Notes under the pieces: generated by a model
Databases searched by the model: none
Told to the model about the DNA's origin: nothing
What the model saw: the letters and a program-made list of their open reading frames with translations, nothing else
NCBI GenBank assembly: GCA_964437555.1
Contig: CAYTHI010000002.1
Location: 7,653-71,652 of the forward strand
DNA from: Candidatus Woesearchaeota archaeon
Lineage (GTDB): Archaea > Nanobdellota > Nanobdellia > Pacearchaeales > GW2011-AR1
Direction: 5' to 3'
DNA: 64,000 bases
Translations under genes and position numbers: made by a program
Shown: piece after piece, positions 1 through 64,000 of the stretch
Numbering within the stretch: the stretch's first letter is position 1
Layout of the letters: every line of letters starts with the position of its first letter

Positions 1-224
1 AGTGTTTATGATAAAATCAGAGAAATTGAATCTCAAAGAGAAGCTTATCAATCCGTCGGATTTTTAGGCGCAGAATGGATGATAAACAAATCATTAGAAA
101 TGCATCTTGCTATTCAAAGATTATCTGAAAAAAATCAGGAAATAGATGCCAATAACAGCACCTTACAGCAAAAATACAGAGAAATTGAGCAGTCTCTTGA
201 TAATAGAATACTAGATAATTAAAG
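1..224 (+). CDS. 3' fragment of a hypothetical protein, truncated at the window start; its C-terminal tail (QQKYREIEQSLDNRI) is paralogous to the tail downstream of the 1983..2384 lipoprotein
   Basis: Open frame from position 1 to the TAA at 222-224; shares the GFLxxxWxxxxSL...EKxxEID...KYxEIExSxDxRI pattern with the 1983-2458 region. Confidence 0.5.
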
Positions 225-237
225 CAAAGTTAAAAGA

Positions 238-1137
238 TTAATCAACTTTTATATCGCCTTCCGGCACGCAGGTTACGCAGGCATTTAGTTCAACCCACAT
301 ATGATAATCTCTCCCTGCGCTTCCTCCAGTTTTTCCTCGTCCAGGCAGGCAATTTATATCAACATCAACAGAAACCGTTACCGTACATTCATTTCCCGAG
401 CGCTGAAAATCGCCTATTATCGGATGTGAAATGCTTACGCTTGACGCGCAATCCTCTCCACAGGTATTATCCATAAGGTTTCTAATAAGACGAAGCACTT
501 CATTAAATGCGTCACTCGTTGCATATTCGCACGCTAAATTTCCTGTTCCAAATAATCCTGATGAAGTTTTAGTCGCACTAACTGTCTGGCTCGCACTTCC
601 TCCAGAACAAGAAGGATTTTCTCTCGTATTTACAGGCTCCATAAAGATGCTAACATCGCCACTAACTACTTTATTACATCCGTTCTGGCAGTCAATACTA
701 TCAATCCACTCTCGCGCATCTTCAATAAGTTGTTCAATTTGACGATTTATCTGCTGATCTTCAAAAAGCTTTTTCCACCATAAAGGATCCCTGTTTAAAG
801 GGTCTCTTTTTATTATTTTCTCTGTGACAAATGTTCTGCACATAGTAGCCCCGCAAGCCAAAGTTATTGAATCTCCGCCAGCTCCGCTTTCCCCAGTCTC
901 TACAATTCCCGAATCTTTGCCTAATCCTTGCTCAATTTTTTCTTCAACTTTAAGTATAAACCAAGGAAGCCCGTAAGCATTGGCTTCTTCTACCTGCTGA
1001 AGCTGTGAAGATGCAGAAGGGCTTAATTCAGCTTGCGTTTCAAAGTGCCCTTTAAAATAAAAAATAGCTAAAAGAGCAATAACCAAAGTAATAGCTAAAA
1101 TCAGAAACAATCTATTTCTATGCGCCTCTTTAGCCAT
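238..1137 (-). CDS. Membrane-anchored, Cys-rich secreted protein (hypothetical)
   Basis: 299-aa ORF with an N-terminal hydrophobic signal-anchor (LFLILAITLVIALLAIFYF) and many Cys residues; no recognisable family. Confidence 0.55.
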   Translation of the reverse strand: MAKEAHRNRLFLILAITLVIALLAIFYFKGHFETQAELSPSASSQLQQVEEANAYGLPWFILKVEEKIEQGLGKDSGIVETGESGAGGDSITLACGATMCRTFVTEKIIKRDPLNRDPLWWKKLFEDQQINRQIEQLIEDAREWIDSIDCQNGCNKVVSGDVSIFMEPVNTRENPSCSGGSASQTVSATKTSSGLFGTGNLACEYATSDAFNEVLRLIRNLMDNTCGEDCASSVSISHPIIGDFQRSGNECTVTVSVDVDINCLPGRGKTGGSAGRDYHMWVELNACVTCVPEGDIKVD

Positions 1138-1267
1138 AAAAATAAAGAAGTTTCATAAGATTATAAAGCTACTGAAAGCAAAACTTATCATCAATAATTA
1201 CCTCTGCGTGAGAAAAAGCTTCGGGAAATTCACAGGTCTGACTATGAACTCTGTTAAAGAAATCTAT

Positions 1268-1882
1268 CTAAATTCTGAATGAAAGTCTTGGAAAAGCGGG
1301 AACAACTCTGAATCTCTGATTGTCTATTCTGACATCACCATTGTCGCTATTATAAATATAATAATCATTTCTTGTAAATCTTACTTCATTCAAATCAAAA
1401 TTAGTCCATCCGCTAAATCCAGGAGTTATTGTAAATTCATAATAGCCTAAAAATCCATCTCCATTGACAACTCCGTATTGGTTTCCATGTAAAATTGTGT
1501 CAACTCCTCTAACATTATCGGTTAATTCCCCGCTTCCATCAGGAGTTGAGTCAACTCTGTTCCAGCCTGAAAGCATGTCATATCCATAGAAATAATCTTC
1601 AGTATCAGTTGGAGCAGGAATATAAGCAGTTACAATATTAAAATTAGCCCATGACTGCCCGCCTGCAAGAACAACATCCCACTCAACACCTTGAATTATA
1701 TCTGTAGGATGCTCTGTTGAGTCAGCATAAACATTCATCCTATAAACTCTTCCGTCAGAAACTAAAATAGTTCTTCCGCCTTCTATCTCTGTTCTGATTT
1801 CCATCTGCGCGTTCACAAATGAAGCAAATGCAATAGCTAAAACTAATCCTATTCCTAAAGTAAATAATGCCCTATTTTTCAT
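1268..1882 (-). CDS. Secreted hypothetical protein with signal peptide
   Basis: 204-aa ORF; N-terminus MKNRALFTLGIGLVLAIAFASFVNAQ looks like a signal peptide; Gly/Asp/Asn-rich body. Confidence 0.55.
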   Translation of the reverse strand: MKNRALFTLGIGLVLAIAFASFVNAQMEIRTEIEGGRTILVSDGRVYRMNVYADSTEHPTDIIQGVEWDVVLAGGQSWANFNIVTAYIPAPTDTEDYFYGYDMLSGWNRVDSTPDGSGELTDNVRGVDTILHGNQYGVVNGDGFLGYYEFTITPGFSGWTNFDLNEVRFTRNDYYIYNSDNGDVRIDNQRFRVVPAFPRLSFRI

Positions 1883-1982
1883 ACTTTTCTTAGAAGTTCA
1901 AACTATTTAAATCTTTCGTTTTGTTATCACTTCTTAAAAGTAAAAGCAATAATTTAAATACATAATATTAGAAAAAATCATT

Positions 1983-2384
1983 ATGAAAAAACACAATAGA
2001 TTAAAAAGAATGTTAGCAGGTCTAGCTGTCTCATCTTTGACGTTACTTGCCTCATGTGCAGACCAAACACCTCAATCAGTCAGAAATTTTTCATCTATCT
2101 ATGAAGGAAGAGAAGATAATGAATTTCAAAGGGAAATTTATAATGCATCAAGAAACAATCTGCCTTTGGCAGATTCAACAATATCGGGATTTTTCGCATG
2201 CGCTGAAGAAGGTGCAAGAGCTTATGCAACTGCACAAAAGCAGGCATATGATGCAATAATAGAAATTGAATCAAAAAGAAAAAACTACCATGCTGCCGGG
2301 TTTCTTGCAATCCAATGGGCATTTGATGAGTCTTTAAAAGTATCTGGCCTTATAAGCTGTTTGGAAAAAAGCATAGGGAAATAG
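1983..2384 (+). CDS. Lipoprotein (lipobox LLASC); apparently frameshifted near its 3' end, with a conserved tail continuing in another frame to ~2458
   Basis: Signal peptide plus Cys at MLAGLAVSSLTLLASC; the stop at 2382-2384 follows an A6 run; the paralog-conserved tail EIDPDNISLPEKYDEIEESIDDRIYR reads in the +2 frame through 2458. Confidence 0.55.
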   Translation: MKKHNRLKRMLAGLAVSSLTLLASCADQTPQSVRNFSSIYEGREDNEFQREIYNASRNNLPLADSTISGFFACAEEGARAYATAQKQAYDAIIEIESKRKNYHAAGFLAIQWAFDESLKVSGLISCLEKSIGK

Positions 2385-2566
2385 ACCCTGATAATATTTC
2401 CCTGCCTGAAAAATACGATGAAATTGAAGAATCAATAGACGATAGGATATACAGATAGAGAATTAATCACTCCTATATTGCCTTGCGAAATACAGCCCAC
2501 ACATACTTCTGTTTAAACCCAAATGCTATAATCTTTTCCACCCCTTCCCTGCCCTGCCAAACAATT

Positions 2567-5500
2567 TTATCTGTCTTCATATTCAAAGCCTATATTAGCC
2601 AAATCAACAACATCCATTTCATCGTCACAATTAATATCATATGAAGCGTTATATCCTTCTTGCCCAAGAGCCTTATTATAATTATTAGTAATAGATAAAA
2701 CATCCGCCAAGGTAATCTGCCCATCCCCCGTAACATCAGCATCAACAGGGCAATTCAAATTCTTATTAACAATCGTTGCCCCCGCAGTCCCGCTTGAAGC
2801 TCCAGAACCGCCAGCTAAATTAGTTGAGCTAAAGCTTCTTATGAATCCGTGCGCATTCATCTGGAATATCCCCCCATTTCCTCCTGCTCCGGCAGCACCT
2901 TCAGTTAAAGCTCCTGCTCCTCCTACTCCATCTATAACTCCATTAGTCCTGTTGAACAAATTAGAAACAGTTGCATTAACAATTCCTCCATTCCCGCCCT
3001 GTGCTCCGGCTTTGCCTCTGAATACTATCTGATTCCCTGGCAAGAAAGTTACATTCTGTGAAACATTCAAAACAAGATTTCTTCCATTTCCTGATGAATC
3101 AAATAATGTGTATAACGACGCGTTTAACTTTAGATTTGTAAAGTCGCAAATATTATTAGTGCATAATTCAGAATATAGTAAGCATGAGCTTGTAACATTG
3201 CAATCACTTCCCTCTGCACATTGAGGAAGAGCAAGGCACTGCCCTAAGTCAGCTATGTAATAGCTAGTAAACGAAGTTACATTGAATAATACTGTCGCGG
3301 CATTCAACGAAGTGTAGTTATAGCAGTCAAAGCAAATGCTGCTGTCCCTGAATATGTATGGCTCTGTAAAGTTTGCAGGCATATTGTAGAAAGTTATGTT
3401 GGCGCTTCTGTTCAAGCCAATATTATTCGTAGATTCAACAACAGCCAGATTATTTGACAATCTTATGTCATTGCTTAAATTAGTTCCGGAGCCATTTACA
3501 TCTCTTAAGAAATAAATTTCTCCCTGTGTGGTTTCAACATATCTTAATATTCCTCCTGTTCCCGAGAAAGTATAATTTGCAAAATAACTATCAATCACAT
3601 TTGTCCTATTCGCGCCTGCAAAATCAATGTCATAATAAGAAGAATTTGTATTTCTAACTGTCATATTTTGCAAAATATGATTATTTCCTGACAAAGTTAT
3701 AGGAGTATCCACTGAATCAATAAATGTCAGATTATCAAATCTGCTATTATTTCCATCAGAGGAAATTTCAACAGCTCCTACAGCATTAATGAAAATGCTC
3801 TTGCTTACGTTATAATTATTTCCTGACATAAACAGCGCGTTAACAGTCATATTATTAAATTCGCTTGCTGAAACTTCGTGATTATCTCCTCCAAGAACAA
3901 GCCCGTAATTAGCATTGTAATGCGAGTTATTTGTAAAGGAATTATTCCCATCTGCTGTTCCAACTGCATTAACTCCCCTGTCTGAAGTTGTAAAGTTATT
4001 ATTTGAGAAATTAGAATTATAAACTCCCTGCAATGAAACTCCGACATTGCCGCTGAACTTTGAATTCAGAACCTTGGAATTATTTGAGTTCAATAGCTTT
4101 ATTCCGACATTGCTTGAAAGCCCCGTGCTTCTTATTAAATTAACATTATTTACGACAGTTCCGTATTGGTCAGAATAAATTAAATCAACTGAAGTAATGG
4201 TATTGCCTATACTAAATCCATTTCCGTTAAAGGTTACATTTTGTGCTGTAATATTTATACATGCTTCTAATCCGGCAGGAACAAAGCTTGAGCCTTGCAC
4301 ATAAGTCTTGCCAGCAACATTTAATTCTTTGCATCCTGTAATCAATGAGCTATTAGTGATAGTAAATCTAACACTTGCTGTGTAATTATTATTTCCTGAA
4401 GTGTCATTAGCGAAAACCCTGAAGTTATATCCTCCCAAAGCAATTGAAGAATTTGTTGCATTATGCTCCCTGTTATCCATACTGCTCATGGTTAAATTGT
4501 TAATTCCGTCATCAAGAGAATACTGAACAAGGCTTCCATTTTCATTCAAAGAAACATTAAATATGAAAGGAAGGTCATCGTCATCATAAGTTGTATTTGC
4601 AGGGAAATTAATGGTTACGCTTGGAGCAGTCTGGTCTGCAAGAACATAAGTAACATTGAAGAATAAAGCATCTGTTGTTAAAACCTGCCCTCCTGCTGCA
4701 ATTCCGGTTCTTGTAATTTCATCTCTTGCCATTGCTCTTGTTCCGGAGCTTCCAAAGAAATTACTGCAAGTCCATGTTTCCAATGAAGTAACATTTGTGC
4801 AAGTCAACCCAGGATTTGCTGATGTTCCAGGACATGTTGTTGTTACATTGCTGTAACTTCCTCCTCCGTCAGCATCAACTGCAATTAAACAGCTTGCAGG
4901 ATTGCTCCCAACAATCCACCATTCATAACATAAAAATACATCTCCTGTGGTTGCGCAGTTTGTCACAGAGCTGTTGTAAGAACTGATATTTACTCCTCCG
5001 TATTGAGCCGTATTGAATGTCTGGGTTTCAGAGCTTCCGTCATCACAGCTTAGAAAATCAGTAATTTCTTCTCCGCCGCAATTTCCAGGATAAATTCCGT
5101 CGCATGCACTTGCATAAGAATTCTGAGCTCCTAAATTTTCAGCACTGCACGCTTGAGCTCTTAATGTCGCAACTGTAGACGGCTCAAAGTCAGGGTCAAT
5201 GATATGGTCAAACTCAACGTCTCCATTTAAAACCCTTAAGTCAAATGTGTCCTGCTCTCCTTTCAAGCCAGTCAAATAAACTTTGTTATATTCTTCTGGA
5301 ATTAAATTATCAAATACCGCAATAACTTCGCTTCCGTTAAATGTATAAACTTCTATTCCAGGATTACCGGAAACAATCCTTGGATAAAGAGTTATATCAT
5401 TTTCCGATGTCAGATTTCTCTCAAAAGTCACTCTTACGTAATCCTCTGAAGGAATAGCTTCGCTCCATACTCCGTCTAATGCTTTTACTTCATCATATAT

Positions 5501-7390
5501 ATCAGAAATGAATTCTTTGTCAGCATCCAAATGCTCTGCTTTGATAATTTCTATAATGAATGTCTGGTTGCTCAAACTAGGAGTAATCCATTCTACATAA
5601 TCGTAAACTCCATTTGAATTTATATCTGAAACTAAAGTCGGCTGAACATAAGCGTCCTTTTCCTTCCAAAAGATTTTCAGAGCATTAGGACTTTTAACTT
5701 CGAAACTTTCAGGAATATTTGTGAAAGACAAAACATCTGTATAATGAACACTATCAGGCCCAATAATCACAACCTCTTTTTTATCTTCCAATACACTTTC
5801 AATAGCATAAGGAGCAGGCGTTTCATACTCAATAGTCACTTCCTGAACTACATCTTGCCCTGTGCTGTCAACAACTTCCACAACATTGCCATCCACAGCT
5901 TTTTCAGATACACTAATCCCGCGTTCATCAGAAATAACAAGCCCGGTCTGACTGCCAAAAAGATTCTTTATCCAGTAAACAACAGAAATTAGGAAGTTGC
6001 CTTCCTTTTCCAGCTTAAGCTTTGCAACAACCTCGCCGGTTATTGCTGAAGATTCATCTGATGTAGTTTCTGCTGAAGCAGATTCCGGACTATTTGAAAC
6101 TGTTCCTGATGAGCCTTGCCCGCTGGATAAACTCTCTTCTACAATCTCTATAATATCTTCAACATCTTCTCCCCTGCTCGAATCAACATTAATCCGCTCC
6201 GCAATATCTCCTGACTTGCTCCTGTCAACCCTGACTATCCCGACAACCTCAACATTTTCTGCATATTCAGGAAGAGTAACAGTAACTTTTTTGGCCTCCT
6301 TTTCTGTTAAATCAATTTTTTGCACCCATTTCACAGGCTTTCCTAAAACGGCGCCGGTCTGCATTTTATCAACAACTATGTTCGCGGTTGCATTTTCTTC
6401 AGCAATGCCGCTGGCATTTTCTCCGGCTATCTCATTAGCTACTACTGAAACTCTCTTTTCCGTTTTGGCTAAAATTTTTCCATTATAAAATAAAGTTATT
6501 GAAATTAATTTGACGCTCTTTTCCGCAATTAACTCAAATTTGGATAATTCTATTTCTGCAATAAGCTTTTCAGAATCAGCCAGGAAATCCTCGCCAAACC
6601 CCTCAACTTTCTCAGAATAATCCGTTGAAACAATTAATTCTCCTCGTCTTACTCTGACATCAACTGAAGAGTCATCTATCACAAAACCACTGGCTTTTAC
6701 GCTTCCGGGCACAATCTCGGCATCCTGATTGCTTTCAATAGAATAAACAAAATTATTATCTTTGCTTGCCTTTCCTGAAATAATAAAAAAAGTTTCATAA
6801 ACTGTTCCTCCCGTAATTGGAGGCTTTTTTCCGCTGTCTCCGCCACCGCTATCCAAATCTGAAGGGGCTGCTGTATCCGAACCGCTTTCATCGCCTCTTC
6901 CGGCTTGATCTGCAGAACTCACGCTTGGAGAACCTCCCCCGCCTCTTCCGGAAGTTGATCCTATCTTTTGAGAAATGCGAATTTCAAATTCAACTTCAGG
7001 ATAAATTATCTTCTCTCCTAAAACACCATATCCCTTTCCGAAACCCACAATGTCTGTGCCTTCAGCATAAAACTCTCCAGAAACATGAGCTAAAGAAACA
7101 AGGCTGGAAAGAGAAAATTCTTTTGTTTTATCATCAATCTGAACAACAACTAACGAATCCTTTGGAACAAGCTCCCCTCCAAAAAGAGAAAGTTCCAAAA
7201 CTCCTCCGATTGGCTCCCCGACTTCATAAATAGCGCCCATTGTGTCAAGAGAAATTTTTCCAGTAGCTTTAGAAAATATTGAAGAATCTATAAACGAAAA
7301 AAATAAGGCTAATACAGCAGCAACAAGAAAAAAGTAAAGAACATACTTTCCTGCCCTTCCCGACTTATCAAAATTCATTTCATCCATCAC
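2567..7390 (-). CDS. Giant (1607 aa) cell-surface protein: N-terminal TM anchor, Ser/Gly/Asp-rich linkers, Asn-rich parallel beta-helix-like repeats, C-terminal dockerin-like Ca-binding repeats
   Basis: Single 4.8-kb ORF; N-terminal hydrophobic helix (YVLYFFLVAAVLALFFSF); long stretches of NxS/T-rich short repeats (GNNHILQNMTVRNTNSS...) typical of pectin-lyase-fold beta helices and of N-glycosylated archaeal surface proteins; C-terminal DVTGDGQITLADVLSI and DINCDDEMDVVDLANIG resemble dockerin/EF-hand-like repeats. Confidence 0.7.
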   Translation of the reverse strand: MMDEMNFDKSGRAGKYVLYFFLVAAVLALFFSFIDSSIFSKATGKISLDTMGAIYEVGEPIGGVLELSLFGGELVPKDSLVVVQIDDKTKEFSLSSLVSLAHVSGEFYAEGTDIVGFGKGYGVLGEKIIYPEVEFEIRISQKIGSTSGRGGGGSPSVSSADQAGRGDESGSDTAAPSDLDSGGGDSGKKPPITGGTVYETFFIISGKASKDNNFVYSIESNQDAEIVPGSVKASGFVIDDSSVDVRVRRGELIVSTDYSEKVEGFGEDFLADSEKLIAEIELSKFELIAEKSVKLISITLFYNGKILAKTEKRVSVVANEIAGENASGIAEENATANIVVDKMQTGAVLGKPVKWVQKIDLTEKEAKKVTVTLPEYAENVEVVGIVRVDRSKSGDIAERINVDSSRGEDVEDIIEIVEESLSSGQGSSGTVSNSPESASAETTSDESSAITGEVVAKLKLEKEGNFLISVVYWIKNLFGSQTGLVISDERGISVSEKAVDGNVVEVVDSTGQDVVQEVTIEYETPAPYAIESVLEDKKEVVIIGPDSVHYTDVLSFTNIPESFEVKSPNALKIFWKEKDAYVQPTLVSDINSNGVYDYVEWITPSLSNQTFIIEIIKAEHLDADKEFISDIYDEVKALDGVWSEAIPSEDYVRVTFERNLTSENDITLYPRIVSGNPGIEVYTFNGSEVIAVFDNLIPEEYNKVYLTGLKGEQDTFDLRVLNGDVEFDHIIDPDFEPSTVATLRAQACSAENLGAQNSYASACDGIYPGNCGGEEITDFLSCDDGSSETQTFNTAQYGGVNISSYNSSVTNCATTGDVFLCYEWWIVGSNPASCLIAVDADGGGSYSNVTTTCPGTSANPGLTCTNVTSLETWTCSNFFGSSGTRAMARDEITRTGIAAGGQVLTTDALFFNVTYVLADQTAPSVTINFPANTTYDDDDLPFIFNVSLNENGSLVQYSLDDGINNLTMSSMDNREHNATNSSIALGGYNFRVFANDTSGNNNYTASVRFTITNSSLITGCKELNVAGKTYVQGSSFVPAGLEACINITAQNVTFNGNGFSIGNTITSVDLIYSDQYGTVVNNVNLIRSTGLSSNVGIKLLNSNNSKVLNSKFSGNVGVSLQGVYNSNFSNNNFTTSDRGVNAVGTADGNNSFTNNSHYNANYGLVLGGDNHEVSASEFNNMTVNALFMSGNNYNVSKSIFINAVGAVEISSDGNNSRFDNLTFIDSVDTPITLSGNNHILQNMTVRNTNSSYYDIDFAGANRTNVIDSYFANYTFSGTGGILRYVETTQGEIYFLRDVNGSGTNLSNDIRLSNNLAVVESTNNIGLNRSANITFYNMPANFTEPYIFRDSSICFDCYNYTSLNAATVLFNVTSFTSYYIADLGQCLALPQCAEGSDCNVTSSCLLYSELCTNNICDFTNLKLNASLYTLFDSSGNGRNLVLNVSQNVTFLPGNQIVFRGKAGAQGGNGGIVNATVSNLFNRTNGVIDGVGGAGALTEGAAGAGGNGGIFQMNAHGFIRSFSSTNLAGGSGASSGTAGATIVNKNLNCPVDADVTGDGQITLADVLSITNNYNKALGQEGYNASYDINCDDEMDVVDLANIGFEYEDR

Positions 7391-7474
7391 CTATTTCTCC
7401 TTTAAAAAACACCTCACTTAGAATATAAATTTTGGTTTATATACTTTTATACGATGAAAATTTAATAGGAAGTG

Positions 7475-8362
7475 CTAATCAGTCGTTATAATCTTCTTAT
7501 CATCAAAAATCAAAACGCTATGCTCAGCCTGCGCAACTTTCTTGCCTCTGGCTTCAACTAATTGATGCTCTTGTTTTAAAAGACCTGCCTGCTCAATTTG
7601 CCTTAAAGCTAACAGCCCTCGTGAGCCAAATTTCTTATGAATCCAGCGGGAGCAAAAAGGCAGCTCATTATACTCTTCTATTATAAAATTCAAAACTTCT
7701 CTGGCAAAATTATCCCTGGCATTTCCTGCTCCAATAAGCCAAAATATTCCAGAGGGCTTTCCGTCCTTAACTTTGCCTAATCCGTTTGTTGAAAATGGCT
7801 CAATTGCATAAAGCCCTTCTTTTAAAAAACTCTCATCAGCATTATCAACATTTGGTATTGTCAGCCCGGCATGCAAATCATACCTCTTTATTCCATGCCC
7901 TGTCAGATTCACAACAGGAGAAAAACCTTTTTTTTCTATTTCTTCTCCAATAATCTTTCCTATTTCCCTAAGCTTGACTCCTTCCTTAATAAAATTCAAT
8001 GCCTTATTCAAAGAACTTTCGGCAGCCTCAATTAATTCTTTATTTTCCGAGTTATTTTCCAAATCCAAACTGAAAGCAGTGTCTGCGACAAATCCATCAA
8101 CATGAACTCCCACGTCAACTTTTAGCAAGCCATGGGCAACATCTTCTGAATCCCATGCCGGTGTAGAGTGAGCAGCAATTTCATCGATGCTTAAATTCAC
8201 AGGAAACGCCGGCTTTCCTCCAAGCTCAAAAATTTTTGCATCCAATTTCTCAACAATCTCAAGCAATTTCATTCCCGGCTTAATAATGCTTTTTGCATAA
8301 TCCATCACTTCCTTGGCAATCTTGCCCGCCTTCTTTATCTTTTCAATTTCATCTTGTTTCAT
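7475..8362 (-). CDS. map: Methionine aminopeptidase, type 2 (archaeal)
   Basis: 295 aa; arrangement typical of archaeal MAP2 with its inserted domain; motifs such as AFPVNLSIDEIAAHSTP and HVDGFVADTAFS (metal-binding pita-bread fold). Confidence 0.8.
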   Translation of the reverse strand: MKQDEIEKIKKAGKIAKEVMDYAKSIIKPGMKLLEIVEKLDAKIFELGGKPAFPVNLSIDEIAAHSTPAWDSEDVAHGLLKVDVGVHVDGFVADTAFSLDLENNSENKELIEAAESSLNKALNFIKEGVKLREIGKIIGEEIEKKGFSPVVNLTGHGIKRYDLHAGLTIPNVDNADESFLKEGLYAIEPFSTNGLGKVKDGKPSGIFWLIGAGNARDNFAREVLNFIIEEYNELPFCSRWIHKKFGSRGLLALRQIEQAGLLKQEHQLVEARGKKVAQAEHSVLIFDDKKIITTD

Positions 8363-8469
8363 TTTTTTGAAATATCATTACGCTTTTTATATGTTCCATC
8401 TTATCAAAAAGCAACTATGTAGTAATAACAAATACAAACATTTAAATACATATATTATTCAAACATTTT

Positions 8470-8757
8470 ATGACAAATGAATATGCAGAATATGAAGGAA
8501 TTGGCGATGTTCCTTACGAGAGAAATGAACATACAGGTAATCCAATACTAGACAGAAAAATTGCAAGAGCTGTATCAGACTCTGCGTATAAAGAAAGTCA
8601 GCAAGAGTATACAGGTCCAAATCCAATAGGAACTTTAATACCCGACAGAATTTCAAGCGAAAGAATGGCTGCTCTTAAGAACAGAATTGTTATCCAAATA
8701 CCAAAAAGTCTAAGAGGCAATGGCCGGACTTCTGGATACGATACAGATTCAGCTTAA
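8470..8757 (+). CDS. Small hypothetical protein
   Basis: 95-aa ORF preceded by an AT-rich intergenic region; no family recognised; a competing minus-strand ORF overlaps. Confidence 0.3.
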   Translation: MTNEYAEYEGIGDVPYERNEHTGNPILDRKIARAVSDSAYKESQQEYTGPNPIGTLIPDRISSERMAALKNRIVIQIPKSLRGNGRTSGYDTDSA

Positions 8758-9215
8758 TTCTTCCTAATTCTCCTTTCTTTCGGAACAAAATTAATTAAAA
8801 CTTTCCCGTTCCATTTTCCACAGCCTAAAAAGTCATTATTATTCTTAACAATGTACATTCCCTGCTCTTCATTATGCTCAATCTCAAGATTCTCTCCTCT
8901 AATCCATTTATCCAGCTCTTTTTCGCTGATTTCAATAATACTCTTCCCTATTTGTTTCCCTAAAATATGAATTCCGTCTAAGCTCAATCTTAAAGCCCCA
9001 TTTTCTTCCTTAAACAAATAAGCTCCGATAATCTCAATTCTTGCAAGCTCTCCGAGTAATTTAATTTCATCTCTTGTCATGGTTCCTGAAAATCCGCGAA
9101 TCTTTTCTTTTCCTGTTTCAATTAACAAATAAGGCAATTCATTTATTCCAAATTCGTCATTCAACTTTTCCAGAATTCGTTTCTTCTCTTTGCTGTTAAT
9201 GAATTCAATATTCAT
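8754..9215 (-). CDS. Hypothetical protein, possibly RNA-binding (NIP7/pre-PUA-like)
   Basis: 153-aa ORF; weak resemblance of the C-terminal G-x-G...RR segment to archaeal NIP7-like proteins; tentative. Confidence 0.4.
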   Translation of the reverse strand: MNIEFINSKEKKRILEKLNDEFGINELPYLLIETGKEKIRGFSGTMTRDEIKLLGELARIEIIGAYLFKEENGALRLSLDGIHILGKQIGKSIIEISEKELDKWIRGENLEIEHNEEQGMYIVKNNNDFLGCGKWNGKVLINFVPKERRIRKN

Positions 9216-9844
9216 GCTGAAATCCCGAGCTTCTTTAGCTCCCTGAAAGCCTGCTTATTGCTCTTAAACAAAATGCTTTTTATTCCTGATTTTTTAGCGG
9301 CTTTAGTATTCCATTTCCTATTATCAATAAATACCGTCTCGTGTGCCTTTAATTTTAATTTTTTCAAAGTATATTTGTATATTTTAGGATTTGGCTTTCT
9401 CATCCCAACATCGCATGAGACAACAACAGCATCAAATTTTTTCGCATCTTTTTTATCAATAAACACATTCTTAGACAAATGCCATTGGTCAGACAAGATT
9501 GCAATTTTATATCCTTTTTTTCTTAGATTGAATGCAAAGTCATAAAGCTCATCATTCCTTCTATAAAGTTTCCTATAACTTTCAATAATTTTCTTCTCTA
9601 ATTTCCCCGCATAAATATTAAGATTGCCAGAAATGATTTTCAGAATTTTTATCTTAGAAATCTTGCCTTCCATTGAATACGCATAAGCAGAATCAATAGC
9701 ATCAAGCCACGTGTCGAGCTCCAGGTCAAGGACTTTTGCCATCTCCTCATGAAAGCCCATTGCAAACCTACTGCCTTTTCTTAATTCAACTCCTAAAGCC
9801 AGCACGCCATTCACATCGAAAATTACCGCTTTTATTTCTTTCAT
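9212..9844 (-). CDS. HAD-superfamily hydrolase
   Basis: N-terminal motif I-like AVIFDVNGVL, central ILSDQ, C-terminal K...PNP...FIDN motifs characteristic of haloacid dehalogenase-like hydrolases. Confidence 0.6.
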   Translation of the reverse strand: MKEIKAVIFDVNGVLALGVELRKGSRFAMGFHEEMAKVLDLELDTWLDAIDSAYAYSMEGKISKIKILKIISGNLNIYAGKLEKKIIESYRKLYRRNDELYDFAFNLRKKGYKIAILSDQWHLSKNVFIDKKDAKKFDAVVVSCDVGMRKPNPKIYKYTLKKLKLKAHETVFIDNRKWNTKAAKKSGIKSILFKSNKQAFRELKKLGISA

Positions 9845-9847
9845 TTT

Positions 9848-10813
9848 TCATAACTCCCTTATTTCTTCCAATAACTTCATCTTCGCAACAAAAAATCCCT
9901 CTGAATCATTATCCTGCGGATAAATCCTGCATGATTTATCAACATTGCTATCAAACCTTTCATCATTCCATTCTTTAACTCCTGCTCTGCATTTCAAGGG
10001 CAATATTATTTTCTCAATCTCAACAGGAAAATTCCTCAAAGCAAAGTCAATCACAGCTTCATTTTCTTCAGGAGAATGCGTGCAAGTGCTATAAACTAAT
10101 TCTCCTCCGACTTTTAAGCATTTTAAAGCATTTGCAATTAATTTTTTCTGCATCCTTCCCATATTTTTTACAGCATTAATATTCCACATTAAAAAAGTCT
10201 TTGAGCTACTCCTCAAAGTTCCCTCGCCGGAACACGGAGCATCTAATAAGATTTTATCAAATTTAAAGTCGCTTTGGGCAAGCCGCACGCACAAGCCAAC
10301 CGCATCATTCCTAGTTACAATACAATTAGTAACTCCGCATCTCTCTAAATTGGCATTCAATATTTTTATTCTGTCTATAGAAAGGTCATTGGCAATTAAA
10401 GTTCCTTGATTTTCCATTGTCGCGGCAATTTGAGTAGCTTTTGAGCCAGGAGACGCGCATAAATCAAGAACAAAATCTCCTGCCTGCGGATTTAAAGCAA
10501 GAACACTCATCATGCTTGAAATCTCCTGAATATAATAATAGCCAAGCAAATGCTCAATTGCATTTCCTAATTCCCCGGGCATCAGCTCCTGATCAACTAA
10601 AATTATTTCCTTATGATTAGCAAATGGTCTTTTAACATTCCATTTTTTGCCCAATCTGTTAAAAAGCTTATCTGCATCAATCTTCAAAATATTGCACCTT
10701 ATGAAATTGCGGGGGCTTTTATGTATTATTTTTTCAAAAGCATCAAAATCCCTGCTATCAACAAGCAATTTTTTCATCCTTTCTTCAAATAAAGGCTTCA
10801 TTTCAGGTTTCAT
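9848..10813 (-). CDS. NOL1/NOP2/Sun-family RNA cytosine-C5 methyltransferase
   Basis: Motifs FVLDLCASPGSKATQ (SAM binding) and LLDAPCSGEGTLR (catalytic Cys pair region) typical of the Nop2/Sun family. Confidence 0.8.
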   Translation of the reverse strand: MKPEMKPLFEERMKKLLVDSRDFDAFEKIIHKSPRNFIRCNILKIDADKLFNRLGKKWNVKRPFANHKEIILVDQELMPGELGNAIEHLLGYYYIQEISSMMSVLALNPQAGDFVLDLCASPGSKATQIAATMENQGTLIANDLSIDRIKILNANLERCGVTNCIVTRNDAVGLCVRLAQSDFKFDKILLDAPCSGEGTLRSSSKTFLMWNINAVKNMGRMQKKLIANALKCLKVGGELVYSTCTHSPEENEAVIDFALRNFPVEIEKIILPLKCRAGVKEWNDERFDSNVDKSCRIYPQDNDSEGFFVAKMKLLEEIREL

Positions 10814-10891
10814 AAGTTTAAGAGAAATCCAGTAGTTTTAAAGGCTTGCAAGTCAGAAACATTATTATATTAAATAAAATTAATCATTGCA

Positions 10892-12655
10892 ATGAAACTA
10901 AAAAGAGGGATAATAATTGCTATAATCCTTATTGCAATAATCATTGCGTTTGTATTATACAAAAAAGAAATACTGCAATTTGGGGAAGACAATGAAAAAA
11001 GCAATTACATTCCAGGCCAGGCATCTATCGGATATATAGGATGCTCAAACACAAGAGAAACAGTTGAAGGCTATCACAGAGTAGGCGGAGGAGACATGTG
11101 GGATTATGATAAAAGATATGATTCAGGCGCTGTTAAAGACTGGGCGCTGGATGCAGAGCCGGAAAAAAGATATTGGAATGTCTTTGATGAGCTTCTTGAA
11201 GAAAATCCGAAAACTAAATTTATATGGTGGGAGCTCTGCATACGCGATGATGAAAGGGAAACAAATTATGAGCAAGCCCAGATTATTTTAAATGAAATCA
11301 GGCAGCGAATTCCTGATGCAGTAATTTATGTCTCTGCACTGGCAGATTATACAGAGGGGGTGTGCGAAATAACAGGCACATTCGGGATAGAAAAAGCAAA
11401 AGAATTAGTCCGGGAATTAGAAAATAATAACGCTGATGTATTTCCAGGCCCTGTGCTTGGCCCTATGGCTCCAATTGATACTGCAAAAGACGGCTGCCAT
11501 CTAAGCAGCCCTGATGGAAAAAGAAAATTAGGAAACCAGATGAAAAAATTCTTTGATAATGAAATGAAAACAGATGATAATGAGCTTTCCTTTGAGGAAA
11601 AAGTCTGGCAGCAGAGAATTGACGCTGCTGTTGCTCCTGTAAATTGCCCTGCAGCAACTCGAAGAACATATCCTCAAGGATATTATGCGGAAAAATTGAT
11701 TGATACTCATTTTCATATTGCTAACATTCCTGATTCAACGCCAAGGGAATTTGAAAAAGGATATCAGGAAGAAAGCGAGCATCCGAGATTAGGAAAAGAT
11801 ATTAGCATCGCAGATATTGTCTGCACTTTAGAGCATGAAGGAACAGCAAAGGCTCTCGGCTTCTTCCCCTTGTATAGGGAAATCCAAGAACAAATGGCTC
11901 AAGTTGTATATGAAACAATGCAAAAATACCCTGACAAATTTATTCCATTTATCATGCCTCCTGATAATGATGGCAGCCCTGATGGATTTCCAACAGTAGA
12001 AGCACAAACCTTGCAGGAAATGCTCAATATTTATCCTGGCTTGTTTGAAGGATACGGAGAAATTGGCTTATATGCGCGGGGAGACAATGGAGGCCCGACA
12101 GGCGCCCCAGAGCTCCCTCCAGACTCTCAAAGGCTTGCTGATATTTATCCAATAATCAGAGAAAATAATTTAGTTATTTACTTTCATTTAGGAGAAGGGC
12201 AAAAGGAAAGTTTTGAAACAGCCTTGACAGCAAATCCTGATATTAATTTCATCTGGCATGGAGACCAATTAATCCCATATGAAAATGGCATTCAAAACTT
12301 AGAGCATATTGATGATATTTTAAGCAATCATCCAAATGCATATTACGGAATAGATGAATTATATGGAGACATCTGGCTTCTCCGCCCTGAAGTCAGCAAG
12401 GAAGAATTTTTAGCGCATTTTGAAAATCAGGAAGAATTATTGGAAAAAGACCTTGCTACATGGAAAAATTTTATAGACTCCCATCCTAATCAGGTATTAT
12501 GGGGAACAGACAGGGGATGGAGTTCCAAATGGTCAATAGATAAAGATGTCGGAATAACATTATCTGATTACACCCGCGCTTTCATCGGCAGGCTCTCCCC
12601 AGATGTTCAGGAAAAATTCGCCTACAAAAATGCCGAGAGATTGTTTGGCGAATAA
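10892..12655 (+). CDS. Membrane-anchored two-domain protein with a C-terminal amidohydrolase-2/TIM-barrel metal-dependent hydrolase-like domain
   Basis: N-terminal TM helix (IIIAIILIAIIIAFVLY); DTHFHIAN and C-terminal LWGTDRGW motifs resemble amidohydrolase_2 family proteins. Confidence 0.5.
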   Translation: MKLKRGIIIAIILIAIIIAFVLYKKEILQFGEDNEKSNYIPGQASIGYIGCSNTRETVEGYHRVGGGDMWDYDKRYDSGAVKDWALDAEPEKRYWNVFDELLEENPKTKFIWWELCIRDDERETNYEQAQIILNEIRQRIPDAVIYVSALADYTEGVCEITGTFGIEKAKELVRELENNNADVFPGPVLGPMAPIDTAKDGCHLSSPDGKRKLGNQMKKFFDNEMKTDDNELSFEEKVWQQRIDAAVAPVNCPAATRRTYPQGYYAEKLIDTHFHIANIPDSTPREFEKGYQEESEHPRLGKDISIADIVCTLEHEGTAKALGFFPLYREIQEQMAQVVYETMQKYPDKFIPFIMPPDNDGSPDGFPTVEAQTLQEMLNIYPGLFEGYGEIGLYARGDNGGPTGAPELPPDSQRLADIYPIIRENNLVIYFHLGEGQKESFETALTANPDINFIWHGDQLIPYENGIQNLEHIDDILSNHPNAYYGIDELYGDIWLLRPEVSKEEFLAHFENQEELLEKDLATWKNFIDSHPNQVLWGTDRGWSSKWSIDKDVGITLSDYTRAFIGRLSPDVQEKFAYKNAERLFGE

Positions 12656-12670
12656 TTAATTAAATAAAAA

Positions 12671-12813
12671 TTTGGGCGGAGAAACCTGCAAGGTTTCGGA
12701 ACCGTTAAATTCCTGTTAATTGCCCCGAGCCGATAGGCGAGAGCGCAGCGTGGTCGAGGCAAAGCCGAAGAAGTTTTCAAAAATCCGTCATCAAGGGCGA
12801 AGCCCCATAAATT
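12671..12813 (+). repeat. GC-rich ~145-nt element, copy 1 (core GGGCGGAGAAACCTGCAAGGTTTCGGAACCG), lying ~100 nt upstream of gene 12911
   Basis: About 80% identity over the first ~50 nt with copy 2 at 14080-14228; local GC clearly above the window background; contains short hairpins (AAACCT-GCA-AGGTTT; GGTT-TCGG-AACC). Confidence 0.6.
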
Positions 12814-12823
12814 CAAATGTTTT

Positions 12824-12838
12824 AGAGGGGGAACTTTT
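12824..12838. repeat. Left arm (AGAGGGGGAACTTTT) of a 15-bp perfect inverted repeat bracketing gene 12911..13885
   Basis: Exact reverse complement of AAAAGTTCCCCCTCT at 13925-13939; ATGTTTT occurs on the outer side of both arms. Confidence 0.6.
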
Positions 12839-12910
12839 TATTTTTAATAGTCATTTAGGGGTAGTAAAATTATAGAAAGCTTTATAAAGTATCAGTTAAT
12901 TCAAATACTT

Positions 12911-13885
12911 ATGGAATTAGAGATTATTACAGAAAGAGAATCAAGCCCGTTTAGAAATATCTTTCCTGAAATATCTGAACATTCAAATGGTAGAAGGTAT
13001 GGACAAGACCTGAAAAAAATGGAACAAGTTATGGGCGAATTCTTAGATTCATTACACTTACCGAGAGATTCACGAACTTTAGAGATTGGAGCAGGACATG
13101 GGCAAGAACCATCTAAAGCACTTCTTGCATTAGGAGCGAAACCAGCGACATTAGATGCTGATTGGAATGAGTATTGTAAAGGAACTATTCCAACAACTAA
13201 GGATTTAGATAGAATTGGAGAAGCACAATTATATCCTATGTTGGCTGGTCAAAATGGCGTAAATCATTATCTTGGTGATGTTGCTTTCATTGGAGATGGA
13301 AGAAGCCAATTGAAAAATGAACGATTTGATTTGCTTTTTTATTGGGGGAGTATTCATGGAACTGATTTTTGTTCTTCAGTTCAGCAAAGTAGAACATCAA
13401 AATATGATTTCAAAAGAGATGTTCCATTAAAGGATAGGTTGGTTGCTCCAATTGGTAATGTAGAAAATAGTATGGCTTATGTTTCTGGATTTTTCAACAG
13501 AACAGGAGACCCGCATATGACACCAAAAAATATCATTGCTTTCAACGGCGATATGGTAGATACTGCATTGTTGTGGGCAAATTATGAGAACAGACAGCCA
13601 CACAGGGTTTTGGTTTTTGGTTTATCGCCTGATTTTGCATTTGAATATGTAAGGGGTGTCGGAGACGAATCTTTAATTGATAAACCAACAGACGCCGAAT
13701 ACAGAGAAGCCGTTGATAATGATACCATTGAAAAATTCATGGCAAATCATTGGTCAATGTTTTCTGACTACAAAGCAAAAGATAGTTCAGCGTATAGAAA
13801 AGCTTTGGAAGTCTTTTCTCCAGCACAGCAAAAAGCAATAAGTGATTTGGGTTTGGTGGATTGTGTTGCTGTGCAGTATAAATAA
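12911..13885 (+). CDS. Rossmann-fold methyltransferase-like protein (hypothetical)
   Basis: 324 aa; TLEIGAGHGQEP resembles SAM-MTase motif I and FDLLFYWG a post-II motif; codon usage slightly atypical for the window. Confidence 0.5.
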   Translation: MELEIITERESSPFRNIFPEISEHSNGRRYGQDLKKMEQVMGEFLDSLHLPRDSRTLEIGAGHGQEPSKALLALGAKPATLDADWNEYCKGTIPTTKDLDRIGEAQLYPMLAGQNGVNHYLGDVAFIGDGRSQLKNERFDLLFYWGSIHGTDFCSSVQQSRTSKYDFKRDVPLKDRLVAPIGNVENSMAYVSGFFNRTGDPHMTPKNIIAFNGDMVDTALLWANYENRQPHRVLVFGLSPDFAFEYVRGVGDESLIDKPTDAEYREAVDNDTIEKFMANHWSMFSDYKAKDSSAYRKALEVFSPAQQKAISDLGLVDCVAVQYK

Positions 13886-13904
13886 TTTCTTTTTTGCAGA
13901 AAAA

Positions 13905-13951
13905 GACTATCTGTCCGCAGCACTAAAAGTTCCCCCTCTTTCTATGTTTTA
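13905..13951 (+). repeat. Dispersed repeat family, copy A (AGACTATCTGTCCG ... CCCTCTTTCTATGTTTTA)
   Basis: Shares AGACTATyTGTCCG with copies D and B, and CCCTCT..CTTTCTATGTTTTA with copy C at 43826-43861. Confidence 0.55.
13925..13939. repeat. Right arm (AAAAGTTCCCCCTCT) of the 15-bp inverted repeat
   Basis: Perfect reverse complement of 12824-12838, 1.1 kb away. Confidence 0.6.
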
Positions 13952-14079
13952 GGATTTTTGAAAATTGCAATTAACATATGCGATTAAGCGACCTGAAAGG
14001 CTCGAGTGTAGAAATTTTTCCCTCGTGAAACAGAGCTGGAAAAATTGCGGAACGCTCGAGTGTTTTTGCGTAGCAAAAA

Positions 14080-14228
14080 TATGGGTGGAAAAACCTGCAA
14101 GGTTTTGGAACCGCTTAATCTGCTGTTCATTTCTCCCGAATACTTGTAGGGATTACATTTTAGTGCAACGATGCCGAAGGCAAAAATGTAAAGTTAAATC
14201 GGACTTTGGGATGGTGGGACACCATTGA
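14080..14228 (+). repeat. GC-rich ~150-nt element, copy 2 (core GGGTGGAAAAACCTGCAAGGTTTTGGAACCGC), ~135 nt upstream of gene 14364
   Basis: Paralog of 12671-12813 in the same orientation; the 87-aa ORF 13965..14228 overlapping it is probably spurious. Confidence 0.6.
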
Positions 14229-14261
14229 GTTTTATGTATTAGAGGATTCGCCGTCTTTTTG

Positions 14262-14322
14262 CTTCTTTTTTTCTAAAAAAGAAGTTTGAGATGGGGCTTT
14301 TGCCTTCTTTTTCTAAAAGAAG
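14262..14322 (+). promoter_or_regulatory. Two tandem perfect hairpins (CTTCTTTTTT-TCT-AAAAAAGAAG, then CTTCTTTT-TCT-AAAAGAAG) with T-tracts, directly upstream of gene 14364
   Basis: Perfect 10-bp and 8-bp stems with identical TCT loops, each preceded by TTTTGC; candidate terminator or regulatory structure. Confidence 0.5.
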
Positions 14323-14363
14323 TTTTAGTAAGATATTTAAATAAGTAAACTAATTTTCTTATA

Positions 14364-15083
14364 ATGGACAAATCAAAATATAGTGTTGAAGAAATTATTT
14401 TTAAAAAGTGCCCTATATGCAAAAAAGGAAAAGTAGAAAAATTAGCACCAAGGGGTTTTTTTAGTTTCGCTAAATCTACTAAAATGATTTGTAATAAATG
14501 TTTAGCACAATTCTCTGAAGATGAAGAATATCAAGAGGAACCAACTTACATATTGGATTTATCTGAATCTAATGAAAAGAATAAATATGAAGGTGAAACA
14601 TTAAAGAAAAGTGAATGGGAAAGAGGTATTTCTGATTTGGATTTATGCGTAAAAACAAATAACTTACCAAAAGCAAGTGTAGTCGGTTTGAAAATTATAC
14701 TAAAGCCAGGAGAACAAGCCCATTGGTATTCTTCTTCAAAACTTATGGAAGAAAGAGCAATAAGACGTTCACATGGTGGAGCTGTAAGGGTAATGAAAGG
14801 TGTATATATTGGAGGAAGCCAATCAGAATCTCATGGAGAATTAAGAACAATAGATAATGGGGGATTATTACTCACAAATCAAAGATTAATTTTTAATGGC
14901 GGATTCAAAAATATAGAATATCCTCTTAGTAAAATTGTTTCTGTAGAAGAATATAAAGATTCAATAGAAATAGGTTCAACTAACAGACAGAAAGTTCAGT
15001 TATATGTAGTTCAAGAACCACATAAATGGGCGACATTTGTTAAAATGGCTGTTCAAATGTCCCATAATGTAAAGAAAAAATAA
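14364..15083 (+). CDS. Zn-ribbon plus bacterial-PH (bPH/GRAM-like) domain protein
   Basis: N-terminal CPICKKG...CNKC zinc ribbon; C-terminal GGLLLTNQRLIF motif typical of bPH_2/YdbT-like PH domains. Confidence 0.55.
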   Translation: MDKSKYSVEEIIFKKCPICKKGKVEKLAPRGFFSFAKSTKMICNKCLAQFSEDEEYQEEPTYILDLSESNEKNKYEGETLKKSEWERGISDLDLCVKTNNLPKASVVGLKIILKPGEQAHWYSSSKLMEERAIRRSHGGAVRVMKGVYIGGSQSESHGELRTIDNGGLLLTNQRLIFNGGFKNIEYPLSKIVSVEEYKDSIEIGSTNRQKVQLYVVQEPHKWATFVKMAVQMSHNVKKK

Positions 15084-15101
15084 TTCTTAAAATTCATTTC
15101 G

Positions 15102-15134
15102 GCGAAGCAGACTATTTGTCCGAAGGACGCCCCC
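15102..15134 (+). repeat. Dispersed repeat family, copy D (GCGAAGCAGACTATTTGTCCGAAGGACGCCCCC)
   Basis: A 19-nt identical core (GCGAAGCAGACTATTTGTC) with copy B; contains the GTCC-GAA-GGAC hairpin. Confidence 0.55.
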
Positions 15135-15257
15135 ATCTCAAGAAAAAAAACTGAAAAATATTTGGGTGTAACGAAGTGAAACCTTTTATCGTTTGTTAGA
15201 TGAAGTGCGAAGCATTTCATAGCCGTTTTTTGGTCCGATAAAAGAAGTATTTTTCTG

Positions 15258-15299
15258 TTTTTACTTTCTGCGAAGCAGACTATTTGTCGCGAAGCGACC
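15258..15299 (+). repeat. Dispersed repeat family, copy B (GTTTTTACTTTCTGCGAAGCAGACTATTTGTCGCGAAGCGACC)
   Basis: Shares its left half with copy C (43826-43861) and its right half with copy D; contains the CTGC-GAA-GCAG and GTCGC-GAA-GCGAC hairpins. Confidence 0.55.
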
Positions 15300-15451
15300 G
15301 AGGCGACTCGCATTTGACAACAATTTCTACTATTGGGTGGGAGAGAATTTTTAATTTGGATGCAATCTGGGAACATAAAGTTATCCCAAGTAGAGTTGGG
15401 ATAACATGCCTAAATACGCATTATCATAAATTATAAATACAATACCATCTA

Positions 15452-16270
15452 ATGCAAAGCATGCAAAAAGAAGAACACCTTAAAAGGCTAAGGCAGGAGC
15501 TTGAGATAAGGAATTTTTCTAAGGAAACAATAAAATCCTACTTAAGTTCAGTCAATAAATTCCTTGATTATTCTAATGGCAATGAAATGAGCCAGCAAAA
15601 AGTCAAAGATTACATACAATCAAGAATAAGCAATAAAAATCCATCTACAATAAGGCAGGGCATATTCGCAATTCAGTTCTTTTTTGATAAGGTTTTAGGC
15701 CAGAAAATATACATTCCAAGGCCTAAAAAGAACAAAACTCTCCCTGAAATACTTACTCTTGAAGAAGCAAAAAAGCTTGTGAATGCTCCTTTAAACCCAA
15801 AACATCAGCTAATATTAAAAATTTTGTACGGATGCGGCTTACGTGTAAGTGAAGTTATAAGTTTGATGAAAAAAGACATTAATTTAGATGAAAGTATGAT
15901 TCACATAAGAATGGCAAAAGGAAAAAAGGACAGGTTCGTAAAAATTCCTGAAAGCGTAAAAGAAGAGTTAGAGCATTATGCGGTTCTTAACAAAGAAGAA
16001 CTCTTATTCCCCTCGCAAAGAGGCGGAAAGCTTACAACAGCAGGAATTCAGGCAATAGTTGAAAAATCAGCCAAAAAAACAGGAATAAAAAAAGATGTTT
16101 ATCCGCACCTGCTAAGGCATAGTTTTGCAACCCATCTCCTTGAGCAGGGCACAGACTTAAGAATAATCCAAAAATTATTAGGGCATTCAGATATCAGAAC
16201 TACACAAATGTATCTTCAGATTTCACAGCAATCTATAAAAAACATAAGAAGCCCCTTAGACAGCAAATAA
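15452..16270 (+). CDS. xerA: Tyrosine site-specific recombinase, XerA/XerCD-like
   Basis: 272 aa; C-terminal LLRHSFATHLLEQGTDLRIIQKLLGHSDIRTTQMYLQI contains the R..H..R..Y catalytic signature of tyrosine recombinases. Confidence 0.85.
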   Translation: MQSMQKEEHLKRLRQELEIRNFSKETIKSYLSSVNKFLDYSNGNEMSQQKVKDYIQSRISNKNPSTIRQGIFAIQFFFDKVLGQKIYIPRPKKNKTLPEILTLEEAKKLVNAPLNPKHQLILKILYGCGLRVSEVISLMKKDINLDESMIHIRMAKGKKDRFVKIPESVKEELEHYAVLNKEELLFPSQRGGKLTTAGIQAIVEKSAKKTGIKKDVYPHLLRHSFATHLLEQGTDLRIIQKLLGHSDIRTTQMYLQISQQSIKNIRSPLDSK

Positions 16271-16271
16271 A

Positions 16272-18548
16272 ATGCCAATTCAAAGCTATCCCCCAACAAC
16301 AGATGCAAAGATAACTGTAGAAAAAACTGTAAAGCGAAAGCCTTCAACAGAAGAGCTTACAACAATAGAAAAGCCAGGCAAGCCAATTCCAGCTTCAGAG
16401 ATGGAAGAATTTGAAAAAGAAAAGCCAAAAAAAACAAAAAAAGCAAGAAGGCAAAATAAGCCAAAAACCCAAGAAGCAACAAAAATAAGCCAAAAGCAGG
16501 ATGCAATATTAATAATAACAGAAAAGCCGCAAGCTGCATTGAAAATTGCCTCTGCATTGGGAGATGCAAGAAAATATTCTGAAAATAATGTTCCTTTCTA
16601 TGAATTGGAGAAAAACAATGAGAAAATAATTGTCGCTTCTGCAGTGGGGCATTTGTTTAATCTTACATATGTGAAAGGCCAGACAGGCTGGCCTATCTTC
16701 AAGACAGAATGGGTCCCATCCTATACTCAAAAAGCTTCCTATACAAAAAATTACTATGATTTAATAAAAAAATTATCAAGAAGGGCAAAAGAAATAATCG
16801 TTTCTACTGATTATGACATAGAAGGAGAAGTAATAGGGTGGAACGTCCTTAGATTTATCTGCAGCAAAGAAGACGCAAAAAGGATGAAATACTCTACATT
16901 AACAAAGCCTGAATTAATAAAATCATATGAAAATGCAATGCCTCATCTGGATTGGGGGCAGGCGTATGCAGGTGAAACAAGGCATGAAATAGACTGGCTT
17001 TACGGAATTAACCTATCAAGGGCATTAATGTCTGCAATAAAAACTACAGGCGGCTTCAAGATACTTTCAATAGGCCGTGTTCAGGGCCCTGCATTAAAAA
17101 TAATAGTGGACAGGGAAAAAGAAATATCAAGCTTCAAATCCAAAGTGTATTGGCAGGTTTTTGCCATTATAGGAAAAAATGAGTTTAAGCATCCCAAAGA
17201 TATTTTTGAAAAGACAGAACTTGAGCAATTTAAAGATATAAAAGAAGCTGACGCAGAAACAAAAGCATCCGAAGAAAATCTGCAGCCTCCGCATCCGTTT
17301 GATTTAACAGCACTGCAAAGAGAAGCATATCGCCTTCATAACTTAAGCCCTTCAAAAACTCTTCAGATAGCGCAGGCATTATACTTAGACGGAGTTATTT
17401 CGTATCCCAGAACTTCCTCGCAAAAAATACCAGAGCAGATAGAGCCAAAAAATATCCTTGAAAAATTAGCTAAGAAATATCCCCAGACAAAATATGCCGT
17501 GAGAAGCAAGCCGGTTGAAGGCGGGAAATCAGACCCTGCTCACCCTTCAATATACCCAACAGGCGAATTTAACAATTCATTAAAAGAAGATGAAAAAGAG
17601 CTATATGAATTAATAGTAAAAAGATTCATAGCCTGCTTTTGCGAGGATGCAATAACAGCAAATAAAAGGATAAAGCTGGCATCATTAAAAGACCCTAAAA
17701 AAACATTTACAGCTTCTGCCCTGACAATAAAAGAAAAAGGCTGGCTGAATGTTTACCCAACAGAATTGCAGGAAAGCTCTTTGCCTGACTTATCAGGAAG
17801 AGTAAAAATAGACAAAATCAGGATTGATGAAAAGCTTACACAGCCTCCGAAAAGATACACGCCTGCTTCTTTAGTCTCCTTACTGGAAAAAAAGAATCTC
17901 GGCACAAAAACAACAAGAAGCATGATTGTAGATACTTTATTTGACCGCGGATATTTAGACGGAAAAAGCATTCAGGCAACTCCTCTTGGTTTAAAACTTA
18001 TTGAAACCCTGGAAAAATATTCTCCGATAATTATTGACGAAAACCTCACAAGAGAATTAGAGGAAAAAATGGAAGAAATTCAGAATTCAAAAGCTGGTTT
18101 TCAGGAAAAGAAAGATAAAGTCATCCATAATGTTGAAAGATTAATCACAGACATCTCAAAAGAATTCAGAATTAATGAAAGAAACATCGGGCAGGATTTA
18201 TTGCAGGGCACACAAGAGTTAAGAGAACAGCAGAAAGAAAACAGCATAATAATGCCCTGCCCTGTCTGCAAAAAAGGGCATTTAGCGATAAAATACTCAA
18301 AAAAGAACAGAAGGCAGTTTGTTGCCTGTGATAATTACCCTGAATGCAAAACAACTTTCTCTCTGCCCCCCGGCGGATTTGTAAAAAAAACAGACAAAGT
18401 TTCAGAAAAAGGCCTGCCAATATTAATTTTATTAAAAAGAGGCAGGCGTCCGTGGGAATTTCCATTCAATCCAAACTGGAAAGCCGAGCAGCAAAAAGAA
18501 CAGCAGGAACATCAAGAACAGAAACCCCAAAAAGATAGCGAAGAATAA
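16272..18548 (+). CDS. topA: DNA topoisomerase, type IA (Topo I/III-like), with a C-terminal C4 zinc ribbon and a Lys/Glu/Pro-rich ~90-aa N-terminal extension
   Basis: TOPRIM begins at AILIITEKPQAA; type IA core motifs (GYISYPRT-like VISYPRTSSQ); CPVCKKG...CDNYPEC zinc ribbon; low-complexity basic N-terminus and acidic/Q-rich C-terminus. Confidence 0.85.
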   Translation: MPIQSYPPTTDAKITVEKTVKRKPSTEELTTIEKPGKPIPASEMEEFEKEKPKKTKKARRQNKPKTQEATKISQKQDAILIITEKPQAALKIASALGDARKYSENNVPFYELEKNNEKIIVASAVGHLFNLTYVKGQTGWPIFKTEWVPSYTQKASYTKNYYDLIKKLSRRAKEIIVSTDYDIEGEVIGWNVLRFICSKEDAKRMKYSTLTKPELIKSYENAMPHLDWGQAYAGETRHEIDWLYGINLSRALMSAIKTTGGFKILSIGRVQGPALKIIVDREKEISSFKSKVYWQVFAIIGKNEFKHPKDIFEKTELEQFKDIKEADAETKASEENLQPPHPFDLTALQREAYRLHNLSPSKTLQIAQALYLDGVISYPRTSSQKIPEQIEPKNILEKLAKKYPQTKYAVRSKPVEGGKSDPAHPSIYPTGEFNNSLKEDEKELYELIVKRFIACFCEDAITANKRIKLASLKDPKKTFTASALTIKEKGWLNVYPTELQESSLPDLSGRVKIDKIRIDEKLTQPPKRYTPASLVSLLEKKNLGTKTTRSMIVDTLFDRGYLDGKSIQATPLGLKLIETLEKYSPIIIDENLTRELEEKMEEIQNSKAGFQEKKDKVIHNVERLITDISKEFRINERNIGQDLLQGTQELREQQKENSIIMPCPVCKKGHLAIKYSKKNRRQFVACDNYPECKTTFSLPPGGFVKKTDKVSEKGLPILILLKRGRRPWEFPFNPNWKAEQQKEQQEHQEQKPQKDSEE

Positions 18549-18630
18549 AAATAAGGTAATTAACAAATGTTTTAAAAATTTATTAGAGGATAAATACTAT
18601 AGAAGAAAAATATATTTAGCTATAACTTAA

Positions 18631-19569
18631 TCACTGCCTGTCAACAAAGAAATTCACAGAATCTTCCTTCCACTCATCATAAAGCGTGCACTGGACTTCC
18701 AGATTATAGAAATCAGGAAACATAGTGTGCTGCAAATTATTGATAACGCCGGAGTGCTGCCTTCCTACTTCCTGGTCAATTGCATCCCAGGGAATGCAAT
18801 CCTCGCGAGTAATATGAGTGCCGTCAACAATTATTCTGCAATATCTATAAACACAAGTGGTATCTTCATTCGTAGTCACTTCTATTGGTGTATGGTCTAA
18901 GAAAACTATTTCATCATCCAGCGGAGCAGTTATTTTTATGTCTATATTGGCATTTTCAGTCTGAAAGCAATATAAATGGGCTCCATTATAATATGCTTGG
19001 TCGCATGCCTGCGATGTAAATTCTGTCCATTTCTTATCATTTGCTGTCAGATCCCCCAAGCCGGCATAATAATTTTCCGCATTATTAATATCCAGTCCTT
19101 GCCAATTATTGCACATCCTTCCTCTCCATTTCTGCCCATTGCTCTTTGTTCCTGTATAAACAAAGCCCCCACTAATGCCTCTGCTAAACTCATCAATAAG
19201 CAGACTTGCTCTTAAATGCCCGTCCACTAAATCTGCTTTATTATCTGCAATGGATATTCCATCAATTCTAATATATCTTCCTTCCGGAATCCTGTCTGCG
19301 GCATTATACTCATCTGTGCTTAGCCATGCAGCAAATGTTCCTGGAAGGTATGCAGCATCGGCAGCTTCCTGGCATAATTCATCTGCCGTTGGAGTTTCCA
19401 ATAAATTAGGATTATAAAATTTAAGGCTCGTAACAAAAACTAAAACATCCTCCGCGTAAGTAGGGCTGTTTTGCACATCTTTGGCAACAGAGATTGAAGA
19501 AACATTAAGGGCAAAAGCAATACCGATAAAAAATATTGCCGAAAAAACACCAATAATTGCGGGTTTCAT
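18631..19569 (-). CDS. Secreted hypothetical protein with signal peptide
   Basis: 312 aa; N-terminus MKPAIIGVFSAIFFIGIAFALNVSS; Cys-containing extracellular-type domain; no firm family. Confidence 0.55.
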   Translation of the reverse strand: MKPAIIGVFSAIFFIGIAFALNVSSISVAKDVQNSPTYAEDVLVFVTSLKFYNPNLLETPTADELCQEAADAAYLPGTFAAWLSTDEYNAADRIPEGRYIRIDGISIADNKADLVDGHLRASLLIDEFSRGISGGFVYTGTKSNGQKWRGRMCNNWQGLDINNAENYYAGLGDLTANDKKWTEFTSQACDQAYYNGAHLYCFQTENANIDIKITAPLDDEIVFLDHTPIEVTTNEDTTCVYRYCRIIVDGTHITREDCIPWDAIDQEVGRQHSGVINNLQHTMFPDFYNLEVQCTLYDEWKEDSVNFFVDRQ

Positions 19570-19622
19570 TTAAGATTTTATTTTCATGGAAACTATTTAA
19601 GCATTTATGTATAAAAACATTA

Positions 19623-19841
19623 TTATGCAACTAAATCCAAATCACTTGACTCAAGACCACTCAATTTTCCCTTTCCGTCGTAAACTAAATACCTCTGCAT
19701 AGGATTGTAGCCATCATTTCTTTGTCCATCAGCATATCTCCTTCCGCTATCAGAAGCAGCAACTGGTTCAACCGCTCTAACAAATGCTGGGTGTTCTGTC
19801 CTTGCAAAAGAATCAGACTGAATGTGGGCTCCGTACATCAT
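19623..19841 (-). CDS. Small hypothetical protein immediately downstream of rpl15e
   Basis: 72-aa ORF starting 2 nt after the rpl15e stop; Ala/Asp/Gly/Arg-rich composition atypical for the window. Confidence 0.3.
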   Translation of the reverse strand: MMYGAHIQSDSFARTEHPAFVRAVEPVAASDSGRRYADGQRNDGYNPMQRYLVYDGKGKLSGLESSDLDLVA

Positions 19842-19842
19842 T

Positions 19843-20427
19843 TTATTTTCCCTTCCTGTTCCAAGCTCTCAACGACGGCCTGACTTTCAAATTGGAGCTC
19901 TTTCCCTTATTGCTGGTCAATCCTCTGGATTTCTTAGCCGCGCTTGTCAATCCTCTTTCAGCCCTCTTCCTGTTTTTATCAGAAGAAATCCATTTGTAAA
20001 CAGGATCGTTTTTAATCTCTGGCTTGCCAGGATCAACCATTATAACTTCATAAAAATAATATTTCCCGTCTTTAGCAAGCAAATATGAATTTAACACTTC
20101 CAGATTCTTAAATTTCTTTGCAGCCCTTATCTCTGCAACCCATTGATAGCTCATCTTTAATGTTTTTCTGACCGTCTGCTTTCTTGTCTTTCTTCCTTTA
20201 ACTCCCTGCCTTTCTCTCTTTCTCCCGCCTCTCTTAACTCTTGAGCGGACAACAACAAATCCTGTTTTATCTTTATAGCCAACGGACCTTGCCCTGTCAA
20301 TTCTCAATGGCTTTTCAGTAACAACTAAAGAGTTTCCTGCTCTCCATGCAATTAATCTGTCTTTTAGCATTTCTCTTGAAGGCTTTCTCCAAGCCTGCTT
20401 CATATAAGAATACATTCCCTTAGCCAT
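19843..20427 (-). CDS. rpl15e: 50S ribosomal protein L15e
   Basis: 194 aa; highly basic; MAKGMYSYMKQAWRKP...GYKDKTGFVVVRSRVKRGGRKR are conserved L15e blocks. Confidence 0.85.
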   Translation of the reverse strand: MAKGMYSYMKQAWRKPSREMLKDRLIAWRAGNSLVVTEKPLRIDRARSVGYKDKTGFVVVRSRVKRGGRKRERQGVKGRKTRKQTVRKTLKMSYQWVAEIRAAKKFKNLEVLNSYLLAKDGKYYFYEVIMVDPGKPEIKNDPVYKWISSDKNRKRAERGLTSAAKKSRGLTSNKGKSSNLKVRPSLRAWNRKGK

Positions 20428-20500
20428 TCAATCAATTCAGAAAACAGCTTTTTAAAACTTGCTGTTATGCTTTTCTCCAGAATAAAAGAAAAAACAACAA

Positions 20501-20510
20501 TTTTATAAAC
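20501..20510 (+). promoter_or_regulatory. TATA-box-like element (TTTTATAAAC) ~25-30 nt upstream of tRNA-Ile
   Basis: Archaeal TATA consensus TTTAWATA-like at the canonical distance from the tRNA 5' end. Confidence 0.45.
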
Positions 20511-20532
20511 GAAGAAATAAAGATTAACTTGT

Positions 20533-20619
20533 GATCCCGTAGCTCAGCCTGGTTAGAGCACTGCTCTGATAAGCCTATCAGAAAGGCAGGGGTCCCAAGT
20601 TCAAATCTTGGCGGGATCA
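20533..20619 (+). tRNA. tRNA-Ile (anticodon GAT) with a 12-nt intron at the canonical 37/38 position
   Basis: Acceptor GATCCCG/CGGGATC, D-arm GCTC-AGCCTGGTTA-GAGC, anticodon stem CTGCT/GGCAG with loop CTGATAA, T-arm CCAAG-TTCAAAT-CTTGG; the inserted GCCTATCAGAAA has TATCAG pairing with CTGATA (BHB-like). Confidence 0.75.
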
Positions 20620-20654
20620 TTCATAAAAGAGCATACTTAAACAAAGAGAGCAAA

Positions 20655-21191
20655 GTGAAAATAATAATCAAAAATAGCAAGAGTTTAACGAAAAAAGATA
20701 CGCAGATTATGAACGAAAAAAGAGTAAAAGAATTTGGAAAAGAAGAGGTCAAGAATTTTAAGAAAGATTATCCATTGAGCTCAAATTACCTTTTTGTAAA
20801 GGATAAATCTGAGATTGTTGCTTTTGGAATAATAAGACCAATAAAAATTAGCTATCTTGGAAAAACATATAATATTTTAGGATTGTGCAGTATAATATCC
20901 ATAGAAAAAGGCAAGGGCTATGGAAAAATTTTAGTTAATGCTATGATTAATATCGTAAAAAAGAAGAAAAAAAGCGCATTAGGATTTACTCTAAAAACAA
21001 AAATATTTGAAAAGATGGGCTTGAAATCCAAAAAAGGACTTATAAGAAAATTCAGATACAAAAATCCAAAAACAGGAAAAGTAGAAATAGATAACGAAGG
21101 AGACGGCATCTATATCAATGGCAAGGATAATCTCATAAATAAAATTCTGTCAACCAAATCAATAGTTTACATCGAAATACCTTTTTGGTAA
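20655..21191 (+). CDS. GNAT-family N-acetyltransferase-like protein
   Basis: 178 aa; KGKGYGKILV resembles GNAT motif A (acetyl-CoA binding). Confidence 0.5.
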   Translation: MKIIIKNSKSLTKKDTQIMNEKRVKEFGKEEVKNFKKDYPLSSNYLFVKDKSEIVAFGIIRPIKISYLGKTYNILGLCSIISIEKGKGYGKILVNAMINIVKKKKKSALGFTLKTKIFEKMGLKSKKGLIRKFRYKNPKTGKVEIDNEGDGIYINGKDNLINKILSTKSIVYIEIPFW

Positions 21192-21210
21192 AAAAAGCTA
21201 ATAGAAAAAA

Positions 21211-21846
21211 TCACTGCAAGCCAAACTCAACAACCAAGCCAGTATTATTTATGGCATATCCCTTTAAAGGTAAATTAACAGGAAGATTATTAACATAAAC
21301 CTTCTTTTTTCCTATTGCCTTGACTTCATATCCTGATTCAACTTTAGAAACAAAAACATCCTGCACACTTTCAATTCCGGGCGCTTCTAATTCATAAATA
21401 ATCTTATCACTCAATCTCCTGACAGAACTTTTGGCTTCTATTCTTGGCAAGCCTGACATTTTCTTAACCTGCTCTGCAGTAATACTAACTTTGTTGCTTT
21501 GCCTCTTTTTTGGCTCTTGTTTCGGAATCCCAAAATGAATCCTTATGCCATTAGGCAAAGTCTCAACACTTGATTCTTCCGCATTCTCTTTAAAGGCAGA
21601 TTTCATCTCCCTATCCAATGCCTTGAATAACCCATTCATTAAAGAGCCTATCATCTTATCTGTAAAACCCATATTTCCTCCTCCGATTAATGGCAATCCC
21701 TCAACATTATTATTTTTTCCAAGCAGGCCATAGTCTCTCATTTCTTTCTCAGGGTTTCTCAAATCACACCCGCAAAAAGGGCAAAAGTCATAGCTGTCTT
21801 TAATCTTCTCATCACACTTAGGACACGCTTTCTTCTTACCGAACAT
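21211..21846 (-). CDS. Zn-ribbon domain protein (hypothetical)
   Basis: N-terminal CPKCDEK...CPFCGC zinc ribbon; rest unassigned. Confidence 0.5.
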   Translation of the reverse strand: MFGKKKACPKCDEKIKDSYDFCPFCGCDLRNPEKEMRDYGLLGKNNNVEGLPLIGGGNMGFTDKMIGSLMNGLFKALDREMKSAFKENAEESSVETLPNGIRIHFGIPKQEPKKRQSNKVSITAEQVKKMSGLPRIEAKSSVRRLSDKIIYELEAPGIESVQDVFVSKVESGYEVKAIGKKKVYVNNLPVNLPLKGYAINNTGLVVEFGLQ

Positions 21847-21889
21847 GATTAATCTAAAAAGACCAAACTTTTAAATCTTTGGGAAGATT

Positions 21890-23284
21890 TTATTTCTCCC
21901 TTATGAGCTTCTTAAACCATACAACATCAGAATGCACCATTCTGAAAGGATGATGGAAATCAACATTTAATCCCTTAATTCTCTCTGTTTTTCTTACTTC
22001 CTCAAGGCGAGGCAGGAAAGAAAATACAACTATAAAGCGCAAAACCGCTGCAAGAGCAAAAACAAACAAAGTAGAGCTCATAAAAGTTATAGGCAGATAA
22101 TCTATCATCAGTCCTCCAAGAATAGAGCCTGCAAACACACCAATCCCGTTTAGCACGCTTGAATAAGCAACAATAATTCCTCTTTTCTGCTGAGAAACGC
22201 CATCATAAATATAATTAGTTGAGCCAATCGTAAAAGCCGCATTGGCTGCTCCTGAAATAAATCCCGGGATAAGAATAAGAAAAACAGGGTCTTTAAGAAA
22301 CATCCAAAACAATGGCGTTAGAGGAAAAGCAAACCCTGCGATGTAAAGCAGCTTAAGATTTCCATACTTATCAGAAAGTTTCCCGGCCAAAGGAGTCAGA
22401 ATTAAATAAAATACAGTTGTGCTCAAAGTTACAATAGTGAAAGTAAGAAGATTAAAATTTAAATCCTTGAGCATGTAGGTTGCAAAAAATGGAGAAGCAA
22501 CCATGATAGAAAAATTAAACAGCGCTTGGAAAACTGCAAATTTCCCTATTGTATCATATCTCTTCAAAAAAGCAATCATTGAAAATTTATCTTTTTTATG
22601 CAGTTTGAGCTGCGGAGAAAAGACCGTTCTTAGCTGATGAAAAGAAACAATTCTCAGAACGAGCGCAACACCGAACAAAATGATATAACCAACAAGCACA
22701 TCTCCGCCTTTCTCAAAAAACCTCAAAACCAAGCCTCCGGCTAAAAATGCACCAAGCCCAAAAATACCAGTTATTCTATTGCGCCTTGCAAAATAATGGC
22801 CCCTGTCCTCTGATGAAACAACATCGCCTATCCAGGAAAAAAATGGGGGTGATTTTACTCCGCTGAAAAAAACAAACAAGGAGTAAACAACAATCAAAAC
22901 ATAAGGCAGAACAGGAACATATAAATTATTCCAAAACAAATAAATGAGTAGAAACATAGGAACCAGCATCACTGATTCCAATAAAGTATAGCGAAGAAGT
23001 ATTTTCTTCCTGGAATGCTTTTCCATCAACTTGCTTCCCAACAAGCTTCCTAAGGGAGAGAGCAAGCCCGAAAATGCGCTTAGAAATCCAATTTGGGAAG
23101 TTGTCGCCTTAAGGGTTTGTGCAAAAGGCACAATAAATGAAGAGCTTAAGTTTGATGAAGCGTCGCTTACAACTCCATGCGAAATAAATCTCTTCCGGGC
23201 ATGCTCTTCAAAATGAATCACGTACGGAGACTGATTCACAATCATCTCTTTTCCTTTAGCCATGCCAAAAGAAAGAAAAGGCAA
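21890..23284 (-). CDS. Major facilitator superfamily-like transporter
   Basis: 464 aa with ~12 predicted hydrophobic helices in a 6+6 arrangement. Confidence 0.6.
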   Translation of the reverse strand: MPFLSFGMAKGKEMIVNQSPYVIHFEEHARKRFISHGVVSDASSNLSSSFIVPFAQTLKATTSQIGFLSAFSGLLSPLGSLLGSKLMEKHSRKKILLRYTLLESVMLVPMFLLIYLFWNNLYVPVLPYVLIVVYSLFVFFSGVKSPPFFSWIGDVVSSEDRGHYFARRNRITGIFGLGAFLAGGLVLRFFEKGGDVLVGYIILFGVALVLRIVSFHQLRTVFSPQLKLHKKDKFSMIAFLKRYDTIGKFAVFQALFNFSIMVASPFFATYMLKDLNFNLLTFTIVTLSTTVFYLILTPLAGKLSDKYGNLKLLYIAGFAFPLTPLFWMFLKDPVFLILIPGFISGAANAAFTIGSTNYIYDGVSQQKRGIIVAYSSVLNGIGVFAGSILGGLMIDYLPITFMSSTLFVFALAAVLRFIVVFSFLPRLEEVRKTERIKGLNVDFHHPFRMVHSDVVWFKKLIREK

Positions 23285-23307
23285 TTAATAAATCTTAAGA
23301 ATAGAAA

Positions 23308-23379
23308 TGCGCCGACCGGGAGTCGAACCCGGATCTCAACCTTGGGAAGGTCGAATCATGACCGCTAGACCATCAGCGC
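23308..23379 (-). tRNA. tRNA-Gly (anticodon CCC), intron-less
   Basis: Minus-strand GCGCTGA...TCGGCGC acceptor, anticodon stem CGACC/GGTTG with loop TTCCCAA, T-arm CCGGG-TTCGACT-CCCGG; 72 nt. Confidence 0.7.
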
Positions 23380-23431
23380 TCTATCTTTTGTAAAAGAACA
23401 AGTTTAAAAACTAAATGGCATCAGAAATAAT

Positions 23432-24328
23432 ATGCAAAATATAGAGTTGCGTTATGATCCTATCACTTCAGAAGGAGACTTGACAGAGGAAGAGTTCACA
23501 AGATATCTTGAACAAAGAGGCCTTGGAACATTAGTAGACAAATTAGTTATAGATCCTGTGGAAGAAGCGCTAAAAAGTCTAAAAAGAAATTTAATAGTTT
23601 TAGGCAATATAAGCCTGTCAAGAACCGAAAAGAGAGGAACATCCACATCATGGAAACCCGCGCTTGATGAACTCGCAACTTTTCTTGATATAAGAGCAGA
23701 CGATGCGCGGGCAATGGCAATGAAAGATGTCACGTATGCAGAAGGTGTTGGATATTGTATTAATGTGGCAGAATGGGGAGAACAAATAAAAAAACAAATC
23801 CAGAGCAATACGGCACAAACTATGAGCATAGGTATAGGATGGCCCAAAGCTAGAAAAGAAGATTATCCTGTAAGGCGTCTGGAAATGCCTGTAAGAGATT
23901 TTAGAAAAGTTGATGAAGAAACTGTAAAAATAGCAATCCAAGTCAGGAAATTTAAAGCAAGTTTGGATAAAGAAGTGGTTACTCCATTCAAAGATAAGGT
24001 TAAAGAATGGCATGCCAGACAAACAGGATATGATTCTGAAAAGATACCTAGTGCAGAAGATAGCCCTGTGCCGCGTGCAAGAAAGATTGGAGAAGGCAAA
24101 TACGTGCTTATACAGCTCGTACGCGTAGAAGATTATGATTACCAGAATGTTGTTCAAACATTAAAAGCAGAACAATCACGGCTCGCTGAAGGAGAAACAT
24201 TTTCATGGTATAGAACAACAAGTGTCAGGAATGATATCTTTGTCAACATAAAAACAGTAAGAGACAGGTTACAGGCAATTAAAGAAAATTCAAAAAAGAT
24301 AAAAGCAAGATATGAGATTGTTCCTTAA
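23432..24328 (+). CDS. Hypothetical protein
   Basis: 298-aa ORF with good coding statistics; no recognisable family. Confidence 0.5.
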   Translation: MQNIELRYDPITSEGDLTEEEFTRYLEQRGLGTLVDKLVIDPVEEALKSLKRNLIVLGNISLSRTEKRGTSTSWKPALDELATFLDIRADDARAMAMKDVTYAEGVGYCINVAEWGEQIKKQIQSNTAQTMSIGIGWPKARKEDYPVRRLEMPVRDFRKVDEETVKIAIQVRKFKASLDKEVVTPFKDKVKEWHARQTGYDSEKIPSAEDSPVPRARKIGEGKYVLIQLVRVEDYDYQNVVQTLKAEQSRLAEGETFSWYRTTSVRNDIFVNIKTVRDRLQAIKENSKKIKARYEIVP

Positions 24329-24365
24329 GCATTATATTTTTATACCTTTCTAATCTTCTCTACTT

Positions 24366-25808
24366 ATGAAAAACAAAAAAACATTTTACATAACAACACC
24401 AATTTACTACCCTAATGATGTTCCTCATTTAGGTCATGCATACACAACAATAGCTGCGGATGTGTTAGCAAGATGGAATAAGCTTCTTGGGAAAAAAGTA
24501 TTTTTCCTTACAGGAACCGACGAGCACGGAAAAAAAATAGAGCAGACTGCAAAAAAGGCAGGAAAAAAGCCAAAGGAATTCGCTGATTCCTTAATACCTG
24601 AATTCAAATCTGCCTGGAAAGACTTAAACATTCAATATGACAGATTCATCAGGACAACTGATAAAGACCATGAAGCAATGGTAAGCAAAATATTGCAAAA
24701 AGTATATGGCAACGGAGACATTTATCTGGGAGAGTATGAAGGATATTACTGCACTTCATGCGAAGCATATTATGCAGAGAAAGATTCTCCGGACTTCAAA
24801 TGCCCTATTCACAAAAAACCCCTTGAAAGACTAAAAGAAAAATCATATTTTTTCAGATTATCAAAATATCAGGATTTTCTTCTTAAATTTTACAGGAAGA
24901 ATCCGGAGTTCATACTCCCTGAAAAAAGAAGAATGGAAATAATAAACAGAGTCAGGGAAGGGCTTCATGATTTCAGCATATCAAGAACTTCTTTTGACTG
25001 GGGCATTCCTCTTCCTTTTGATAAAAAGCATTGTTGCTATGTCTGGTTTGATGCTTTGATAAACTATTACACCGCGACACAATCTTCAAAAGGATTAAAT
25101 AAATTCTGGCCGGCAGATTTGCACGTAATAGGAAAAGATATTTTATGGTTTCATGTTGTTTACTGGCCGGCAATGCTTAAATCAGCCTCTCTCGCTCTGC
25201 CAAAATCTGTTTTCGCTCATGGATGGTGGACTGTGAATAGTGAAAAAATAGGAAAGTCTGCAGGAAATGCAATAAAAATTCAGGATTTAATAAATATAGC
25301 GGGAGTTGATTCAGCGCGCTATTTCCTTCTAAGAGAAACTCCTTTTGGAGAAGACGGGGATTTTTCAGAATCCATGCTAATAGAAAGACATAACAATGAA
25401 TTGGCAAACAAACTTGGCAATTTAGTGTCAAGAGTTTCAGCTTTAGCTGAAAAATATGGATTGGAAAAAACAAAATCCTCTATTGATATAAAACCAACAC
25501 TAAGAACTATTGAATCTCATTTCAACAACTACGAATTAGACAAAGCATTAAGTGAAATCTTTGCATTCATAGACAAATGCAACGAATACGTCCAGGAAAA
25601 AAAGCCATGGGAAACAAAGGACAAGAAAGTTTTGTACGAATTATTAAAGGCAATCAAAGATGTAACAATTCTTCTTTCTCCATTCATGCCGGACACATGC
25701 GAAAAAATCGCAAAAACCTTTAACTTCAAAATTGAATTAAAACAATTAGAAAGGCCATTAAAAATCAGCAAGATTAAAAAATCAGATGTTTTATTTAGGA
25801 AAATATGA
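24366..25808 (+). CDS. metG: Methionyl-tRNA synthetase (catalytic core, short form)
   Basis: HIGH-type motif PHLGHAYTT, TGTDEHG, KMSKS-type KIGKSAGN; 480 aa. Confidence 0.85.
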   Translation: MKNKKTFYITTPIYYPNDVPHLGHAYTTIAADVLARWNKLLGKKVFFLTGTDEHGKKIEQTAKKAGKKPKEFADSLIPEFKSAWKDLNIQYDRFIRTTDKDHEAMVSKILQKVYGNGDIYLGEYEGYYCTSCEAYYAEKDSPDFKCPIHKKPLERLKEKSYFFRLSKYQDFLLKFYRKNPEFILPEKRRMEIINRVREGLHDFSISRTSFDWGIPLPFDKKHCCYVWFDALINYYTATQSSKGLNKFWPADLHVIGKDILWFHVVYWPAMLKSASLALPKSVFAHGWWTVNSEKIGKSAGNAIKIQDLINIAGVDSARYFLLRETPFGEDGDFSESMLIERHNNELANKLGNLVSRVSALAEKYGLEKTKSSIDIKPTLRTIESHFNNYELDKALSEIFAFIDKCNEYVQEKKPWETKDKKVLYELLKAIKDVTILLSPFMPDTCEKIAKTFNFKIELKQLERPLKISKIKKSDVLFRKI

Positions 25809-25957
25809 AATCTCAAAATATAATAAAAAAAGGCGAGAAACAACATATTGCTATATGTAAAAAACCAAACGTGGTTAGTCAAGGGTATACAGCGGAAGAA
25901 GCGATAGGCAATCTGAAAGAGGCAGTAAAATTATATATTAAAGAGATGAATCTCTGA
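25805..25957 (+). CDS. Small HicB/UPF0150-like protein (50 aa)
   Basis: Start overlaps the metG stop (ATGA); QGYTAEEAIGNLKEAVKLYIKE resembles the HicB-like antitoxin fold; absent from the ORF track because it is under 60 aa. Confidence 0.4.
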   Translation: MKSQNIIKKGEKQHIAICKKPNVVSQGYTAEEAIGNLKEAVKLYIKEMNL

Positions 25958-26055
25958 ATTTTCTTTAGCTTTTTCTCGTTAAAAATCAATAAGACTTTTT
26001 CTATTTGAAGTTTCGCAACCGCAAAGTCTAAAAAGGATTAATTAGAAGAGAACAG

Positions 26056-26559
26056 ATGGATGTGGCATATTTAGCACAAATAGCAAGAAGATTTAGAGAA
26101 AATCGTGGTGAAGTGATTAGAAGATTAGTTGAATTCAGAGATGTCCTAGAAAAAATAAGACAAAAATCTTCATATGCTTCTCAGGATATAACAGATGTTC
26201 TTCAGCAGATAGCAGTAGTATGTTTTAACAGTGTTAATCCGGTCAGGTCATTAGCAGCATGTTCCAGAGTGCATAGTGATGCATTAAGCATACCGACATC
26301 CACTTATCTTAGAAGGCAGGATTACAGGTTAGACTTGGTAACCCCTCCATGGATAAAGAGAATAGAAGAATATAATCCAAGAGCAAGAAGCCATGCTGAT
26401 ATAGTTCAGATAGCCACTGAGGGAATCATAACTGGCTCAAATTTAGAAGTGCCTTCATTAATGGGAGCAAGAACTCACGCAACTTCAGGAGCTAATAGTA
26501 CAACAACGCCACATCGTACAGGCCTTAGAAGTGAGCGCGATTTTACTGGATATAATTAA
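26056..26559 (+). CDS. Hypothetical protein with unusual composition and an S/T-rich C-terminus
   Basis: 167-aa ORF; Arg/Ser/Thr-rich; no family recognised. Confidence 0.4.
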   Translation: MDVAYLAQIARRFRENRGEVIRRLVEFRDVLEKIRQKSSYASQDITDVLQQIAVVCFNSVNPVRSLAACSRVHSDALSIPTSTYLRRQDYRLDLVTPPWIKRIEEYNPRARSHADIVQIATEGIITGSNLEVPSLMGARTHATSGANSTTTPHRTGLRSERDFTGYN

Positions 26560-26606
26560 ACTCCAAAGGCAATAAGTATTAAAAACTAATTCTGTTTATT
26601 TAAAAT

Positions 26607-27305
26607 ATGAAATTAAAAAATAAAACAGTTCTCATCACGGGTGGAAGCACTGGCATAGGAAAAGCAACGGCCGAAGCTTTTATAGAAAAAGAAGCAAAAA
26701 TAATTATTTTCGGTTTGTATAAGCCAGATTATAGCTGTGAATTTCATAAAGTTGATGTAAGCAAAGAGGAAGAAATAAAATCAGCTCTATCTAAAATAAA
26801 ATCGATAGACATTTTAATTAATAATGCAGGAATTGCGATAGAAAAACCATTTGAAGAAACAACGGCAGATATATTAAACAAAACAATTGACGTTAATCTA
26901 AAGGGAGTCTTCTGGGTATGCAGATACTCTTTACCTAAGTTAAGAGAGGGAAGTTGCATAATAAATATAAACTCAATAGCCGGAATAAGGGGATTTCCAG
27001 GAATCTCAATTTATAATGCGACAAAAGCTGGAGTGATTATACTAACAGAAACTCTGGCAAATGAACTCGGAAAAAATAAAATCAGAGTTAATTGTATTGC
27101 TCCGGGAACAATAGAAACTGAAATCTGGGAAAAGATGTACGGAAAAAATTCAAGGCAGATATTAGAAGAATTAAAGGAATCAAAACTACTAAAAAGAAAT
27201 GGAAGGCCAGAGGAAATAGCGCATGCAGCAATATTTTTAAGCGAAAATGAGTTTGTAAATGGAGAAACAATAGTGATTGATGGTGGAGAAACAAAGAAAG
27301 AATGA
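26607..27305 (+). CDS. Short-chain dehydrogenase/reductase (SDR)
   Basis: TGGSTGIGKATAE (NAD(P)-binding) and YNATKAGV (YxxxK active site). Confidence 0.8.
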   Translation: MKLKNKTVLITGGSTGIGKATAEAFIEKEAKIIIFGLYKPDYSCEFHKVDVSKEEEIKSALSKIKSIDILINNAGIAIEKPFEETTADILNKTIDVNLKGVFWVCRYSLPKLREGSCIININSIAGIRGFPGISIYNATKAGVIILTETLANELGKNKIRVNCIAPGTIETEIWEKMYGKNSRQILEELKESKLLKRNGRPEEIAHAAIFLSENEFVNGETIVIDGGETKKE

Positions 27306-27640
27306 CCCCCGACAAAGCTTCATATTCAGATTTTGAAAAACTTGAGCTAAAAGTTGGAAAGATAATGAAAGTTCAGAATCATCCGAACGCAGATAAATTA
27401 TATGTTTTAATTGTAGATTTAGGCGAAGAAGAGGACAGAATAATTGTTGCAGGATTAAGAAAAAATTACGAAAAAGAAGAACTTGAAGGCAAAAAAGCAA
27501 TTTTTGTAGCAAATTTAGAGCCTTCCAAAATCAGAGGCATTGAAAGCAATGGAATGATTCTTGCGGCAAGTGATGAAGAAGGAAATGTTCTTATTTTGTG
27601 TCCTGAAAAAGATATTGATGTCGGCAGCAAAGTTAAGTAA
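27302..27640 (+). CDS. tRNA-binding domain protein (Trbp111/CsaA/MetRS C-terminal-domain-like)
   Basis: 112 aa; LELKVGKI...HPNADKLYV...ESNGMILAA is the OB-fold tRNA-binding domain normally found at the MetRS C-terminus. Confidence 0.7.
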   Translation: MTPDKASYSDFEKLELKVGKIMKVQNHPNADKLYVLIVDLGEEEDRIIVAGLRKNYEKEELEGKKAIFVANLEPSKIRGIESNGMILAASDEEGNVLILCPEKDIDVGSKVK

Positions 27641-27641
27641 T

Positions 27642-28196
27642 TTACCTGCTAAACTTAAATACCGCTTTAACCGCATCAACAGGATTTCTAATGAACTTAT
27701 AAGCATCAATTGCTTTATCTTCTTTGGAGATTAGAAATTTACCATCATAAGCAATCACAACACTTCTAGAATTCTCGCCATGTGAAGGTTCAACAAAAGC
27801 ATACTCGCCGATAACCTCCTCCAAGTCTCGTTCAGGCGCAGCAAAAATATATCTTGGCGAATAGTTAATAACTAAAAATTCTTCAAACTCGCGCTTTCCT
27901 AACATAGAAAGCTCTGTTGCTGACGGAGTTGTATGCAAATGAGCCAACACTTTCCATTTTTCTCTCGTTCTGTCAGTGCCAAATCTAATTATTCTGGCAA
28001 CAGTTTCATCAGTCACAACTAATCCCCGATATAAAAGATTATGGGAATATACGCCTCTTTTCTTTAAATTTGTAAGTATTCTTCTACTTATTTCAGAAAT
28101 ATTATCATCGACGAAAGTAAAGTCTCCTAAATCAACAACTCTGCCATTTGGTGCGGAAACGTTAGAAACTCCCTTTAACAAATATGTTTTACTCAT
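27642..28196 (-). CDS. Hypothetical protein
   Basis: 184-aa ORF; no confident family. Confidence 0.45.
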   Translation of the reverse strand: MSKTYLLKGVSNVSAPNGRVVDLGDFTFVDDNISEISRRILTNLKKRGVYSHNLLYRGLVVTDETVARIIRFGTDRTREKWKVLAHLHTTPSATELSMLGKREFEEFLVINYSPRYIFAAPERDLEEVIGEYAFVEPSHGENSRSVVIAYDGKFLISKEDKAIDAYKFIRNPVDAVKAVFKFSR

Positions 28197-28257
28197 GAAA
28201 AACCAAAAAGAATGTTCTTCTTAAACCTTTCATTTTATAAAAAGATAGAAATTACTA

Positions 28258-29007
28258 TCATCCAAGAATTCTTGAGATTAAGCTGGGTGTTTTATACCTT
28301 ATGCCGGAGATATTTGCAGCAATCCTCTTGTAAGCTAAAGATGACCTGCTTCTCGGATGCAAATGCACTATCGCATCTTTTTTTGCAAGAGCAAACTGCA
28401 TATTCGGATCTTCAGGAACAACTCCAAGAACAGGAACTTCAAGGATATCTCTTACATTTTCAACAGACATCTCTGCCTTCGTTCCTCTGACTCTCGTTAC
28501 TATAACTCCTCTGACACGCTTTCCTCTTTGCTCGGCAAATTTTATCGCTTTCAAAGCATCTGTAACTGCCGGAACTTCCGGATTAGTAACAAGAATTATC
28601 TCGTCAGCAGCATCAATGCTTCCTATTGCTTCGTCCCCTAATCCTGCAGCACCATCATAAATGACATAGTCAACAGAAAGTTTCTTTAATTTTTTGCCAA
28701 CCTCTTTTAGCTTGGAATGATTTATTTTCGATAATTCTCTTACAGACAAGGAGCTTGGAATTAATTTTGTTCCTGATTCATGCTCGTAAATTGCATCAGA
28801 AATCCTCGCCTTGCCCTGAAGAACATGATTCAGGCTTACAGGAACAATCGGAGCGCCTAAATGCAGGCCAAGATTAGGAGTGGTTAAATTTGCATCAACT
28901 AAAATTACTTCTTTTCCAAACTGGTTTAAGCATACCCCAATATTTACAGAAGTGGTTGTCTTGCCAACGCCCCCCTTTCCTGAAATAATCGAAATTAATT
29001 TAGCCAT
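28258..29007 (-). CDS. minD: MinD/ParA-family ATPase
   Basis: Deviant Walker A ISGKGGVGKTTT; 249 aa. Confidence 0.8.
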   Translation of the reverse strand: MAKLISIISGKGGVGKTTTSVNIGVCLNQFGKEVILVDANLTTPNLGLHLGAPIVPVSLNHVLQGKARISDAIYEHESGTKLIPSSLSVRELSKINHSKLKEVGKKLKKLSVDYVIYDGAAGLGDEAIGSIDAADEIILVTNPEVPAVTDALKAIKFAEQRGKRVRGVIVTRVRGTKAEMSVENVRDILEVPVLGVVPEDPNMQFALAKKDAIVHLHPRSRSSLAYKRIAANISGIRYKTPSLISRILG

Positions 29008-29029
29008 ATTAAATCAAAGTAAAACAACT

Positions 29030-29494
29030 CTATTTAAGATAACTTATAAACTTTTCTAACGTATCTGAATATTCCTTAAGTTTCTCCAAATTCACATTCA
29101 CAATCTGGTCTTTATACTTAACTTTAAGGTTTACCCCTTTCCTGAATTCATTTTCTCTGGTTTTATCCAGTTTTTCTATATCGCGAAACAGCTCATACAT
29201 CTCAAGAGTCTTGGCAACAATCGGCTCTCCCTTGTAAATGCTTTTCAACTGAATAAGTTTCGCTCTTGGAGCATCAGGAATCTGCTTCCATTGCCTTTTC
29301 TTGACCTTCTCAATAAGTCTGTCCATTGACATTTCAATCATAACCTTCCATCTTAGCAGCAAGTTTATAATAACATCACAGGTTTTCGTGTACTTTAAGC
29401 TTACATATAAAAGATGGTCTGCACTGATTTTTTCCTTTATTATATGATCCATAACCAAGTCGTTACCTCTTAAAAAGCAGAAACACGAAGGCAA
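29030..29494 (-). CDS. Hypothetical protein (true start probably at the internal Met MDHIIKEK)
   Basis: ORF with Lys/Glu-rich coiled-coil-like composition. Confidence 0.4.
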   Translation of the reverse strand: MPSCFCFLRGNDLVMDHIIKEKISADHLLYVSLKYTKTCDVIINLLLRWKVMIEMSMDRLIEKVKKRQWKQIPDAPRAKLIQLKSIYKGEPIVAKTLEMYELFRDIEKLDKTRENEFRKGVNLKVKYKDQIVNVNLEKLKEYSDTLEKFISYLK

Positions 29495-29551
29495 AAGAAG
29501 TATTTATACCTTTCTGAATTTTGCACTTATCACTTTTAAGTGATTTCAGAA

Positions 29552-29887
29552 TTAATCTGCCAATTTCATGATTGCTTCCGCAATGTCTTGGGTTTCTTCT
29601 AAAGCATCCCGAGCTTCTTCTTCTGATTTTCCGGTCTTTTCGGCAACCATCTTAACATCTTCATCAGAAAATCCCTCGCTCTTGCTTTCCTCTCTGACTT
29701 CTCCTGAAATCTGAAAGCTTTCATTGCCCTGCATCACAATCTTTTGCACATTAGGATTTTCAATAACAATATTTCCGTCTTCCTTCTCAATTATAACTCT
29801 TTTAGCATTAATTTCTTCCTGCTTGATGCCCAGCTGCTTCATCATTGCCTGCATCTTCTTAGGATCCAATCCTCCCATTCCAAACAT
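29552..29887 (-). CDS. nac: Nascent polypeptide-associated complex, alpha subunit
   Basis: 111 aa; NAC domain (VIIEKEDGNIVIENPNVQKI) and C-terminal UBA-like tail. Confidence 0.8.
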   Translation of the reverse strand: MFGMGGLDPKKMQAMMKQLGIKQEEINAKRVIIEKEDGNIVIENPNVQKIVMQGNESFQISGEVREESKSEGFSDEDVKMVAEKTGKSEEEARDALEETQDIAEAIMKLAD

Positions 29888-29936
29888 ATTTCAGCTGATG
29901 AATAAAAGTATAAATACCTTACTAAATCCTAAGTCT

Positions 29937-30164
29937 CTAGTTGCTCTTCGCAATAAGCGCAGCCTGCGGAGCAATCTTGCTCCCGCATTCAGGACAGAAT
30001 TTTTCCTCTCCGCTTAAGATAATTCCGCATTGAGAACACTTCTTTGGCTCAACTCTTCTCTCTATAACAGGCTTATAGCCTTTCTTCCCAGACAAGATTA
30101 ATCCGAAAGCTTCATGGACTTTCGGGTCATCCATTTTATCTCTTAAATCTAAACAGCTTCCCAT
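29937..30164 (-). CDS. Small Zn-ribbon protein
   Basis: 75 aa; CSQCG...CPECG. Confidence 0.5.
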   Translation of the reverse strand: MGSCLDLRDKMDDPKVHEAFGLILSGKKGYKPVIERRVEPKKCSQCGIILSGEEKFCPECGSKIAPQAALIAKSN

Positions 30165-30167
30165 TTT

Positions 30168-30335
30168 TTAAACCGACGGCCAAAAGACCTTGAGAGCAAT
30201 TACAAAAGCGATTACAACAACAATAAATACAATTACTGTTCTGGGATTAACCATAAACTTGCTGTTATATTCATCATCATACCTCATCAGCCCGCCAAAA
30301 ACGCCCGGCATATGTATCTTATTATCTCTCTCCAT
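30168..30335 (-). CDS. secG: Preprotein translocase subunit Sec61-beta (archaeal SecG)
   Basis: 55 aa, MERDNKIHMPGVFGGLMRYDDEYNSKFMVNPRTVIVFIVVVIAFVIALKVFWPSV; G-L-x-R-Y-x-D-E motif plus a single C-terminal TM; below the ORF-track cutoff. Confidence 0.7.
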   Translation of the reverse strand: MERDNKIHMPGVFGGLMRYDDEYNSKFMVNPRTVIVFIVVVIAFVIALKVFWPSV

Positions 30336-30365
30336 GACTTATTTTAATATCTATTATTTAAAAAT

Positions 30366-30983
30366 CTATTGCTCCAGCTTTCTTAAAAACTTTTTTTTAT
30401 CCCTTCCAAGAACCTCTTTTCCCCATAAGACAAAAATCCTGTTTATTCTGCTCCAATATTTTTTCGGGGCAATTTTCATCAAAGCATATTCAGTTTCAGT
30501 AGGATTTCTGGTTTTAACAAGCCCGAGAACATTTGATAAACGATGAACGTGAGTATCAACTGTAATTCCATCTTTCTTATGAACTTCACTCAAAACCAGA
30601 TTCGCAGTCTTTCTCCCAACTCCCGGAATTTTCACAAGCTCGTCAATTTCATCAGGAATTTTTCCATTGAACTCTTTTAGGATAAACTTGGCAGCAGCAA
30701 TAGCATTTCTCGCTTTTGTTTTATTATAATTCAAGCTTTTAAAAATCCTAAGAACGTCGCTGTATCTTGCCTTGCCCAATTTTTCCAAATTTCCATACTT
30801 TCTAAAAAGCTCTTCAGCAATCGGTATTGTTGTCTCATCTCTGCTTTGCGCGGACATAATTGTTGCGATTAAAGTCTGCCAGTCATAATCCCATCCTTCT
30901 CCTGCAAGCCTTTTCCCGCTTTTGCCATATTTTCTCTCGGCTTTCCTGAAAATCTCAAAAAAATACTCTTTTTTGTTCACCAA
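30366..30983 (-). CDS. nth: Endonuclease III-like HhH-GPD DNA glycosylase (no C-terminal FeS cysteine cluster)
   Basis: LVKIPGVGRKTANLVL helix-hairpin-helix, GPD-region Asp; 205 aa. Confidence 0.75.
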   Translation of the reverse strand: MVNKKEYFFEIFRKAERKYGKSGKRLAGEGWDYDWQTLIATIMSAQSRDETTIPIAEELFRKYGNLEKLGKARYSDVLRIFKSLNYNKTKARNAIAAAKFILKEFNGKIPDEIDELVKIPGVGRKTANLVLSEVHKKDGITVDTHVHRLSNVLGLVKTRNPTETEYALMKIAPKKYWSRINRIFVLWGKEVLGRDKKKFLRKLEQ

Positions 30984-31106
30984 TCAGAAAGAAAAGCCAG
31001 AAATTTAAAGTATTGCATAAAGTCAGGAAAACCTCAAATGAATAACATTTATATAGGTGTCCAGCCAAATAATATTACATGTTCAGAATGAAAGGAGGTA
31101 AATAAG

Positions 31107-31250
31107 ATGAGTGGTGGTTGGCAAACTTGGCTCGCTTTAATAGGCGGAATTGTTGCTGTGATTGGTGAATTCTGGCCTGGTTATTATCTTGCTGCAATCG
31201 GAGGAATTCTTGCAGTGATAGGCGGCCTTGGAGCATTTTCTGGCAAATAA
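31107..31250 (+). CDS. Small membrane protein (47 aa, GxxxG-rich), paralog 1
   Basis: Preceded by AAAGGAGGT 8 nt upstream; MSGGWQTWLALIGGIVAVIGEFW...; followed by an oligo-T tract. Confidence 0.55.
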   Translation: MSGGWQTWLALIGGIVAVIGEFWPGYYLAAIGGILAVIGGLGAFSGK

Positions 31251-31324
31251 AGCCAAATAAATTTTTTATTTTTTTTATTTAATCAATATACTTATAGATG
31301 TTTACTGAAAGGAGGTACGAAAAC

Positions 31325-31675
31325 ATGAACAATTTACAAAGATCATGGGCGATGATTATAGGAATAATCCTTATTGTAGTGGGTATTTGGGGATTCTTCC
31401 AACAGCCAGTACTGAGTCTATTTGGAGTAAACCCTGCGCATAACATAGTTCATATAGTTACAGGGCTCATTTTTGCATGGGCAGGATTCTCAAAAGGAAC
31501 TTCAGCTATGCCTGTCAATAAATGGCTGGGAGTCATTTACATCTTCGTAGGAATAATAGGTTTTGCAGGACTTCTGACTTTCTTGGAAGTTCAGGCAGGA
31601 GCTGGAGACTTGGACAACTGGTTGCATTTGATTATCGGCCTTGTGTCTGCGGCGATAGGCTGGTTTGCCAAGTAA
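31325..31675 (+). CDS. Small membrane protein (116 aa), paralog 2; the track start at 31298 probably includes the RBS, with the true start at 31325
   Basis: The same AAAGGAGGT motif 8 nt upstream of ATG 31325; 3-4 TM helices; a similar T-rich 3' flank. Confidence 0.55.
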   Translation: MNNLQRSWAMIIGIILIVVGIWGFFQQPVLSLFGVNPAHNIVHIVTGLIFAWAGFSKGTSAMPVNKWLGVIYIFVGIIGFAGLLTFLEVQAGAGDLDNWLHLIIGLVSAAIGWFAK

Positions 31676-31759
31676 AAGCAAAAATATTATTTTTATTTTT
31701 TTATTGATTACAAAGAGCACAAACACTAAATTTAAAATGCCCTCATTCTTAAAAAACTG

Positions 31760-34090
31760 ATGGGTGAAGAGAATAAGCAGATAGATAAAAAATGGAGAAA
31801 CTATTGGGAAAAAGAAAGAGTATATTCCTTCAAGCCTGATTCTAAAAAGAAAATTTATTCTATAGATACGCCCCCTCCGACTGTTTCCGGAGAAATGCAC
31901 ATGGGTCATGCCTTTATGTATTCCCAGATGGATTTCATAGCCAGATACAAACGAATGCAGGGCTTTAACGTCTTCTATCCTTTCGGAACAGACGACAATG
32001 GCCTCCCAACAGAAAAGCTTATAGAAAAAACAAACAACGTAAAAAGCAAATCAATGCCAAGAGAAGAATTTATCAAATTATGCCTGAAAACCCTAAAGCA
32101 AATGCTCCCAAAATTCACAGATGACTGGAAAAATATTGGCATTTCATCTGATTTTACAAAAATCTATTCAACAATTGACAATAGTTCAAGAAAAATATCT
32201 CAAAAATCTTTCATTGAATTATACAATAAAGGGCATATTTACAAAAAAGAATTTCCGACAATATGGGATACTCAATTCCAAACACCTGTAGCTCAGGCAG
32301 AATTAGAAGATAAAGAAAAAGAATCTTTCTTTACAACGATAAAATTCCAATGCGGGGAAAAAATCCTTCCTATTGCAACTACACGTCCGGAACTCTTGGG
32401 AGCATGCCTTGCAGTTTTTGTAAACCCAAAAGACAAAAGATATTCAAACCTTATAGGAAAAAAAGCTAAAATCCCATTGTTCAACAATAAAGTCCCCATA
32501 ATAGCTGATGATTCAGCAGACATGAAGAAAGGCACAGGATTATTGATGGTATGCTCTTACGGAGACAAGTATGATATACAGGCTGTAAAAAAGCATAAAT
32601 TAAATCCAAGAATAATAATAAGCAAAGGCGGAACAATTAACATAGCGCCTTACGCAGGATTGACAATAGCAGAAGCAAGGAAAAGAACTTTAGAAGACCT
32701 AAAGAAAAACGATTTAATAATAAACCAGGAAAAAATAAAACACACAGTCAATGTTTATGAAAAATCAGGGGCAGAAATAGAATTTATACCGACAGAGCAA
32801 TGGTTCATAAAAATCCTTGACAAGCAGAAAAAGCTGATACTATTAGGAAAAAAAATAAAATGGATTCCTGAATACATGTTCAAAAGATATGAAAATTGGA
32901 TTCTTGGATTAGAGTGGGACTGGTCAATTTCAAGGGAAAGGCATTTCGGAGTTCCTATCCCTTTATGGTATTGCAAAACCTGTAATAACATAATTCTTGC
33001 CAAAGAGTCAGAGCTTCCTGTAGATCCTGTGGAAAAAGAAAAAAGATGCGACAAATGCAAATCATTAGCGGAGCCTGAAACAAAAGTTCTTGACACATGG
33101 GCAACATCTTCTCTTTCCCCAAAAATAGCTTCAGAATTATTTGGAGGAGAAATAAAAACTCCTTACTCTTTAAGGTCGCAGGGACATGACATAATTAGAA
33201 CATGGGCATTCTACACAATAGTCAAATCCTATCTTCACGAAAACAAGATCCCCTGGAATGACATCATAATTACAGGGAACGTAAAATTAAAGGGAGAAAA
33301 AATGTCAAAATCAAAAGGAAATGTCATGCGCCCTCAGGAAGTATTGGAAAAGCACGGAGCAGATGCAATAAGATACTGGGCGGCCTCTTCAACATTAGGA
33401 GAGGATTTTGAATATCACGAAAAAGATGTGATTACAGGAAATAAATTCTCTACAAAAATGCTCAATGCTGCTAATTTCGTGTTTATGAATTTAGAGCATC
33501 AGAATAAAACTCCAAAAATCCTGGAATTAGACAGAATTTTCCTTTCTCAATTGAATAGCCTTATAGCAATATCCACAGAATCTTTTGAGAATTATAATTA
33601 TGCGTGCTCAAAATTAGAAACAGACAAATTCTTCTGGCATTCATTTGCAGACAATTATCTGGAGATAGTTAAAAATCGTGTTTACAACGGAACAAAAGAA
33701 GAAAAATCTTCCGCCTTCTATACTCTTTACAATGCGCTCTTAACCATACTAAAGTTAACTGCTCCTATAACTCCATTCATAACAGAGGAAATATACCAGC
33801 AGCATTTTAAAAAATATGAAAAAGAAAAATCAATACATCTTACAAATTGGCCTGAAAAAATCAGAATAAAGGAATCAAAAGATGATGATAAAAAATGGGC
33901 AAGAATTACTGAGATAATAGCATCTGTAAGGCAGGCAAAATCAAATGCAAAGAAATCAATGAAAGCACAGGTTATTTTAGCGTTACCAAAAGAAGACATA
34001 AACTTCCTGGAAGATGTTTTGGATGACATAAAAGCAGTTACCTGCTCAAAAGAAATCAACGAAGGTATGTTTAATATAGAAATTCTCTAG
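31760..34090 (+). CDS. valS: Class I aminoacyl-tRNA synthetase of the Val/Ile/Leu group, most likely valyl-tRNA synthetase (compact, 776 aa)
   Basis: HMGH (HIGH), KMSKSKGN, and an editing-domain block ATTRPELLGACLAVFVNPKDKRY...IPIIADDSADMKKGTGLLMVCSYGD close to the ValRS CP1 consensus. Confidence 0.6.
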   Translation: MGEENKQIDKKWRNYWEKERVYSFKPDSKKKIYSIDTPPPTVSGEMHMGHAFMYSQMDFIARYKRMQGFNVFYPFGTDDNGLPTEKLIEKTNNVKSKSMPREEFIKLCLKTLKQMLPKFTDDWKNIGISSDFTKIYSTIDNSSRKISQKSFIELYNKGHIYKKEFPTIWDTQFQTPVAQAELEDKEKESFFTTIKFQCGEKILPIATTRPELLGACLAVFVNPKDKRYSNLIGKKAKIPLFNNKVPIIADDSADMKKGTGLLMVCSYGDKYDIQAVKKHKLNPRIIISKGGTINIAPYAGLTIAEARKRTLEDLKKNDLIINQEKIKHTVNVYEKSGAEIEFIPTEQWFIKILDKQKKLILLGKKIKWIPEYMFKRYENWILGLEWDWSISRERHFGVPIPLWYCKTCNNIILAKESELPVDPVEKEKRCDKCKSLAEPETKVLDTWATSSLSPKIASELFGGEIKTPYSLRSQGHDIIRTWAFYTIVKSYLHENKIPWNDIIITGNVKLKGEKMSKSKGNVMRPQEVLEKHGADAIRYWAASSTLGEDFEYHEKDVITGNKFSTKMLNAANFVFMNLEHQNKTPKILELDRIFLSQLNSLIAISTESFENYNYACSKLETDKFFWHSFADNYLEIVKNRVYNGTKEEKSSAFYTLYNALLTILKLTAPITPFITEEIYQQHFKKYEKEKSIHLTNWPEKIRIKESKDDDKKWARITEIIASVRQAKSNAKKSMKAQVILALPKEDINFLEDVLDDIKAVTCSKEINEGMFNIEIL

Positions 34091-34135
34091 CTTAAATCAG
34101 CAAATCTTTATTAACTCCTCTAATTTCTCATAAAA

Positions 34136-35236
34136 ATGGAGATAACTGAGAAGCAAAAATCAGAGCTTGAAGAAAAAATAAAAGACTTAGAATCAAGAAA
34201 AGGCAGGCACACCCAATTAGTAACTGTCATGATACCTGCAGGATTCAATGTGAGCCAGGTAGTGAGGCAGTTGGAAGCTGAAAAATCAACTGCTGCAAAC
34301 ATAAAGTCAAAGCAGACAAGAACAGCAGTCTCTGACGCATTGGAAAGAATTATCAGGGAATTAAAAAGTTTCAGGCAGACCCCTCCAAACGGCCTGGCGT
34401 TATTTTCAGGAAATATTGCAGAACAGGAAGGAGTTCAGGACATTAAGCTTTGGGTAATTGAACCTCCAAGGCCATTAAACATTAGAATGTATAGATGCGA
34501 CCAAACTTTTGTTACGACACCTTTAAGAGAGATGCTTGAAACACAGGAAGTATATGCTTTGCTTGTAATAGACAGGCAGGAAGCAACAATGGGGTTATTA
34601 GAAGGAAAAAAAATAAAAGTTCTTAGCAAAATGACATCTGGAGTTCCTGGAAAAGTAAGGGCCGGGGGACAAAGCGCAGCCCGCTTTCATAGAGTAACAG
34701 AAGGCCTTACAAAAGAATTCTTCAGGCGTGTTTCTGCAGAGATGAAAAAACTCTTCTTTGACCTGCCGAAGCTAAAGGGAGTGCTAATCGGAGGTCCTAT
34801 TCCCACAAAAGAGGAATTTCTGGAAGAAGGAGAATTAGTTACAAAGCTAAAAGAGTTAGTTATAGCTGTAAAAGATATAGGTTATGTTGATGAGCACGGC
34901 CTTGAGCTATTAGTAGAATCATCGCAGGAAGATATACAGGAGCAAGAATTAGTAAAAGAGAAAAAAGCGGTTGAAAAATTCTTTGAAACTCTTGGAAAGA
35001 ATCCTGAAAAAGCTACTTATGGTGAAAAAAAAGTCTCTTTGGCTTTGGAAAGAGGCGCAGTTGAAAAACTTCTGATTTCAAAAAGCATGAGCAAGGAAAA
35101 AACAAAGGCATTTGAAGAAAAAGCCATTAATATAGGTGCAGAAATAACAATAATCTCCCTTGAGACCATTGAAGGAGAGCAGTTTGATAACTTAACAGGC
35201 GGTGTAGGAGCCATATTAAGATTCGCCTTTCAGTAA
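34136..35236 (+). CDS. prf1: Peptide chain release factor aRF1 (eRF1 homolog)
   Basis: NIKS motif (TAANIKSKQ) and GGQ motif (RAGGQSAARF). Confidence 0.85.
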   Translation: MEITEKQKSELEEKIKDLESRKGRHTQLVTVMIPAGFNVSQVVRQLEAEKSTAANIKSKQTRTAVSDALERIIRELKSFRQTPPNGLALFSGNIAEQEGVQDIKLWVIEPPRPLNIRMYRCDQTFVTTPLREMLETQEVYALLVIDRQEATMGLLEGKKIKVLSKMTSGVPGKVRAGGQSAARFHRVTEGLTKEFFRRVSAEMKKLFFDLPKLKGVLIGGPIPTKEEFLEEGELVTKLKELVIAVKDIGYVDEHGLELLVESSQEDIQEQELVKEKKAVEKFFETLGKNPEKATYGEKKVSLALERGAVEKLLISKSMSKEKTKAFEEKAINIGAEITIISLETIEGEQFDNLTGGVGAILRFAFQ

Positions 35237-35304
35237 TAATCAAAAAGTATAATAATTTTCTTACCACAATAAACCATATAAATAACCCCTAGCCTTTACT
35301 TCCA

Positions 35305-38300
35305 ATGGAGATTAAAAAACAAGAGGAATTTGTCTTAGAAGCAAAAAAGTTCTTTGAAGTATACAAAAAAGATATTGGAAAATCTTTGAGAAGCGAAGAA
35401 AGCGTTATTTATCTTAATTTCGGAGATGTTCTGCAATTTTCTCCTTCTTTAGCTGAAAAGCTCGTAGACACTCCGGAAGAAACCCTTGCGCTGTTAGAGC
35501 TTGCAATGGAAGAATCAGGATTAAGAGAAAGGCCAAGGATTAGGATTAAAGAGCTTCCCGCTTCTACAGATATAAAAATAAGAGAAATAAGAGCAAAACA
35601 TTTAGACAAGTTCCTGCAGATAGAAGGAATTGTCAAGCAAGCTTCTGAAGTAAGGCCGCAGGTAGTGAATGCAAGATTTGAATGCCCAACATGCGGCGCA
35701 ATTCTCTCTGTATTGCAGATAGATAAAAAATTCAGAGAGCCCGCGAGATGTTCATGCGGAAGAAAAGGCCAATTCAATTTGCTTTCAAAAGAAATGGTTG
35801 ATGCTCAAAGATTAGTTATAGAGGAAGCTTCTGATTCTCTCGACGGAGGAGAACAGCCGAGAAGAATAAATATTTTTCTAAAAGAAGATTTAGTAGATCC
35901 TCGAATGGAAGAAAGAACAACTCCTGGAAGCAGGGTTAAAGTTCTCGGTGTTCTGAAAGAAGTTCCGATTCCTTTGCAAACAGGCTCTATATCTACTCGC
36001 TTTGATCTCGCAATAGAAGCCAACAACATGATTCCGTTGGAAGAAACATTTGAAGACTTGCAAATAAGTGAAGAAGAGGAAAAGCAGATAAATGAGCTGG
36101 CTTCAGACCCTTACGCTCACAAGAAGCTTTCTCAAAGCATTGCCCCAAGCGTATATGGATTTGAAAGAATAAAAGAGGCAATTCTTTTGCAATTATTCTC
36201 AGGAGTAAAAAAAGTAAAATCTGATGGAGGAAGAACAAGGGGAGATATCCATATACTTTTAGTAGGAGATCCGGGCGTAGCGAAATCCGTAACTCTGAAA
36301 TTTGTTTCAACAATTGCCCCGAAAGGAAGATATGTTTCAGGAAAAGCAGCGACTGCAGCAGGATTAACAGCGGCAGTTGTAAAAGACGAATTCTTAAAAG
36401 GATGGTCTTTAGAAGCAGGAGCAATGGTATTGGCAAATAAAGGTCTTGTCTGTATAGATGAGATAGAAAAGATGGATGAGCAGGATCGTTCAACTATGCA
36501 TGAAGCAATGGAGCAGCAATGCTACCATAAAGACACGATTATATCCATGGCTGATGGTTCAGAAGCTAAAATAGGAGATTTAGTAGAAGAGCTATTAGAA
36601 AGAAATAAAGGCAAAATAATCAAAGGCAAAGACTGCCTTATCCTTCCTGTTGAAAACCTAGAAGTGCTTACAACTGATTTTACAAATGTCTTCAAAACAA
36701 AAGCCACGAGGATAAGCAAGCATAAAGCCTTTGACAGATTTATCAAAATAAAATTCTCTCATGGCAGAGAGATAACAGTCACGCCAGAGCATCCTGTGTT
36801 TACTGCTGAAAATGGAGAAATAATCACGAAAAGAGCTGATGAAATAAAAATAGGCAATTCTGCCCCCATACCCTTAAATATTCCGATAATAGGAAAAGAA
36901 CAAAACTTCGAACCAATACTGCTGATAGAAAATGAGAGAATAAAGCAGCAAATAAAAATTCCGCAGAAGAACTGCCAAGAATTATTCAAAATAGTAGGGT
37001 ACTTAATTTCAGAGGGCTCCAGGGAAAAAAACAGAGGGAAAATTGTAGGAGTTAATTTTACAAATAAAGATAAACGCGTATTGGAAGATTTTGAGAGCGG
37101 TATGCATAAAGTTTTTAACCTAAAGCCTTACAAACAAACTAAGATAGACGACCATGAGCCAAGAGATATGTACAGATATTCTTCAGTTAATCTAATCAGT
37201 TTTATAAGTAAGAATATGCCATCTTTGCTTAGAAAGTCAGGCAGTAAAGAAATCCCTGAATTTGCAATGAGAGGAAGAAAAGAAGATATCGCAAAAATGC
37301 TTTCTTCCTTATTTGAAGGAGACGGGTATGCTGCGATTAAAAAGAGAACAATAAGAATTGGATATAAAACCAAAAGCAAGAGACTTGCAGAACAAATTCA
37401 GGATTTATTGTTAAGATTTGGCATAAGAAGTTCTATAACAGAACACATGGGATTTTATAGGGTGGGAATAGCTGAATATACCAATATTCAAAGATTTAGA
37501 AAGGATATTGGTTTCTTCACAGAAGAAAAAAACAGAATAATAGACTACTATCTTAGAACTAAGCTCATTAAAAGGCATGTAAAAAACATAATACCGGTCG
37601 AATTTAATGAGAAAATTATCAGTATCCTCAAAGAAGAAGGTATAAGTGACGTTGGGAAATATAAAATATACGATATAATCTATGACCATCAAAAAAGAAA
37701 AGATAAATTTTCATTTTCAACAGAATTCCTAAGAAATCTTCTGCCATTGATAAAGGGTTATAAAAATAAAAAATATATAGAGCAATTCACAAAAGATATT
37801 GGCTGGGAATATATCAAAGGAATAGAGATAATTGAAAACGAAGATGAAAATTGGGTTTATGACATTACGATAGAGCCAAATCACTCTTTTATTTCACAAG
37901 CTGCTATACTTCATAATACTGTCACCATCTCCAAAGCAAACATCCAGGCATCACTAAGAGCCGAGACATCTGTTCTTGCAGCAGGAAACCCAAAGCTCGG
38001 AAGATTTGACCCATTTACGCCGATTCCGCAACAGATAGACATTTCTCCTGCCTTGCTCAGCAGATTTGATGTTATTTTTGTCCTTCGTGATTTGCCAAAC
38101 AAAGGCCAGGATGAAGCAATAGCCTCGCATATATTGGAAGAACACAAACAAACAGTAATAAGAGATGTAGTTGAGCCAAATCTACTAAGAAAATATATTG
38201 CCTATGCCAAAAAGATAAAACCAAAACTGACAGAAGAAGCAAGCGATGAAATAAAAGATTTCTACATTTCATTAAGAAATCAATCAGTCAGAACAGATAC

Positions 38301-38712
38301 AGACATAAAGCCAATTCCTATAACAGCAAGGCAATTAGAAGCAATAGTAAGATTATCGGAAGCCTGCGCACGTGTAAGATTAAGTGAAACAGTTTCAAGG
38401 GATGACGCAAAAAAAGCAATAAATCTTCTGAAATTTTCTCTTAGCCAGGTCGGCTATGATGAAGAGACAAAAGCGTTTGATATAGACAGGATAACAACAG
38501 GAATCTCATCTTCAAAGAGAGGAAAAATAATAAGCGTAAAAGAAACATTGACAAAATTAGAGTCAAGGCTTGGAAAGCTTATTCCCATAGAAGAACTGCA
38601 AAAAGAATTAGAAGGAAAAATATCAGAAACAGAGATTGAAGAAGCAATAAATCAGCTTGACAAATCCGGGGATATTTTCAGGCCCAAGCCTGGTTATATT
38701 CAGAAGTTATAA
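35305..38712 (+). CDS. mcm: MCM replicative helicase with an in-frame 466-aa intein
   Basis: Zn-finger CPTCG...CSCG, Walker A GDPGVAKS, Walker B CIDEIEKMD, arginine finger SRFD; exteins total ~669 aa. Confidence 0.9.
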   Translation: MEIKKQEEFVLEAKKFFEVYKKDIGKSLRSEESVIYLNFGDVLQFSPSLAEKLVDTPEETLALLELAMEESGLRERPRIRIKELPASTDIKIREIRAKHLDKFLQIEGIVKQASEVRPQVVNARFECPTCGAILSVLQIDKKFREPARCSCGRKGQFNLLSKEMVDAQRLVIEEASDSLDGGEQPRRINIFLKEDLVDPRMEERTTPGSRVKVLGVLKEVPIPLQTGSISTRFDLAIEANNMIPLEETFEDLQISEEEEKQINELASDPYAHKKLSQSIAPSVYGFERIKEAILLQLFSGVKKVKSDGGRTRGDIHILLVGDPGVAKSVTLKFVSTIAPKGRYVSGKAATAAGLTAAVVKDEFLKGWSLEAGAMVLANKGLVCIDEIEKMDEQDRSTMHEAMEQQCYHKDTIISMADGSEAKIGDLVEELLERNKGKIIKGKDCLILPVENLEVLTTDFTNVFKTKATRISKHKAFDRFIKIKFSHGREITVTPEHPVFTAENGEIITKRADEIKIGNSAPIPLNIPIIGKEQNFEPILLIENERIKQQIKIPQKNCQELFKIVGYLISEGSREKNRGKIVGVNFTNKDKRVLEDFESGMHKVFNLKPYKQTKIDDHEPRDMYRYSSVNLISFISKNMPSLLRKSGSKEIPEFAMRGRKEDIAKMLSSLFEGDGYAAIKKRTIRIGYKTKSKRLAEQIQDLLLRFGIRSSITEHMGFYRVGIAEYTNIQRFRKDIGFFTEEKNRIIDYYLRTKLIKRHVKNIIPVEFNEKIISILKEEGISDVGKYKIYDIIYDHQKRKDKFSFSTEFLRNLLPLIKGYKNKKYIEQFTKDIGWEYIKGIEIIENEDENWVYDITIEPNHSFISQAAILHNTVTISKANIQASLRAETSVLAAGNPKLGRFDPFTPIPQQIDISPALLSRFDVIFVLRDLPNKGQDEAIASHILEEHKQTVIRDVVEPNLLRKYIAYAKKIKPKLTEEASDEIKDFYISLRNQSVRTDTDIKPIPITARQLEAIVRLSEACARVRLSETVSRDDAKKAINLLKFSLSQVGYDEETKAFDIDRITTGISSSKRGKIISVKETLTKLESRLGKLIPIEELQKELEGKISETEIEEAINQLDKSGDIFRPKPGYIQKL
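36520..37917 (+). mobile_element. Intein with LAGLIDADG homing-endonuclease domain inside mcm
   Basis: Begins with Cys immediately after EAMEQQ and ends ILHN followed by Thr (+1); LAGLIDADG-type blocks VGYLISEGS and LSSLFEGDGYA. Confidence 0.8.
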
Positions 38713-38976
38713 TCTGCCTTTCTCGATAGCATCTTTCACAGAAAAATCAATATAGTTTCTAGCAGAATAAGTTGTAGCTTTTCCATCGAAATAATATCTT
38801 CCATCTCTCTCCTGAACGCAAGTCAGTTCATTAATCAAAAATCTTAAATGCGAATAATCTCCATTAAAAACTATCGATCTGACCCTATCGCTATGTCCCC
38901 ATTGGCTATACATATATTCCCAAAGCTCCTCTAAAGTCAGACCTGGCTTATCTTTAACCGCCTTTAATGTAAACAT
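38707..38976 (-). CDS. Small hypothetical protein (89 aa)
   Basis: ORF convergent with mcm; no family. Confidence 0.4.
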   Translation of the reverse strand: MFTLKAVKDKPGLTLEELWEYMYSQWGHSDRVRSIVFNGDYSHLRFLINELTCVQERDGRYYFDGKATTYSARNYIDFSVKDAIEKGRL

Positions 38977-39073
38977 AACCTGGCTTACTAACCTCTTGGC
39001 AGCAGAAATAAGAAATTTAAATATCTTTACTAATCACGAAAATGCTTAAATAACCATCATCATTTTAACAAAA

Positions 39074-39688
39074 ATGCAGGAACAGGAATTCAAAAGGCAC
39101 ATTGCACACAAATTTAGGATAGGTGATATTCTTTCAGGAAAGCCTGTTATGGATGCTGATAGGTTCAAATTTACTGAAATAGGAGACAAAAAAGTTGCAA
39201 GAGTTAATATAATAGCAAATGTAATAGAAAAATTTGTCCAAGATGGTGAGAAAAAATTTGCCTCTGTAACGTTGGACGATGCCTCCGGGCAGATAAGAAT
39301 AAAAACATTCGGAGAAGACATAGAAAAGTTCTCATCTCTCGTACAGGGAGACACCATCCAGATTATAGGGCTTCTGCGCTCATGGAATAATGAAATATAC
39401 ATAACTCCTGAAATAATAAAAAAAAGAAATCCTGAATTTCTTTTGCTAAGAAAATTAGAAACAGACCTTCAAAAGCCAAAACAGATAGATAAGAGCCAAA
39501 TAAATACATTCAGAGACAGCATACTTTCAATGATTAAAAAAGAAGAATCTAACGGCGGAATAGAAACAGAAAAAATAGTTAATGAACTTAAAACAACACA
39601 CGATTTAGTTAATAGTGAAGTCAAAAGGCTTCTTGAAGACGGCCTTATTTATGAGCCCCGCCCGGGAAAATTACGATATTTAGGATAA
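39074..39688 (+). CDS. RPA-like single-stranded DNA-binding protein (OB fold plus C-terminal winged helix)
   Basis: VNIIANVIEKFV...ASVTLDDASGQIRIKTFGED...GDTIQIIG fits an RPA/SSB OB fold; sits next to mcm. Confidence 0.55.
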   Translation: MQEQEFKRHIAHKFRIGDILSGKPVMDADRFKFTEIGDKKVARVNIIANVIEKFVQDGEKKFASVTLDDASGQIRIKTFGEDIEKFSSLVQGDTIQIIGLLRSWNNEIYITPEIIKKRNPEFLLLRKLETDLQKPKQIDKSQINTFRDSILSMIKKEESNGGIETEKIVNELKTTHDLVNSEVKRLLEDGLIYEPRPGKLRYLG

Positions 39689-39689
39689 T

Positions 39690-40125
39690 GAAAACCAGAA
39701 CATTCAATTCTGTAATGATTCCTGCTCATGAAAGCTATGTCAGCAGGGCGCTTGGCATCCCACAAAATTCAGGCCCGAGAATAGATTTAGTAAGTGAAGC
39801 AGCGGGGGTTGAAATAAAATCAAGACTATTAGTACGGACCATCCGAAAAAATGGGTTGTGCAGGAGCACCAAATGCAATATCCTAAAATGCTTGAGGAGA
39901 GGGTAACTGAAAGAACTCTTCACATAATTTCATGGGATTGGATGAGTCAATTTCCGCCACATGAAACGAGCGGCAAGACAAAAATATCAGAGTGGGAGTT
40001 AGTCTTGAGATATTCAACTTTTGCAAGAATCCCAAAAATAGCGAAAACATATCAGGGCCGAAAAGGTCCAATACACTTAACAAATGGAGTCAACCCAAAA
40101 CATTTCCCGGCACTTTCCCGTTGAT
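39690..40125. ncRNA. GC-rich non-coding stretch, candidate structured RNA (RNase P RNA or SRP RNA considered, not confirmed)
   Basis: Only short mutually overlapping ORFs on both strands; GC well above the window background; P4-like GGGAAAGUGCCGGGAAA on the minus strand near 40090-40110. Confidence 0.3.
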
Positions 40126-40129
40126 TTAT

Positions 40130-40663
40130 TTATAATTTCCTCGCAATCAATTCAGCAACAGAGTTCTCTTTGTAATGCAAAATCTCCCATCCATTTTCAT
40201 AAAAACTCTTCAATTCTCTTTTCTTAAATAAAAAAGAAAACTTTATTTTATCATCATCAAAAAAAGCAGAAATCACATTAATCCCTTTTTTCTTTGTATG
40301 CTTTTTAATATTTTCAATTAAAGCGTAAACATCATTCCTATGCAAAAAGTGCAGGACATTGTTACAGATAATCAAATCATAATTTCCCTTAATTTTTAAC
40401 TTAGTTATATCTTCAACAACACTTTTTAATTTAACATTATGAATTTTAGCCAGTTGGTTTAATTTATGAATTCCATACTTAGAAGAATCAACAGCCAAAA
40501 CTTTAAAGCCTTTCTTTGCTAAAAAAACAGAATCTCTGCCTTCTCCCGCCCCTAAATCTAAAACCTTTCCTTTCTTAACAAAACTAATTGCCTTCACAAC
40601 TAAACTGCTCGGCTCCAATCCCCAGTAATATTTTTTGCCTTTATATAAAGAATCAAAACTCAT
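40130..40663 (-). CDS. Class I SAM-dependent methyltransferase
   Basis: VLDLGAGEGRDSVFLAKKGFKVLAVDSS motif I/II. Confidence 0.65.
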   Translation of the reverse strand: MSFDSLYKGKKYYWGLEPSSLVVKAISFVKKGKVLDLGAGEGRDSVFLAKKGFKVLAVDSSKYGIHKLNQLAKIHNVKLKSVVEDITKLKIKGNYDLIICNNVLHFLHRNDVYALIENIKKHTKKKGINVISAFFDDDKIKFSFLFKKRELKSFYENGWEILHYKENSVAELIARKL

Positions 40664-41232
40664 TATTTTTTAAAACCAATCCTATGCAAAAATCCACTCT
40701 TCTTGTTAACTCTCAAAGCAAGCAGGATTAATACAATTAATACAAATACAAGAAGGCCGAATTTAATCGCATTAGTAAAGTTCTGCCAATTCCTGACAGA
40801 GCCATAAACAATAGCAAGAACTCCTGAAGCCATCAATCCGCTTCCGATTGGCTCTATACTAAAGATAGAATATCCTACAATAATTGTTATTAACCCTATA
40901 ATTAGTGCAATCCAGAAAACATTAGTATTATATTTGGAAATAGCATCCTGATAATTAATCCCGCATTCATCGCAATATCCATCAGTAACACACCCTCTGC
41001 TATCATATTCAGACCTGAACTCTCCCTTTATGGCATAGCAAGCCTGCTCTTTTGCACTTAACTCGGACGAATAAGTGCAATTAACTGCCGGCTCCCTGTA
41101 AATAGTAGGATACCTATAAGTGCAGTAATCCTCATACTTCGGCTCAGGATAAAAAGTCTGTATGCCATAAAGCAATACTAAAAAGTAAACAATAAATATC
41201 CCCACTCCCAAAACAATATTCTTGAATCTCAT
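40663..41232 (-). CDS. Cys-rich membrane protein (hypothetical)
   Basis: N-terminal TM, Cys-rich ectodomain, 3 C-terminal TM helices. Confidence 0.5.
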   Translation of the reverse strand: MRFKNIVLGVGIFIVYFLVLLYGIQTFYPEPKYEDYCTYRYPTIYREPAVNCTYSSELSAKEQACYAIKGEFRSEYDSRGCVTDGYCDECGINYQDAISKYNTNVFWIALIIGLITIIVGYSIFSIEPIGSGLMASGVLAIVYGSVRNWQNFTNAIKFGLLVFVLIVLILLALRVNKKSGFLHRIGFKK

Positions 41233-41581
41233 AATTAGAATTAAACAAGCATCTTTATAAATATTATTTATCGGTCATCGGATATATTTTTTAGGTTCAT
41301 ATGTTATCTGTGCAAGATAAACAATTCTCGGCTTCTCCGATGTGCCAACAGAGCATGATGTAGTCTGAACATCCAAAACCCTGTTTCTATGTACAAGTAA
41401 AGAAGTAAGCTCAACACTAACACTAGTTTGAAAGAGCTCAAGACCGGCTTCATCTTGTATTTCAATTGGCAAAGATTAAATATATCTAATTTGAGGCATA
41501 GGTTAACATTATCAAAGCAATATTTAAGCATTTATATAAGGCAATCAAAACTCTTAAAAACTATCTAAATACAATAATCAG

Positions 41582-41992
41582 ATGGAATCATACGAAAATC
41601 TTCTTGAAGATGCCTACAAAAACATAAAAGAAATAAAAGGAAGTTCAGAGAGATTTGAAATACCAAAAGTAAAAGGATTTGTAGCAGGAAAAAATACAAT
41701 AATCAGCAATTTCAGGGAGATTGCTTCATACATAAGAAGACCGCAGGAGCAAATAGCAAAGTTTCTTCAAAAAGAACTGGCAACGCCAGGCAAGATTGAA
41801 AATGATCGCCTCATACTTAACAGAAAAATAAATTCAGCTCTTATAAATGAAAAATTAGAAGAATATGTAAAAGAATTTGTTTTATGCAATGAATGCAAAA
41901 AGCCCGACACAGAGATAATATCTGAAAAAGGAATAAAATTTAAGCATTGCCTTGCCTGCGGAGCAAAAACCCCAATAAAAAGCAGGATTTAA
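41582..41992 (+). CDS. eif2b: Translation initiation factor aIF2 beta subunit
   Basis: 136 aa; C-terminal C4 zinc finger CNECKKPDT...CLACGAK and conserved aIF2-beta core. Confidence 0.8.
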   Translation: MESYENLLEDAYKNIKEIKGSSERFEIPKVKGFVAGKNTIISNFREIASYIRRPQEQIAKFLQKELATPGKIENDRLILNRKINSALINEKLEEYVKEFVLCNECKKPDTEIISEKGIKFKHCLACGAKTPIKSRI

Positions 41993-42079
41993 ATAGGCTA
42001 ACAAAAGTTAATTATTATAGTAAAAATAGAAGCATCCGATGATTCTATCGGATATCAAGCAATAATATCCGGCAATTTC

Positions 42080-42316
42080 ATGCTTCCGGCAAGAGTGTTC
42101 GCTTCGCCAACTCCCAATGGAGGATACACTTTATACAGATACTTATATGGAACTATTTCAAGAATGTTAGGAATACCAGAAGGTACTGAGCAAATCGGAA
42201 CAGCAACAAATGAGAGAGATGCCCGTAAAAAATTAAGAGCACATCTAAGAGGATTAGCAGCAAGGCAAGAGAGTTTAGTAGAACAGGTAGAACAATTAAT
42301 TGGTTGTGAAGAGTAA
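42080..42316 (+). CDS. Small hypothetical protein
   Basis: 78-aa ORF in a relatively GC-rich 260-bp segment; an overlapping minus-strand ORF competes; weak. Confidence 0.3.
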   Translation: MLPARVFASPTPNGGYTLYRYLYGTISRMLGIPEGTEQIGTATNERDARKKLRAHLRGLAARQESLVEQVEQLIGCEE

Positions 42317-42405
42317 TTCAGCTCTTTCCTTGCTAAAAAATCAAAAATCACCAATAAAAACCTTTATAATACCAAAAAACAAAGAAATAGGACGGAGGTA
42401 TAAAT

Positions 42406-42558
42406 ATGGCAACAAAAGGATACTGTGTAAAATGCAAAGAACAGGTAGAAATGAAAAACCCTGTTGAATCCCGAACATCCAAGGGAACCAAGATAGCTAA
42501 AGGAAAATGCCCTAATTGCGGAACAACAGTTTGCAGAATGGGCGGAATTCAGAAGTAG
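42406..42558 (+). CDS. Small Zn-ribbon protein (50 aa) with a strong upstream GGAGGT
   Basis: MATKGYCVKCKEQVEM...KCPNCGTTVC; GGAGGT 9 nt upstream; sits inside a translation-factor cluster. Confidence 0.55.
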   Translation: MATKGYCVKCKEQVEMKNPVESRTSKGTKIAKGKCPNCGTTVCRMGGIQK

Positions 42559-42564
42559 GTCTCG

Positions 42565-42864
42565 ATGATTAGTTTCAAGATACATAAGTCGTACAGGAAT
42601 GTAGTGGCTGTATGCGACTCCGAACTGCTTGGAAAGAAATTTGAGGAAGGAAAGAGGCAGCTTCATTTGAAGGAATTCTTCTATAAAGATAAAGAAGTTT
42701 CTTTGGAAGAGGCTATTTCATTAATTAAATCCCAGGCAAGAGAAGATTCAACTTTTAACATAGTTGGAAAAGAAGCTGTAAAAGCCGCTACTGAAGCCGG
42801 AATGATAAACCCGGCACAAATCAGCAAAATACAGGGAATCCCGTTTATTCTCGTTCTGCTTTAA
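42565..42864 (+). CDS. Conserved archaeal small protein (DUF-type)
   Basis: 99-aa ORF between the Zn-ribbon gene and aIF1A. Confidence 0.45.
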   Translation: MISFKIHKSYRNVVAVCDSELLGKKFEEGKRQLHLKEFFYKDKEVSLEEAISLIKSQAREDSTFNIVGKEAVKAATEAGMINPAQISKIQGIPFILVLL

Positions 42865-42901
42865 AGCCAAATTTTAAATAACCTATTTTACAATATTTCT
42901 A

Positions 42902-43267
42902 ATGAAAGAAAATGATTTCGGAGATTTTGAAGAAATAAATGAAAATTTACATCAGCAGGAGGTCTCTGAAGAGCCGGGAATTCCAACAAGAGTAAGAATG
43001 CCAAGAAAAGGCGAGGTAATTGGAGTAATAACGCAAAGGCTTGGAGGAAATAGAATGCATATCAACTCTACAGACGGAAAAATAAGAAATTGCAGAGTCC
43101 CTGGAAGATTCAAAAGAAGACTCTGGCTCAGGCCTAAAGATATCGTATTAATTACTCCCTGGCCTGACAATGACGAAAAAGGAGATATAATTTACAAGTA
43201 TAATTCTTCAGAAATAATACAATTAAGAAAAAAAGGAATTTTAGACACAATCAAAGAAGAATTCTAA
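42902..43267 (+). CDS. eif1a: Translation initiation factor aIF-1A
   Basis: S1-like OB fold: GEVIGVITQRLGGNRMHINSTDGKIRNCRVPGRFKRRLWLRPKDIVLI. Confidence 0.85.
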   Translation: MKENDFGDFEEINENLHQQEVSEEPGIPTRVRMPRKGEVIGVITQRLGGNRMHINSTDGKIRNCRVPGRFKRRLWLRPKDIVLITPWPDNDEKGDIIYKYNSSEIIQLRKKGILDTIKEEF

Positions 43268-43268
43268 A

Positions 43269-43769
43269 ATGAAAATCCTTTTACTTCAAAGAACAAAAGA
43301 GCTGGCGAGAGAAAAAAAATTTCTTGAAGAGAAGCTAAATGTAGAAATATCAATTGAAGGAAAAAAAATAACGATAGAAGGAAATGCTGTTGATGAATAT
43401 GAAGCATCAATAGTTTTAGAAGCAATAGGCTTCGGTTTCTCAACAAAAGTAGCTATTCTTCTGAAAAACCCTGATTTCGCATTCAGGCAATTAAGCATAA
43501 AAGATATTACAAAGAAAAAAAACTTTCTGCTAATAAGAGGGAGATTAATAGGAACAAGAGGAAAAACAAAAGAGACAATAGAAGAAATTTCAGGGTGCAG
43601 GCTTATGATTCACGACAACGACAATATTGTAGGCATAATCGGACCATCTGAAGACATTGAAGATGCAATAACTGCTCTGACAAGCCTAATCAAGGGCTCA
43701 AAACAAGCCAATGTTTACAGGTATCTAGAAAAAAGAAACAGAGATAAAAAAATAAAAAATGATTTTTGA
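43269..43769 (+). CDS. KH-domain RNA-binding protein (Dim2/Pno1-like)
   Basis: Two KH-like segments (IGTRGKTKETIEEISGCRL...); the eIF1A-KH gene pairing is typical in archaea. Confidence 0.65.
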   Translation: MKILLLQRTKELAREKKFLEEKLNVEISIEGKKITIEGNAVDEYEASIVLEAIGFGFSTKVAILLKNPDFAFRQLSIKDITKKKNFLLIRGRLIGTRGKTKETIEEISGCRLMIHDNDNIVGIIGPSEDIEDAITALTSLIKGSKQANVYRYLEKRNRDKKIKNDF

Positions 43770-43780
43770 AATTATTGGTA

Positions 43781-43879
43781 TTATCTTCGTCGGGAAGTTC
43801 TTCGCTTAGACTTTGCCCTGGAAGACCCTCTACCCTTTCTATGTTTTACTTTCCGCGAAGCTTTTCTTTTTTTGGCCAT
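43781..43879 (-). CDS. Highly basic 32-aa peptide (MAKKRKASRKVKHRKGRGSSRAKSKRRTSRRR); ribosomal-protein-like composition, identity unknown
   Basis: Minus-strand ORF exactly covering repeat copy C; decayed fragments of the same coding sequence occur at repeat copies A and B. Confidence 0.3.
   Translation of the reverse strand: MAKKRKASRKVKHRKGRGSSRAKSKRRTSRRR
43826..43861 (+). repeat. Dispersed repeat family, copy C (CCCTCTACCCTTTCTATGTTTTACTTTCCGCGAAGC)
   Basis: Left half matches copy A (13938-13951 region) and right half matches copy B (15258-15278). Confidence 0.55.
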
Positions 43880-44042
43880 TATCAACACCTCTTTACAACA
43901 AAAGCAAGTTAATCTCGTATTTAAAATTTTCCAATTTCAAAAAATTTTAAATTGCTCTGAAAAAATCAGAAATAAAGCGGAAAAATTATTCAAGTAAATC
44001 TTTAAACAAGCAACTTACTCGAGACATTGAAGTTGTAGAGCA

Positions 44043-44070
44043 AAGATTTGCAGAGCAAATCTTTAAATAA
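44043..44070 (+). promoter_or_regulatory. Perfect 10-bp-arm palindrome (AAAGATTTGC-AGA-GCAAATCTTT) overlapping a TATA-like TTTAAATA box ~28 nt upstream of tRNA-Asn
   Basis: Exact inverted repeat; AAATCTTTAAA also recurs at 43996-44006; canonical TATA-to-start spacing for the tRNA gene. Confidence 0.5.
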
Positions 44071-44093
44071 CGTTTTTGCCCCACAATTATTAT

Positions 44094-44181
44094 GTCCCCG
44101 TAGCTCAGTTGGTTAGAGCGCACGGCTGTTAAAATTAGTTTAGAAACCGTGATGTCCGAGGTTCGAGTCCTCGCGGGGACG
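44094..44181 (+). tRNA. tRNA-Asn (anticodon GTT) with a 14-nt intron
   Basis: Acceptor GTCCCCG/CGGGGAC, D-arm GCTC-AGTTGGTTA-GAGC, anticodon stem CACGG/CCGTG with loop CTGTTA-A split by AAATTAGTTTAGAA, T-arm CGAGG-TTCGAGT-CCTCG. Confidence 0.75.
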
Positions 44182-44230
44182 TTCTATCTCTCTAAGATAA
44201 ATTTAAATTTAATTATTAATTACCAATACA

Positions 44231-44734
44231 ATGGATTATAACATCATCGGCTACGGAAGCTTGTTAAGCCACAAGTCCCTGAAAGAAGACTGCAAAGACA
44301 AAAAATTCAAACAAGTAATAGTAAAAGGATATAAAAGAATTTTCAATATAGATGAAGGCAACAGCCATGATGTTTTAAATCTCACCCCTGAAAAAAGTTC
44401 TGCCTTCAACGGAGTTCTGTTCAAAGTAAACGATAGGGAATTAAAAAAATTAAAAGAGCGCGAGGACTGGTATAATATAGAAGAATCAGAATGTTACAAT
44501 TTTAATACAAATAAAAAAGCAGGAAAATGCCTTCTATTCATAGACCACATGATACTGATAGACAAGCATCACAAAAATCCGGACAAAAGGTATTTTATAC
44601 TATGCAGGGAGGCAGCATATCATATAAGCAAAAAATTCGGCAGGTATTGGGATGAAACTACATATGTATCATCAGGAAAAAAAGTTTCTGAATGGATAAA
44701 GACAAATCCAGAATATAATACAATAAAAAATTAA
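44231..44734 (+). CDS. Gamma-glutamyl cyclotransferase (AIG2/GGCT)-like protein
   Basis: N-terminal IIGYGSLL matches the GGCT-fold YGSN/L motif. Confidence 0.45.
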   Translation: MDYNIIGYGSLLSHKSLKEDCKDKKFKQVIVKGYKRIFNIDEGNSHDVLNLTPEKSSAFNGVLFKVNDRELKKLKEREDWYNIEESECYNFNTNKKAGKCLLFIDHMILIDKHHKNPDKRYFILCREAAYHISKKFGRYWDETTYVSSGKKVSEWIKTNPEYNTIKN

Positions 44735-45354
44735 ACTTTGGTTCTCCAAAATTTATCCAAGTCAGTAAGAGTCAAATAACTCTCCATTATCTTTAAATAC
44801 AATTTCTTTTGCTCTTTATTGAGAAGAAAATTATAATCGTGGCTTTTAGTCCAATGGTGAGATGATATAAGCTTAGCTACTTCCCTCTTATCAAATGTAA
44901 GCTCACCAAAATCCAAAAGAATTATTTTTTCATTTCTGTCAAGCCCATAATTAATCCCAAAATTAAATATTCTATCTTGGAATCCATATTTCCAGCATTC
45001 TTTTATAAAAATCGCATAATCTCTGAATATCTTTTCAAGATTTTCTTCTGATTTTATCAATTTTTTCAGGGGAATTGCCTTATCCTGCCATATATTATTT
45101 CCGTCAAAAACAGGATTGCCTAAAAGAGAAGGTTTTATTTTTCTGCTCTTTATGCCAGTTATAGAATTAACTCTAGAATGTTCCAGATTTTTTATATGCT
45201 TATTAAAAAATAAATAAGAGGGTTCAAAAAATGCCCATTTGAACAAAGTAAAAATTATTCCATATATTGAGCGTGGTATTTTAAGAACTCTGTCTCCATA
45301 ATCATAAACAACATATTGCAGACCTTTGCCTATTTTGTTAGCCATATTTAGCAC
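44731..45354 (-). CDS. Protein-kinase-like fold protein (atypical small kinase)
   Basis: Gly-rich GKGLQYVVYDYGDRVLKI (P-loop/VAIK-like) and ILLDFGEL (DFG-like) motifs. Confidence 0.45.
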   Translation of the reverse strand: MLNMANKIGKGLQYVVYDYGDRVLKIPRSIYGIIFTLFKWAFFEPSYLFFNKHIKNLEHSRVNSITGIKSRKIKPSLLGNPVFDGNNIWQDKAIPLKKLIKSEENLEKIFRDYAIFIKECWKYGFQDRIFNFGINYGLDRNEKIILLDFGELTFDKREVAKLISSHHWTKSHDYNFLLNKEQKKLYLKIMESYLTLTDLDKFWRTKV

Positions 45355-45402
45355 AAATAGTTCAATTTAAAAATTTTTAAACCTTCTTACCAAGATAGAG
45401 TC

Positions 45403-46500
45403 ATGGAAAAACAAAAGACAGTTGTCGTAGGCCTTTCTGGAGGCGTAGATTCAGCCGTAGCTGCCTTTCTTCTGAAAAAGCAGGGATATAAAGTGATAGG
45501 CGCTTTCATGAAAAACTTTTCAGATACAAAAAATATGCTGACAGAAGAATGCAATTGGGTTGAAGAAAAAAAAGAAGCCATTAAGGTTGCAGCGCACCTT
45601 AAAATTCCGCTTGTTGTTTTTGATTTTGAGGAAGAATATAAAAAATATGTTATAGCTCCGATGATTAAAGCATACTCAAAAGGCTTGACACCTAATCCTG
45701 ATGCATTGTGCAATAAAATAATAAAATTTCCTTTATTCTGGAAAGAAGCAAAAAAGCTTGGAGCAGATTACATGGCATTTGGTCATTATATAAAAAGCAA
45801 AAAAACAAAATCCGAATATAAACTCTTCATTCCCGAAAATAAAAAAAAAGACCAGTCCTACTTCCTATACCAATTGAATCAGAAAGATTTAGAACATGCA
45901 CTTTTCCCAATAGGAGATTATACAAAACTAGGAATCAGGAAAATAGCAAAGAAAAACAATTTTCCTAATTATAACAGAAAAAGCACTTCCGGAATATGTT
46001 TTGTGGGAAAAGTCAACCTGAAAGATTTTCTAAGCAAGAAGATTAAGCCAAAAGAAGGAAATATTTTGTCAACTGAAGGAGAAATTATAGGAACTCATCC
46101 GGGCATATTTTATTACACAAACGGGCAAAGAATAGGTGAATCATTAGGATTTCATATAAGCAATAAATATCTAAATAAAGAAAAAAATAAATTATACATA
46201 GCGGAAAAAGACAAAACAAGGAATACTATAACAATAGCTCCTAAAGGTCATTCTGCCCTAAAGAAAAAAGAATTAGTAATAATTAATTTCAATTTAATAA
46301 ATAAAAATAATAGAATTCCATTAAATTGCAAGGTAAGAATACGGCATCTCGGCTCTCTAATGGACGTAAGATTAAAAAAACAACACAATAAATTTCTATG
46401 TATTCTGAAAAAACCTGTCCTCGGTCTCGCAGAAGGCCAATCCGCAGTTATCTATAATGGCAAAGAAGTTTTAGGCGGCGGAGAGATTAGATTTAAATAA
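45403..46500 (+). CDS. mnmA: tRNA-specific 2-thiouridylase MnmA
   Basis: PP-loop VVVGLSGGVDSAVAA; C-terminal catalytic Cys region; 365 aa. Confidence 0.8.
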   Translation: MEKQKTVVVGLSGGVDSAVAAFLLKKQGYKVIGAFMKNFSDTKNMLTEECNWVEEKKEAIKVAAHLKIPLVVFDFEEEYKKYVIAPMIKAYSKGLTPNPDALCNKIIKFPLFWKEAKKLGADYMAFGHYIKSKKTKSEYKLFIPENKKKDQSYFLYQLNQKDLEHALFPIGDYTKLGIRKIAKKNNFPNYNRKSTSGICFVGKVNLKDFLSKKIKPKEGNILSTEGEIIGTHPGIFYYTNGQRIGESLGFHISNKYLNKEKNKLYIAEKDKTRNTITIAPKGHSALKKKELVIINFNLINKNNRIPLNCKVRIRHLGSLMDVRLKKQHNKFLCILKKPVLGLAEGQSAVIYNGKEVLGGGEIRFK

Positions 46501-46520
46501 AATTCACTATTAATATTAAC

Positions 46521-47068
46521 ATGAAAACAGCAGTTTTAGTAGTGGATATGGTAAAAGACCTTTTTAACAAAGTTAATCTTACAAAGAATAAATTAGGAAT
46601 GATTAATAATATCAATGCTCTAACAAATTACGCAAGAAGTAAAAAAATACCTGTATTCTTTATTAAGCAGGAATTTAAGCCGGATTTGTCAGATGCTTAT
46701 TTATGAAAAAAAGAAATGAAAAAACAACAATAAAGGGAACAAATGGGGCTCAATTTTTAGACAAACTTGTTATTGAAAAGAAAGATAAAATAATAATTAA
46801 GAAAAAATGGAGTGCCTTCTTTAATACAAGCCTTGAGCAACAGCTGAAAAAATTAAGGATAAATAATATAATAATTGCAGGAATATACACTCATGCCCGT
46901 GTTAGAACAACAGCAATTGACGCATATCAAAGAGATTATAATGTTGTTTTAGCCAAGGATTGCATCTCCTCATGGGATAAAAAGCACGAAGAAATAACCT
47001 TAAGCTACCTGAATTTGGGTTTAAAAATCCCTCTACTTTCAAATAATCAAATTAAGAATATTGTATAA
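46521..47068 (+). pseudogene. Isochorismatase-family hydrolase split into two ORFs (46521..46706 and 46703..47068) by a frameshift in an A7 run
   Basis: The N-terminal AVLVVDMVKDLF and C-terminal IIIAGIYTHARVRTTAIDAYQRDYNVVLAKDC are the two halves of one isochorismatase fold; the break falls in TATGAAAAAAAG. Confidence 0.55.
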
Positions 47069-47105
47069 CAACAACTTTTTATATAAGAACGTCCTACTCT
47101 AAGCT

Positions 47106-47366
47106 ATGAGTATAGATAATTTCATTAGCGATGAAGAAAATGAAAGAATTCTAATTGGTTCTTTAAGAGGAGCAGTAAGAGCTTTCACTAAGCCTCTGGG
47201 ATTCTTCAAAGAAAGGAGAAGACAACTGGAAGAATGGGGAGAAACTGATATCTCAAAATATAGTGCGTTTAGTGTAGAAACATTTAAGCTCGTAGCAGTA
47301 GCAAGTTTAATTGCAGCAAGCTGGGATTATACTACAAGAATAATAGATTACCTAAGCCAGCATTAA
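47106..47366 (+). CDS. Small hypothetical protein
   Basis: 86-aa ORF. Confidence 0.4.
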   Translation: MSIDNFISDEENERILIGSLRGAVRAFTKPLGFFKERRRQLEEWGETDISKYSAFSVETFKLVAVASLIAASWDYTTRIIDYLSQH

Positions 47367-47410
47367 TAAATCAGCAACATCTTTTTATACTTCTTTTTTC
47401 TCTATAAACC

Positions 47411-47971
47411 ATGGAATTAGACCAGGCAATAAGCTCAAGAAGATCAGTAAGAGATTTTACAAATAAGAAAGCCGCCTGGGATAAAGTGATAGAGGCGATA
47501 GATTCTGCAATTCAATCTCCTGTTGCAACCAACAGCCTCCCTCTAAAATTTGTTATAGTTCAGGATCCAAAGACTATATTTAGCATTGCCAAAGCCGCAA
47601 ATCAGCCATGGATAGCAAATTCAAAAATGCTCATCTTGATTTGCTCAGACCACACTCATTTGGAAAAGTTATACGGGGAAAAAGGATTAATTTATGGAAG
47701 ACAGCAGGCAGGAGCATCAATACAAAATTTTCTTCTAAAAATTACAGACTTAGGATTAGCAACATGCTGGATTGGCTCTTATGACGAAGATAAAATAAGA
47801 AGCCTGGCAGAAATACCGAAAGAAATAAATGTTGAAGCAATTCTCCCATTAGGATATGCAAAAAAGAAAGCTCCAAAGCCAAAAAAGCCGTCTTTAGAAT
47901 CTTCCATCTACTGGGAAAAATGGGGAAATAAAAGGCGCCCTACATTAATCAAAGATCCTGAAATGTGGTAA
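47411..47971 (+). CDS. Nitroreductase-family protein
   Basis: N-terminal SSRRSVRDFT and nitroreductase-fold length (186 aa). Confidence 0.75.
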   Translation: MELDQAISSRRSVRDFTNKKAAWDKVIEAIDSAIQSPVATNSLPLKFVIVQDPKTIFSIAKAANQPWIANSKMLILICSDHTHLEKLYGEKGLIYGRQQAGASIQNFLLKITDLGLATCWIGSYDEDKIRSLAEIPKEINVEAILPLGYAKKKAPKPKKPSLESSIYWEKWGNKRRPTLIKDPEMW

Positions 47972-47981
47972 GAATAATTTT

Positions 47982-48302
47982 ATGAAAATAAAAAATATTT
48001 TCTCTGATATTCCTAAAGATTTATCAAAAGAAATATTTGAGCAGATTATTGCTGTAGATAAAATAAAAATAGAAAGAATTATTTCAAAAGGACATTCAGC
48101 TCCGGACAATAAATGGTATAATCAAAAAAGGAGCGAATTTGTAATAATTCTTAAAGGAAATGCAGAATTATTATTTGAAAAAAATAATAAAATAATAAAA
48201 ATGAAAAAAGGAGATTACATTAATATTCTCAAGCACGTCAAACATAGAGTTATAAAAACAAACCCTGAAAAAGAAACAATCTGGTTAGCTGTATTTTATT
48301 AA
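47982..48302 (+). CDS. Cupin-domain protein
   Basis: 106 aa; beta-barrel motif region KKGDYINILKHVKHRV. Confidence 0.6.
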   Translation: MKIKNIFSDIPKDLSKEIFEQIIAVDKIKIERIISKGHSAPDNKWYNQKRSEFVIILKGNAELLFEKNNKIIKMKKGDYINILKHVKHRVIKTNPEKETIWLAVFY

Positions 48303-48308
48303 AAAAAT

Positions 48309-48788
48309 TTAAGCAACCAATTTTGTTCCATTTTGAGGTTTTGCCAAAAGATGCTCAACTTCTAAATAGTTATCTTGAGTAAGCCTACGCGTAAGCATTT
48401 TTTCAAAGAAGCGCATTTCTGCTAACCTTCCACCAGCTTGGTTCGATTGACGATAAGTTTTTCTTCCTAGCTTATCAAGACCAGAAAGAATTTGCGACGA
48501 AAGGTCGTCATACGAAGCAAATCTTTGAGCAAAACGCCTAAACTCTATCCAGTTTAAAGGTTCATTAGAATTAAATGCTCGACGGGTTTCATCTTCAGAA
48601 AATCCCAGTCGTTCGTTATTAATAACTAAACGCCAATAGCTCTCTTCAGTTCCATTATATCCTTCTGGAAGACTTACAGGATCACAAGCAGCAAGAACAC
48701 CATAAATCGTGTCCGCATGTCTCTGAAGGCTATCTGCTCTTCCCGCAATCCTCTCTCTCAAAGTCGCATCCATCAAACATAATGACAT
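48309..48788 (-). CDS. Hypothetical protein with GC-enriched, Arg-rich composition (possible HEPN-like R-x6-H motif)
   Basis: 159-aa ORF whose composition and codon use differ from neighbouring genes; RADSLQRH near the N-terminus. Confidence 0.45.
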   Translation of the reverse strand: MSLCLMDATLRERIAGRADSLQRHADTIYGVLAACDPVSLPEGYNGTEESYWRLVINNERLGFSEDETRRAFNSNEPLNWIEFRRFAQRFASYDDLSSQILSGLDKLGRKTYRQSNQAGGRLAEMRFFEKMLTRRLTQDNYLEVEHLLAKPQNGTKLVA

Positions 48789-48875
48789 TAATTATTTAAA
48801 AATGTTCGTGTAAAAATTATTTCCCTAAAAATCAAAAAAAAGAAAAAGGCAAAAAAATAAAAATAAAATCTGCCT

Positions 48876-49955
48876 TTATCTGAAGACTTCTATGCCTAAT
48901 TCAGACATTTCTGATCTGGCTCCTGAAGGTTCAGGATATTGGTCTTTGCCTAAAACATAAGGCGATTTAACGCCTGTAATTATAGTAATGACCCTTACCT
49001 TTCCTCCGAACTCTTTGTTGATTCTTGCGCCAATAATAACATTGGCTTCCGGATTCAAATTCTCTGTTACAAGCTGGCCAACACCGGCAAATTCTTCAAG
49101 CTTGAAGTCAGGCCCGCACGTTATATGGATTAAAGAACCTGTGGCGCCCCTGTAATCAACATCCAATAAAGGATGTGTCAGAGCCTGCCTTACAGCTTCC
49201 TCAACTCTCATAGAACTGTCAGACTCTCCAATGCCAATAACTGCAACGTTACCGTTCTTCATAATAGCTGAAACGTCAGCATAGTCTAAGTCGATCAATG
49301 ATGGCAAGGTAATTGTTTCCACTATTCCTTTAATCATTGTACTTATCAGCTCGTTTGCTACTGCGAAGGCCTGTTCCATTGGCAAATTACCTGCTATATC
49401 TACAAGCCTGTTGTTATCAATAACAATAACAGTATCTGTAACCTCTTTAAGCTCTTGAAGTCCGAATTCTGCCTTATCTACTCTGGCCCTTTCACACTCA
49501 AATGGCATTGTAACAACTGCGATTACAACTCCGCCTGCTTCTTTAGCAAGCTGTGCAACAACCGGAGCAGTTCCTGTTCCTGTACCTCCGCCCATTCCTG
49601 CCAGAACAAATACCATGTCCGCCCCTGAAGTAGCTTTCTTAAGCTCTGACAAAGCTTCCTTTGCAGCTTCTCTTCCTTTTTGAGGATATCCGCCGCATCC
49701 TAAACCTCTTGTCAATTCCTTGCCAATTAAGATTTTTTCATCCGCCTTGGTAATACTTAAGTGCAAAGCATCTGTATTTATGCCGTAAACACTGGCGCCG
49801 TTAATGCCTTTGTTGAAAAGCCATGTAGACATATTACATCCTGCTCCTCCGCAGCCAAAAACCTTGATATTGGCCTTTCCGGCCCTTAATTCATCAAAAT
49901 TAATACTATGCGTAGATGCATTCTGAATTGCTTCTTTTGCAAAATCTAGTACCAT
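48876..49955 (-). CDS. ftsZ: Cell division GTPase FtsZ
   Basis: Tubulin signature AGMGGGTGTGTAPVVA; N-terminal GCGGAG. Confidence 0.9.
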   Translation of the reverse strand: MVLDFAKEAIQNASTHSINFDELRAGKANIKVFGCGGAGCNMSTWLFNKGINGASVYGINTDALHLSITKADEKILIGKELTRGLGCGGYPQKGREAAKEALSELKKATSGADMVFVLAGMGGGTGTGTAPVVAQLAKEAGGVVIAVVTMPFECERARVDKAEFGLQELKEVTDTVIVIDNNRLVDIAGNLPMEQAFAVANELISTMIKGIVETITLPSLIDLDYADVSAIMKNGNVAVIGIGESDSSMRVEEAVRQALTHPLLDVDYRGATGSLIHITCGPDFKLEEFAGVGQLVTENLNPEANVIIGARINKEFGGKVRVITIITGVKSPYVLGKDQYPEPSGARSEMSELGIEVFR

Positions 49956-50084
49956 TTACTCTTTTTTTCATACCTCCTTTCAGTTTTATGTTAGAAATCT
50001 ATACTCCCTTCTTTAAATATTTGACTATATCACAATTGCAACAATAAAAAGAGTTATAAATCTATAAATCGCCTGTTTTTTACA

Positions 50085-50693
50085 ATGATAGCAATAAATC
50101 CTTCAAGGCAGGCGGCAGAAGAAGACTCATATCGCGAAGATTCTGATGAAGAGCTCTTTGAAAGATACTGTTCAGAACGCGATGAGCGCGCTTTTGAAGT
50201 TTTAGTAGCAAAATATACTCCAATGATAATAAGCTATTGCGGTGCTGCACTACCTTATTTAAAGGAAGACATAACTCAAGAAACATTTATGGCAGTGCAT
50301 AAAAACAGACACGGATTTAACACAAGCAAAGGAAGTTTTAAAAATTGGATATACCAAATCGCTCGGAGCAAAGTAATAGATCACCTAAGAAAATCTAAAG
50401 GAAAAAAGATGCTATCTTTAGACGCCCAGGAGCCCGATGAAAATAGCCTGGACTCATTATTAGAAGCAAGGCAGGAGAGGGAAATAAACACGACAGATTT
50501 TGGCTCGCTGCAGCCGCATGTTGATATTCTTCCGCATTCCCAAAGAGAAAATATAATTTTAGTTTATGAAAGAGGCTTTAGTCTTAGGCAGTCTGCAGAG
50601 ATTAGGCAAAAAAAGATTGGCACAATAAAAAGCTCTTTAAGTGCCGGTCTTAAAAATCTTAGAGGCAATACCCGAGCTATTCAAGCAGCCTAA
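50085..50693 (+). CDS. ECF-type RNA polymerase sigma-70 factor-like protein (bacterial-type) in archaeal context
   Basis: Region-2 block FEVLVAKYTPMIISYC...EDITQETFMAVHKNRHGFN...FKNWIYQIARSKVIDHLRK and region-4 HTH block RENIILVYERGFSLRQSAEIRQKKIGTIKSSLSAGLKNLR. Confidence 0.65.
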   Translation: MIAINPSRQAAEEDSYREDSDEELFERYCSERDERAFEVLVAKYTPMIISYCGAALPYLKEDITQETFMAVHKNRHGFNTSKGSFKNWIYQIARSKVIDHLRKSKGKKMLSLDAQEPDENSLDSLLEARQEREINTTDFGSLQPHVDILPHSQRENIILVYERGFSLRQSAEIRQKKIGTIKSSLSAGLKNLRGNTRAIQAA

Positions 50694-51715
50694 TCCCTCG
50701 CAAAGCTCTCTGCAACTAAAAGCGGAAAAAGTATCGTCGCATCGCCAAAAACTTTGACACTTTTAGCATTTTTCCTGATTTTTCCCCATGAGATTGCTTC
50801 TTCAGGCAATGCCCCTGAATCAGAAGCATCATATTCGTAAGAAGTATTAATATAAACAGCATAATCAGCTCCGTTCCTAAGCATATTTGCGTTAAGAATA
50901 GAATGCTTGACAACTCCTGCACCCAAAACAATAATTCCTGATTTTTTCAAGCCAATTGTTAAGTCATTAAATCTCTTTACATCTTCAGCGATATCCAAAA
51001 CAATATTTTTTTTAAATTTGAAAAAATAAATATTGTCCCCTAAAGCCCCGTCTGTAATTGCAGGGCAATAAACAGGAATTTTATTTTTCCACGCCCAATA
51101 ATAAATACTCTTCCCGTTATTTATTTTCTCTCCCAATTTCCAAATAAGTTCAGAAGGAGTTATAGCCCTGTTCTCCTTCTTAGACAAATTATACAATTCC
51201 TCAAGAACAGGATGAACAAATTTTTCAAATTCAACATACCTGTTATTTGGAACAAAAATATTTCCTATCCTGTTTATCCCTCTATTTCTTAATTCCTTTC
51301 CGGATGCCCTGAAATCTCCTATGTAAAAATCACCTAAGCATTTTATAATATCTTCCTCAATTCCTCCCGCAGTCGTCACAAGACAATTGACTTTTTTATG
51401 TTTTACAAGCCATCTTATAATATCTCTATTCCCTGAAGAAACCATGTTTGATGTATATCCTAAAAATATAAATGCATTTTCCTTAATCATGCTATTAATA
51501 ATATCAATGGCTTTGGAAAATTCACTCGCCTGCGCACCCGAACTTCTAAAGCTATCCAAAATCCCGGCATAATCAATCCCTTCATCAAAATCATATCCTT
51601 CTACTTTAATGCCTTGAATTTCCTCGCTTTCTCTAAGTAAGTTTTTCCTGGCAATTCTCTCATTTGTATTAAATATTTTTTTTGCCATTTTAACATAATA
51701 AACAGAACAAAACAA
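50690..51715 (-). CDS. dys: Deoxyhypusine synthase
   Basis: GYTSNMVSSGNRDIIRWLVKH...LVTTAGGIEEDIIKC conserved DHS blocks. Confidence 0.85.
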   Translation of the reverse strand: MFCSVYYVKMAKKIFNTNERIARKNLLRESEEIQGIKVEGYDFDEGIDYAGILDSFRSSGAQASEFSKAIDIINSMIKENAFIFLGYTSNMVSSGNRDIIRWLVKHKKVNCLVTTAGGIEEDIIKCLGDFYIGDFRASGKELRNRGINRIGNIFVPNNRYVEFEKFVHPVLEELYNLSKKENRAITPSELIWKLGEKINNGKSIYYWAWKNKIPVYCPAITDGALGDNIYFFKFKKNIVLDIAEDVKRFNDLTIGLKKSGIIVLGAGVVKHSILNANMLRNGADYAVYINTSYEYDASDSGALPEEAISWGKIRKNAKSVKVFGDATILFPLLVAESFARD

Positions 51716-51985
51716 GAGCTACAAATCAGACAAATTCTTATGACTTTGCTCTTACGCTATTGCACATCCGAGAAATAAAAATCGCGGCTTTTTAAAGCCT
51801 CTGTCTCCATGCAAAAAGCTGACCTAAGCAACTTCTCCTTCTCCAAAATACGCAACCTCGGCCAATATAATTGACCCCCTGCGCTTTCTCTTTGGCTGTA
51901 ATTCCTATTTATATCCATGAAAGGAGCATAAGATATTACGAAAGCAAAAATACCAGCCAATACATTTCTGCTGTTTTTTCTCATC

Positions 51986-53038
51986 TTAATTATCCCGAAC
52001 TCCAAGCCTCCTTTTAAATTCCTCAAGATATTTCTTGGGAAAAAATCCTCCTGCAGCAGGAATATGCCCTCCAGAATTAGAATCATCAAATCCCTTCATG
52101 CAGACTTTAAGCAAATCAGGCATGCTGTCTTTCCTGTCATTCCTCCTGGCATTCACTGTATATCCTTCATTCATTGGCTTAACAATAATAATATTTTTGT
52201 CAGGATATTTAATTGAAATAATATTTCCTATTATTGTCCCGATCTGAAACATAGGTTTGAATTCAAAATAATAACCTCCAGGAAAGCTCTTCTTTTCGGT
52301 TTCAAATTTAACCAGAACGGAATCAATTTCTCCCTGAACCCTGCCAATATACTTTCCTAAATCTTCAATATCCCAAACTTCTGCCTTTATTGAATAGAAA
52401 ACCTTCTCCGGACTATTTATAAAATATATTAAAGCAAGAGTCAAATCCCATTGCATTCTATGAAATTTAGATTTGTTTAATGCTTGAAAATCAAATCCGG
52501 GTTTTACCATATCACTGGAATAAATTTCTCCATATTTCTTAAAAGCTTTTTTCATCCAAGCCTCATTTTTTACATTACAAAAATCAGATATGGATGCGCA
52601 TGCAACAAGCCAATCCAAATTGCTCAAATCTTTAATCTCACTTAATAGCTCATAGCATAAAAACGCTGCACAATATCCTTCTTCTCCAATAAGAAATACA
52701 CATTTTTTAGAATTAAAATCATTAACTGAAACATGATGGTCTAATATCAAAATTTCAGCAAACTTTTCCAAGCCAGTTATAAAATTTCTGTCCGTAATCA
52801 GAATATCAGTAATTATAATTTTATTTATGCCTTCCATTTCAAGCTCGCTAACAAGATTTTCATCCAAATCGCTGTAACTCAAAAATTTTACTATCTTTGC
52901 CTTAAAGACATAATTAACAACTTTTGCAGAAGATATTCCATCCAAATCATTGTGGCTAAGCAGGGCAAGGTTATCACCTTCACTTATGCCTTGTATGAAA
53001 TCATAAGCTCTTTGCCTGCTGCCTAGTCTAAATTCCAT
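51986..53038 (-). CDS. DHH/DHHA1 phosphoesterase (RecJ-like/GAN/nanoRNase-like)
   Basis: LSHNDLDGISSA (motif I/II), ILDHH (DHH motif), C-terminal GGHIPAAGG (DHHA1). Confidence 0.7.
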   Translation of the reverse strand: MEFRLGSRQRAYDFIQGISEGDNLALLSHNDLDGISSAKVVNYVFKAKIVKFLSYSDLDENLVSELEMEGINKIIITDILITDRNFITGLEKFAEILILDHHVSVNDFNSKKCVFLIGEEGYCAAFLCYELLSEIKDLSNLDWLVACASISDFCNVKNEAWMKKAFKKYGEIYSSDMVKPGFDFQALNKSKFHRMQWDLTLALIYFINSPEKVFYSIKAEVWDIEDLGKYIGRVQGEIDSVLVKFETEKKSFPGGYYFEFKPMFQIGTIIGNIISIKYPDKNIIIVKPMNEGYTVNARRNDRKDSMPDLLKVCMKGFDDSNSGGHIPAAGGFFPKKYLEEFKRRLGVRDN

Positions 53039-53133
53039 TAAAATAAGTTCTTAGATTAGTATATAAATTTTTATTAATCTATTATCAAATAAAAAATATT
53101 GCCAATTTTGATCTTTACACGATAATAGCTATA

Positions 53134-53436
53134 ATGACGGCTATAGCCCTGGCGATATTTTCCCCAAGCCTGCCAAAAATAAGTTCAACAATAAACTTAA
53201 TTACTGGTTTGATAGTATTTTTTATATTGCTTCTCTTGGTAATTTTGCTAGATATTTATCTAAAAGAAAGAAAAAGAAAAGATATCTTGGAAGAAAAAAT
53301 TGATAACATAATTAGAAATCTAAAGGAAGTAAGTAGAGAAATATCTTTTCTTAAGGAAATATTTAAAACAATAGAAGATTTATCAGGATTGAAGACAAAA
53401 ATGGAGATTATAGAGAAGAAGGTGTTTAAAAAATGA
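53134..53436 (+). CDS. Small membrane/coiled-coil protein
   Basis: 100 aa; N-terminal TM plus a Lys/Glu-rich helix; a further 38-aa TM ORF overlaps its stop (53433..53549). Confidence 0.4.
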   Translation: MTAIALAIFSPSLPKISSTINLITGLIVFFILLLLVILLDIYLKERKRKDILEEKIDNIIRNLKEVSREISFLKEIFKTIEDLSGLKTKMEIIEKKVFKK

Positions 53437-53545
53437 GCAAAACAGACGACCCCATAGAGCTATTAATACAAATAATAAAGTTTGCAGCTATAGCTATAAT
53501 AGGATTTATTCTGATAAAAGCTCTTTTACAGGCAGCAAGCGGTGC

Positions 53546-54223
53546 TTAAATCTTCTCTAAAATCTGCGCTCTCAATCCTTTCTCCCTGCAAAGCTCAACA
53601 AAATTCTGAGCGTCTTCCATTGTTCCAACAACTCCAGAGCCATAATGCATTGGTATTGCCAAATCAGGGCTGATAATAGAAGCTGCCTCTGCTGCCTCTT
53701 CAGCATTCATGACATATTTGCCTGAAACAGGAAGCAAAGCAATAAACTCATTTCCGTGCTTACCGTATCCTGTAAGGTTCTTCATTTCAGGAATAAAATC
53801 ACTGTCTCCTGTGTGATATAAAACAACATCTCCAAGCTTGATAACAAATCCAACCCATCCTTCTGACTTTGGGTGATAGTCTTTCCTTACATTGTATGCA
53901 GGAACAGCCTCAATCTTGATATCGTCCAGGTCAATTTTGTCTCCTGCTTCAACAACCTGCAATTCCACGCCTTGAATCTTCATTACTTTACTTTGAGCAT
54001 CAGCTGTGCAGACAACAACAGTTCCTGCTTCAGCCAGTTTTTCAATGTCCTTTATAGAGCAATGGTCATAATGGCTATGGCTTATCAGGATTAAATCAGC
54101 TTTCTCATTAAAGCTGTCAGGTATATTATACGGGTCTATGGCAATCCTCTTGCCGTTCCTGATAAAAAACCCTGAATGCCCCAAAAACAGGATTTCAGCA
54201 GCGCCTATCTTCATGAGAAACAA
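53546..54223 (-). CDS. Metallo-beta-lactamase-fold hydrolase
   Basis: LILISHSHYDHC (HxHxDH) and downstream His/Asp ligands. Confidence 0.7.
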   Translation of the reverse strand: MFLMKIGAAEILFLGHSGFFIRNGKRIAIDPYNIPDSFNEKADLILISHSHYDHCSIKDIEKLAEAGTVVVCTADAQSKVMKIQGVELQVVEAGDKIDLDDIKIEAVPAYNVRKDYHPKSEGWVGFVIKLGDVVLYHTGDSDFIPEMKNLTGYGKHGNEFIALLPVSGKYVMNAEEAAEAASIISPDLAIPMHYGSGVVGTMEDAQNFVELCREKGLRAQILEKI

Positions 54224-54262
54224 TATAAGCCGTGATTTTTAAAGATTGTTAATTTTCACAAG

Positions 54263-54589
54263 CTAATAACCAAATCTCCTTTCATAGTCTTTATGATTGA
54301 ACCATTCTAAAATAACAGATATTATCTCCACTTTATCTGGTGAGATTATAGTATACACAAGTCTCCATCCATCTGGCAAATCATATTTCCAAAGATTAGT
54401 CACATTATACTTAACAATGTATTCACGAGGAAATAGTCGTTTTGGTATTCTTATTCCTGCAAAAGCATTTTCTTTGAGCTCTTCAATTGCTCTTTTAATA
54501 TGCTTTTTCAAAATTTCATTGTCTTTAAGAGATTCAAAAGTTTTCTCCAGAATTTCTGAAACAAATGCTACCTTAGAGCGTTTTATCAT
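54263..54589 (-). CDS. RelE/ParE-family toxin-like protein (start taken at the internal Met MIKRSKV)
   Basis: C-terminal WKYDLPDGWRLVYTI...VEIISVILEWFNHKDYERRF resembles the RelE/ParE core. Confidence 0.5.
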   Translation of the reverse strand: MIKRSKVAFVSEILEKTFESLKDNEILKKHIKRAIEELKENAFAGIRIPKRLFPREYIVKYNVTNLWKYDLPDGWRLVYTIISPDKVEIISVILEWFNHKDYERRFGY

Positions 54590-54591
54590 AA

Positions 54592-54870
54592 TTAGTACCT
54601 CTTTCTTTTTGCAATAAGCTTGGTTAATTTGGGATTCCAAAGATAAACAATTACGTTTTCCCTGTCAAAGCCTATTTTATTAATACTCTGCAAATAATCC
54701 AAAACAACCAAATAAGTCTGCCACATAACTTTCCTAGGAAGTCTTTTCCACAATTCGGTTCTATTGAACTCTCCTGAATATTTTTCTATAGCTCTCTCTA
54801 TCATAAGAACCGTATCAAGTGTTGGTGATCTTAAAAACGGATTTTGCTCTTTCCTGCTAACTAAGTTCAT
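54592..54870 (-). CDS. Putative partner or antitoxin-like winged-helix protein upstream of the RelE-like gene (start at internal Met MNLVS)
   Basis: Ends 2 nt before the RelE-like start, a typical antitoxin-toxin arrangement; not a classical RHH/Phd sequence. Confidence 0.35.
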   Translation of the reverse strand: MNLVSRKEQNPFLRSPTLDTVLMIERAIEKYSGEFNRTELWKRLPRKVMWQTYLVVLDYLQSINKIGFDRENVIVYLWNPKLTKLIAKRKRY

Positions 54871-54922
54871 GAGAATCTGTATATCAATTGATATATAAAG
54901 TTTTCTATTTGCTAAAGCCCAA

Positions 54923-55309
54923 TCAATATTTTTTAATCGCCTCCCAAATCCAGATAATATTCTCTTCTGTATCCTTAACTTGAGCATACCATCCCATGTC
55001 TCCTACTTTATGCTTGGCCTTGATTATTTTCCCGCCTGCTTTCTCAACCTGCTTAATTTTTTCACCAACATTCTTAACATCGATCACTAAAACAGGACTT
55101 TTAGCGCTCGTTTCATCTCTCTTATACATCCCTCCATTTATAGCGCCAGATTCCTTAGGCATGAATTTATCATCAACTTCAACACTATGCACAATAGTAT
55201 AATTCATCTCCGGCATGTCATTGAGCTTCCATCCAAAAACATTTTTATAAAAATTACTAGCCCTGCTCTTATCATCAAATGGAATCTCAAAATGCACAAC
55301 TTTGTCCAT
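54923..55309 (-). CDS. VOC (glyoxalase/bleomycin-resistance) family protein
   Basis: 128 aa; HFEIPFDD N-terminal metal-binding pattern and paired beta-alpha-beta-beta-beta module length. Confidence 0.6.
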   Translation of the reverse strand: MDKVVHFEIPFDDKSRASNFYKNVFGWKLNDMPEMNYTIVHSVEVDDKFMPKESGAINGGMYKRDETSAKSPVLVIDVKNVGEKIKQVEKAGGKIIKAKHKVGDMGWYAQVKDTEENIIWIWEAIKKY

Positions 55310-55410
55310 GCTTTTTCTTAATAATTAGGATTGATAAACCTTGCCTAGTTTTTAACACCTCTTTTCTTGATATATAAAAGTTATTTAAACTAAATCTCCT
55401 ATTTTAATCA

Positions 55411-55869
55411 ATGAAAAAGCTAATTGAAGTAAAAAACCTAACATTTTCATTTCCCGAAGAAAAAGAGAAAGCCCTTGATAATATTTCCATGACAATTAAC
55501 GAAGGCGAAGTCTACGGGATAATCGAAGCTTGGATAGTAAGTGCAACCGGAATACCTGCCAGTTCGGGATTTGTGCCCGTAATTACAAGGGAAATAAACC
55601 ATGTAATAAATGCACAAAAAGCAAGGGCGCATAAAATAAAATTCTCTTTAAATAGACCAATAGAATCCTTGCAGACATTCTTCCCTATCATAATCCCAAC
55701 ATTCAACCTTCTTCTGAACAAAGCATTTGATTTATCTTTATCAATAGAAGCGAGGGCTTTCAGAGCTAAAAAAGAAAGAACATATCCTCCAAGACTCAAA
55801 TTCAAAATCCAGGACTATGTAGCGATAATAATCCTAATATCTCTCTTCGTCCCTTATTTTATTAAATAA
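55411..55869 (+). pseudogene. Remnant of an ABC/ECF-transporter gene: the first ~35 aa of an ATPase fused to an unrelated hydrophobic reading frame
   Basis: LIEVKNLTFSFPEEKEKALDNISMTINEGEVYGII is a canonical ABC N-terminus, but the Walker A that should follow (GxNGxGKST) is absent; the opposite strand encodes a permease-like fragment. Confidence 0.4.
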
Positions 55870-55874
55870 TTACT

Positions 55875-56147
55875 TCACCACTCCGCACTTTCCAGCTCAA
55901 CTTGCTCATAAACAATTGTCTTTAATTCGTAAAATTTAATAGTCTCTTCAACTTGGTCGTCAAAATACCTCAATTGATAATCTTTGTCTGTTTTAGCGTC
56001 AAAAAGCTCAATAATCATTTCTTTAGTTGTCTTGTAATCTTCAAAGACATAATGCGCATCAACTTCCAGTTGCAGTCCATTTATATTCATCTTGTCGCCT
56101 TTCTTAATTTGCGCAATCGGCTTTGACGCTTTTATTTTCATGAACAA
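55875..56147 (-). CDS. Small hypothetical protein
   Basis: 90-aa ORF. Confidence 0.4.
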   Translation of the reverse strand: MFMKIKASKPIAQIKKGDKMNINGLQLEVDAHYVFEDYKTTKEMIIELFDAKTDKDYQLRYFDDQVEETIKFYELKTIVYEQVELESAEW

Positions 56148-56165
56148 AAAAGAATAAATTGGTTT

Positions 56166-56363
56166 TTAAGCTTTAGCTTCCATAAGCTCCTTAATAATTC
56201 TACCCCATTCTTCTCCTTCCCAAATACCGCAAAATTTTGTTATATCTTTTTTCTTTTTTTCAGACTCTAAGGAATTCCTTATAATTTCTGAAAAAGACAT
56301 ATTTCTTTTTATTGCTTTTAATTTTCTATAAACATCATCAGACAAGGAGATTACCTTTACCAT
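56166..56363 (-). CDS. Ribbon-helix-helix/VapB-like antitoxin family small protein (orphan)
   Basis: MVKVISLSDDVYRKLKAIK is the beta-strand plus helix signature of RHH-type archaeal antitoxins; no adjacent toxin gene. Confidence 0.5.
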   Translation of the reverse strand: MVKVISLSDDVYRKLKAIKRNMSFSEIIRNSLESEKKKKDITKFCGIWEGEEWGRIIKELMEAKA

Positions 56364-56444
56364 ATAGGCATATTGCCCAGATTATATAAATAAATCTTTC
56401 TATCTAAATAATTTAAAGAAAATGTGTATTTTTATAATTATGCC

Positions 56445-57743
56445 TTAAGGCTTCCATCTTGTCATCGTCCTTGGAAAGCCAATTGCATCCTTTATTGTAT
56501 CAAGGCCGCATATCCATTTAACCAATCTTTCTGTTCCTAATCCAAATCCTCCATGAGGAACAGCCCCATATTTATGAATGTCAAAATAATACTGATAGTC
56601 TTCCAGCTTCTCTCCTTTTGCCTTCAACGATTTCTTTAATTCATCTATGTTTGTATCTCTCTCGCTTCCCCCGATTAATTCTCCGTTTCCTTCAGGCCCA
56701 AGCATGTCAAAGCACAAAGCTAATTTGGGATTTTTAGGGTCTCTTGGCTTGTAAAAAGCCATTATTTCTTTAGGATAATGAGTTACAAAAACAGGTATGT
56801 CATGCGATTCCATAAACTTTTCTTCTTCTATAGTGCGCAAGTCCTTTCCCCACTCCACATGCATCTTCTTCTTTTCTTTCAAAACTTTCAGAACCTCATC
56901 ATACCTAACTCTGGGAAATTTCTTCTTTAAAACAGCTTCCAGCTTTTTTACGTCTCTCTCCAAAAATTTCAGCTCCTCTTTATTTACCTCTAAAACTTTT
57001 TTTACAACATATTTAGTCATTTCCTCTGCATAACTCATTAATTCGTCTAAATCAGCCCATGCAATTTCCATTTCAGTATGCCAATACTCTGTTAAATGCC
57101 GTGAAGTTTTACTTTTTTCTGCCCTGAATGAAGGAGCAATTGTATAGATTTTCTCTAAGCCGTACATGGCTGCCTCTGCATACAACTGCCATGTCTGCGC
57201 CAGATACATTTTTTTGTCAAAATATTTTACTTCAAACATGCTTGGTCCATCTTCAGCCCCGCCTGGAATCAAAATCGGCGATTGAAATTCATAAAATCCC
57301 TTGCCTTTAAAGTATTCATGCAAAGCACCTGTGACAGTGCTTCTTATTTTCATAATAGAAGTCATTTTCCTGCTTCTAATCCACAAATGCCTTCTGTCGC
57401 CTAATAATTCTTCATTCAAATCCTTGCTAATAGGAAATTCGTCGCTAAGCCCGACAATTTCAATTTTATCAGCATGAATTTCATATCCTGTCGGGGCTCT
57501 TTTATCCTCTTTGATACTTCCACGAATTTCAACACTTGCTTCAATCTTCAATTTATCAATATCATTCCATTGCTTCTCAAAGTCCTTCTTCTCAAAAACG
57601 CATTGAATTATATCCGATGAATCACGAAGAACAATAAACTTAATTGCATTGCTTCCTCTTTCTCTGTGTATCCAGCCGCGCACAGCAACTTCGCCTTTGC
57701 CTTTTTTCATGGCTTCTTTTATTGAAATAAATTCTGATTTCAT
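56445..57743 (-). CDS. asnS: Class IIb aminoacyl-tRNA synthetase, probably asparaginyl-tRNA synthetase
   Basis: Motif 2 FRAEKSKTSRHLTEYWHTEMEIAW (the EF/YW pattern is typical of AsnRS), motif 3 GLGTERLV; N-terminal OB anticodon-binding domain. Confidence 0.6.
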   Translation of the reverse strand: MKSEFISIKEAMKKGKGEVAVRGWIHRERGSNAIKFIVLRDSSDIIQCVFEKKDFEKQWNDIDKLKIEASVEIRGSIKEDKRAPTGYEIHADKIEIVGLSDEFPISKDLNEELLGDRRHLWIRSRKMTSIMKIRSTVTGALHEYFKGKGFYEFQSPILIPGGAEDGPSMFEVKYFDKKMYLAQTWQLYAEAAMYGLEKIYTIAPSFRAEKSKTSRHLTEYWHTEMEIAWADLDELMSYAEEMTKYVVKKVLEVNKEELKFLERDVKKLEAVLKKKFPRVRYDEVLKVLKEKKKMHVEWGKDLRTIEEEKFMESHDIPVFVTHYPKEIMAFYKPRDPKNPKLALCFDMLGPEGNGELIGGSERDTNIDELKKSLKAKGEKLEDYQYYFDIHKYGAVPHGGFGLGTERLVKWICGLDTIKDAIGFPRTMTRWKP

Positions 57744-57748
57744 TTTAA

Positions 57749-58081
57749 TTATAAAATATTATTAAACTCCTTTTTAACCTTCTCAAAAGTCTCCTTATTA
57801 ACTCTTGCGACACTCTTTTTTATAGTTTTTTTATCCAATGTAAACAGCTTATTAATTTTAATCCTGCTTTTCCTTGGAATACTGCCGTTCTCCAAACTAA
57901 AATTATCTATTAAAACAGAGTATTTTGAATTCTTTAAATTTGAAGTAATCCCGCAGGTTACAATATCCCCAAATAATTTATTATCCTCCTCTTTAGATAA
58001 TACGAGAACAGGTCTTTGTCTTTTATCGCTCAAATCAGTAAAAGGAAAAGGAACTATGATAATTTCACCCTGCTTATACAT
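57749..58081 (-). CDS. mazF: MazF/PemK-family toxin (start at the internal Met MYKQGEIIIVPFPF)
   Basis: GEIIIVPFPFTDLSDKRQRPVLVLS is the MazF/PemK N-terminal signature. Confidence 0.65.
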   Translation of the reverse strand: MYKQGEIIIVPFPFTDLSDKRQRPVLVLSKEEDNKLFGDIVTCGITSNLKNSKYSVLIDNFSLENGSIPRKSRIKINKLFTLDKKTIKKSVARVNKETFEKVKKEFNNIL

Positions 58082-58307
58082 TGTTCCAGACCTCATCTTC
58101 TTTATTATCCCATAATTTTTTAGCAACTTTTTCAGAATGTTTCAGCAAATCAGAAAAATCATCCTTATTCACTTTCTTAATTACTATTGCGTCATCTGTT
58201 TTTGTCACAAACAGCTCATCTCCCTGCTCAATTTTCAAACTTTCACGAATGCCGACAGGCAGAGATATTTGCCCTTTGTCTGTAACTTTGATAATTTTAA
58301 CTTCCAT
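58074..58307 (-). CDS. mazE: AbrB/MazE/SpoVT-family antitoxin
   Basis: KVTDKGQISLPVGIRESLKIEQGDEL swapped-hairpin domain; overlaps the mazF start by 8 nt. Confidence 0.65.
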   Translation of the reverse strand: MEVKIIKVTDKGQISLPVGIRESLKIEQGDELFVTKTDDAIVIKKVNKDDFSDLLKHSEKVAKKLWDNKEDEVWNNV

Positions 58308-58356
58308 AGGAAAGTAAGAATTTCCTTACTTATAAATCTTTCTTTCAAAAAGCAAC

Positions 58357-59664
58357 TTAAGGAGTAAGTCTGCCCGGATCTCTTGCAAACAAAACAGCTT
58401 CTCTGATATTTTCTAACCCTAAAAGCACCATTGTAATGCGTTCTATTCCTAAGGCAAAGCCGCCGTGGGACGGAACTCCATATTTAAAAAACTTAGTAAA
58501 CCAGTCTACAGACTTTAATGGCAAATTTCTTTCTTTAACATTTTTTATTAGCTTATCATAACGATTTTCCCTTTGCCCACCAGAAGACATTTCCATTCCT
58601 CTATAATAGAGGTCCGTGCTTCTTGCATATTTCTCTCCTTCTTCACAATAGACATAAAATGGCTTAACCTTAAATGGAAATTTATTAAGGAAATAAAATT
58701 CTGTTCCGGGATATTTTTCCTGAACATGCCGCCATAATAATTTTTCAGCTTCAGCATCTAAATCCTCTCCGATTTTAATTTTTTTCCCCATTTTTCCGAG
58801 AATTTCATAAATCTCTGGAAAATTTATTTCTGGGAAAGGTGCCTTCGGTATTTTTAATGTGGCTCCTAAAGTTTCCAATTCTTGTTTGCATTCACTATTC
58901 ACTTTCTCAAAAGCAGAAATAATGACTTGTTCTTCAACTCTCATAACCTCTCTTTCAGACTTGATAAAAGCAATCTCCACAGCACAGGTCCTATGCTCGG
59001 TCAGATGCTTTACAGTGTTGCTTTTTTCAGCTCTCCAGCTTGGTCCAATATCGTAAATTCTTTCTATGCCTCCCGCAACTGTTAATTGCCTATGAAGCTG
59101 GGGGTCTTGCCTTAAATATGCCTTGGTCTCAAAATATTTTACTTCAAAAGCCTCGCTTCCTGATTCAGAAGCGACGCCCATTAGAGCAGGGGTAAAAACC
59201 TGTAAAAAACCATGCTTGTTAAGGTATTCCTGCATTCCCTCTATCAACTTAGCTTGTATCCTAAAAACCGCTCTATATTTGGGAGTTCTCAAACTAAGAG
59301 ACCTGTAATCCAATCTTGTAGGCAATTCCGCCCTGACCGCTTTCTCATTAACCTGCATAGGCAGCTCCTCCGCATTATTTAATATCTTAATATCGAAAAC
59401 CTCAACTTCAACATCTGCTCTGGCAAATTCCGCCTTAACGCTTGCCTTCTTCGCCTTCCCTTTAATCTCAACAATACTCTCTAAACTTAAATCTGAAATT
59501 TTACCCATTAAACCTTTATCACTGACAACACACTGAATCATTCCTGTATAATCCCTAAGAAGAATAAAACTAATCTTAGATAAATTCCTTATTTCATGAA
59601 CCCATCCATTTAATACTACTTGCTCTCCCGACTTAACCTCTTTAATAAAAGTCCTCTCCATCAC
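58357..59664 (-). CDS. aspS: Class IIb aminoacyl-tRNA synthetase, probably aspartyl-tRNA synthetase (archaeal type)
   Basis: Motif 2 WRAEKSNTVKHLTEHRTCAVEIAF, motif 3 GFALGIERI; paralog of 56445..57743. Confidence 0.55.
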   Translation of the reverse strand: MMERTFIKEVKSGEQVVLNGWVHEIRNLSKISFILLRDYTGMIQCVVSDKGLMGKISDLSLESIVEIKGKAKKASVKAEFARADVEVEVFDIKILNNAEELPMQVNEKAVRAELPTRLDYRSLSLRTPKYRAVFRIQAKLIEGMQEYLNKHGFLQVFTPALMGVASESGSEAFEVKYFETKAYLRQDPQLHRQLTVAGGIERIYDIGPSWRAEKSNTVKHLTEHRTCAVEIAFIKSEREVMRVEEQVIISAFEKVNSECKQELETLGATLKIPKAPFPEINFPEIYEILGKMGKKIKIGEDLDAEAEKLLWRHVQEKYPGTEFYFLNKFPFKVKPFYVYCEEGEKYARSTDLYYRGMEMSSGGQRENRYDKLIKNVKERNLPLKSVDWFTKFFKYGVPSHGGFALGIERITMVLLGLENIREAVLFARDPGRLTP

Positions 59665-59728
59665 CCCTTTAAAAAAACCTATTATTTAATCTTTTTGACT
59701 ACCAGAACTTTTTCTAAAAGTTGTAGTT

Positions 59729-60913
59729 TTAAGTATTTTTATCCATTAAATTAGCTCTATCTAAAAAGAAAGAATAATCTTTTGCAATTATCTTATTCTT
59801 TATCTTTATTGAATTAAACAATTCCTTTTGCTTTTTTTCCAGTTCTTTGTTGTATTTTGCTTCAATTAAGGCGTCTTTAGTGATAAAGTCTATTTCTATT
59901 GAATTTTCAAGATAATAGGCAGGATTTTCATCTTTTATCTTCAAAAATACCAAGTTTTCAAAACTAGCGCCTAAATCTTTTAATCCCGTTATAATATTTT
60001 TAATTCCTATGTCTCCTGCATAAATTTTCTTTGGGGAAGTCACTTTTTCGTTATAGGATTTAGCATACCTGTCAACAATATAAAATAAATAAGATTTTTC
60101 AAAATAGCCTACATATCTTTTTGCACTATCAACCGAGATTTTTAATATCTCTGCCATCTTGTTATAGCTCATTGGTTTTCCAACTCTCTGGCATAAAAGA
60201 ACAAAAAGCTCTTTTATTGTTTTCTCTGCTGTAATCTTATGGTAAGCTATTATATCTTTGTAAATTACACTTTCAATTAGTTCATTTAGATAATTTTTAT
60301 CTTCTGTTAGAACGTAATTTGGCATTCCTCCGATTTTCAGATAATCTGTAAAATAACTCTCCAGTTTGGCCGTATCAGATTTGGATATGCTGGCTTCTTT
60401 AAATTGTAAAAACTCCTGAAAGTCCAGAGGCATTATTTCTATTGTTATTATTCTTCCGGTCAGGCTTGCTTTTTTGTCTCTTAATAAAGTAGCAATTGAA
60501 GAAGAGCAGATAACTTTTATTTTTTCATTGTCATAAATGCTCTTTAGTTCCTGTTCAAAATTCTCTCTGGAAGAAACTTCATCTAAAAATAAATAAAAGA
60601 AGTCTGCAGAAGACTTTTTATGTATCTTTCTATATTCTTCTATTAATTGATGAATACTAAATTCCAAAAGATTGAATGCGTCCAGACTTACAAAAAATAT
60701 ATCTTCGGGCTTATTTTCCTTTAATAATTCTTTTATTGCCTGTATTACTATTGTTGTCTTTCCCACCCTTCTCAATCCAGTAAGAATAATTATCTCTTTT
60801 GACTTAATATTTTTGAATATTTGTGATAAATATTTTTCCCGAATGTAGCTTTCCTCTTTAAACTTGCTTTCCCACCAAGGATTTTGCTTAAACAATTCTG
60901 CTTCAATTTCCAT
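59729..60913 (-). CDS. AAA+ ATPase (DUF4143/COG1373-like archaeal ATPase); the start at 60913 (MEIEAELF) is preferred over the track start at 61033
   Basis: Walker A GLRRVGKTT, Walker B FLFLDEV; the upstream track extension would translate a tandem DNA repeat. Confidence 0.65.
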   Translation of the reverse strand: MEIEAELFKQNPWWESKFKEESYIREKYLSQIFKNIKSKEIIILTGLRRVGKTTIVIQAIKELLKENKPEDIFFVSLDAFNLLEFSIHQLIEEYRKIHKKSSADFFYLFLDEVSSRENFEQELKSIYDNEKIKVICSSSIATLLRDKKASLTGRIITIEIMPLDFQEFLQFKEASISKSDTAKLESYFTDYLKIGGMPNYVLTEDKNYLNELIESVIYKDIIAYHKITAEKTIKELFVLLCQRVGKPMSYNKMAEILKISVDSAKRYVGYFEKSYLFYIVDRYAKSYNEKVTSPKKIYAGDIGIKNIITGLKDLGASFENLVFLKIKDENPAYYLENSIEIDFITKDALIEAKYNKELEKKQKELFNSIKIKNKIIAKDYSFFLDRANLMDKNT

Positions 60914-60940
60914 ACATATTTCAATTCTTAAACATTTAAA

Positions 60941-60997
60941 TACTTTACTATTCCATCGTATAGTATTATATATTACTTTACTATTCCATCGTATAGT
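60941..60997. repeat. Two copies of the 24-bp direct repeat TACTTTACTATTCCATCGTATAGT (period 33 bp) in the promoter region of the AAA+ ATPase gene
   Basis: Exact copies at 60941-60964 and 60974-60997, 28-85 bp upstream of the ATG at 60913 on the minus strand. Confidence 0.6.
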
Positions 60998-61370
60998 CTG
61001 ATAAATACCTGTTGCATCAAAACAACCTGCCAAGACATACTTAATGAATTAGTTGAATTTGACTGCCTCCCGCGCGAAAGGGCTAATAATTATGCGTGTG
61101 GCCCAGCCATTTCTGGCTAGGAATAATAAAAGAAAAGATGTATTTTTATAATTATGCATTCAAAAGAGTGTCAAGAATTAGGGGCTTGATTTTGCTGTCA
61201 GGTTGGGGGGCTTTCGGGATAACTTTTATAGGATGTTTCTCTATAAAATGTATGCAGCAGAAAGATGTAAGCTTAATGTTGCAGGACAAGGAAACAGATG
61301 GATGAATTTAATTAAATCAGTTCAAGCCGCACCTGACAACACAGGAGAAAATTACGGAAAGCCCCGAAAG

Positions 61371-62222
61371 TCAGACAATCCTTGCATTCAATATGGCATT
61401 TGCAGAATCAATGCATGCTTGCTCGTCTGCTTTAAGCTGTGCAAGTCTTCCTTCAATTTCAGCCCTTGATTTTGTAAACTTCTTTTCTATTTGACTTTCA
61501 ATAAGTCCACTCAAATTTTTTGCGCTGTCTACGGCAGAAATTCTCCCCACCCTGCAAAGCCCGCTAAAGCAGTCCAAGCTGACGCCCCAGTCGGCATCCC
61601 AGTCGCCGTAGCTCAAGCTCAACCTACGAACGCCCGAATTTCCTCTCCATCTAAAATTATCTTTTAATGTCTTTTCTGCATCCTGTCCCTGTATTAATCC
61701 ATCAGCAGAGACTATTTGAGGCATTACTCCATATCTTTCTCCTCCTAATTTCAAGCCAAGAGATTTAAATGAAGCTAAAACTGGCATAACAAGCCCATGT
61801 TTCCCAGCATATTGAGTTAAAGCTTGCGCAACTTTTGCATCAGGATTATTTTCATCATACAAAGCAAGCCCATGGTCTATTAAAATTTCAGGGCGATACA
61901 TACCTGCCCTTTGTAATTGAATTCCTTCTCCAATTGTTGGAAGCCATCTTTCATCCCTGCTTCTCTTCATCAAAACTCTATTTACTACAATTCCCTTAAG
62001 ACGGCTAATATTATATAATTCTCCCGTACTTTTATCAACAGAAACTCCGCCCTTCAATCCAGGTGCGTTGCCATAATCAGAAACAATTGCCTTATTAGTG
62101 GCAGATACCACCTCTCTGGCTTCGTCAACACAAAAGGGCATTGAAAAAGTATAATTTCCATCATCCTGATTAAAAACAAAAATATCTGTTCCGTCTACTC
62201 TCTGATTTATCTCTCTTACCAT
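61371..62222 (-). CDS. Hypothetical protein with GC-enriched composition
   Basis: 283-aa ORF; no family recognised; composition differs from neighbours. Confidence 0.45.
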   Translation of the reverse strand: MVREINQRVDGTDIFVFNQDDGNYTFSMPFCVDEAREVVSATNKAIVSDYGNAPGLKGGVSVDKSTGELYNISRLKGIVVNRVLMKRSRDERWLPTIGEGIQLQRAGMYRPEILIDHGLALYDENNPDAKVAQALTQYAGKHGLVMPVLASFKSLGLKLGGERYGVMPQIVSADGLIQGQDAEKTLKDNFRWRGNSGVRRLSLSYGDWDADWGVSLDCFSGLCRVGRISAVDSAKNLSGLIESQIEKKFTKSRAEIEGRLAQLKADEQACIDSANAILNARIV

Positions 62223-62291
62223 GTCTTTCCTACAAATAATCGGTATTTAAATTTTTCTATTCTGTTACCACTTAACAGAAACACCTTAAAT

Positions 62292-63038
62292 TCACAGCTG
62301 AACTTTAGAAAAAATATAGCTTCCAAGAATTAACAATATTAATGAAAGGACTGATAGCACAAGCGCATCAATACCAACGCCAAAATGAGACATTCCTGTT
62401 AAAGCGCCTCTCAAGCCGTCAACTCCATAAGAAAGAGGATTGAATCTGGCAATTATATCCAACGCTATCGGTAAATCCTTCAAAGGATATAACGCTCCTG
62501 ACAAAAAGAATAAGGGCATGATAAGAAAGTTCAGGATGAGAGGAAATGCCTGCATATCTTCCATATTTGAAGCAATAACAACTCCAAAAGCAGTAAACAG
62601 GAATCCTATTAAAAACAAAAATAAGAAAGCTAAGGGCAGCATTAAAATGCTTACCGGTCTAAAACCGGCAATTAAACAAACTAAAAACACTAAAATTCCC
62701 TGCGCTATAGCAACTGTTGTGCCTCCTAATATTTTTCCTAAAGCTATTTCAAATCTTGGCACAGGAGCAACAAGAGTTTCTTTCAAAAATCCGATTTGCC
62801 TGTCCCAAATTATTTCCATGGCTGAAAAAGTAGCTGTAAATAAAACAGTCATTGCAATTATTCCGGAAGCTAAGAATTGCAGATAATCTCCCCCTCCGGC
62901 TTTAGCATAAATAGGGCCGAATCCGAAACCGAGAGCCAATAAAAATAAAATTGGCTGGCCTAAAGAGCCCGCCATTCTCCATTTTGTTCTCACATATCTC
63001 TTCAACTGCCTAAGCCAGAGAATATAAACTGCTTTCAT
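62292..63038 (-). CDS. ABC-2 type transporter permease
   Basis: 248 aa, 6 TM helices, ABC-2 N-terminal signature LRQLKRYVRTKWRM. Confidence 0.75.
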   Translation of the reverse strand: MKAVYILWLRQLKRYVRTKWRMAGSLGQPILFLLALGFGFGPIYAKAGGGDYLQFLASGIIAMTVLFTATFSAMEIIWDRQIGFLKETLVAPVPRFEIALGKILGGTTVAIAQGILVFLVCLIAGFRPVSILMLPLAFLFLFLIGFLFTAFGVVIASNMEDMQAFPLILNFLIMPLFFLSGALYPLKDLPIALDIIARFNPLSYGVDGLRGALTGMSHFGVGIDALVLSVLSLILLILGSYIFSKVQL

Positions 63039-63427
63039 TTTTGTTTTTTACCTCTATTAAATTTCACAAACTTAGAATACTTTCCCAAATTATCCATCAA
63101 TATCTTACAAAATTTTAAATTTGTTATTATATTTATGAAAATCTTTTCTTTTCCATAAAAAATCCCTGCCCTATTATCATTTGCCTCATAAGATTCATGC
63201 CAATCAATATAATTATCAATATCTTTCTTCTTCGAAATAAATTTATCGTTCTTATCAATATACTCCTCTCTATCAATATCTGGCATATTTTCAAAAGAAT
63301 TGTACATTGCCTCGCACAACCAATTAAAAAAATTCTTATTTTTTCTAACAATTATATAGGCATAATTAAAGTTTCCTTCATGAATATTGTCAATTCCCAA
63401 AATTTCTGTTTTTTCTATACTCTTCAT
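63035..63427 (-). CDS. Hypothetical protein sandwiched between the ABC ATPase and permease genes (4-bp overlaps on both sides)
   Basis: 130-aa ORF, translationally coupled within the ABC operon. Confidence 0.45.
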   Translation of the reverse strand: MKSIEKTEILGIDNIHEGNFNYAYIIVRKNKNFFNWLCEAMYNSFENMPDIDREEYIDKNDKFISKKKDIDNYIDWHESYEANDNRAGIFYGKEKIFINIITNLKFCKILMDNLGKYSKFVKFNRGKKQK

Positions 63428-64000
63428 ATCCTGCCCCAGCTTTTCGCCATCGCCCTTACCCTATCAATTGCTCCTGCGTTCTCTTTTCTTATAGTATGCC
63501 CTGTTAGTTTCAAAAACGCCTCTTCTATACTCTTGCTTTGGGTATGTTTTTTAATTTCATCAGGCGTTCCTCTGTAAGCAATTTTTCCGTAATCAATAAT
63601 AGCTATATGATTTGCATACCTTTCAGCTTCCTCCATGTTATGCGTTGTAAAAAACACAGTCATGTTTTCTTTTTTATTCAATTCTTTAATATAATTCCAT
63701 ATATGATTTCTTGTTTGCGGGTCAAGTCCGATAGTTGGCTCGTCCAAAAATAAGATTTTAGGATGATGTATCAATCCCCGAGCAATTTCAAGCCTTCTTT
63801 TCATTCCTCCTGAAAATGTTTTCACATAATCATCCTTTCTGTCCCATAATCCGACAAATTTAAGTAAAGATTCTATTTTGGGATTCATTGTTTTTTTGTC
63901 CACATCATACAGCATGGCATGAAATTGCATATTCTCATAAGAAGTCAGTTCATTGTCCAAGCTCACGTCCTGAAAAACAATTCCAAAAGATTTTCTGACA
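63424..64000 (-). CDS. ABC transporter ATP-binding protein, 5' end beyond the window
   Basis: ABC signature LSGGMKRRL (here FSGGMKRRL), Walker B ILFLDEPT, H-loop; the reading frame continues past position 64000 (upstream residues ...VRKSFGIVFQD). Confidence 0.8.
   Translation of the reverse strand, partial: VRKSFGIVFQDVSLDNELTSYENMQFHAMLYDVDKKTMNPKIESLLKFVGLWDRKDDYVKTFSGGMKRRLEIARGLIHHPKILFLDEPTIGLDPQTRNHIWNYIKELNKKENMTVFFTTHNMEEAERYANHIAIIDYGKIAYRGTPDEIKKHTQSKSIEEAFLKLTGHTIRKENAGAIDRVRAMAKSWGRI

Follow-up and report, generated by a model that had tools for sequence, protein, structure and literature searches.

A methyltransferase-like gene within nested inverted repeats as a candidate cassette of a Xer-linked array in DPANN archaea

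The methyltransferase-like gene analysed here is most likely one exchangeable cassette of a previously undescribed Xer-linked array that is widespread in DPANN archaea. In the window, by which we mean the whole stretch of 64,000 nucleotides, the gene is enclosed by nested inverted repeats, and the ends of the unit are dif-like. The same unit was found as an exactly delimited block in another locus, frames of its type were observed around other cargo, and the arrays formed by such frames are associated with xerA. As judged from their sequence, ends that match Xer/dif-type core sites point to site-specific recombination rather than to MITE-type transposition.

The 15-mer AGAGGGGGAACTTTT is located at positions 12824-12838 of the forward strand and its exact reverse complement, AAAAGTTCCCCCTCT, at 13925-13939, with a gap of 1086 nt between them. 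Both are unique in the 64-kb window, even with two mismatches allowed, and the only long open reading frame (ORF) between them is that of 324 amino acids at 12911-13885. A preliminary description of this DNA had reported a perfect 15-bp inverted repeat about 1.1 kb apart around exactly one gene, and its coordinates as well as the single ORF were confirmed. The 15-mers are the innermost of three perfect arm pairs (10, 13 and 15 nt) that are nested and colinear. The middle pair consists of TTTTCAAAAATCC (12774-12786) and GGATTTTTGAAAA (13952-13964), and the outer pair, TGTTAATTGC (12714-12723) and GCAATTAACA (13967-13976), is situated in two Xer-type core sites. The arms pair best across their own cargo (15 of 15 positions here) and not across the spacer element. 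A G-box, AGAnGGGGnnCTTTT, is found throughout the family, and AGAGGGGGAACTTTT is the variant of it specific to this cassette. The pair of 15-mers also surrounds the orthologous gene in loci L001 and L162; in L165 the left arm is present, on a contig that stops short of the right one.

In 200 first-order Markov simulations of the window, whose sequence has a G+C content of 36%, perfect 15-nt inverted repeats within 1.5 kb were expected 0.47 times per window for any composition and 0.04 times for arms with at least six G+C. An earlier estimate of fewer than 0.1 such repeats by chance is therefore right for the G+C-rich arm, whereas it does not hold for 15-mers of any composition. Although a chance inverted repeat in AT-rich DNA would be no surprise if composition were ignored (about 0.5 expected per window), this explanation is effectively refuted by the value for G+C-rich arms, by the two further nested arm pairs, by the retention of the repeat in L001 and L165, and by the like architecture of dozens of loci.

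Comparison with L001, the protein of which is 90% identical, defined the extent of the unit. This locus shares with the whole window only positions 12707-13980 (1274 bp, 92% identity), a block that begins 3 nt ahead of the left spacer and includes the right spacer up to its final base; the neighbour genes of L001 are unrelated. Since the shared block spans this interval, the 15-mers, which lie 117 nt and 41 nt inside it, are not the termini of the element for which they had been taken; the true cassette ends read 5'-TGTTA...TAACA-3'. The heptamer ATGTTTT, proposed before as a flanking target duplication, does occur on both sides: the copy at 12817-12823 is immediately adjacent to the left arm, and TTCT lies between the right arm and the copy at 13944-13950. 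It is not a target-site duplication, because both copies are inside the transferred block and the left one reads ATGATTT in L001. No end duplication was present next to TGTTA...TAACA in the four cassettes of the window, L001, L012 and L015.

Starting from the left, and with all features on the forward strand, the cassette is preceded by a first copy of module A (12670-12709), composed of ATTTGGGCGG, the hairpin GAAACCT-GCA-AGGTTTC (12681-12697) and CGGAACCGTTAAA, the 3' end of which provides the junction-side arm of the left core site. The module is repeated at 14075-14119 with 87% identity, a G-C pair of the stem being replaced there by A-T in a compensatory manner; homologues of the module were found in many DPANN loci. 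The CTGCAAG loop had suggested a tRNA-Cys fragment or split-tRNA half, an idea that was discarded since there is no D or T arm and both ARAGORN and Rfam were negative. The left Xer-type core site (12699-12726) reads GAACCGTTAAA/TTCCTG/TTAATTGCCCC, an 11-6-11 geometry, and the cassette starts with its right arm (12716-12726). The consensus of 119 left ends is AAACCnTTTAA/TCGCTG/TTAnTTTCTCC. B' (12724-12773; CCCGAGCCGATAGGCGAGAGCGCAGCGTGGTCGAGGCAAAGCC...), a variant B-type module, is inserted in the left frame and has no equivalent in the right one; it aligns with module B of other cassettes and recurs in L014, L095, L125, L088, L110, L113 and L025. Between the middle and the inner arm lies a GGGC-GAA-GCCC mini-hairpin of the GNA triloop type (12795-12805).

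An archaeal TATA box, CTTTATAAAG (12880-12889), is kept in all five closest orthologous loci; its position 21 nt upstream of the ATG suggests a leaderless mRNA. Directly after the stop codon, a T-run conserved in orthologous loci (TTTCTTTTTTG, 13886-13897) probably acts as an archaeal oligo-T terminator, and both 15-mer arms would thus lie outside the transcription unit. The right frame begins with module R (13898-13924; ...AGACTATCTGTCCGCAGCAC), which recurs at 15109-15127 and 15277-15288 as well as in L001, L012, L015 and L133, and continues with the inner arm; a 91% homologue of 13884-13939 is found behind a different gene in L133. The cassette right end (13964-13980) comprises a box resembling the dif left arm, ATTGCAATTAA (13964-13974), and the spacer CATATG (13975-13980), and the left and right spacers differ (TTCCTG versus CATATG). 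The right core site as a whole covers 13964-13991, and the sole exact occurrence of ATTGNANNTAAC in the window is this right end.

The cargo protein contains the motif I sequence LEIGAGHG followed by an acidic LDAD. Class I SAM methyltransferases are recognised by a Rossmann-like seven-strand fold, by a motif I rich in glycine and by an acidic residue that follows strand 2. The search for homologues gave no more than 14, and residues E58, G60, A61, G62, D82 and D84 do not vary in an alignment of 14 sequences. There was no Pfam match at E ≤ 0.1 and no NCBIfam match at E ≤ 0.01, which leaves the protein outside the curated methyltransferase families of these two collections. According to its AlphaFold2 model (pLDDT 79, pTM 0.84), the protein has a class I SAM-methyltransferase fold: among the best 50 matches listed by Foldseek against the PDB, nearly all were class I SAM methyltransferases or resembled methyltransferases (best E = 2e-5), although TM values were only 0.3-0.43, and a PDB profile search gave TehB as the best match (E = 0.07). 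The original term methyltransferase-like is hence appropriate at the level of the fold only, and the matching methyltransferases act on small molecules and are not enzymes of restriction-modification. The gene was also considered as a novel transposase of an IS-sized element and dismissed on account of the methyltransferase fold, the single-copy graded orthologues, and L004, where the orthologue is embedded in an operon without repeats.

The cassette belongs to an island (12656-15451) that consists of the methyltransferase cassette, a second cassette and an empty frame, and that abuts xerA. The two cassettes are separated by junction element J (13981-14125), with the stem GCGATTAAGCG...CGCTTAATC, internal hairpins and the second copy of module A; it ends with GAACCGCTTAA/TCTGCTG, after which the next right arm follows. 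Folded as single-stranded DNA, 13960-14135 reached -32 kcal/mol (z = -4.5, compared with -7.9 for a canonical J copy) in the form of a long-stemmed branched hairpin with a 2-nt bulge. Cassette 2 (14126-15141) has the order right arm (TTCATTTCTCC, 14126-14136), module B (core 14160-14180), T-rich hairpins, G-box arm (TTGAGATGGGG, 14286-14296), ORF (14364-15083, 239 amino acids, with a weak GRAM-like match), module R and C-box arm (CCCCATCTCAA, 15131-15141). The ORF-free frame, or empty cassette 3 (15160-15373), contains module A' and ...CGTTTG/TTAGATGAAGT, together with a pair of CGAAG hairpins and an R-type module; its terminal left-arm box, which closes with GGGAA, is degenerate. Overall, C-GAA-G mini-hairpins are strongly strand-specific (272 versus 6), and the stem of module B covaries. 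A search of the window with Rfam at gathering thresholds gave no more than three tRNAs, and 12500-15600 had no credible match even at E ≤ 10.

The xerA-proximal terminal site (15374-15406) consists of the spacer CATAAAG and a right-arm-like sequence, TTATCCCAAGT, which overlaps the palindrome AGTTATCCCAA/GTAGAG/TTGGGATAACA; the equivalent place in L133 reads ATTGGATATAA/CATAAAG/TTATCATAAGT. This palindrome (15379-15406) was rejected as dif itself, since its sequence is lineage-specific and unlike archaeal dif arms; it may represent an overlapping right arm, an operator or a hairpin. The xerA gene (15452-16270), 1.5 kb downstream of the methyltransferase cassette, which has no recombinase of its own, encodes a tyrosine recombinase of 272 amino acids (Pfam Phage_integrase, 1e-40) and is directly followed by topA (16272-18548). 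The recombinase passed the NCBIfam model recomb_XerA_Arch (242 bits against a cut-off of 220), whereas with the integron-integrase model TIGR02249 it reached 202 bits, in two separate stretches, against a cut-off of 265.

The experimentally validated dif site of P. abyssi is ATTGGATATAA/TCGGCC/TTATATCTAAA (PMC2958812), and the dif sites of Thermococcales have been tabulated (PMC4640148). ATTGCAATTAA matches the Thermococcales left-arm consensus at 9 of 11 positions, ATTGGATATAA occurs exactly in L133 and L027, and a site in L025 is identical to P. abyssi dif at 19 of 28 positions. Compact sites with two arms separated by 5-7 nt, such as ATTGAATATAA/TTCCTG/TTAGTTTCGTC, were found 18 times in 1.12 Mb of related loci when 0.73 were expected (about 25-fold), and TTCCTG is the commonest spacer among them. 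The cassette-side arms match both the family consensus and the archaeal dif arm, whereas the junction-side arms match weakly; in GAACCGTTAAA and CGATTAAGCGA the likeness to dif arms is limited to TTAA. At most junctions two good arms are 60-150 nt apart with J in between, and the arms could therefore act only after J folds or extrudes. The Thermococcales consensus itself was not retained for scanning, being AT-rich and unspecific in this genome (about 20 chance matches per window).

The link to xerA was observed in several comparisons. Among 120 chunks of 8 kb (765 kb) picked solely for carrying repeat module B, 16 contained XerA-like genes, the largest protein cluster there, when about one was expected (an enrichment of about 20-fold). 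Of the five metagenomic xerA loci with an identity of 60% or more and with 2 kb or more of sequence upstream, four had the modules upstream of xerA, all co-oriented. In 11 of 29 loci a left-arm box preceded the start of xerA by 81-131 nt, compared with 3 matches in a threefold amount of control sequence; the xerA-proximal box of the window itself is degenerate.

Frames of the same kind carry different cargo. Common frames were found in L012, which has the same gene family as the methyltransferase cargo, and in L015, with two other genes in opposite orientation, and the right frame of the methyltransferase cassette is situated behind hsdS in L133. Cassette 2 of the window and L071 have the same flanks and different cargo, of three genes in the latter. 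The replacement took place at the inner G-box arms and not at the core sites, so that homologous recombination within frames also shuffles cargo. Inverted repeats that span the cargo are general, with z ≥ 4 in 23 of 67 frame units. Besides the present orphan methyltransferase, the cargo seen in such cassettes included restriction-modification methyltransferases, type I R-M subunits and nucleotidyltransferases. What had been described as a minimal cassette thus behaves as a discrete, recombinase-less, movable unit bounded by inverted repeats and present in unrelated contexts. An orthologous locus without the cassette, L160, was reached via APH, a neighbour gene in L001, but synteny ends at the same point and it is therefore no clean empty site; neither a precise empty site nor a circular junction was found. 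A search for other contexts of the exact window protein gave only a contig of 1391 nt identical to 12730-14120, and viral contigs matched neither module B nor the right-end pattern.

We consider that the gene probably resides in a recombinase-less cassette integrated through the centre of a palindromic dif-like site, and by analogy this cassette may well be comparable to bacterial IMEX elements, dif modules or integron cassettes. The unit would be self-contained, with its own TATA promoter, ORF and oligo-T terminator and no recombinase. Each cassette begins with a right arm (TTAATTGCCCC here) and ends with a left arm (ATTGCAATTAA), the Xer/dif-type core sites that bound it being made up of an 11-nt arm, a 6-7-nt spacer and another 11-nt arm. 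A circular form, which we infer, would carry one palindromic attachment region that consists of the core site and of accessory inverted repeats on both sides (the 13-mer and the 15-mer with a G5 core). Recombination by XerA between the centre of the palindrome and a dif-like chromosomal site would integrate the circle and split the palindrome, leaving nested colinear inverted repeats around the cargo with the core arms outermost and the 15-mers innermost; excision could occur by recombination between the two directly repeated flanking sites. Arguing against this model are the unlike spacers of the cassette, the weakly matching junction-side arms, the distance between good arms at most junctions, the degenerate xerA-proximal box of the window, the low specificity of the Thermococcales dif consensus in this genome, the replacement of cargo at the G-box arms of cassette 2, and the fact that neither a circular junction nor a precise empty site was found. 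The 15-mers may serve as accessory or architectural elements, or as clamps of a folded single strand, and a single-stranded step like that of attC or CTX phage is hinted at by the strand-specific GAA-triloop mini-hairpins of the array. More tentatively, the DPANN archaea (Woese-, Pace-, Nano-, Aenigm- and Micrarchaeota) might possess an integron-analogous gene-capture platform run by the housekeeping XerA, in which self-expressing arrays of accessory and defence cassettes are placed beside xerA/dif, a hairpin-forming palindromic attachment region is split on integration, and the module kit comprises A, B, J, R, G-boxes and strand-specific GNA-triloop mini-hairpins.

The modules could instead be passive mosaic intergenic repeats around accessory genes, like bacterial REP/BIME or BOX, with no dedicated recombinase, which we regard as unlikely; the same low likelihood is given to the proposal that goes with it, namely that cargo is swapped by ordinary homologous recombination within shared modules. 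The gene-spanning inverted repeat would then arise because palindromic modules are oppositely oriented on the two sides. The free combination of modules A, B, R, T-rich hairpins and G-boxes, with B able to stand alone, is in line with passive repeats, as are the breaks of homology between cassette 2 and L071 at the edges of shared modules and the frequent position of modules at contig ends, usual for multi-copy repeats (Logan contig L164 ends inside modules). However, passive repeats leave unexplained the 25-fold excess of dif-like 11-6-11 ends, the block shared with L001 that ends exactly at two spacers, the enrichment of xerA together with the left-arm box at a fixed distance, and the best arm match across the own cargo. 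In integrons, attC sites have the organisation R''(RYYYAAC)-L''...L'-R'(GTTRRRY), are 55-141 nt long and fold with extrahelical bases, IntI has an extra domain around patch III, and promoterless cassettes are expressed from a common Pc. If J were an attC-like single-stranded fold (R''-L''...L'-R') with exchange at G/TT by an integron-type integrase, its bulged and branched hairpin, the resemblance of the boxes ...TAAC and GTTA... to RYYYAAC and GTTRRRY, the strand-specific mini-hairpins and the covarying stem of module B would find an explanation. The window copy of J has R'' AATTAAC (6 of 7 positions), R' GTTCATT (5 of 7) and a length of about 170 nt, and integrons do exist in archaea, Nanoarchaeota included (PMC9668308). 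Such a system is nonetheless quite improbable: the adjacent recombinase lacks the IntI-specific region and yet passes the XerA model, the cassettes have their own promoters (the conserved TATA box, and the T-run after the stop), compact J-free junctions are ordinary duplex 11-6-11 sites, the block shared with L001 leaves out J whereas an integron cassette would carry its attC, and none of the motifs was found in supplementary data of the study on archaeal integrons (PMC9668308).

The transposition first suggested would involve a non-autonomous element (a MITE or foldback element with a passenger) on whose terminal inverted repeats a DDE transposase acts in trans. Long imperfect terminal inverted repeats (with CGMTGTTARWWYC as candidate terminal repeat), true ends that fit the TG...CA typical of many DDE elements, the single-gene cargo, the different contexts and the frames without cargo would all suit it. 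It is made improbable by the lack of target-site duplications at the true ends of the four cassettes, ATGTTTT being internal, by the absence of any recurrent transposase family in the 120 related chunks (765 kb), by terminal repeats without a second copy in the window, and by arrays that are ordered and co-oriented beside xerA, not dispersed. We assign a very low probability to a local role in RNA or regulation, whether by pairing within a long transcript (a processing or circularisation stem), as symmetric insulators or terminators, or as regulator sites. The G-run and T-run arms pointing away from the gene on both sides and the strand-specific hairpins could be read in this way; nevertheless, both arms lie outside the conserved TATA-to-T-run unit, and the geometry is not bulge-helix-bulge (37 nt against 12 nt between helices), for which two reasons a long-range RNA stem or circular RNA was rejected. 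The empty Rfam result for 12500-15600 also speaks against a local role, and block transfer and dif-like ends would remain unexplained.

Several known systems resemble the Xer-linked cassette. The dif (pdif) modules of Acinetobacter plasmids and chromosomes (PMC6449649, PMC13141974) are likewise small and recombinase-less, with a single accessory gene or a few of them between Xer-type 11-6-11 sites, the arms of which turn the module ends into inverted repeats; they lie side by side, one module occurs in several contexts, and the host Xer is the presumed agent. The array reported here differs in being archaeal, with a single XerA instead of XerC/XerD, in having its sites within frames of 100-250 nt with nested inverted repeats, hairpins and own promoters and terminators, and in being chromosomal and abutting xerA, many junctions having a structured insert between the arms. 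Inverted core boxes (...AAC/GTT...) at the ends, co-oriented arrays of single-gene cassettes beside a tyrosine recombinase, and inter-cassette imperfect palindromes that fold single-stranded with bulged bases are shared with integron cassettes (PMC9668308). Unlike in integrons, the recombinase is a XerA without the IntI-specific domain, the cassettes have their own promoters, and the palindrome is split near its centre, which leaves long arms on both sides of the cargo, compact duplex-type junctions being present too. MITEs and foldback elements have in common with the cassette long imperfect inverted repeats around a short cargo, non-autonomy and empty versions; here there is no target-site duplication or dispersed multi-copy spread, no transposase family recurred in the 120 related chunks, and the location is site-specific beside xerA. 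IMEX (the CTX, VGJ and TLC phages and the gonococcal island) lack their own integrase, integrate at dif and lie in tandem arrays with dif-like sites in between, and the attP of CTX phage is a folded single-stranded palindrome (for a review, see PMC5357621). In comparison with them, the cassettes described here carry between one and three genes of cellular type in place of a phage or island, and there are no replication or transfer genes. The chromosomal dif of Thermococcales shares the arm ATTGGATATAA, TTATAT... and the 11-6-11 geometry, and it is flanked by inverted repeats that its authors proposed as binding sites for a partner protein (Cortez et al., 2010); unlike the sites of the array, it occurs once per chromosome, not beside xerA, and without cassettes.

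DPANN archaea are host-dependent and have tiny genomes, and almost nothing has been described of the biology of mobile elements in them. No Xer-exploiting elements of archaea were found in the literature searched, and a 2021 review of archaeal tyrosine recombinases does not contain the terms IMEX, hijack or DPANN. If a modular, Xer-linked cassette system of this kind is present in well over a hundred species-level genomes, it would explain how accessory and defence genes are exchanged without transposases or integrases. It would extend the exploitation of Xer from bacteria to archaea, as the first archaeal case, and might stand as a third independent solution next to integrons and the dif modules of Acinetobacter; the predicted XerA substrates could be tested in vitro. 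The repeat modules break assemblies, and module-bearing contigs occur in bins labelled bacteria or methanogens, for which reason the modules could also be used as markers of DPANN contigs and of mis-binning.

The 15-mer AGAGGGGGAACTTTT (12824-12838) and its exact reverse complement (13925-13939) enclosed a single long ORF (12911-13885, 324 aa), which bore out the preliminary description of a perfect 15-bp inverted repeat around exactly one gene. The repeat is not a common unpaired motif in the window, where no further copy was found even when 2 mismatches were permitted. Markov simulations gave, per window, 0.04 perfect inverted repeats of 15 nt lying within 1.5 kb for arms with a G+C of at least 6 but 0.47 for arms of any composition, so that the earlier estimate of fewer than 0.1 chance occurrences holds for the GC-rich class only. 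Two further perfect arm pairs, a middle one (TTTTCAAAAATCC, 12774-12786 and 13952-13964) and an outer one (TGTTAATTGC and GCAATTAACA, 12714-12723 and 13967-13976), were nested and colinear with the 15-mers, the innermost pair. The right flank of the cassette was compact (52 nt in total) and the left flank carried the same three arms with two insertions between them. The 15-mer proved to be a cassette-specific variant of the G-box AGAnGGGGnnCTTTT, found family-wide in the repeat frames, and inverted repeats across cargo are a general trait of frame units (z > 4 in 23 of 67). Two related loci carried particularly long perfect examples, of 55 nt spanning 3.3 kb of cargo (L116, 3944-3998 and 7318-7372) and of 61 nt plus tandem 20-mers with 5.8 kb of cargo (L127, 1383-1484 and 7270-7371).

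When the whole 64-kb window was compared with L001, a related locus encoding a protein 90% identical to the cargo protein, a single common block was found (12707-13980, 1274 bp, 92% identity). The 15-mers lay deep within it, as did both copies of ATGTTTT (12817-12823 and 13944-13950), the left one reading ATGATTT in L001. Because both copies are inside the transferred block, ATGTTTT cannot be a target duplication produced by insertion of the unit, and we rejected it as such. The left edge of the block lay 3 nt ahead of the spacer of the left dif-like site, and its right edge was the final base of the spacer of the right one. Tyrosine recombinases exchange strands at spacer borders, so these edges lie where breakpoints are expected. 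Of the MITE-like cassette proposed earlier, the exchangeable one-gene unit is thus retained, whereas the 15-mers are internal and the target duplication is lost; we are confident that the unit belongs to a repeat-framed, DPANN-wide family of mobile or exchangeable cassettes and is not a MITE with target-site duplication. A 1391-nt contig from an independent Logan run (L164, SRR12113430) was 100% identical to window positions 12730-14120, its ends falling in the repeat modules B' and A, as would fit a branching of the assembly graph at repeats. Neither a circle junction of the cassette nor a clean empty site was found in the loci and contigs examined.

The search for other cargo between the same repeats, suggested in the preliminary description, was positive for the frames. 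L012, whose cargo belongs to the family of the window methyltransferase-like gene, and L015, which carries two other genes in reverse orientation, had both long frames in common, the arms TTTTTGAGAATGCC, GAGAGACGCGC and GGGGATTTCC included. The flanks of window cassette 2 recurred with 93% and 82% identity in L071, a locus syntenic with the window (array, xerA, topA), but between them lay three genes bracketed by TGGGGCACTTTTAG and CTAAAAGTGCCCCA. In this pair the cargo was replaced at the inner G-box arms, and homologous recombination within frames therefore also contributes. L133, which encodes the XerA closest to that of the window (86%), had a 91% homologue of the right frame (13884-13939, including AAAAG-CCCCCTCT) after an hsdM-hsdS pair, and the remainder of its array differed again; the xerA-linked locus is therefore hypervariable.

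The block ended at the left in the core site ...GAACCGTTAAA-TTCCTG-TTAATTGCCCC (12699-12726) and at the right in ATTGCAATTAA-CATATG-... (13964-13980), the two spacers being unequal. The consensus of 119 aligned left ends of related loci was AAACCnTTTAA-TCGCTG-TTAnTTTCTCC, and right ends had ATTGnAnnTAA in common, followed by CA. The experimentally validated dif of Pyrococcus abyssi is ATTGGATATAA-TCGGCC-TTATATCTAAA (PMC2958812), and the Thermococcales consensus is WTKDSMTATAA-TVDDYM-TTATATSHMAA (PMC4640148). The right-end box agreed with the P. abyssi left arm at all eight conserved positions, and ATTGGATATAA itself was present in L133 and L027. Where cassettes abutted without further insert, a compact 11-6-11 junction was formed, e.g., ATTGAATATAA-TTCCTG-TTAGTTTCGTC; 18 such sites were counted in 1.12 Mb of related loci against 0.73 expected under box independence, and one (L025) was identical to P. 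abyssi dif at 19 of 28 positions. At most junctions the element J was inserted between the two good arms, and the junction-side arms matched dif poorly. The dif consensus is AT-rich and by itself unspecific in the genome of the window. A match to 20 of 22 positions of the Thermococcales arm consensus at 46149-46175 (ATTTCATATAA-GCAAT-AAATATCTAAA), inside an ORF (45403-46500), is probably due to chance in AT-rich DNA.

The same parts were used throughout the interval between the amidohydrolase gene and xerA (12656-15451). Cassette 2 (14126-15141) holds a 239-aa ORF between TTGAGATGGGG and CCCCATCTCAA, and is followed by an ORF-less frame, a degenerate left-arm box, a palindrome and xerA-topA. 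Copies of the right-frame module R, one after cassette 2 and one in the empty frame, make up a 24-nt direct repeat, TTTC(G/T)GCGAAGCAGACTATTTGTC (15097-15120 and 15265-15288, 96% identical). The recombinase scored above the cut-off of the NCBIfam equivalog model for archaeal XerA (242 versus 220 bits) and below that of the integron-integrase model (202 versus 265 bits). Its gene stops at 16270, directly adjacent to the topoisomerase I gene starting at 16272 (pair at 15452-18548), a pairing kept in the closest relatives (L071, L015, L133) but absent from the xerA loci of more remote ones. Among five metagenomic xerA loci of 60% identity or more with 2 kb or more of upstream sequence, four had modules upstream, all co-oriented with xerA. 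A left-arm box preceded the xerA start by 81-131 nt in 11 of 29 loci, versus 3 hits in threefold control sequence; in 8 of 12 loci inspected, TTA... or TTC... came 6-7 nt after the box. The palindrome AGTTATCCCAA-GTAGAG-TTGGGATAACA (15379-15406) separates the last dif-like box from the TATA box of xerA and may represent an operator, a hairpin or an overlapping right arm. Both arms were changed in its L133 counterpart (2930-2957, AGTTATCATAA-GTAAAC-TTAGGATAACA), where they still matched at 9 of 11 positions, and other lineages had unrelated palindromes of about 11-(6-8)-11, with arms of up to 15 nt, in the same place.

On balance, we slightly favor the view that the methyltransferase-like gene is cargo of a cassette bounded by Xer sites. 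That the nested repeats are colinear, with the recombination arms on the outside, would be explained most simply by a split palindrome: a circular cassette would carry one core site with accessory inverted repeats on both sides, and recombination of this core with a chromosomal dif-like site would leave one palindrome half on each side of the cargo. Arms would then be best matched across their own cargo (15/15 here) and yet all share a consensus. Catalysis by XerA and a circular intermediate are inferred, as is the role of the 15-mers. In Thermococcales, too, dif has inverted repeats on its flanks, to which a partner protein was proposed to bind (Cortez et al.), and the accessory repeats parallel these. 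The system appears to work like Acinetobacter dif modules, IMEX arrays and integron cassettes and to be a member of none, differing from them in being archaeal, in its single XerA without an IntI domain, in cassettes with their own promoters and in long modular palindromic frames. The literature searched yielded no Xer-exploiting elements in archaea, and nothing relevant on mobile elements or repeats of Woese- and Pacearchaeota; a 2021 review of archaeal tyrosine recombinases lacks the terms "IMEX", "hijack" and "DPANN", and the available part of the supplements of the archaeal integron paper lacks the cassette motifs.

Related loci were collected with module B, TTAGTGCAACGnTnCCGAAGG, as probe. 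At least 120 species-level genomes, the majority from several DPANN phyla, contained exact matches to its 19 specified bases; the corresponding contig chunks of GTDB species representatives (at least 120) came mostly from DPANN lineages and in part from bins labelled other archaea or bacteria, with many of the listed matches at contig ends, and no match was found in viral contigs. Within the 120 chunks listed (765 kb), XerA-like proteins formed the largest family (gene in 16 chunks versus about 1 expected), followed by DNA methyltransferases, TrmB-like regulators and nucleotidyltransferases, and no recurring transposase was found. Module B (window copy at 14150-14195, core 14160-14180) is a hairpin with a 6-9-bp stem and a near-invariant loop, TTTAGTGCAACGaTGCCGAAGGCAAAA, and may act as a protein-binding site or as a structure in DNA or RNA; the stem covaries, with a perfect 6-nt complement in 89 of 125 copies versus 34 after re-pairing. 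Element J folds strongly as DNA (z = -7.9 for a canonical copy, -4.5 for that of the window), and C-GAA-G mini-hairpins numbered 272 on one strand versus 6 on the other, 6 of the 8 on the window plus strand lying inside the island. Hairpins of the GNA-triloop type, d(GCGAAGC), are unusually stable in DNA. Because of the folding of J, the covariation and the one-strand bias, a single-stranded step in cassette movement is possible.

The cargo gene has a palindromic TATA box, CTTTATAAAG, 21 nt upstream of its ATG. Its product matched no Pfam or NCBIfam family, and a search of 5.8 billion protein clusters yielded only 14 homologues. An AlphaFold2 model from the homologue alignment was fairly confident (pLDDT 79, pTM 0.84), and nearly all of the top 50 PDB neighbours listed for it were class I SAM-dependent methyltransferases or proteins resembling these, for the most part N- and C-methyltransferases of small molecules; E-values reached 2e-5 at best, with low TM-scores (0.3-0.43). 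Since motif I (E58, G60, A61, G62) and D82/D84 were also invariant across the alignment, "methyltransferase-like" is correct at the fold level; nothing in the protein pointed to a restriction-modification enzyme. Gene neighbourhoods differed in each homologue. The gene lacked any flanking repeats in more distant orthologues (L004, L010 and L011, at most 66% identity) and was tightly embedded in an operon in L004; it is therefore captured cargo of which the repeats are not a part.

The closest relatives of the window were DPANN metagenome-assembled genomes throughout; with the introns of its tRNA genes and the palindromic TATA box, this assigns the window to a DPANN archaeon. DPANN repeat modules also occurred on contigs in bins labelled Bacteroidales, Patescibacteria, Thioploca, Peregrinibacteria, Methanosarcinales, Methanocellales or Thermoplasmatales (L037, L058, L063 and L080; also L014, L016, L028, L047 and L067), which probably reflects mis-binning, true cross-lineage spread being the alternative. 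The window contains two intron-bearing tRNA genes of 88-90 nt (20532-20620 and 44093-44182), the anticodon of the former not being named by ARAGORN. The sequence AAACCTTGCAGG in the amidohydrolase ORF (12006-12017) is the exact complement of the module A hairpin core CCTGCAAGGTTT (12685 and 14094).

Follow-up and report, generated by a model that had tools for sequence, protein, structure and literature searches.

A bacterial-type ECF sigma factor gene flanked by ftsZ and the deoxyhypusine synthase gene in a Pacearchaeota-type DPANN lineage

Introduction

How a gene for a bacterial-type extracytoplasmic function (ECF) sigma factor came to lie in an archaeal chromosome, and what its product may do there, are the questions raised by a 64,000-nucleotide stretch of archaeal DNA (the window). 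Sigma factors are regarded as a hallmark of transcription in bacteria; initiation in archaea relies on TBP, TFB, and TFE. To our knowledge, archaea do not contain the bacterial core polymerase, which is the sole known partner of sigma factors. A reading of the window from its letters (the sequence-only reading) had placed such a gene between archaeal ftsZ and the gene for deoxyhypusine synthase (DHS) and had left three alternatives: a gene gained by horizontal transfer and put to new use as a DNA-binding regulator, an inert relic, or an assembly chimera.

Sigma-70-type genes in DPANN archaea were described by Castelle et al. 2021 (PMC8204110), who reported the family fam00359 on contigs with archaeal markers, with emphasis on the Woesearchaeota. 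In that account no anti-sigma factor was identified, TBP, TFB, and TFE were present, and the mechanism was called unclear; locus, selection, and promoter analyses were not part of it (PMC8204110). Likened by description, the window gene is the same phenomenon (a DPANN contig, archaeal markers, and no anti-sigma factor), but it differs from the published account in that it comes from a Pacearchaeota-type clade in which the FtsZ|sigma|DHS locus is conserved. The occurrence of sigma-70 genes in DPANN archaea is already known; what is added here is the conservation of the locus, the signal of selection, and the putative archaeal promoter.

Results

The window encodes an ECF-type sigma factor with a clear region 2 and a weaker region 4

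The open reading frame and the domains of its product are as follows.

50085 to 50693, plus strand: ECF-type sigma-70 family gene, 202 amino acids, ATG start
50142 to 50408, plus strand: sigma-2 domain, regions 2.1-2.4, about residues 20-108 (Pfam region 2 match and AlphaFold model)
50409 to 50495, plus strand: variable disordered linker (low pLDDT and variation between orthologs)
50496 to 50687, plus strand: sigma-4 domain with helix-turn-helix and diverged recognition helix, about residues 138-201

Residues 40-105 matched the Pfam family Sigma70_r2 (PF04542) with 51.7 bits (E=7.6e-14; gathering score 24), and residues 36-193 matched the full-length NCBIfam model TIGR02937 (sigma70-ECF) with 69.7 bits (cutoff 42.9). 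Sequence matches in the PDB were ECF sigma factors without exception, as were the top Foldseek matches of the AlphaFold model, in which the whole protein was aligned. The assignment of an ECF sigma gene to these positions is therefore upheld. The further claim, that signatures of both region 2 and region 4 are clear, stood for region 2; by sequence it is weaker for region 4, where Sigma70_r4 (PF04545) and r4_2 (PF08281) scored 17.3 and 16.5 bits over residues 148-193, below their respective gathering scores of 24.1 and 25.7. Matches to r4 and r4_2 were also recorded for the orthologs in loci L002 and L005. No region 1 or region 3 domain was matched in the Pfam scan of the protein, and no second sigma-like open reading frame was found in the window, where the gene is present as a single copy.

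The AlphaFold model (mean pLDDT of 81.8) comprises two helical domains joined by a disordered linker of ∼29 residues. The sigma-2 helices (residues 21-108) were modeled with pLDDT >90, and residues 109-117 and 125-137 of the linker, the length and sequence of which differ between orthologs, with pLDDT <50. Helices were also predicted at residues 136-201, so that region 4, although weaker by sequence, is modeled as a helical domain. The combination of sigma-2, a short variable linker, and sigma-4 in ∼200 residues is likewise that of bacterial ECF sigma factors such as Bacillus subtilis SigW, Escherichia coli RpoE, Pseudomonas aeruginosa AlgU, and Mycobacterium tuberculosis SigH, and the motifs ED..QETF, W.Y.IA.N..D.LRK, and P.GT[VI]KS are common to both.

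The sigma gene is a chromosomal gene in a conserved locus

The flanking genes and the junction on the right are given below.

48876 to 49955, minus strand: ftsZ, left flank, divergent (Pfam Tubulin E=7.4e-44, FtsZ_C E=1.9e-31)
50690 to 51715, minus strand: DHS gene, right flank, convergent (Pfam DS E=2.2e-113)
50690 to 50693, no strand: tail-to-tail overlap of the sigma and DHS stops, 4 nucleotides (read from sequence)

These matches bear out the location between ftsZ and the DHS gene, and the archaeal character of the surrounding genome was likewise confirmed by genes in the window for aRF1, an intein-containing MCM, eIF1A, eIF2-beta, and L15e. The DHS gene was called with 332 amino acids in the Logan assembly of SRR12113430, and the true start is likely the one that gives this length, ending at 51688. 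The reported 4-nucleotide overlap is real: the sigma gene ends with TAA at 50691-50693, and the stop codon of the convergent DHS gene is read on the opposite strand from 50690-50692. The overlap recurs in L002, with similar junctions in L007 and L064. With a GC3 of 0.315, close to that of neighboring genes, the sigma gene fits its host in composition.

The Logan assembly was identical to the window from 49919 (inside ftsZ) through the sigma gene, the DHS gene, and further genes, thus spanning both junctions. The order FtsZ|sigma|DHS was found in at least 10 other archaeal contigs from different samples. Among 1.84 billion representatives, the best two non-self homologs (P0002 and P0004) share with the window gene the context MnmA-NitroR-FtsZ|sigma|DHS-LactB; further syntenic sigma genes are those of L007, L051, L064, L070, L086, L021/L074, L148, and L130. 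Common synteny of the window with L002 extends over ∼23 kb, and 61 DHS-related loci came nearly all from metagenome-assembled genomes (MAGs) of Pacearchaeota, Woesearchaeota, or Nanoarchaeota. The sigma gene truly belongs to the chromosome of a DPANN archaeon of Pacearchaeota type.

In other Pacearchaeota, the slot upstream of ftsZ varies and holds unrelated small genes, which by eye resemble HIT-family, toxin-antitoxin, and nucleotidyltransferase types. The minus-strand small open reading frames upstream of ftsZ in loci without the sigma gene were considered as hidden sigma genes and were set aside as unrelated types, also by eye.

Vertical inheritance and bacterial affinities

In the DHS tree, the window, L002, L005, L007, and L051 formed one clade, in all five members of which the sigma gene is present. 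In the sister group (L022/L035/L045), the DHS gene adjoins ftsZ and no sigma gene is found. The syntenic orthologs have a common N terminus, MIA(I/Q). Within a clade, the gene has thus been passed on by vertical descent, in a conserved ftsZ/DHS slot. An intact reading frame was present in 12 of 13 archaeal sigma genes, with dN reaching 0.6; the exception is an in-frame TAA in one ortholog (L051/L107). Sigma-4 is degenerate in the window protein and in L148b, and the gene is duplicated in tandem in L021 and L148. The syntenic sub-clusters are no closer to one another than they are to bacterial ECF sigma factors, and therefore separate, repeated insertions into the slot may have occurred.

Used as the query of a word-indexed search, the sigma protein matched nothing but itself. 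The profile built from an alignment of seven archaeal sigma proteins, applied to the 8000 candidates with the most words in common, gave 4243 matches, mostly bacterial ECF sigma factors; the L021 and L148 proteins were the only new gains among these candidates. The best bacterial matches of the sigma protein were ∼36% identical and of mixed origin, and their contexts included a primary sigma gene with a MacB/FtsX ABC transporter, L21/L27/Obg genes, and a Patescibacteria MAG. The protein P0151, from a MAG labeled Methanomethylicota, was set aside; its contigs of 4.5-5.2 kb carry an overlapping downstream open reading frame and no informative markers.

Selection on the sigma gene is purifying but relaxed

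The dN/dS of the sigma gene was 0.41 for the L064/L070 pair, the one of three ortholog pairs on which the neutrality test was run (Fisher p=1.3e-5 against neutrality), and 0.29 and 0.45 for L021/L148. For pairs that contain the window gene, synonymous sites are saturated and dN/dS is unreliable. In the same three pairs, dN/dS was 0.006-0.037 for FtsZ and 0.058-0.073 for DHS, and the dN of the sigma gene was 6-20 times that of either. Sigma orthologs were 33-37% identical compared with 78-87% for FtsZ and DHS; the window FtsZ itself is 86-87% identical to its L002 and L005 orthologs. The sigma gene is therefore under purifying but relaxed selection.

Conservation per alignment column in the 13 archaeal sigma proteins correlated with that in 120 bacterial ECF sigma factors (r=0.69), and the positions most conserved in the bacterial proteins are also those most conserved in the archaeal ones. 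Gln-65, Gly-179, Thr-180, and Lys-182 were invariant in the archaeal family, and conservation was at least 0.85 at Asp-62, Trp-88, Ile-92, and Pro-177. The sigma-2 residues Asp-62, Gln-65, Glu-66, Trp-88, Ile-92, and Arg-102 are conserved as in bacterial ECF sigma factors. The best-conserved stretch of the protein is the turn of the helix-turn-helix together with the beginning of its recognition helix (P-x-G-T-V/I-K-S), which points to DNA binding. Consensus arginines have been lost from the recognition helix: the bacterial SR(I/L)xRAR becomes SSLSAGL in the window protein, and its closest relatives have SRLN.AL. The signature residues of sigma-2 are kept as strongly as those of sigma-4, which argues against repurposing as a pure helix-turn-helix protein. 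Some of the conserved residues may be determinants of the fold rather than interaction sites.

A putative archaeal promoter precedes the sigma gene

The signals identified in the region between the divergent ftsZ and sigma genes are listed here.

49972 to 49977, minus strand: ftsZ Shine-Dalgarno sequence GGAGGT, conserved in all aligned loci
50012 to 50029, minus strand: conserved element TTTAAATATTTGACTATA of the ftsZ promoter, pointing away from the sigma promoter (aligned loci)
50046 to 50069, plus strand: putative archaeal promoter of the sigma gene (read from sequence and aligned intergenic regions)

The putative sigma promoter consists of a purine-rich BRE-like AAAAAGAG, followed by TTATAAAT (50054-50061) and another TATAAAT (50063-50069). 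In the aligned intergenic regions, the BRE/TATA-like sequence AAGA(G/A)YTTAAAAA ends exactly 21 nucleotides before the sigma ATG in L002, L005, L007, and L051, and 24 nucleotides before it in the window. No Shine-Dalgarno sequence was read upstream of the sigma gene, implying a leaderless mRNA. The ftsZ element is kept in loci with and without the sigma gene.

The conserved region upstream of the sigma gene held no GGAAC...CGT-type ECF motif. In a scan of the window for two common ECF specificities, GAAAC-N15-18-CGTA had 0 matches and GGAAC-N15-18-CGT had 3 (0.95 expected), a number equaled in 10 of 100 shuffles. Sites matching a sigma-70-type promoter between 48.2 and 51.8 kb numbered 10 compared with 9.3 ± 2.5 expected.

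No anti-sigma gene adjoins the sigma gene

In many, though not all, ECF groups of bacteria, an anti-sigma factor is usually co-transcribed. A search for such a partner, proposed in the sequence-only reading, found none adjoining the sigma gene in any syntenic locus, each sigma gene being flanked directly by ftsZ and the DHS gene or by a second sigma copy; this result covers gene neighborhoods, and an anti-sigma gene may lie elsewhere in the genome. In L130, the gene downstream of the sigma gene resembles arginase/agmatinase by sequence motifs. The ORFan at 48309-48788 was rejected as an anti-sigma candidate (absent from every syntenic locus, without a homolog, and modeled with a pLDDT of 41).

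Discussion

Of the three alternatives left by the sequence-only reading, chimera is in practice excluded and relic is disfavored by these results. That assembly or binning misjoined a bacterial fragment to an archaeal contig has a practically negligible probability: the bacterial-type protein family is itself the sole suspicious feature, and against it stand the identical independent assembly, the overlap with the DHS gene, the host-like GC3, and the recurrence of the gene order and long synteny in contigs of other samples. A neutral or decaying remnant of an old transfer, intact by chance and functionless, would account for the rapid evolution of the gene, its absence from sister loci, the in-frame stop codon in one ortholog, and the degenerate sigma-4 of the window protein and L148b. 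It is nevertheless very unlikely, given the dN/dS values in three independent pairs with a departure from neutrality in the one tested, the nearly complete set of intact reading frames at high dN, the sigma-like constraint on the signature residues of bacterial ECF sigma factors, and the conserved spacing of the archaeal promoter. What is left is a horizontally acquired, bacterial-type gene that has been kept in use.

The use may lie outside transcription in the cell that carries the gene. Retention of the D..QE residues of region 2.2, which in bacteria bind the beta-prime clamp helices, and of the tryptophan of the -10 pocket would suit a protein that a DPANN cell living on or with bacteria delivers to its partner, there to serve the bacterial polymerase as a genuine sigma factor or to act as a decoy, and fast evolution would suit a conflict between host and symbiont. 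By eye, however, no signal peptide or hydrophobic segment is evident in the 202 residues, no secretion genes adjoin the sigma gene in any locus, and neither ECF promoter pattern showed enrichment in the window, a result that bears on the archaeal DNA and not on the genome of a partner. The hosts of DPANN archaea that are known by experiment are themselves archaea (PMC8204110). A bacterial target is accordingly considered highly improbable. Somewhat less improbable, but still unlikely, is a role of the sigma fold as a protein-binding adaptor or as a conflict or defense module. The variable slot upstream of ftsZ, rapid divergence, tandem duplications, and patchy distribution fit such a role; the preferential conservation of the helix-turn-helix turn and recognition-helix start does not, nor is there a conserved defense-type partner gene alongside.

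We consider, with moderate confidence and from comparative sequence evidence, that the sigma gene is probably a domesticated derivative of a bacterial ECF (group IV) sigma-70 factor that works as a transcription regulator; its repurposing as a DNA-binding regulator, as the sequence-only reading had proposed, is plausible. The gene would be transcribed from its own BRE/TATA-type promoter as a leaderless mRNA, and its product would be an accessory regulator inside the archaeal cell. Any such function would be dispensable, in view of the fast dN, the absence from sister lineages, and the in-frame TAA in one ortholog. The protein would recognize specific DNA through sigma-4, and possibly also through sigma-2, and would modulate initiation by the TBP/TFB/RNA polymerase machinery. 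Bacterial sigma-2 docks on the beta-prime subunit of polymerase, and the conserved region 2.2 surface could dock on the clamp coiled-coil of the archaeal enzyme. Control would probably be exerted through transcription of the sigma gene itself or turnover of the protein rather than through an anti-sigma factor. Counted against this explanation are a host with no bacterial polymerase, the lost arginines of the recognition helix, the sub-gathering sigma-4 scores, fast dN, and patchy presence.

A bolder and rather improbable version makes the protein a true sigma-like factor of the archaeal polymerase, in initiation or as an accessory. Its conserved region 2.2 surface would then bind where TFE and Spt5 do, on the Rpo1/A' clamp coiled-coil, and sigma-4 and sigma-2 would read DNA. 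Were it true, bacterial-style promoter selection would have been grafted onto the TBP/TFB system in a DPANN lineage.

Apart from its archaeal host, the domesticated sigma factor favored here differs from bacterial ECF sigma factors in its BRE/TATA-like promoter and apparently leaderless mRNA, in that neither an adjacent anti-sigma gene nor an ECF-type autoregulatory promoter was found, in the missing consensus arginines of the recognition helix, and in the unusually fast divergence of its orthologs. Plant plastid sigma factors are likewise expressed by a non-bacterial genetic system. These nuclear-encoded proteins still serve a bacterial-type plastid polymerase, PEP, and we know of no polymerase of this type in archaea. 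Bacterial-type helix-turn-helix regulators related to sigma region 4 (LuxR-type, Tfx, and HTH_10/Bat) bind DNA in archaea (PMC5413776). They have no sigma-2, whereas the window protein has a full and conserved one, which places it outside that class.

Retention of a sigma factor under selection, with sigma-specific residues constrained in both domains, suggests that the fold may have a function independent of bacterial polymerase, may engage the archaeal polymerase, or may act on a bacterial partner. More than 10 orthologs with a putative archaeal promoter and a fixed context provide a concrete test set, and the locus illustrates the uptake of bacterial regulators by DPANN genomes.

Sequence and predicted fold of the sigma protein

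An extracytoplasmic function (ECF) sigma-70 gene had been proposed from the sequence-only reading between ftsZ and the gene for deoxyhypusine synthase (DHS):

50085..50693, +, sigma ORF, 202 aa
48876..49955, -, FtsZ, neighbour of the sigma gene
50690..51715, -, DHS, neighbour of the sigma gene

The assignment was confirmed by profile and structure searches. In total, 88 sigma models matched the ORF, including the full-length NCBIfam model TIGR02937 (sigma70-ECF; residues 36-193, 69.7 bits, cutoff 42.9). The claimed region-2 signature was upheld by Pfam Sigma70_r2 (E=7.6e-14; 51.7 bits, gathering score 24), but the region-4 signature was not recovered at threshold, the Pfam sigma-4 models scoring 17.3 and 16.5 bits, under their gathering scores. 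A phmmer search of PDB sequences returned 19 chains, all of the sigma-70 family and nearly all named ECF sigmas, with SigW on top (1.8e-10). The AlphaFold model (input alignment of 86 sequences, mean pLDDT 81.8) predicts two helical domains and a disordered linker (residues 109-137), and nearly all of its best 30 Foldseek matches in the PDB were ECF sigmas, including SigW, SigH, AlgU, SigK and RpoE. By sequence and predicted fold, the protein is a member of the ECF sigma family, and its host is one in which the activity that defines this family cannot work in the known way.

Archaeal setting and contiguity of the locus

The replicon is archaeal, as had been supposed, because the window encodes aRF1, an intein-containing MCM, eIF1A, eIF2-beta and ribosomal protein L15e, together with two tRNA genes of 88-90 nt, each with an odd ARAGORN anticodon call:

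20532-20620, +, tRNA gene, probably intron-containing
44093-44182, +, tRNA gene, probably intron-containing

The earlier suggestion of a chimeric assembly found no support. The 4-nt overlap of the sigma stop codon with that of convergent DHS was verified at 50690-50693. The Logan assembly of run SRR12113430, a different assembly although possibly of the same reads, contains a 5.7-kb contig that matches the window exactly from position 49919, inside the ftsZ 5' end, across sigma, DHS and DHH and on into other genes. Exhaustive phmmer searching of 1.84 billion representative proteins gave no sigma relative above 38% identity; two of the three best non-self matches, the homologues P0002 and P0004, lie on other archaeal contigs in the order MnmA, nitroreductase, (cupin), FtsZ(-), sigma(+), DHS(-), ..., metallo-beta-lactamase-fold protein. 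Synteny with the related locus L002 spans ~23 kb, from MCM to the AsnRS/AspRS-type gene, and the GC3 of the sigma ORF (0.315) falls inside the range of its neighbours (0.17-0.38). A chimera can be virtually discounted. The comparative evidence is stronger than that from the independent assembly.

Several other features were recorded. An intein that carries a LAGLIDADG homing-endonuclease domain splits the MCM helicase gene (35305-38712, +), and for a 1607-aa ORF (2567-7390, -) Pfam gave nothing at E<=1e-5. A tyrosine recombinase of the phage-integrase family (15452-16270, +) lies directly upstream of topoisomerase I, and class II aminoacyl-tRNA synthetases of Asp/Asn/Lys type form adjacent paralogues (56445-57743, -; 58357-59664, -). 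In L002, an N-terminal SET domain is fused to the MnmA-type tRNA methyltransferase (6570-8135, +; 521 aa versus 365 aa in the window).

Distribution and inheritance

With DHS as query, a scan of GTDB at one genome per species gave 61 loci, nearly all of them in MAGs of Pacearchaeota, Woesearchaeota or Nanoarchaeota; the nearest (81% identity) were Pacearchaeota CG1_02_39_14 and UBA92. HMM scans over all six-frame ORFs located sigma in the DHS-FtsZ interval of four of these loci (L007, L051, L064 and L021) and detected none in L022, L025, L035, L039 and L045, where DHS directly adjoins FtsZ at a spacing of only about 90-110 nt. A metagenome scan with FtsZ (80 loci, 84-87% identity) added L070, L086 and L130 and returned duplicates of L007, L021 and L051; the remainder carried mostly unrelated genes in the sigma slot. 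Across L068-L147, Pacearchaeota-type genomes vary in what occupies the slot that lies upstream of ftsZ and diverges from it, with small unrelated genes (by eye HIT-family, toxin-antitoxin-type and nucleotidyltransferase-type) or, elsewhere, DHH, beta-lactamase-fold or DHS genes. Two genomes carry tandem copies between DHS and FtsZ:

L021 6946-8379, -, tandem sigma pair, identical in L074
L148 2977-4282, +, tandem sigma pair, the second such genome

The copies are orthologous between L021 and L148, and the second copy of L148 has a degenerate sigma-4. Given this presence/absence pattern, sigma is an accessory gene restricted to some members of a single DPANN order.

A neighbour-joining tree of DHS unites the window with L002, L005, L007 and L051 in a tight clade whose members all carry sigma; its sister group, L022, L035 and L045, has none. 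Inheritance is vertical at least inside the window's clade. The sigma sub-clusters (window, L002, L005 and L007; L064, L070 and L086; two tandem lineages) resemble one another no more than they resemble bacterial ECFs, so that either a single old acquisition was followed by very fast divergence or sigma entered the slot on several occasions. In the case of L064 and the window clade, the common orientation, MIA(I/Q) N-terminus and '...AA' C-terminus over the DHS stop favour, without proving, a single old acquisition. The '...AA' end, with its stop tail-to-tail over that of DHS in the window (50682-50693), L002, L007 and L064, may merely reflect the overlap.

Evolutionary rate and selection

The sigma protein diverges much faster than its neighbours.

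Amino-acid identity of window proteins to those of L002 and L005
FtsZ: 87%, 86%
DHS: 80%, 78%
Beta-lactamase-fold protein: 80%, 77%
MnmA: 61%, 61%
Sigma: 37%, 33%

Nei-Gojobori dN/dS was restricted to pairs close enough for synonymous sites to be unsaturated.

dN/dS of sigma, FtsZ and DHS
L064/L070: 0.41, 0.006, 0.058
L021b/L148a: 0.29, 0.037, 0.073
L021a/L148b: 0.45, 0.037, 0.073

Sigma is under purifying selection, with constraint much weaker than on the housekeeping neighbours; for L064/L070 (dN 0.20, dS 0.49) neutrality was rejected at p=1.3e-5 (Fisher). The inert relic once entertained for this gene is at odds with the ratios of 0.29-0.45 in all three pairs and is very improbable. The gene is nevertheless dispensable in related lineages. 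One orthologue carries an in-frame TAA between sigma-2 and sigma-4:

L051 1040-1644, -, TAA-bearing sigma orthologue, Pacearchaeota UBA92
L107 1361-1747, -, TAA-bearing sigma orthologue, JGI metagenome contig, sequence identical to L051

The TAA may mark a pseudogene or a split gene, or be an error common to both sequences; it fits a dispensable, occasionally lost gene.

Constrained residues

Thirteen archaeal sigmas were aligned with E. coli RpoE and 120 ECFs from bacteria; the RpoE sequence used agrees with PMC6648896 at the seven residues which that paper names. Per-column conservation correlated between the archaeal and bacterial sets (r=0.69; 13 versus 120 sequences), and the top-conserved archaeal columns coincide with bacterial signature positions.

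Window residue, RpoE residue, archaeal conservation
Region 2.2: D62, D48, 0.85
Region 2.2: Q65, Q51, 1.0
Region 2.2: E66, E52, 0.77
Region 2.3: W88, W73, 0.85
Region 2.3: I92, I77, 0.92
Region 2.4: S95 (consensus N), N80, 0.69
Region 4.2: K177 (consensus P), P166, 0.92
Region 4.2: G179, G168, 1.0
Region 4.2: T180, T169, 1.0
Region 4.2: K182, R171, 1.0
Region 4.2: S183, S172, 0.85

In bacteria, region 2.3/2.4 handles the -10 element. Bacterial region 2.2 provides the polar surface for binding to the clamp helices of beta-prime (PMC6648896). Because constraint on sigma-2 is as strong as on the helix-turn-helix, a merely re-used DNA-binding domain was rejected. The predicted fold is that of ECF sigmas, and both domains show sigma-like constraint. 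The recognition helix departs from the bacterial consensus SR(I/L)xRAR, reading SSLSAGL in the window and SRLN.AL in its nearest relatives, and the archaeal group typically has an R-G pair at 163-164. Within this group, sigma-4 is most diverged in the window protein, and this accounts for the protein's weak Pfam score.

Putative promoters and neighbouring genes

Alignment of the ftsZ-sigma intergenic regions revealed that ftsZ has a conserved element, TTTAAATATTTGACTATA, as well as a strong Shine-Dalgarno (GGAGGT), and that the two occur with or without sigma. Upstream of sigma lies a separate BRE-like element rich in purines, and after it a TATA-like one (relatives AAGA(G/A)YTTAAAAA, window AAAAAGAGTTATAAAT). 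From the end of the A/T heptamer to the ATG there are exactly 21 nt in L002, L005, L007 and L051, and 24 nt in the window. Neither a Shine-Dalgarno nor an ECF-type autoregulatory promoter was visible upstream of sigma in these alignments. Judged by general archaeal promoter architecture, this is the geometry expected of a putative promoter with leaderless mRNA. Pattern scans for sigma-70-type promoters (48.2-51.8 kb) and for two ECF-type promoters (whole window) gave no enrichment; GGAAC-N15-18-CGT occurred three times, not above chance, once at 14049-14071 (+), intergenic before an unannotated ORF (14364-15083).

The direct neighbours of sigma are ftsZ and DHS, or a second sigma copy, in every locus save L130, where the downstream gene is arginase/agmatinase-like from sequence motifs alone. 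No conserved anti-sigma candidate adjoined sigma in any syntenic locus examined. One further ORF lies nearby:

48309-48788, -, arginine-rich ORFan, 159 aa, between the cupin gene and ftsZ

Searched against 5.8 billion proteins it matches only itself, and neither Pfam nor NCBIfam recognises it. It is absent from all syntenic loci and unique to the window genome; its AlphaFold model is of low confidence (pLDDT 41).

Proposed role

The sigma gene is genuine and archaeal, under selection and fast-evolving. We propose that it would be expressed from the putative archaeal promoter and that its product may act as an accessory transcription regulator inside the archaeal cell, binding DNA through sigma-4 and possibly sigma-2. 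Region 2.2 may make contact with the clamp coiled-coil of the polymerase, which is homologous to the beta-prime clamp helices and, in archaea, is where TFE and Spt5 dock. Since sigma is divergent from ftsZ, with about 35-40 nt between the putative promoters, the first candidate targets are sigma itself (autoregulation) and ftsZ. Action on the polymerase of a bacterial partner seems highly unlikely, and a non-transcriptional or conflict-related role, though somewhat easier to entertain, is also doubtful.

The presence of sigma-70 genes in DPANN archaea is already known, since Castelle et al. (2021; PMC8204110) reported them (fam00359) as especially prevalent in Woesearchaeota, ruled out mis-binning, found no anti-sigma factors and called the mechanism unclear. 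A full-text literature search found no other papers on such genes, and the word 'archaea' is absent from the 2021 ECF reclassification (PMC7826278). New here are the conserved FtsZ-sigma-DHS locus in a Pacearchaeota-type clade, its pattern of sigma presence and absence, the quantified selection and evolutionary rate of sigma, the sigma-like constraint pattern in an archaeal family, and the putative archaeal leaderless promoter from which the gene would be read.
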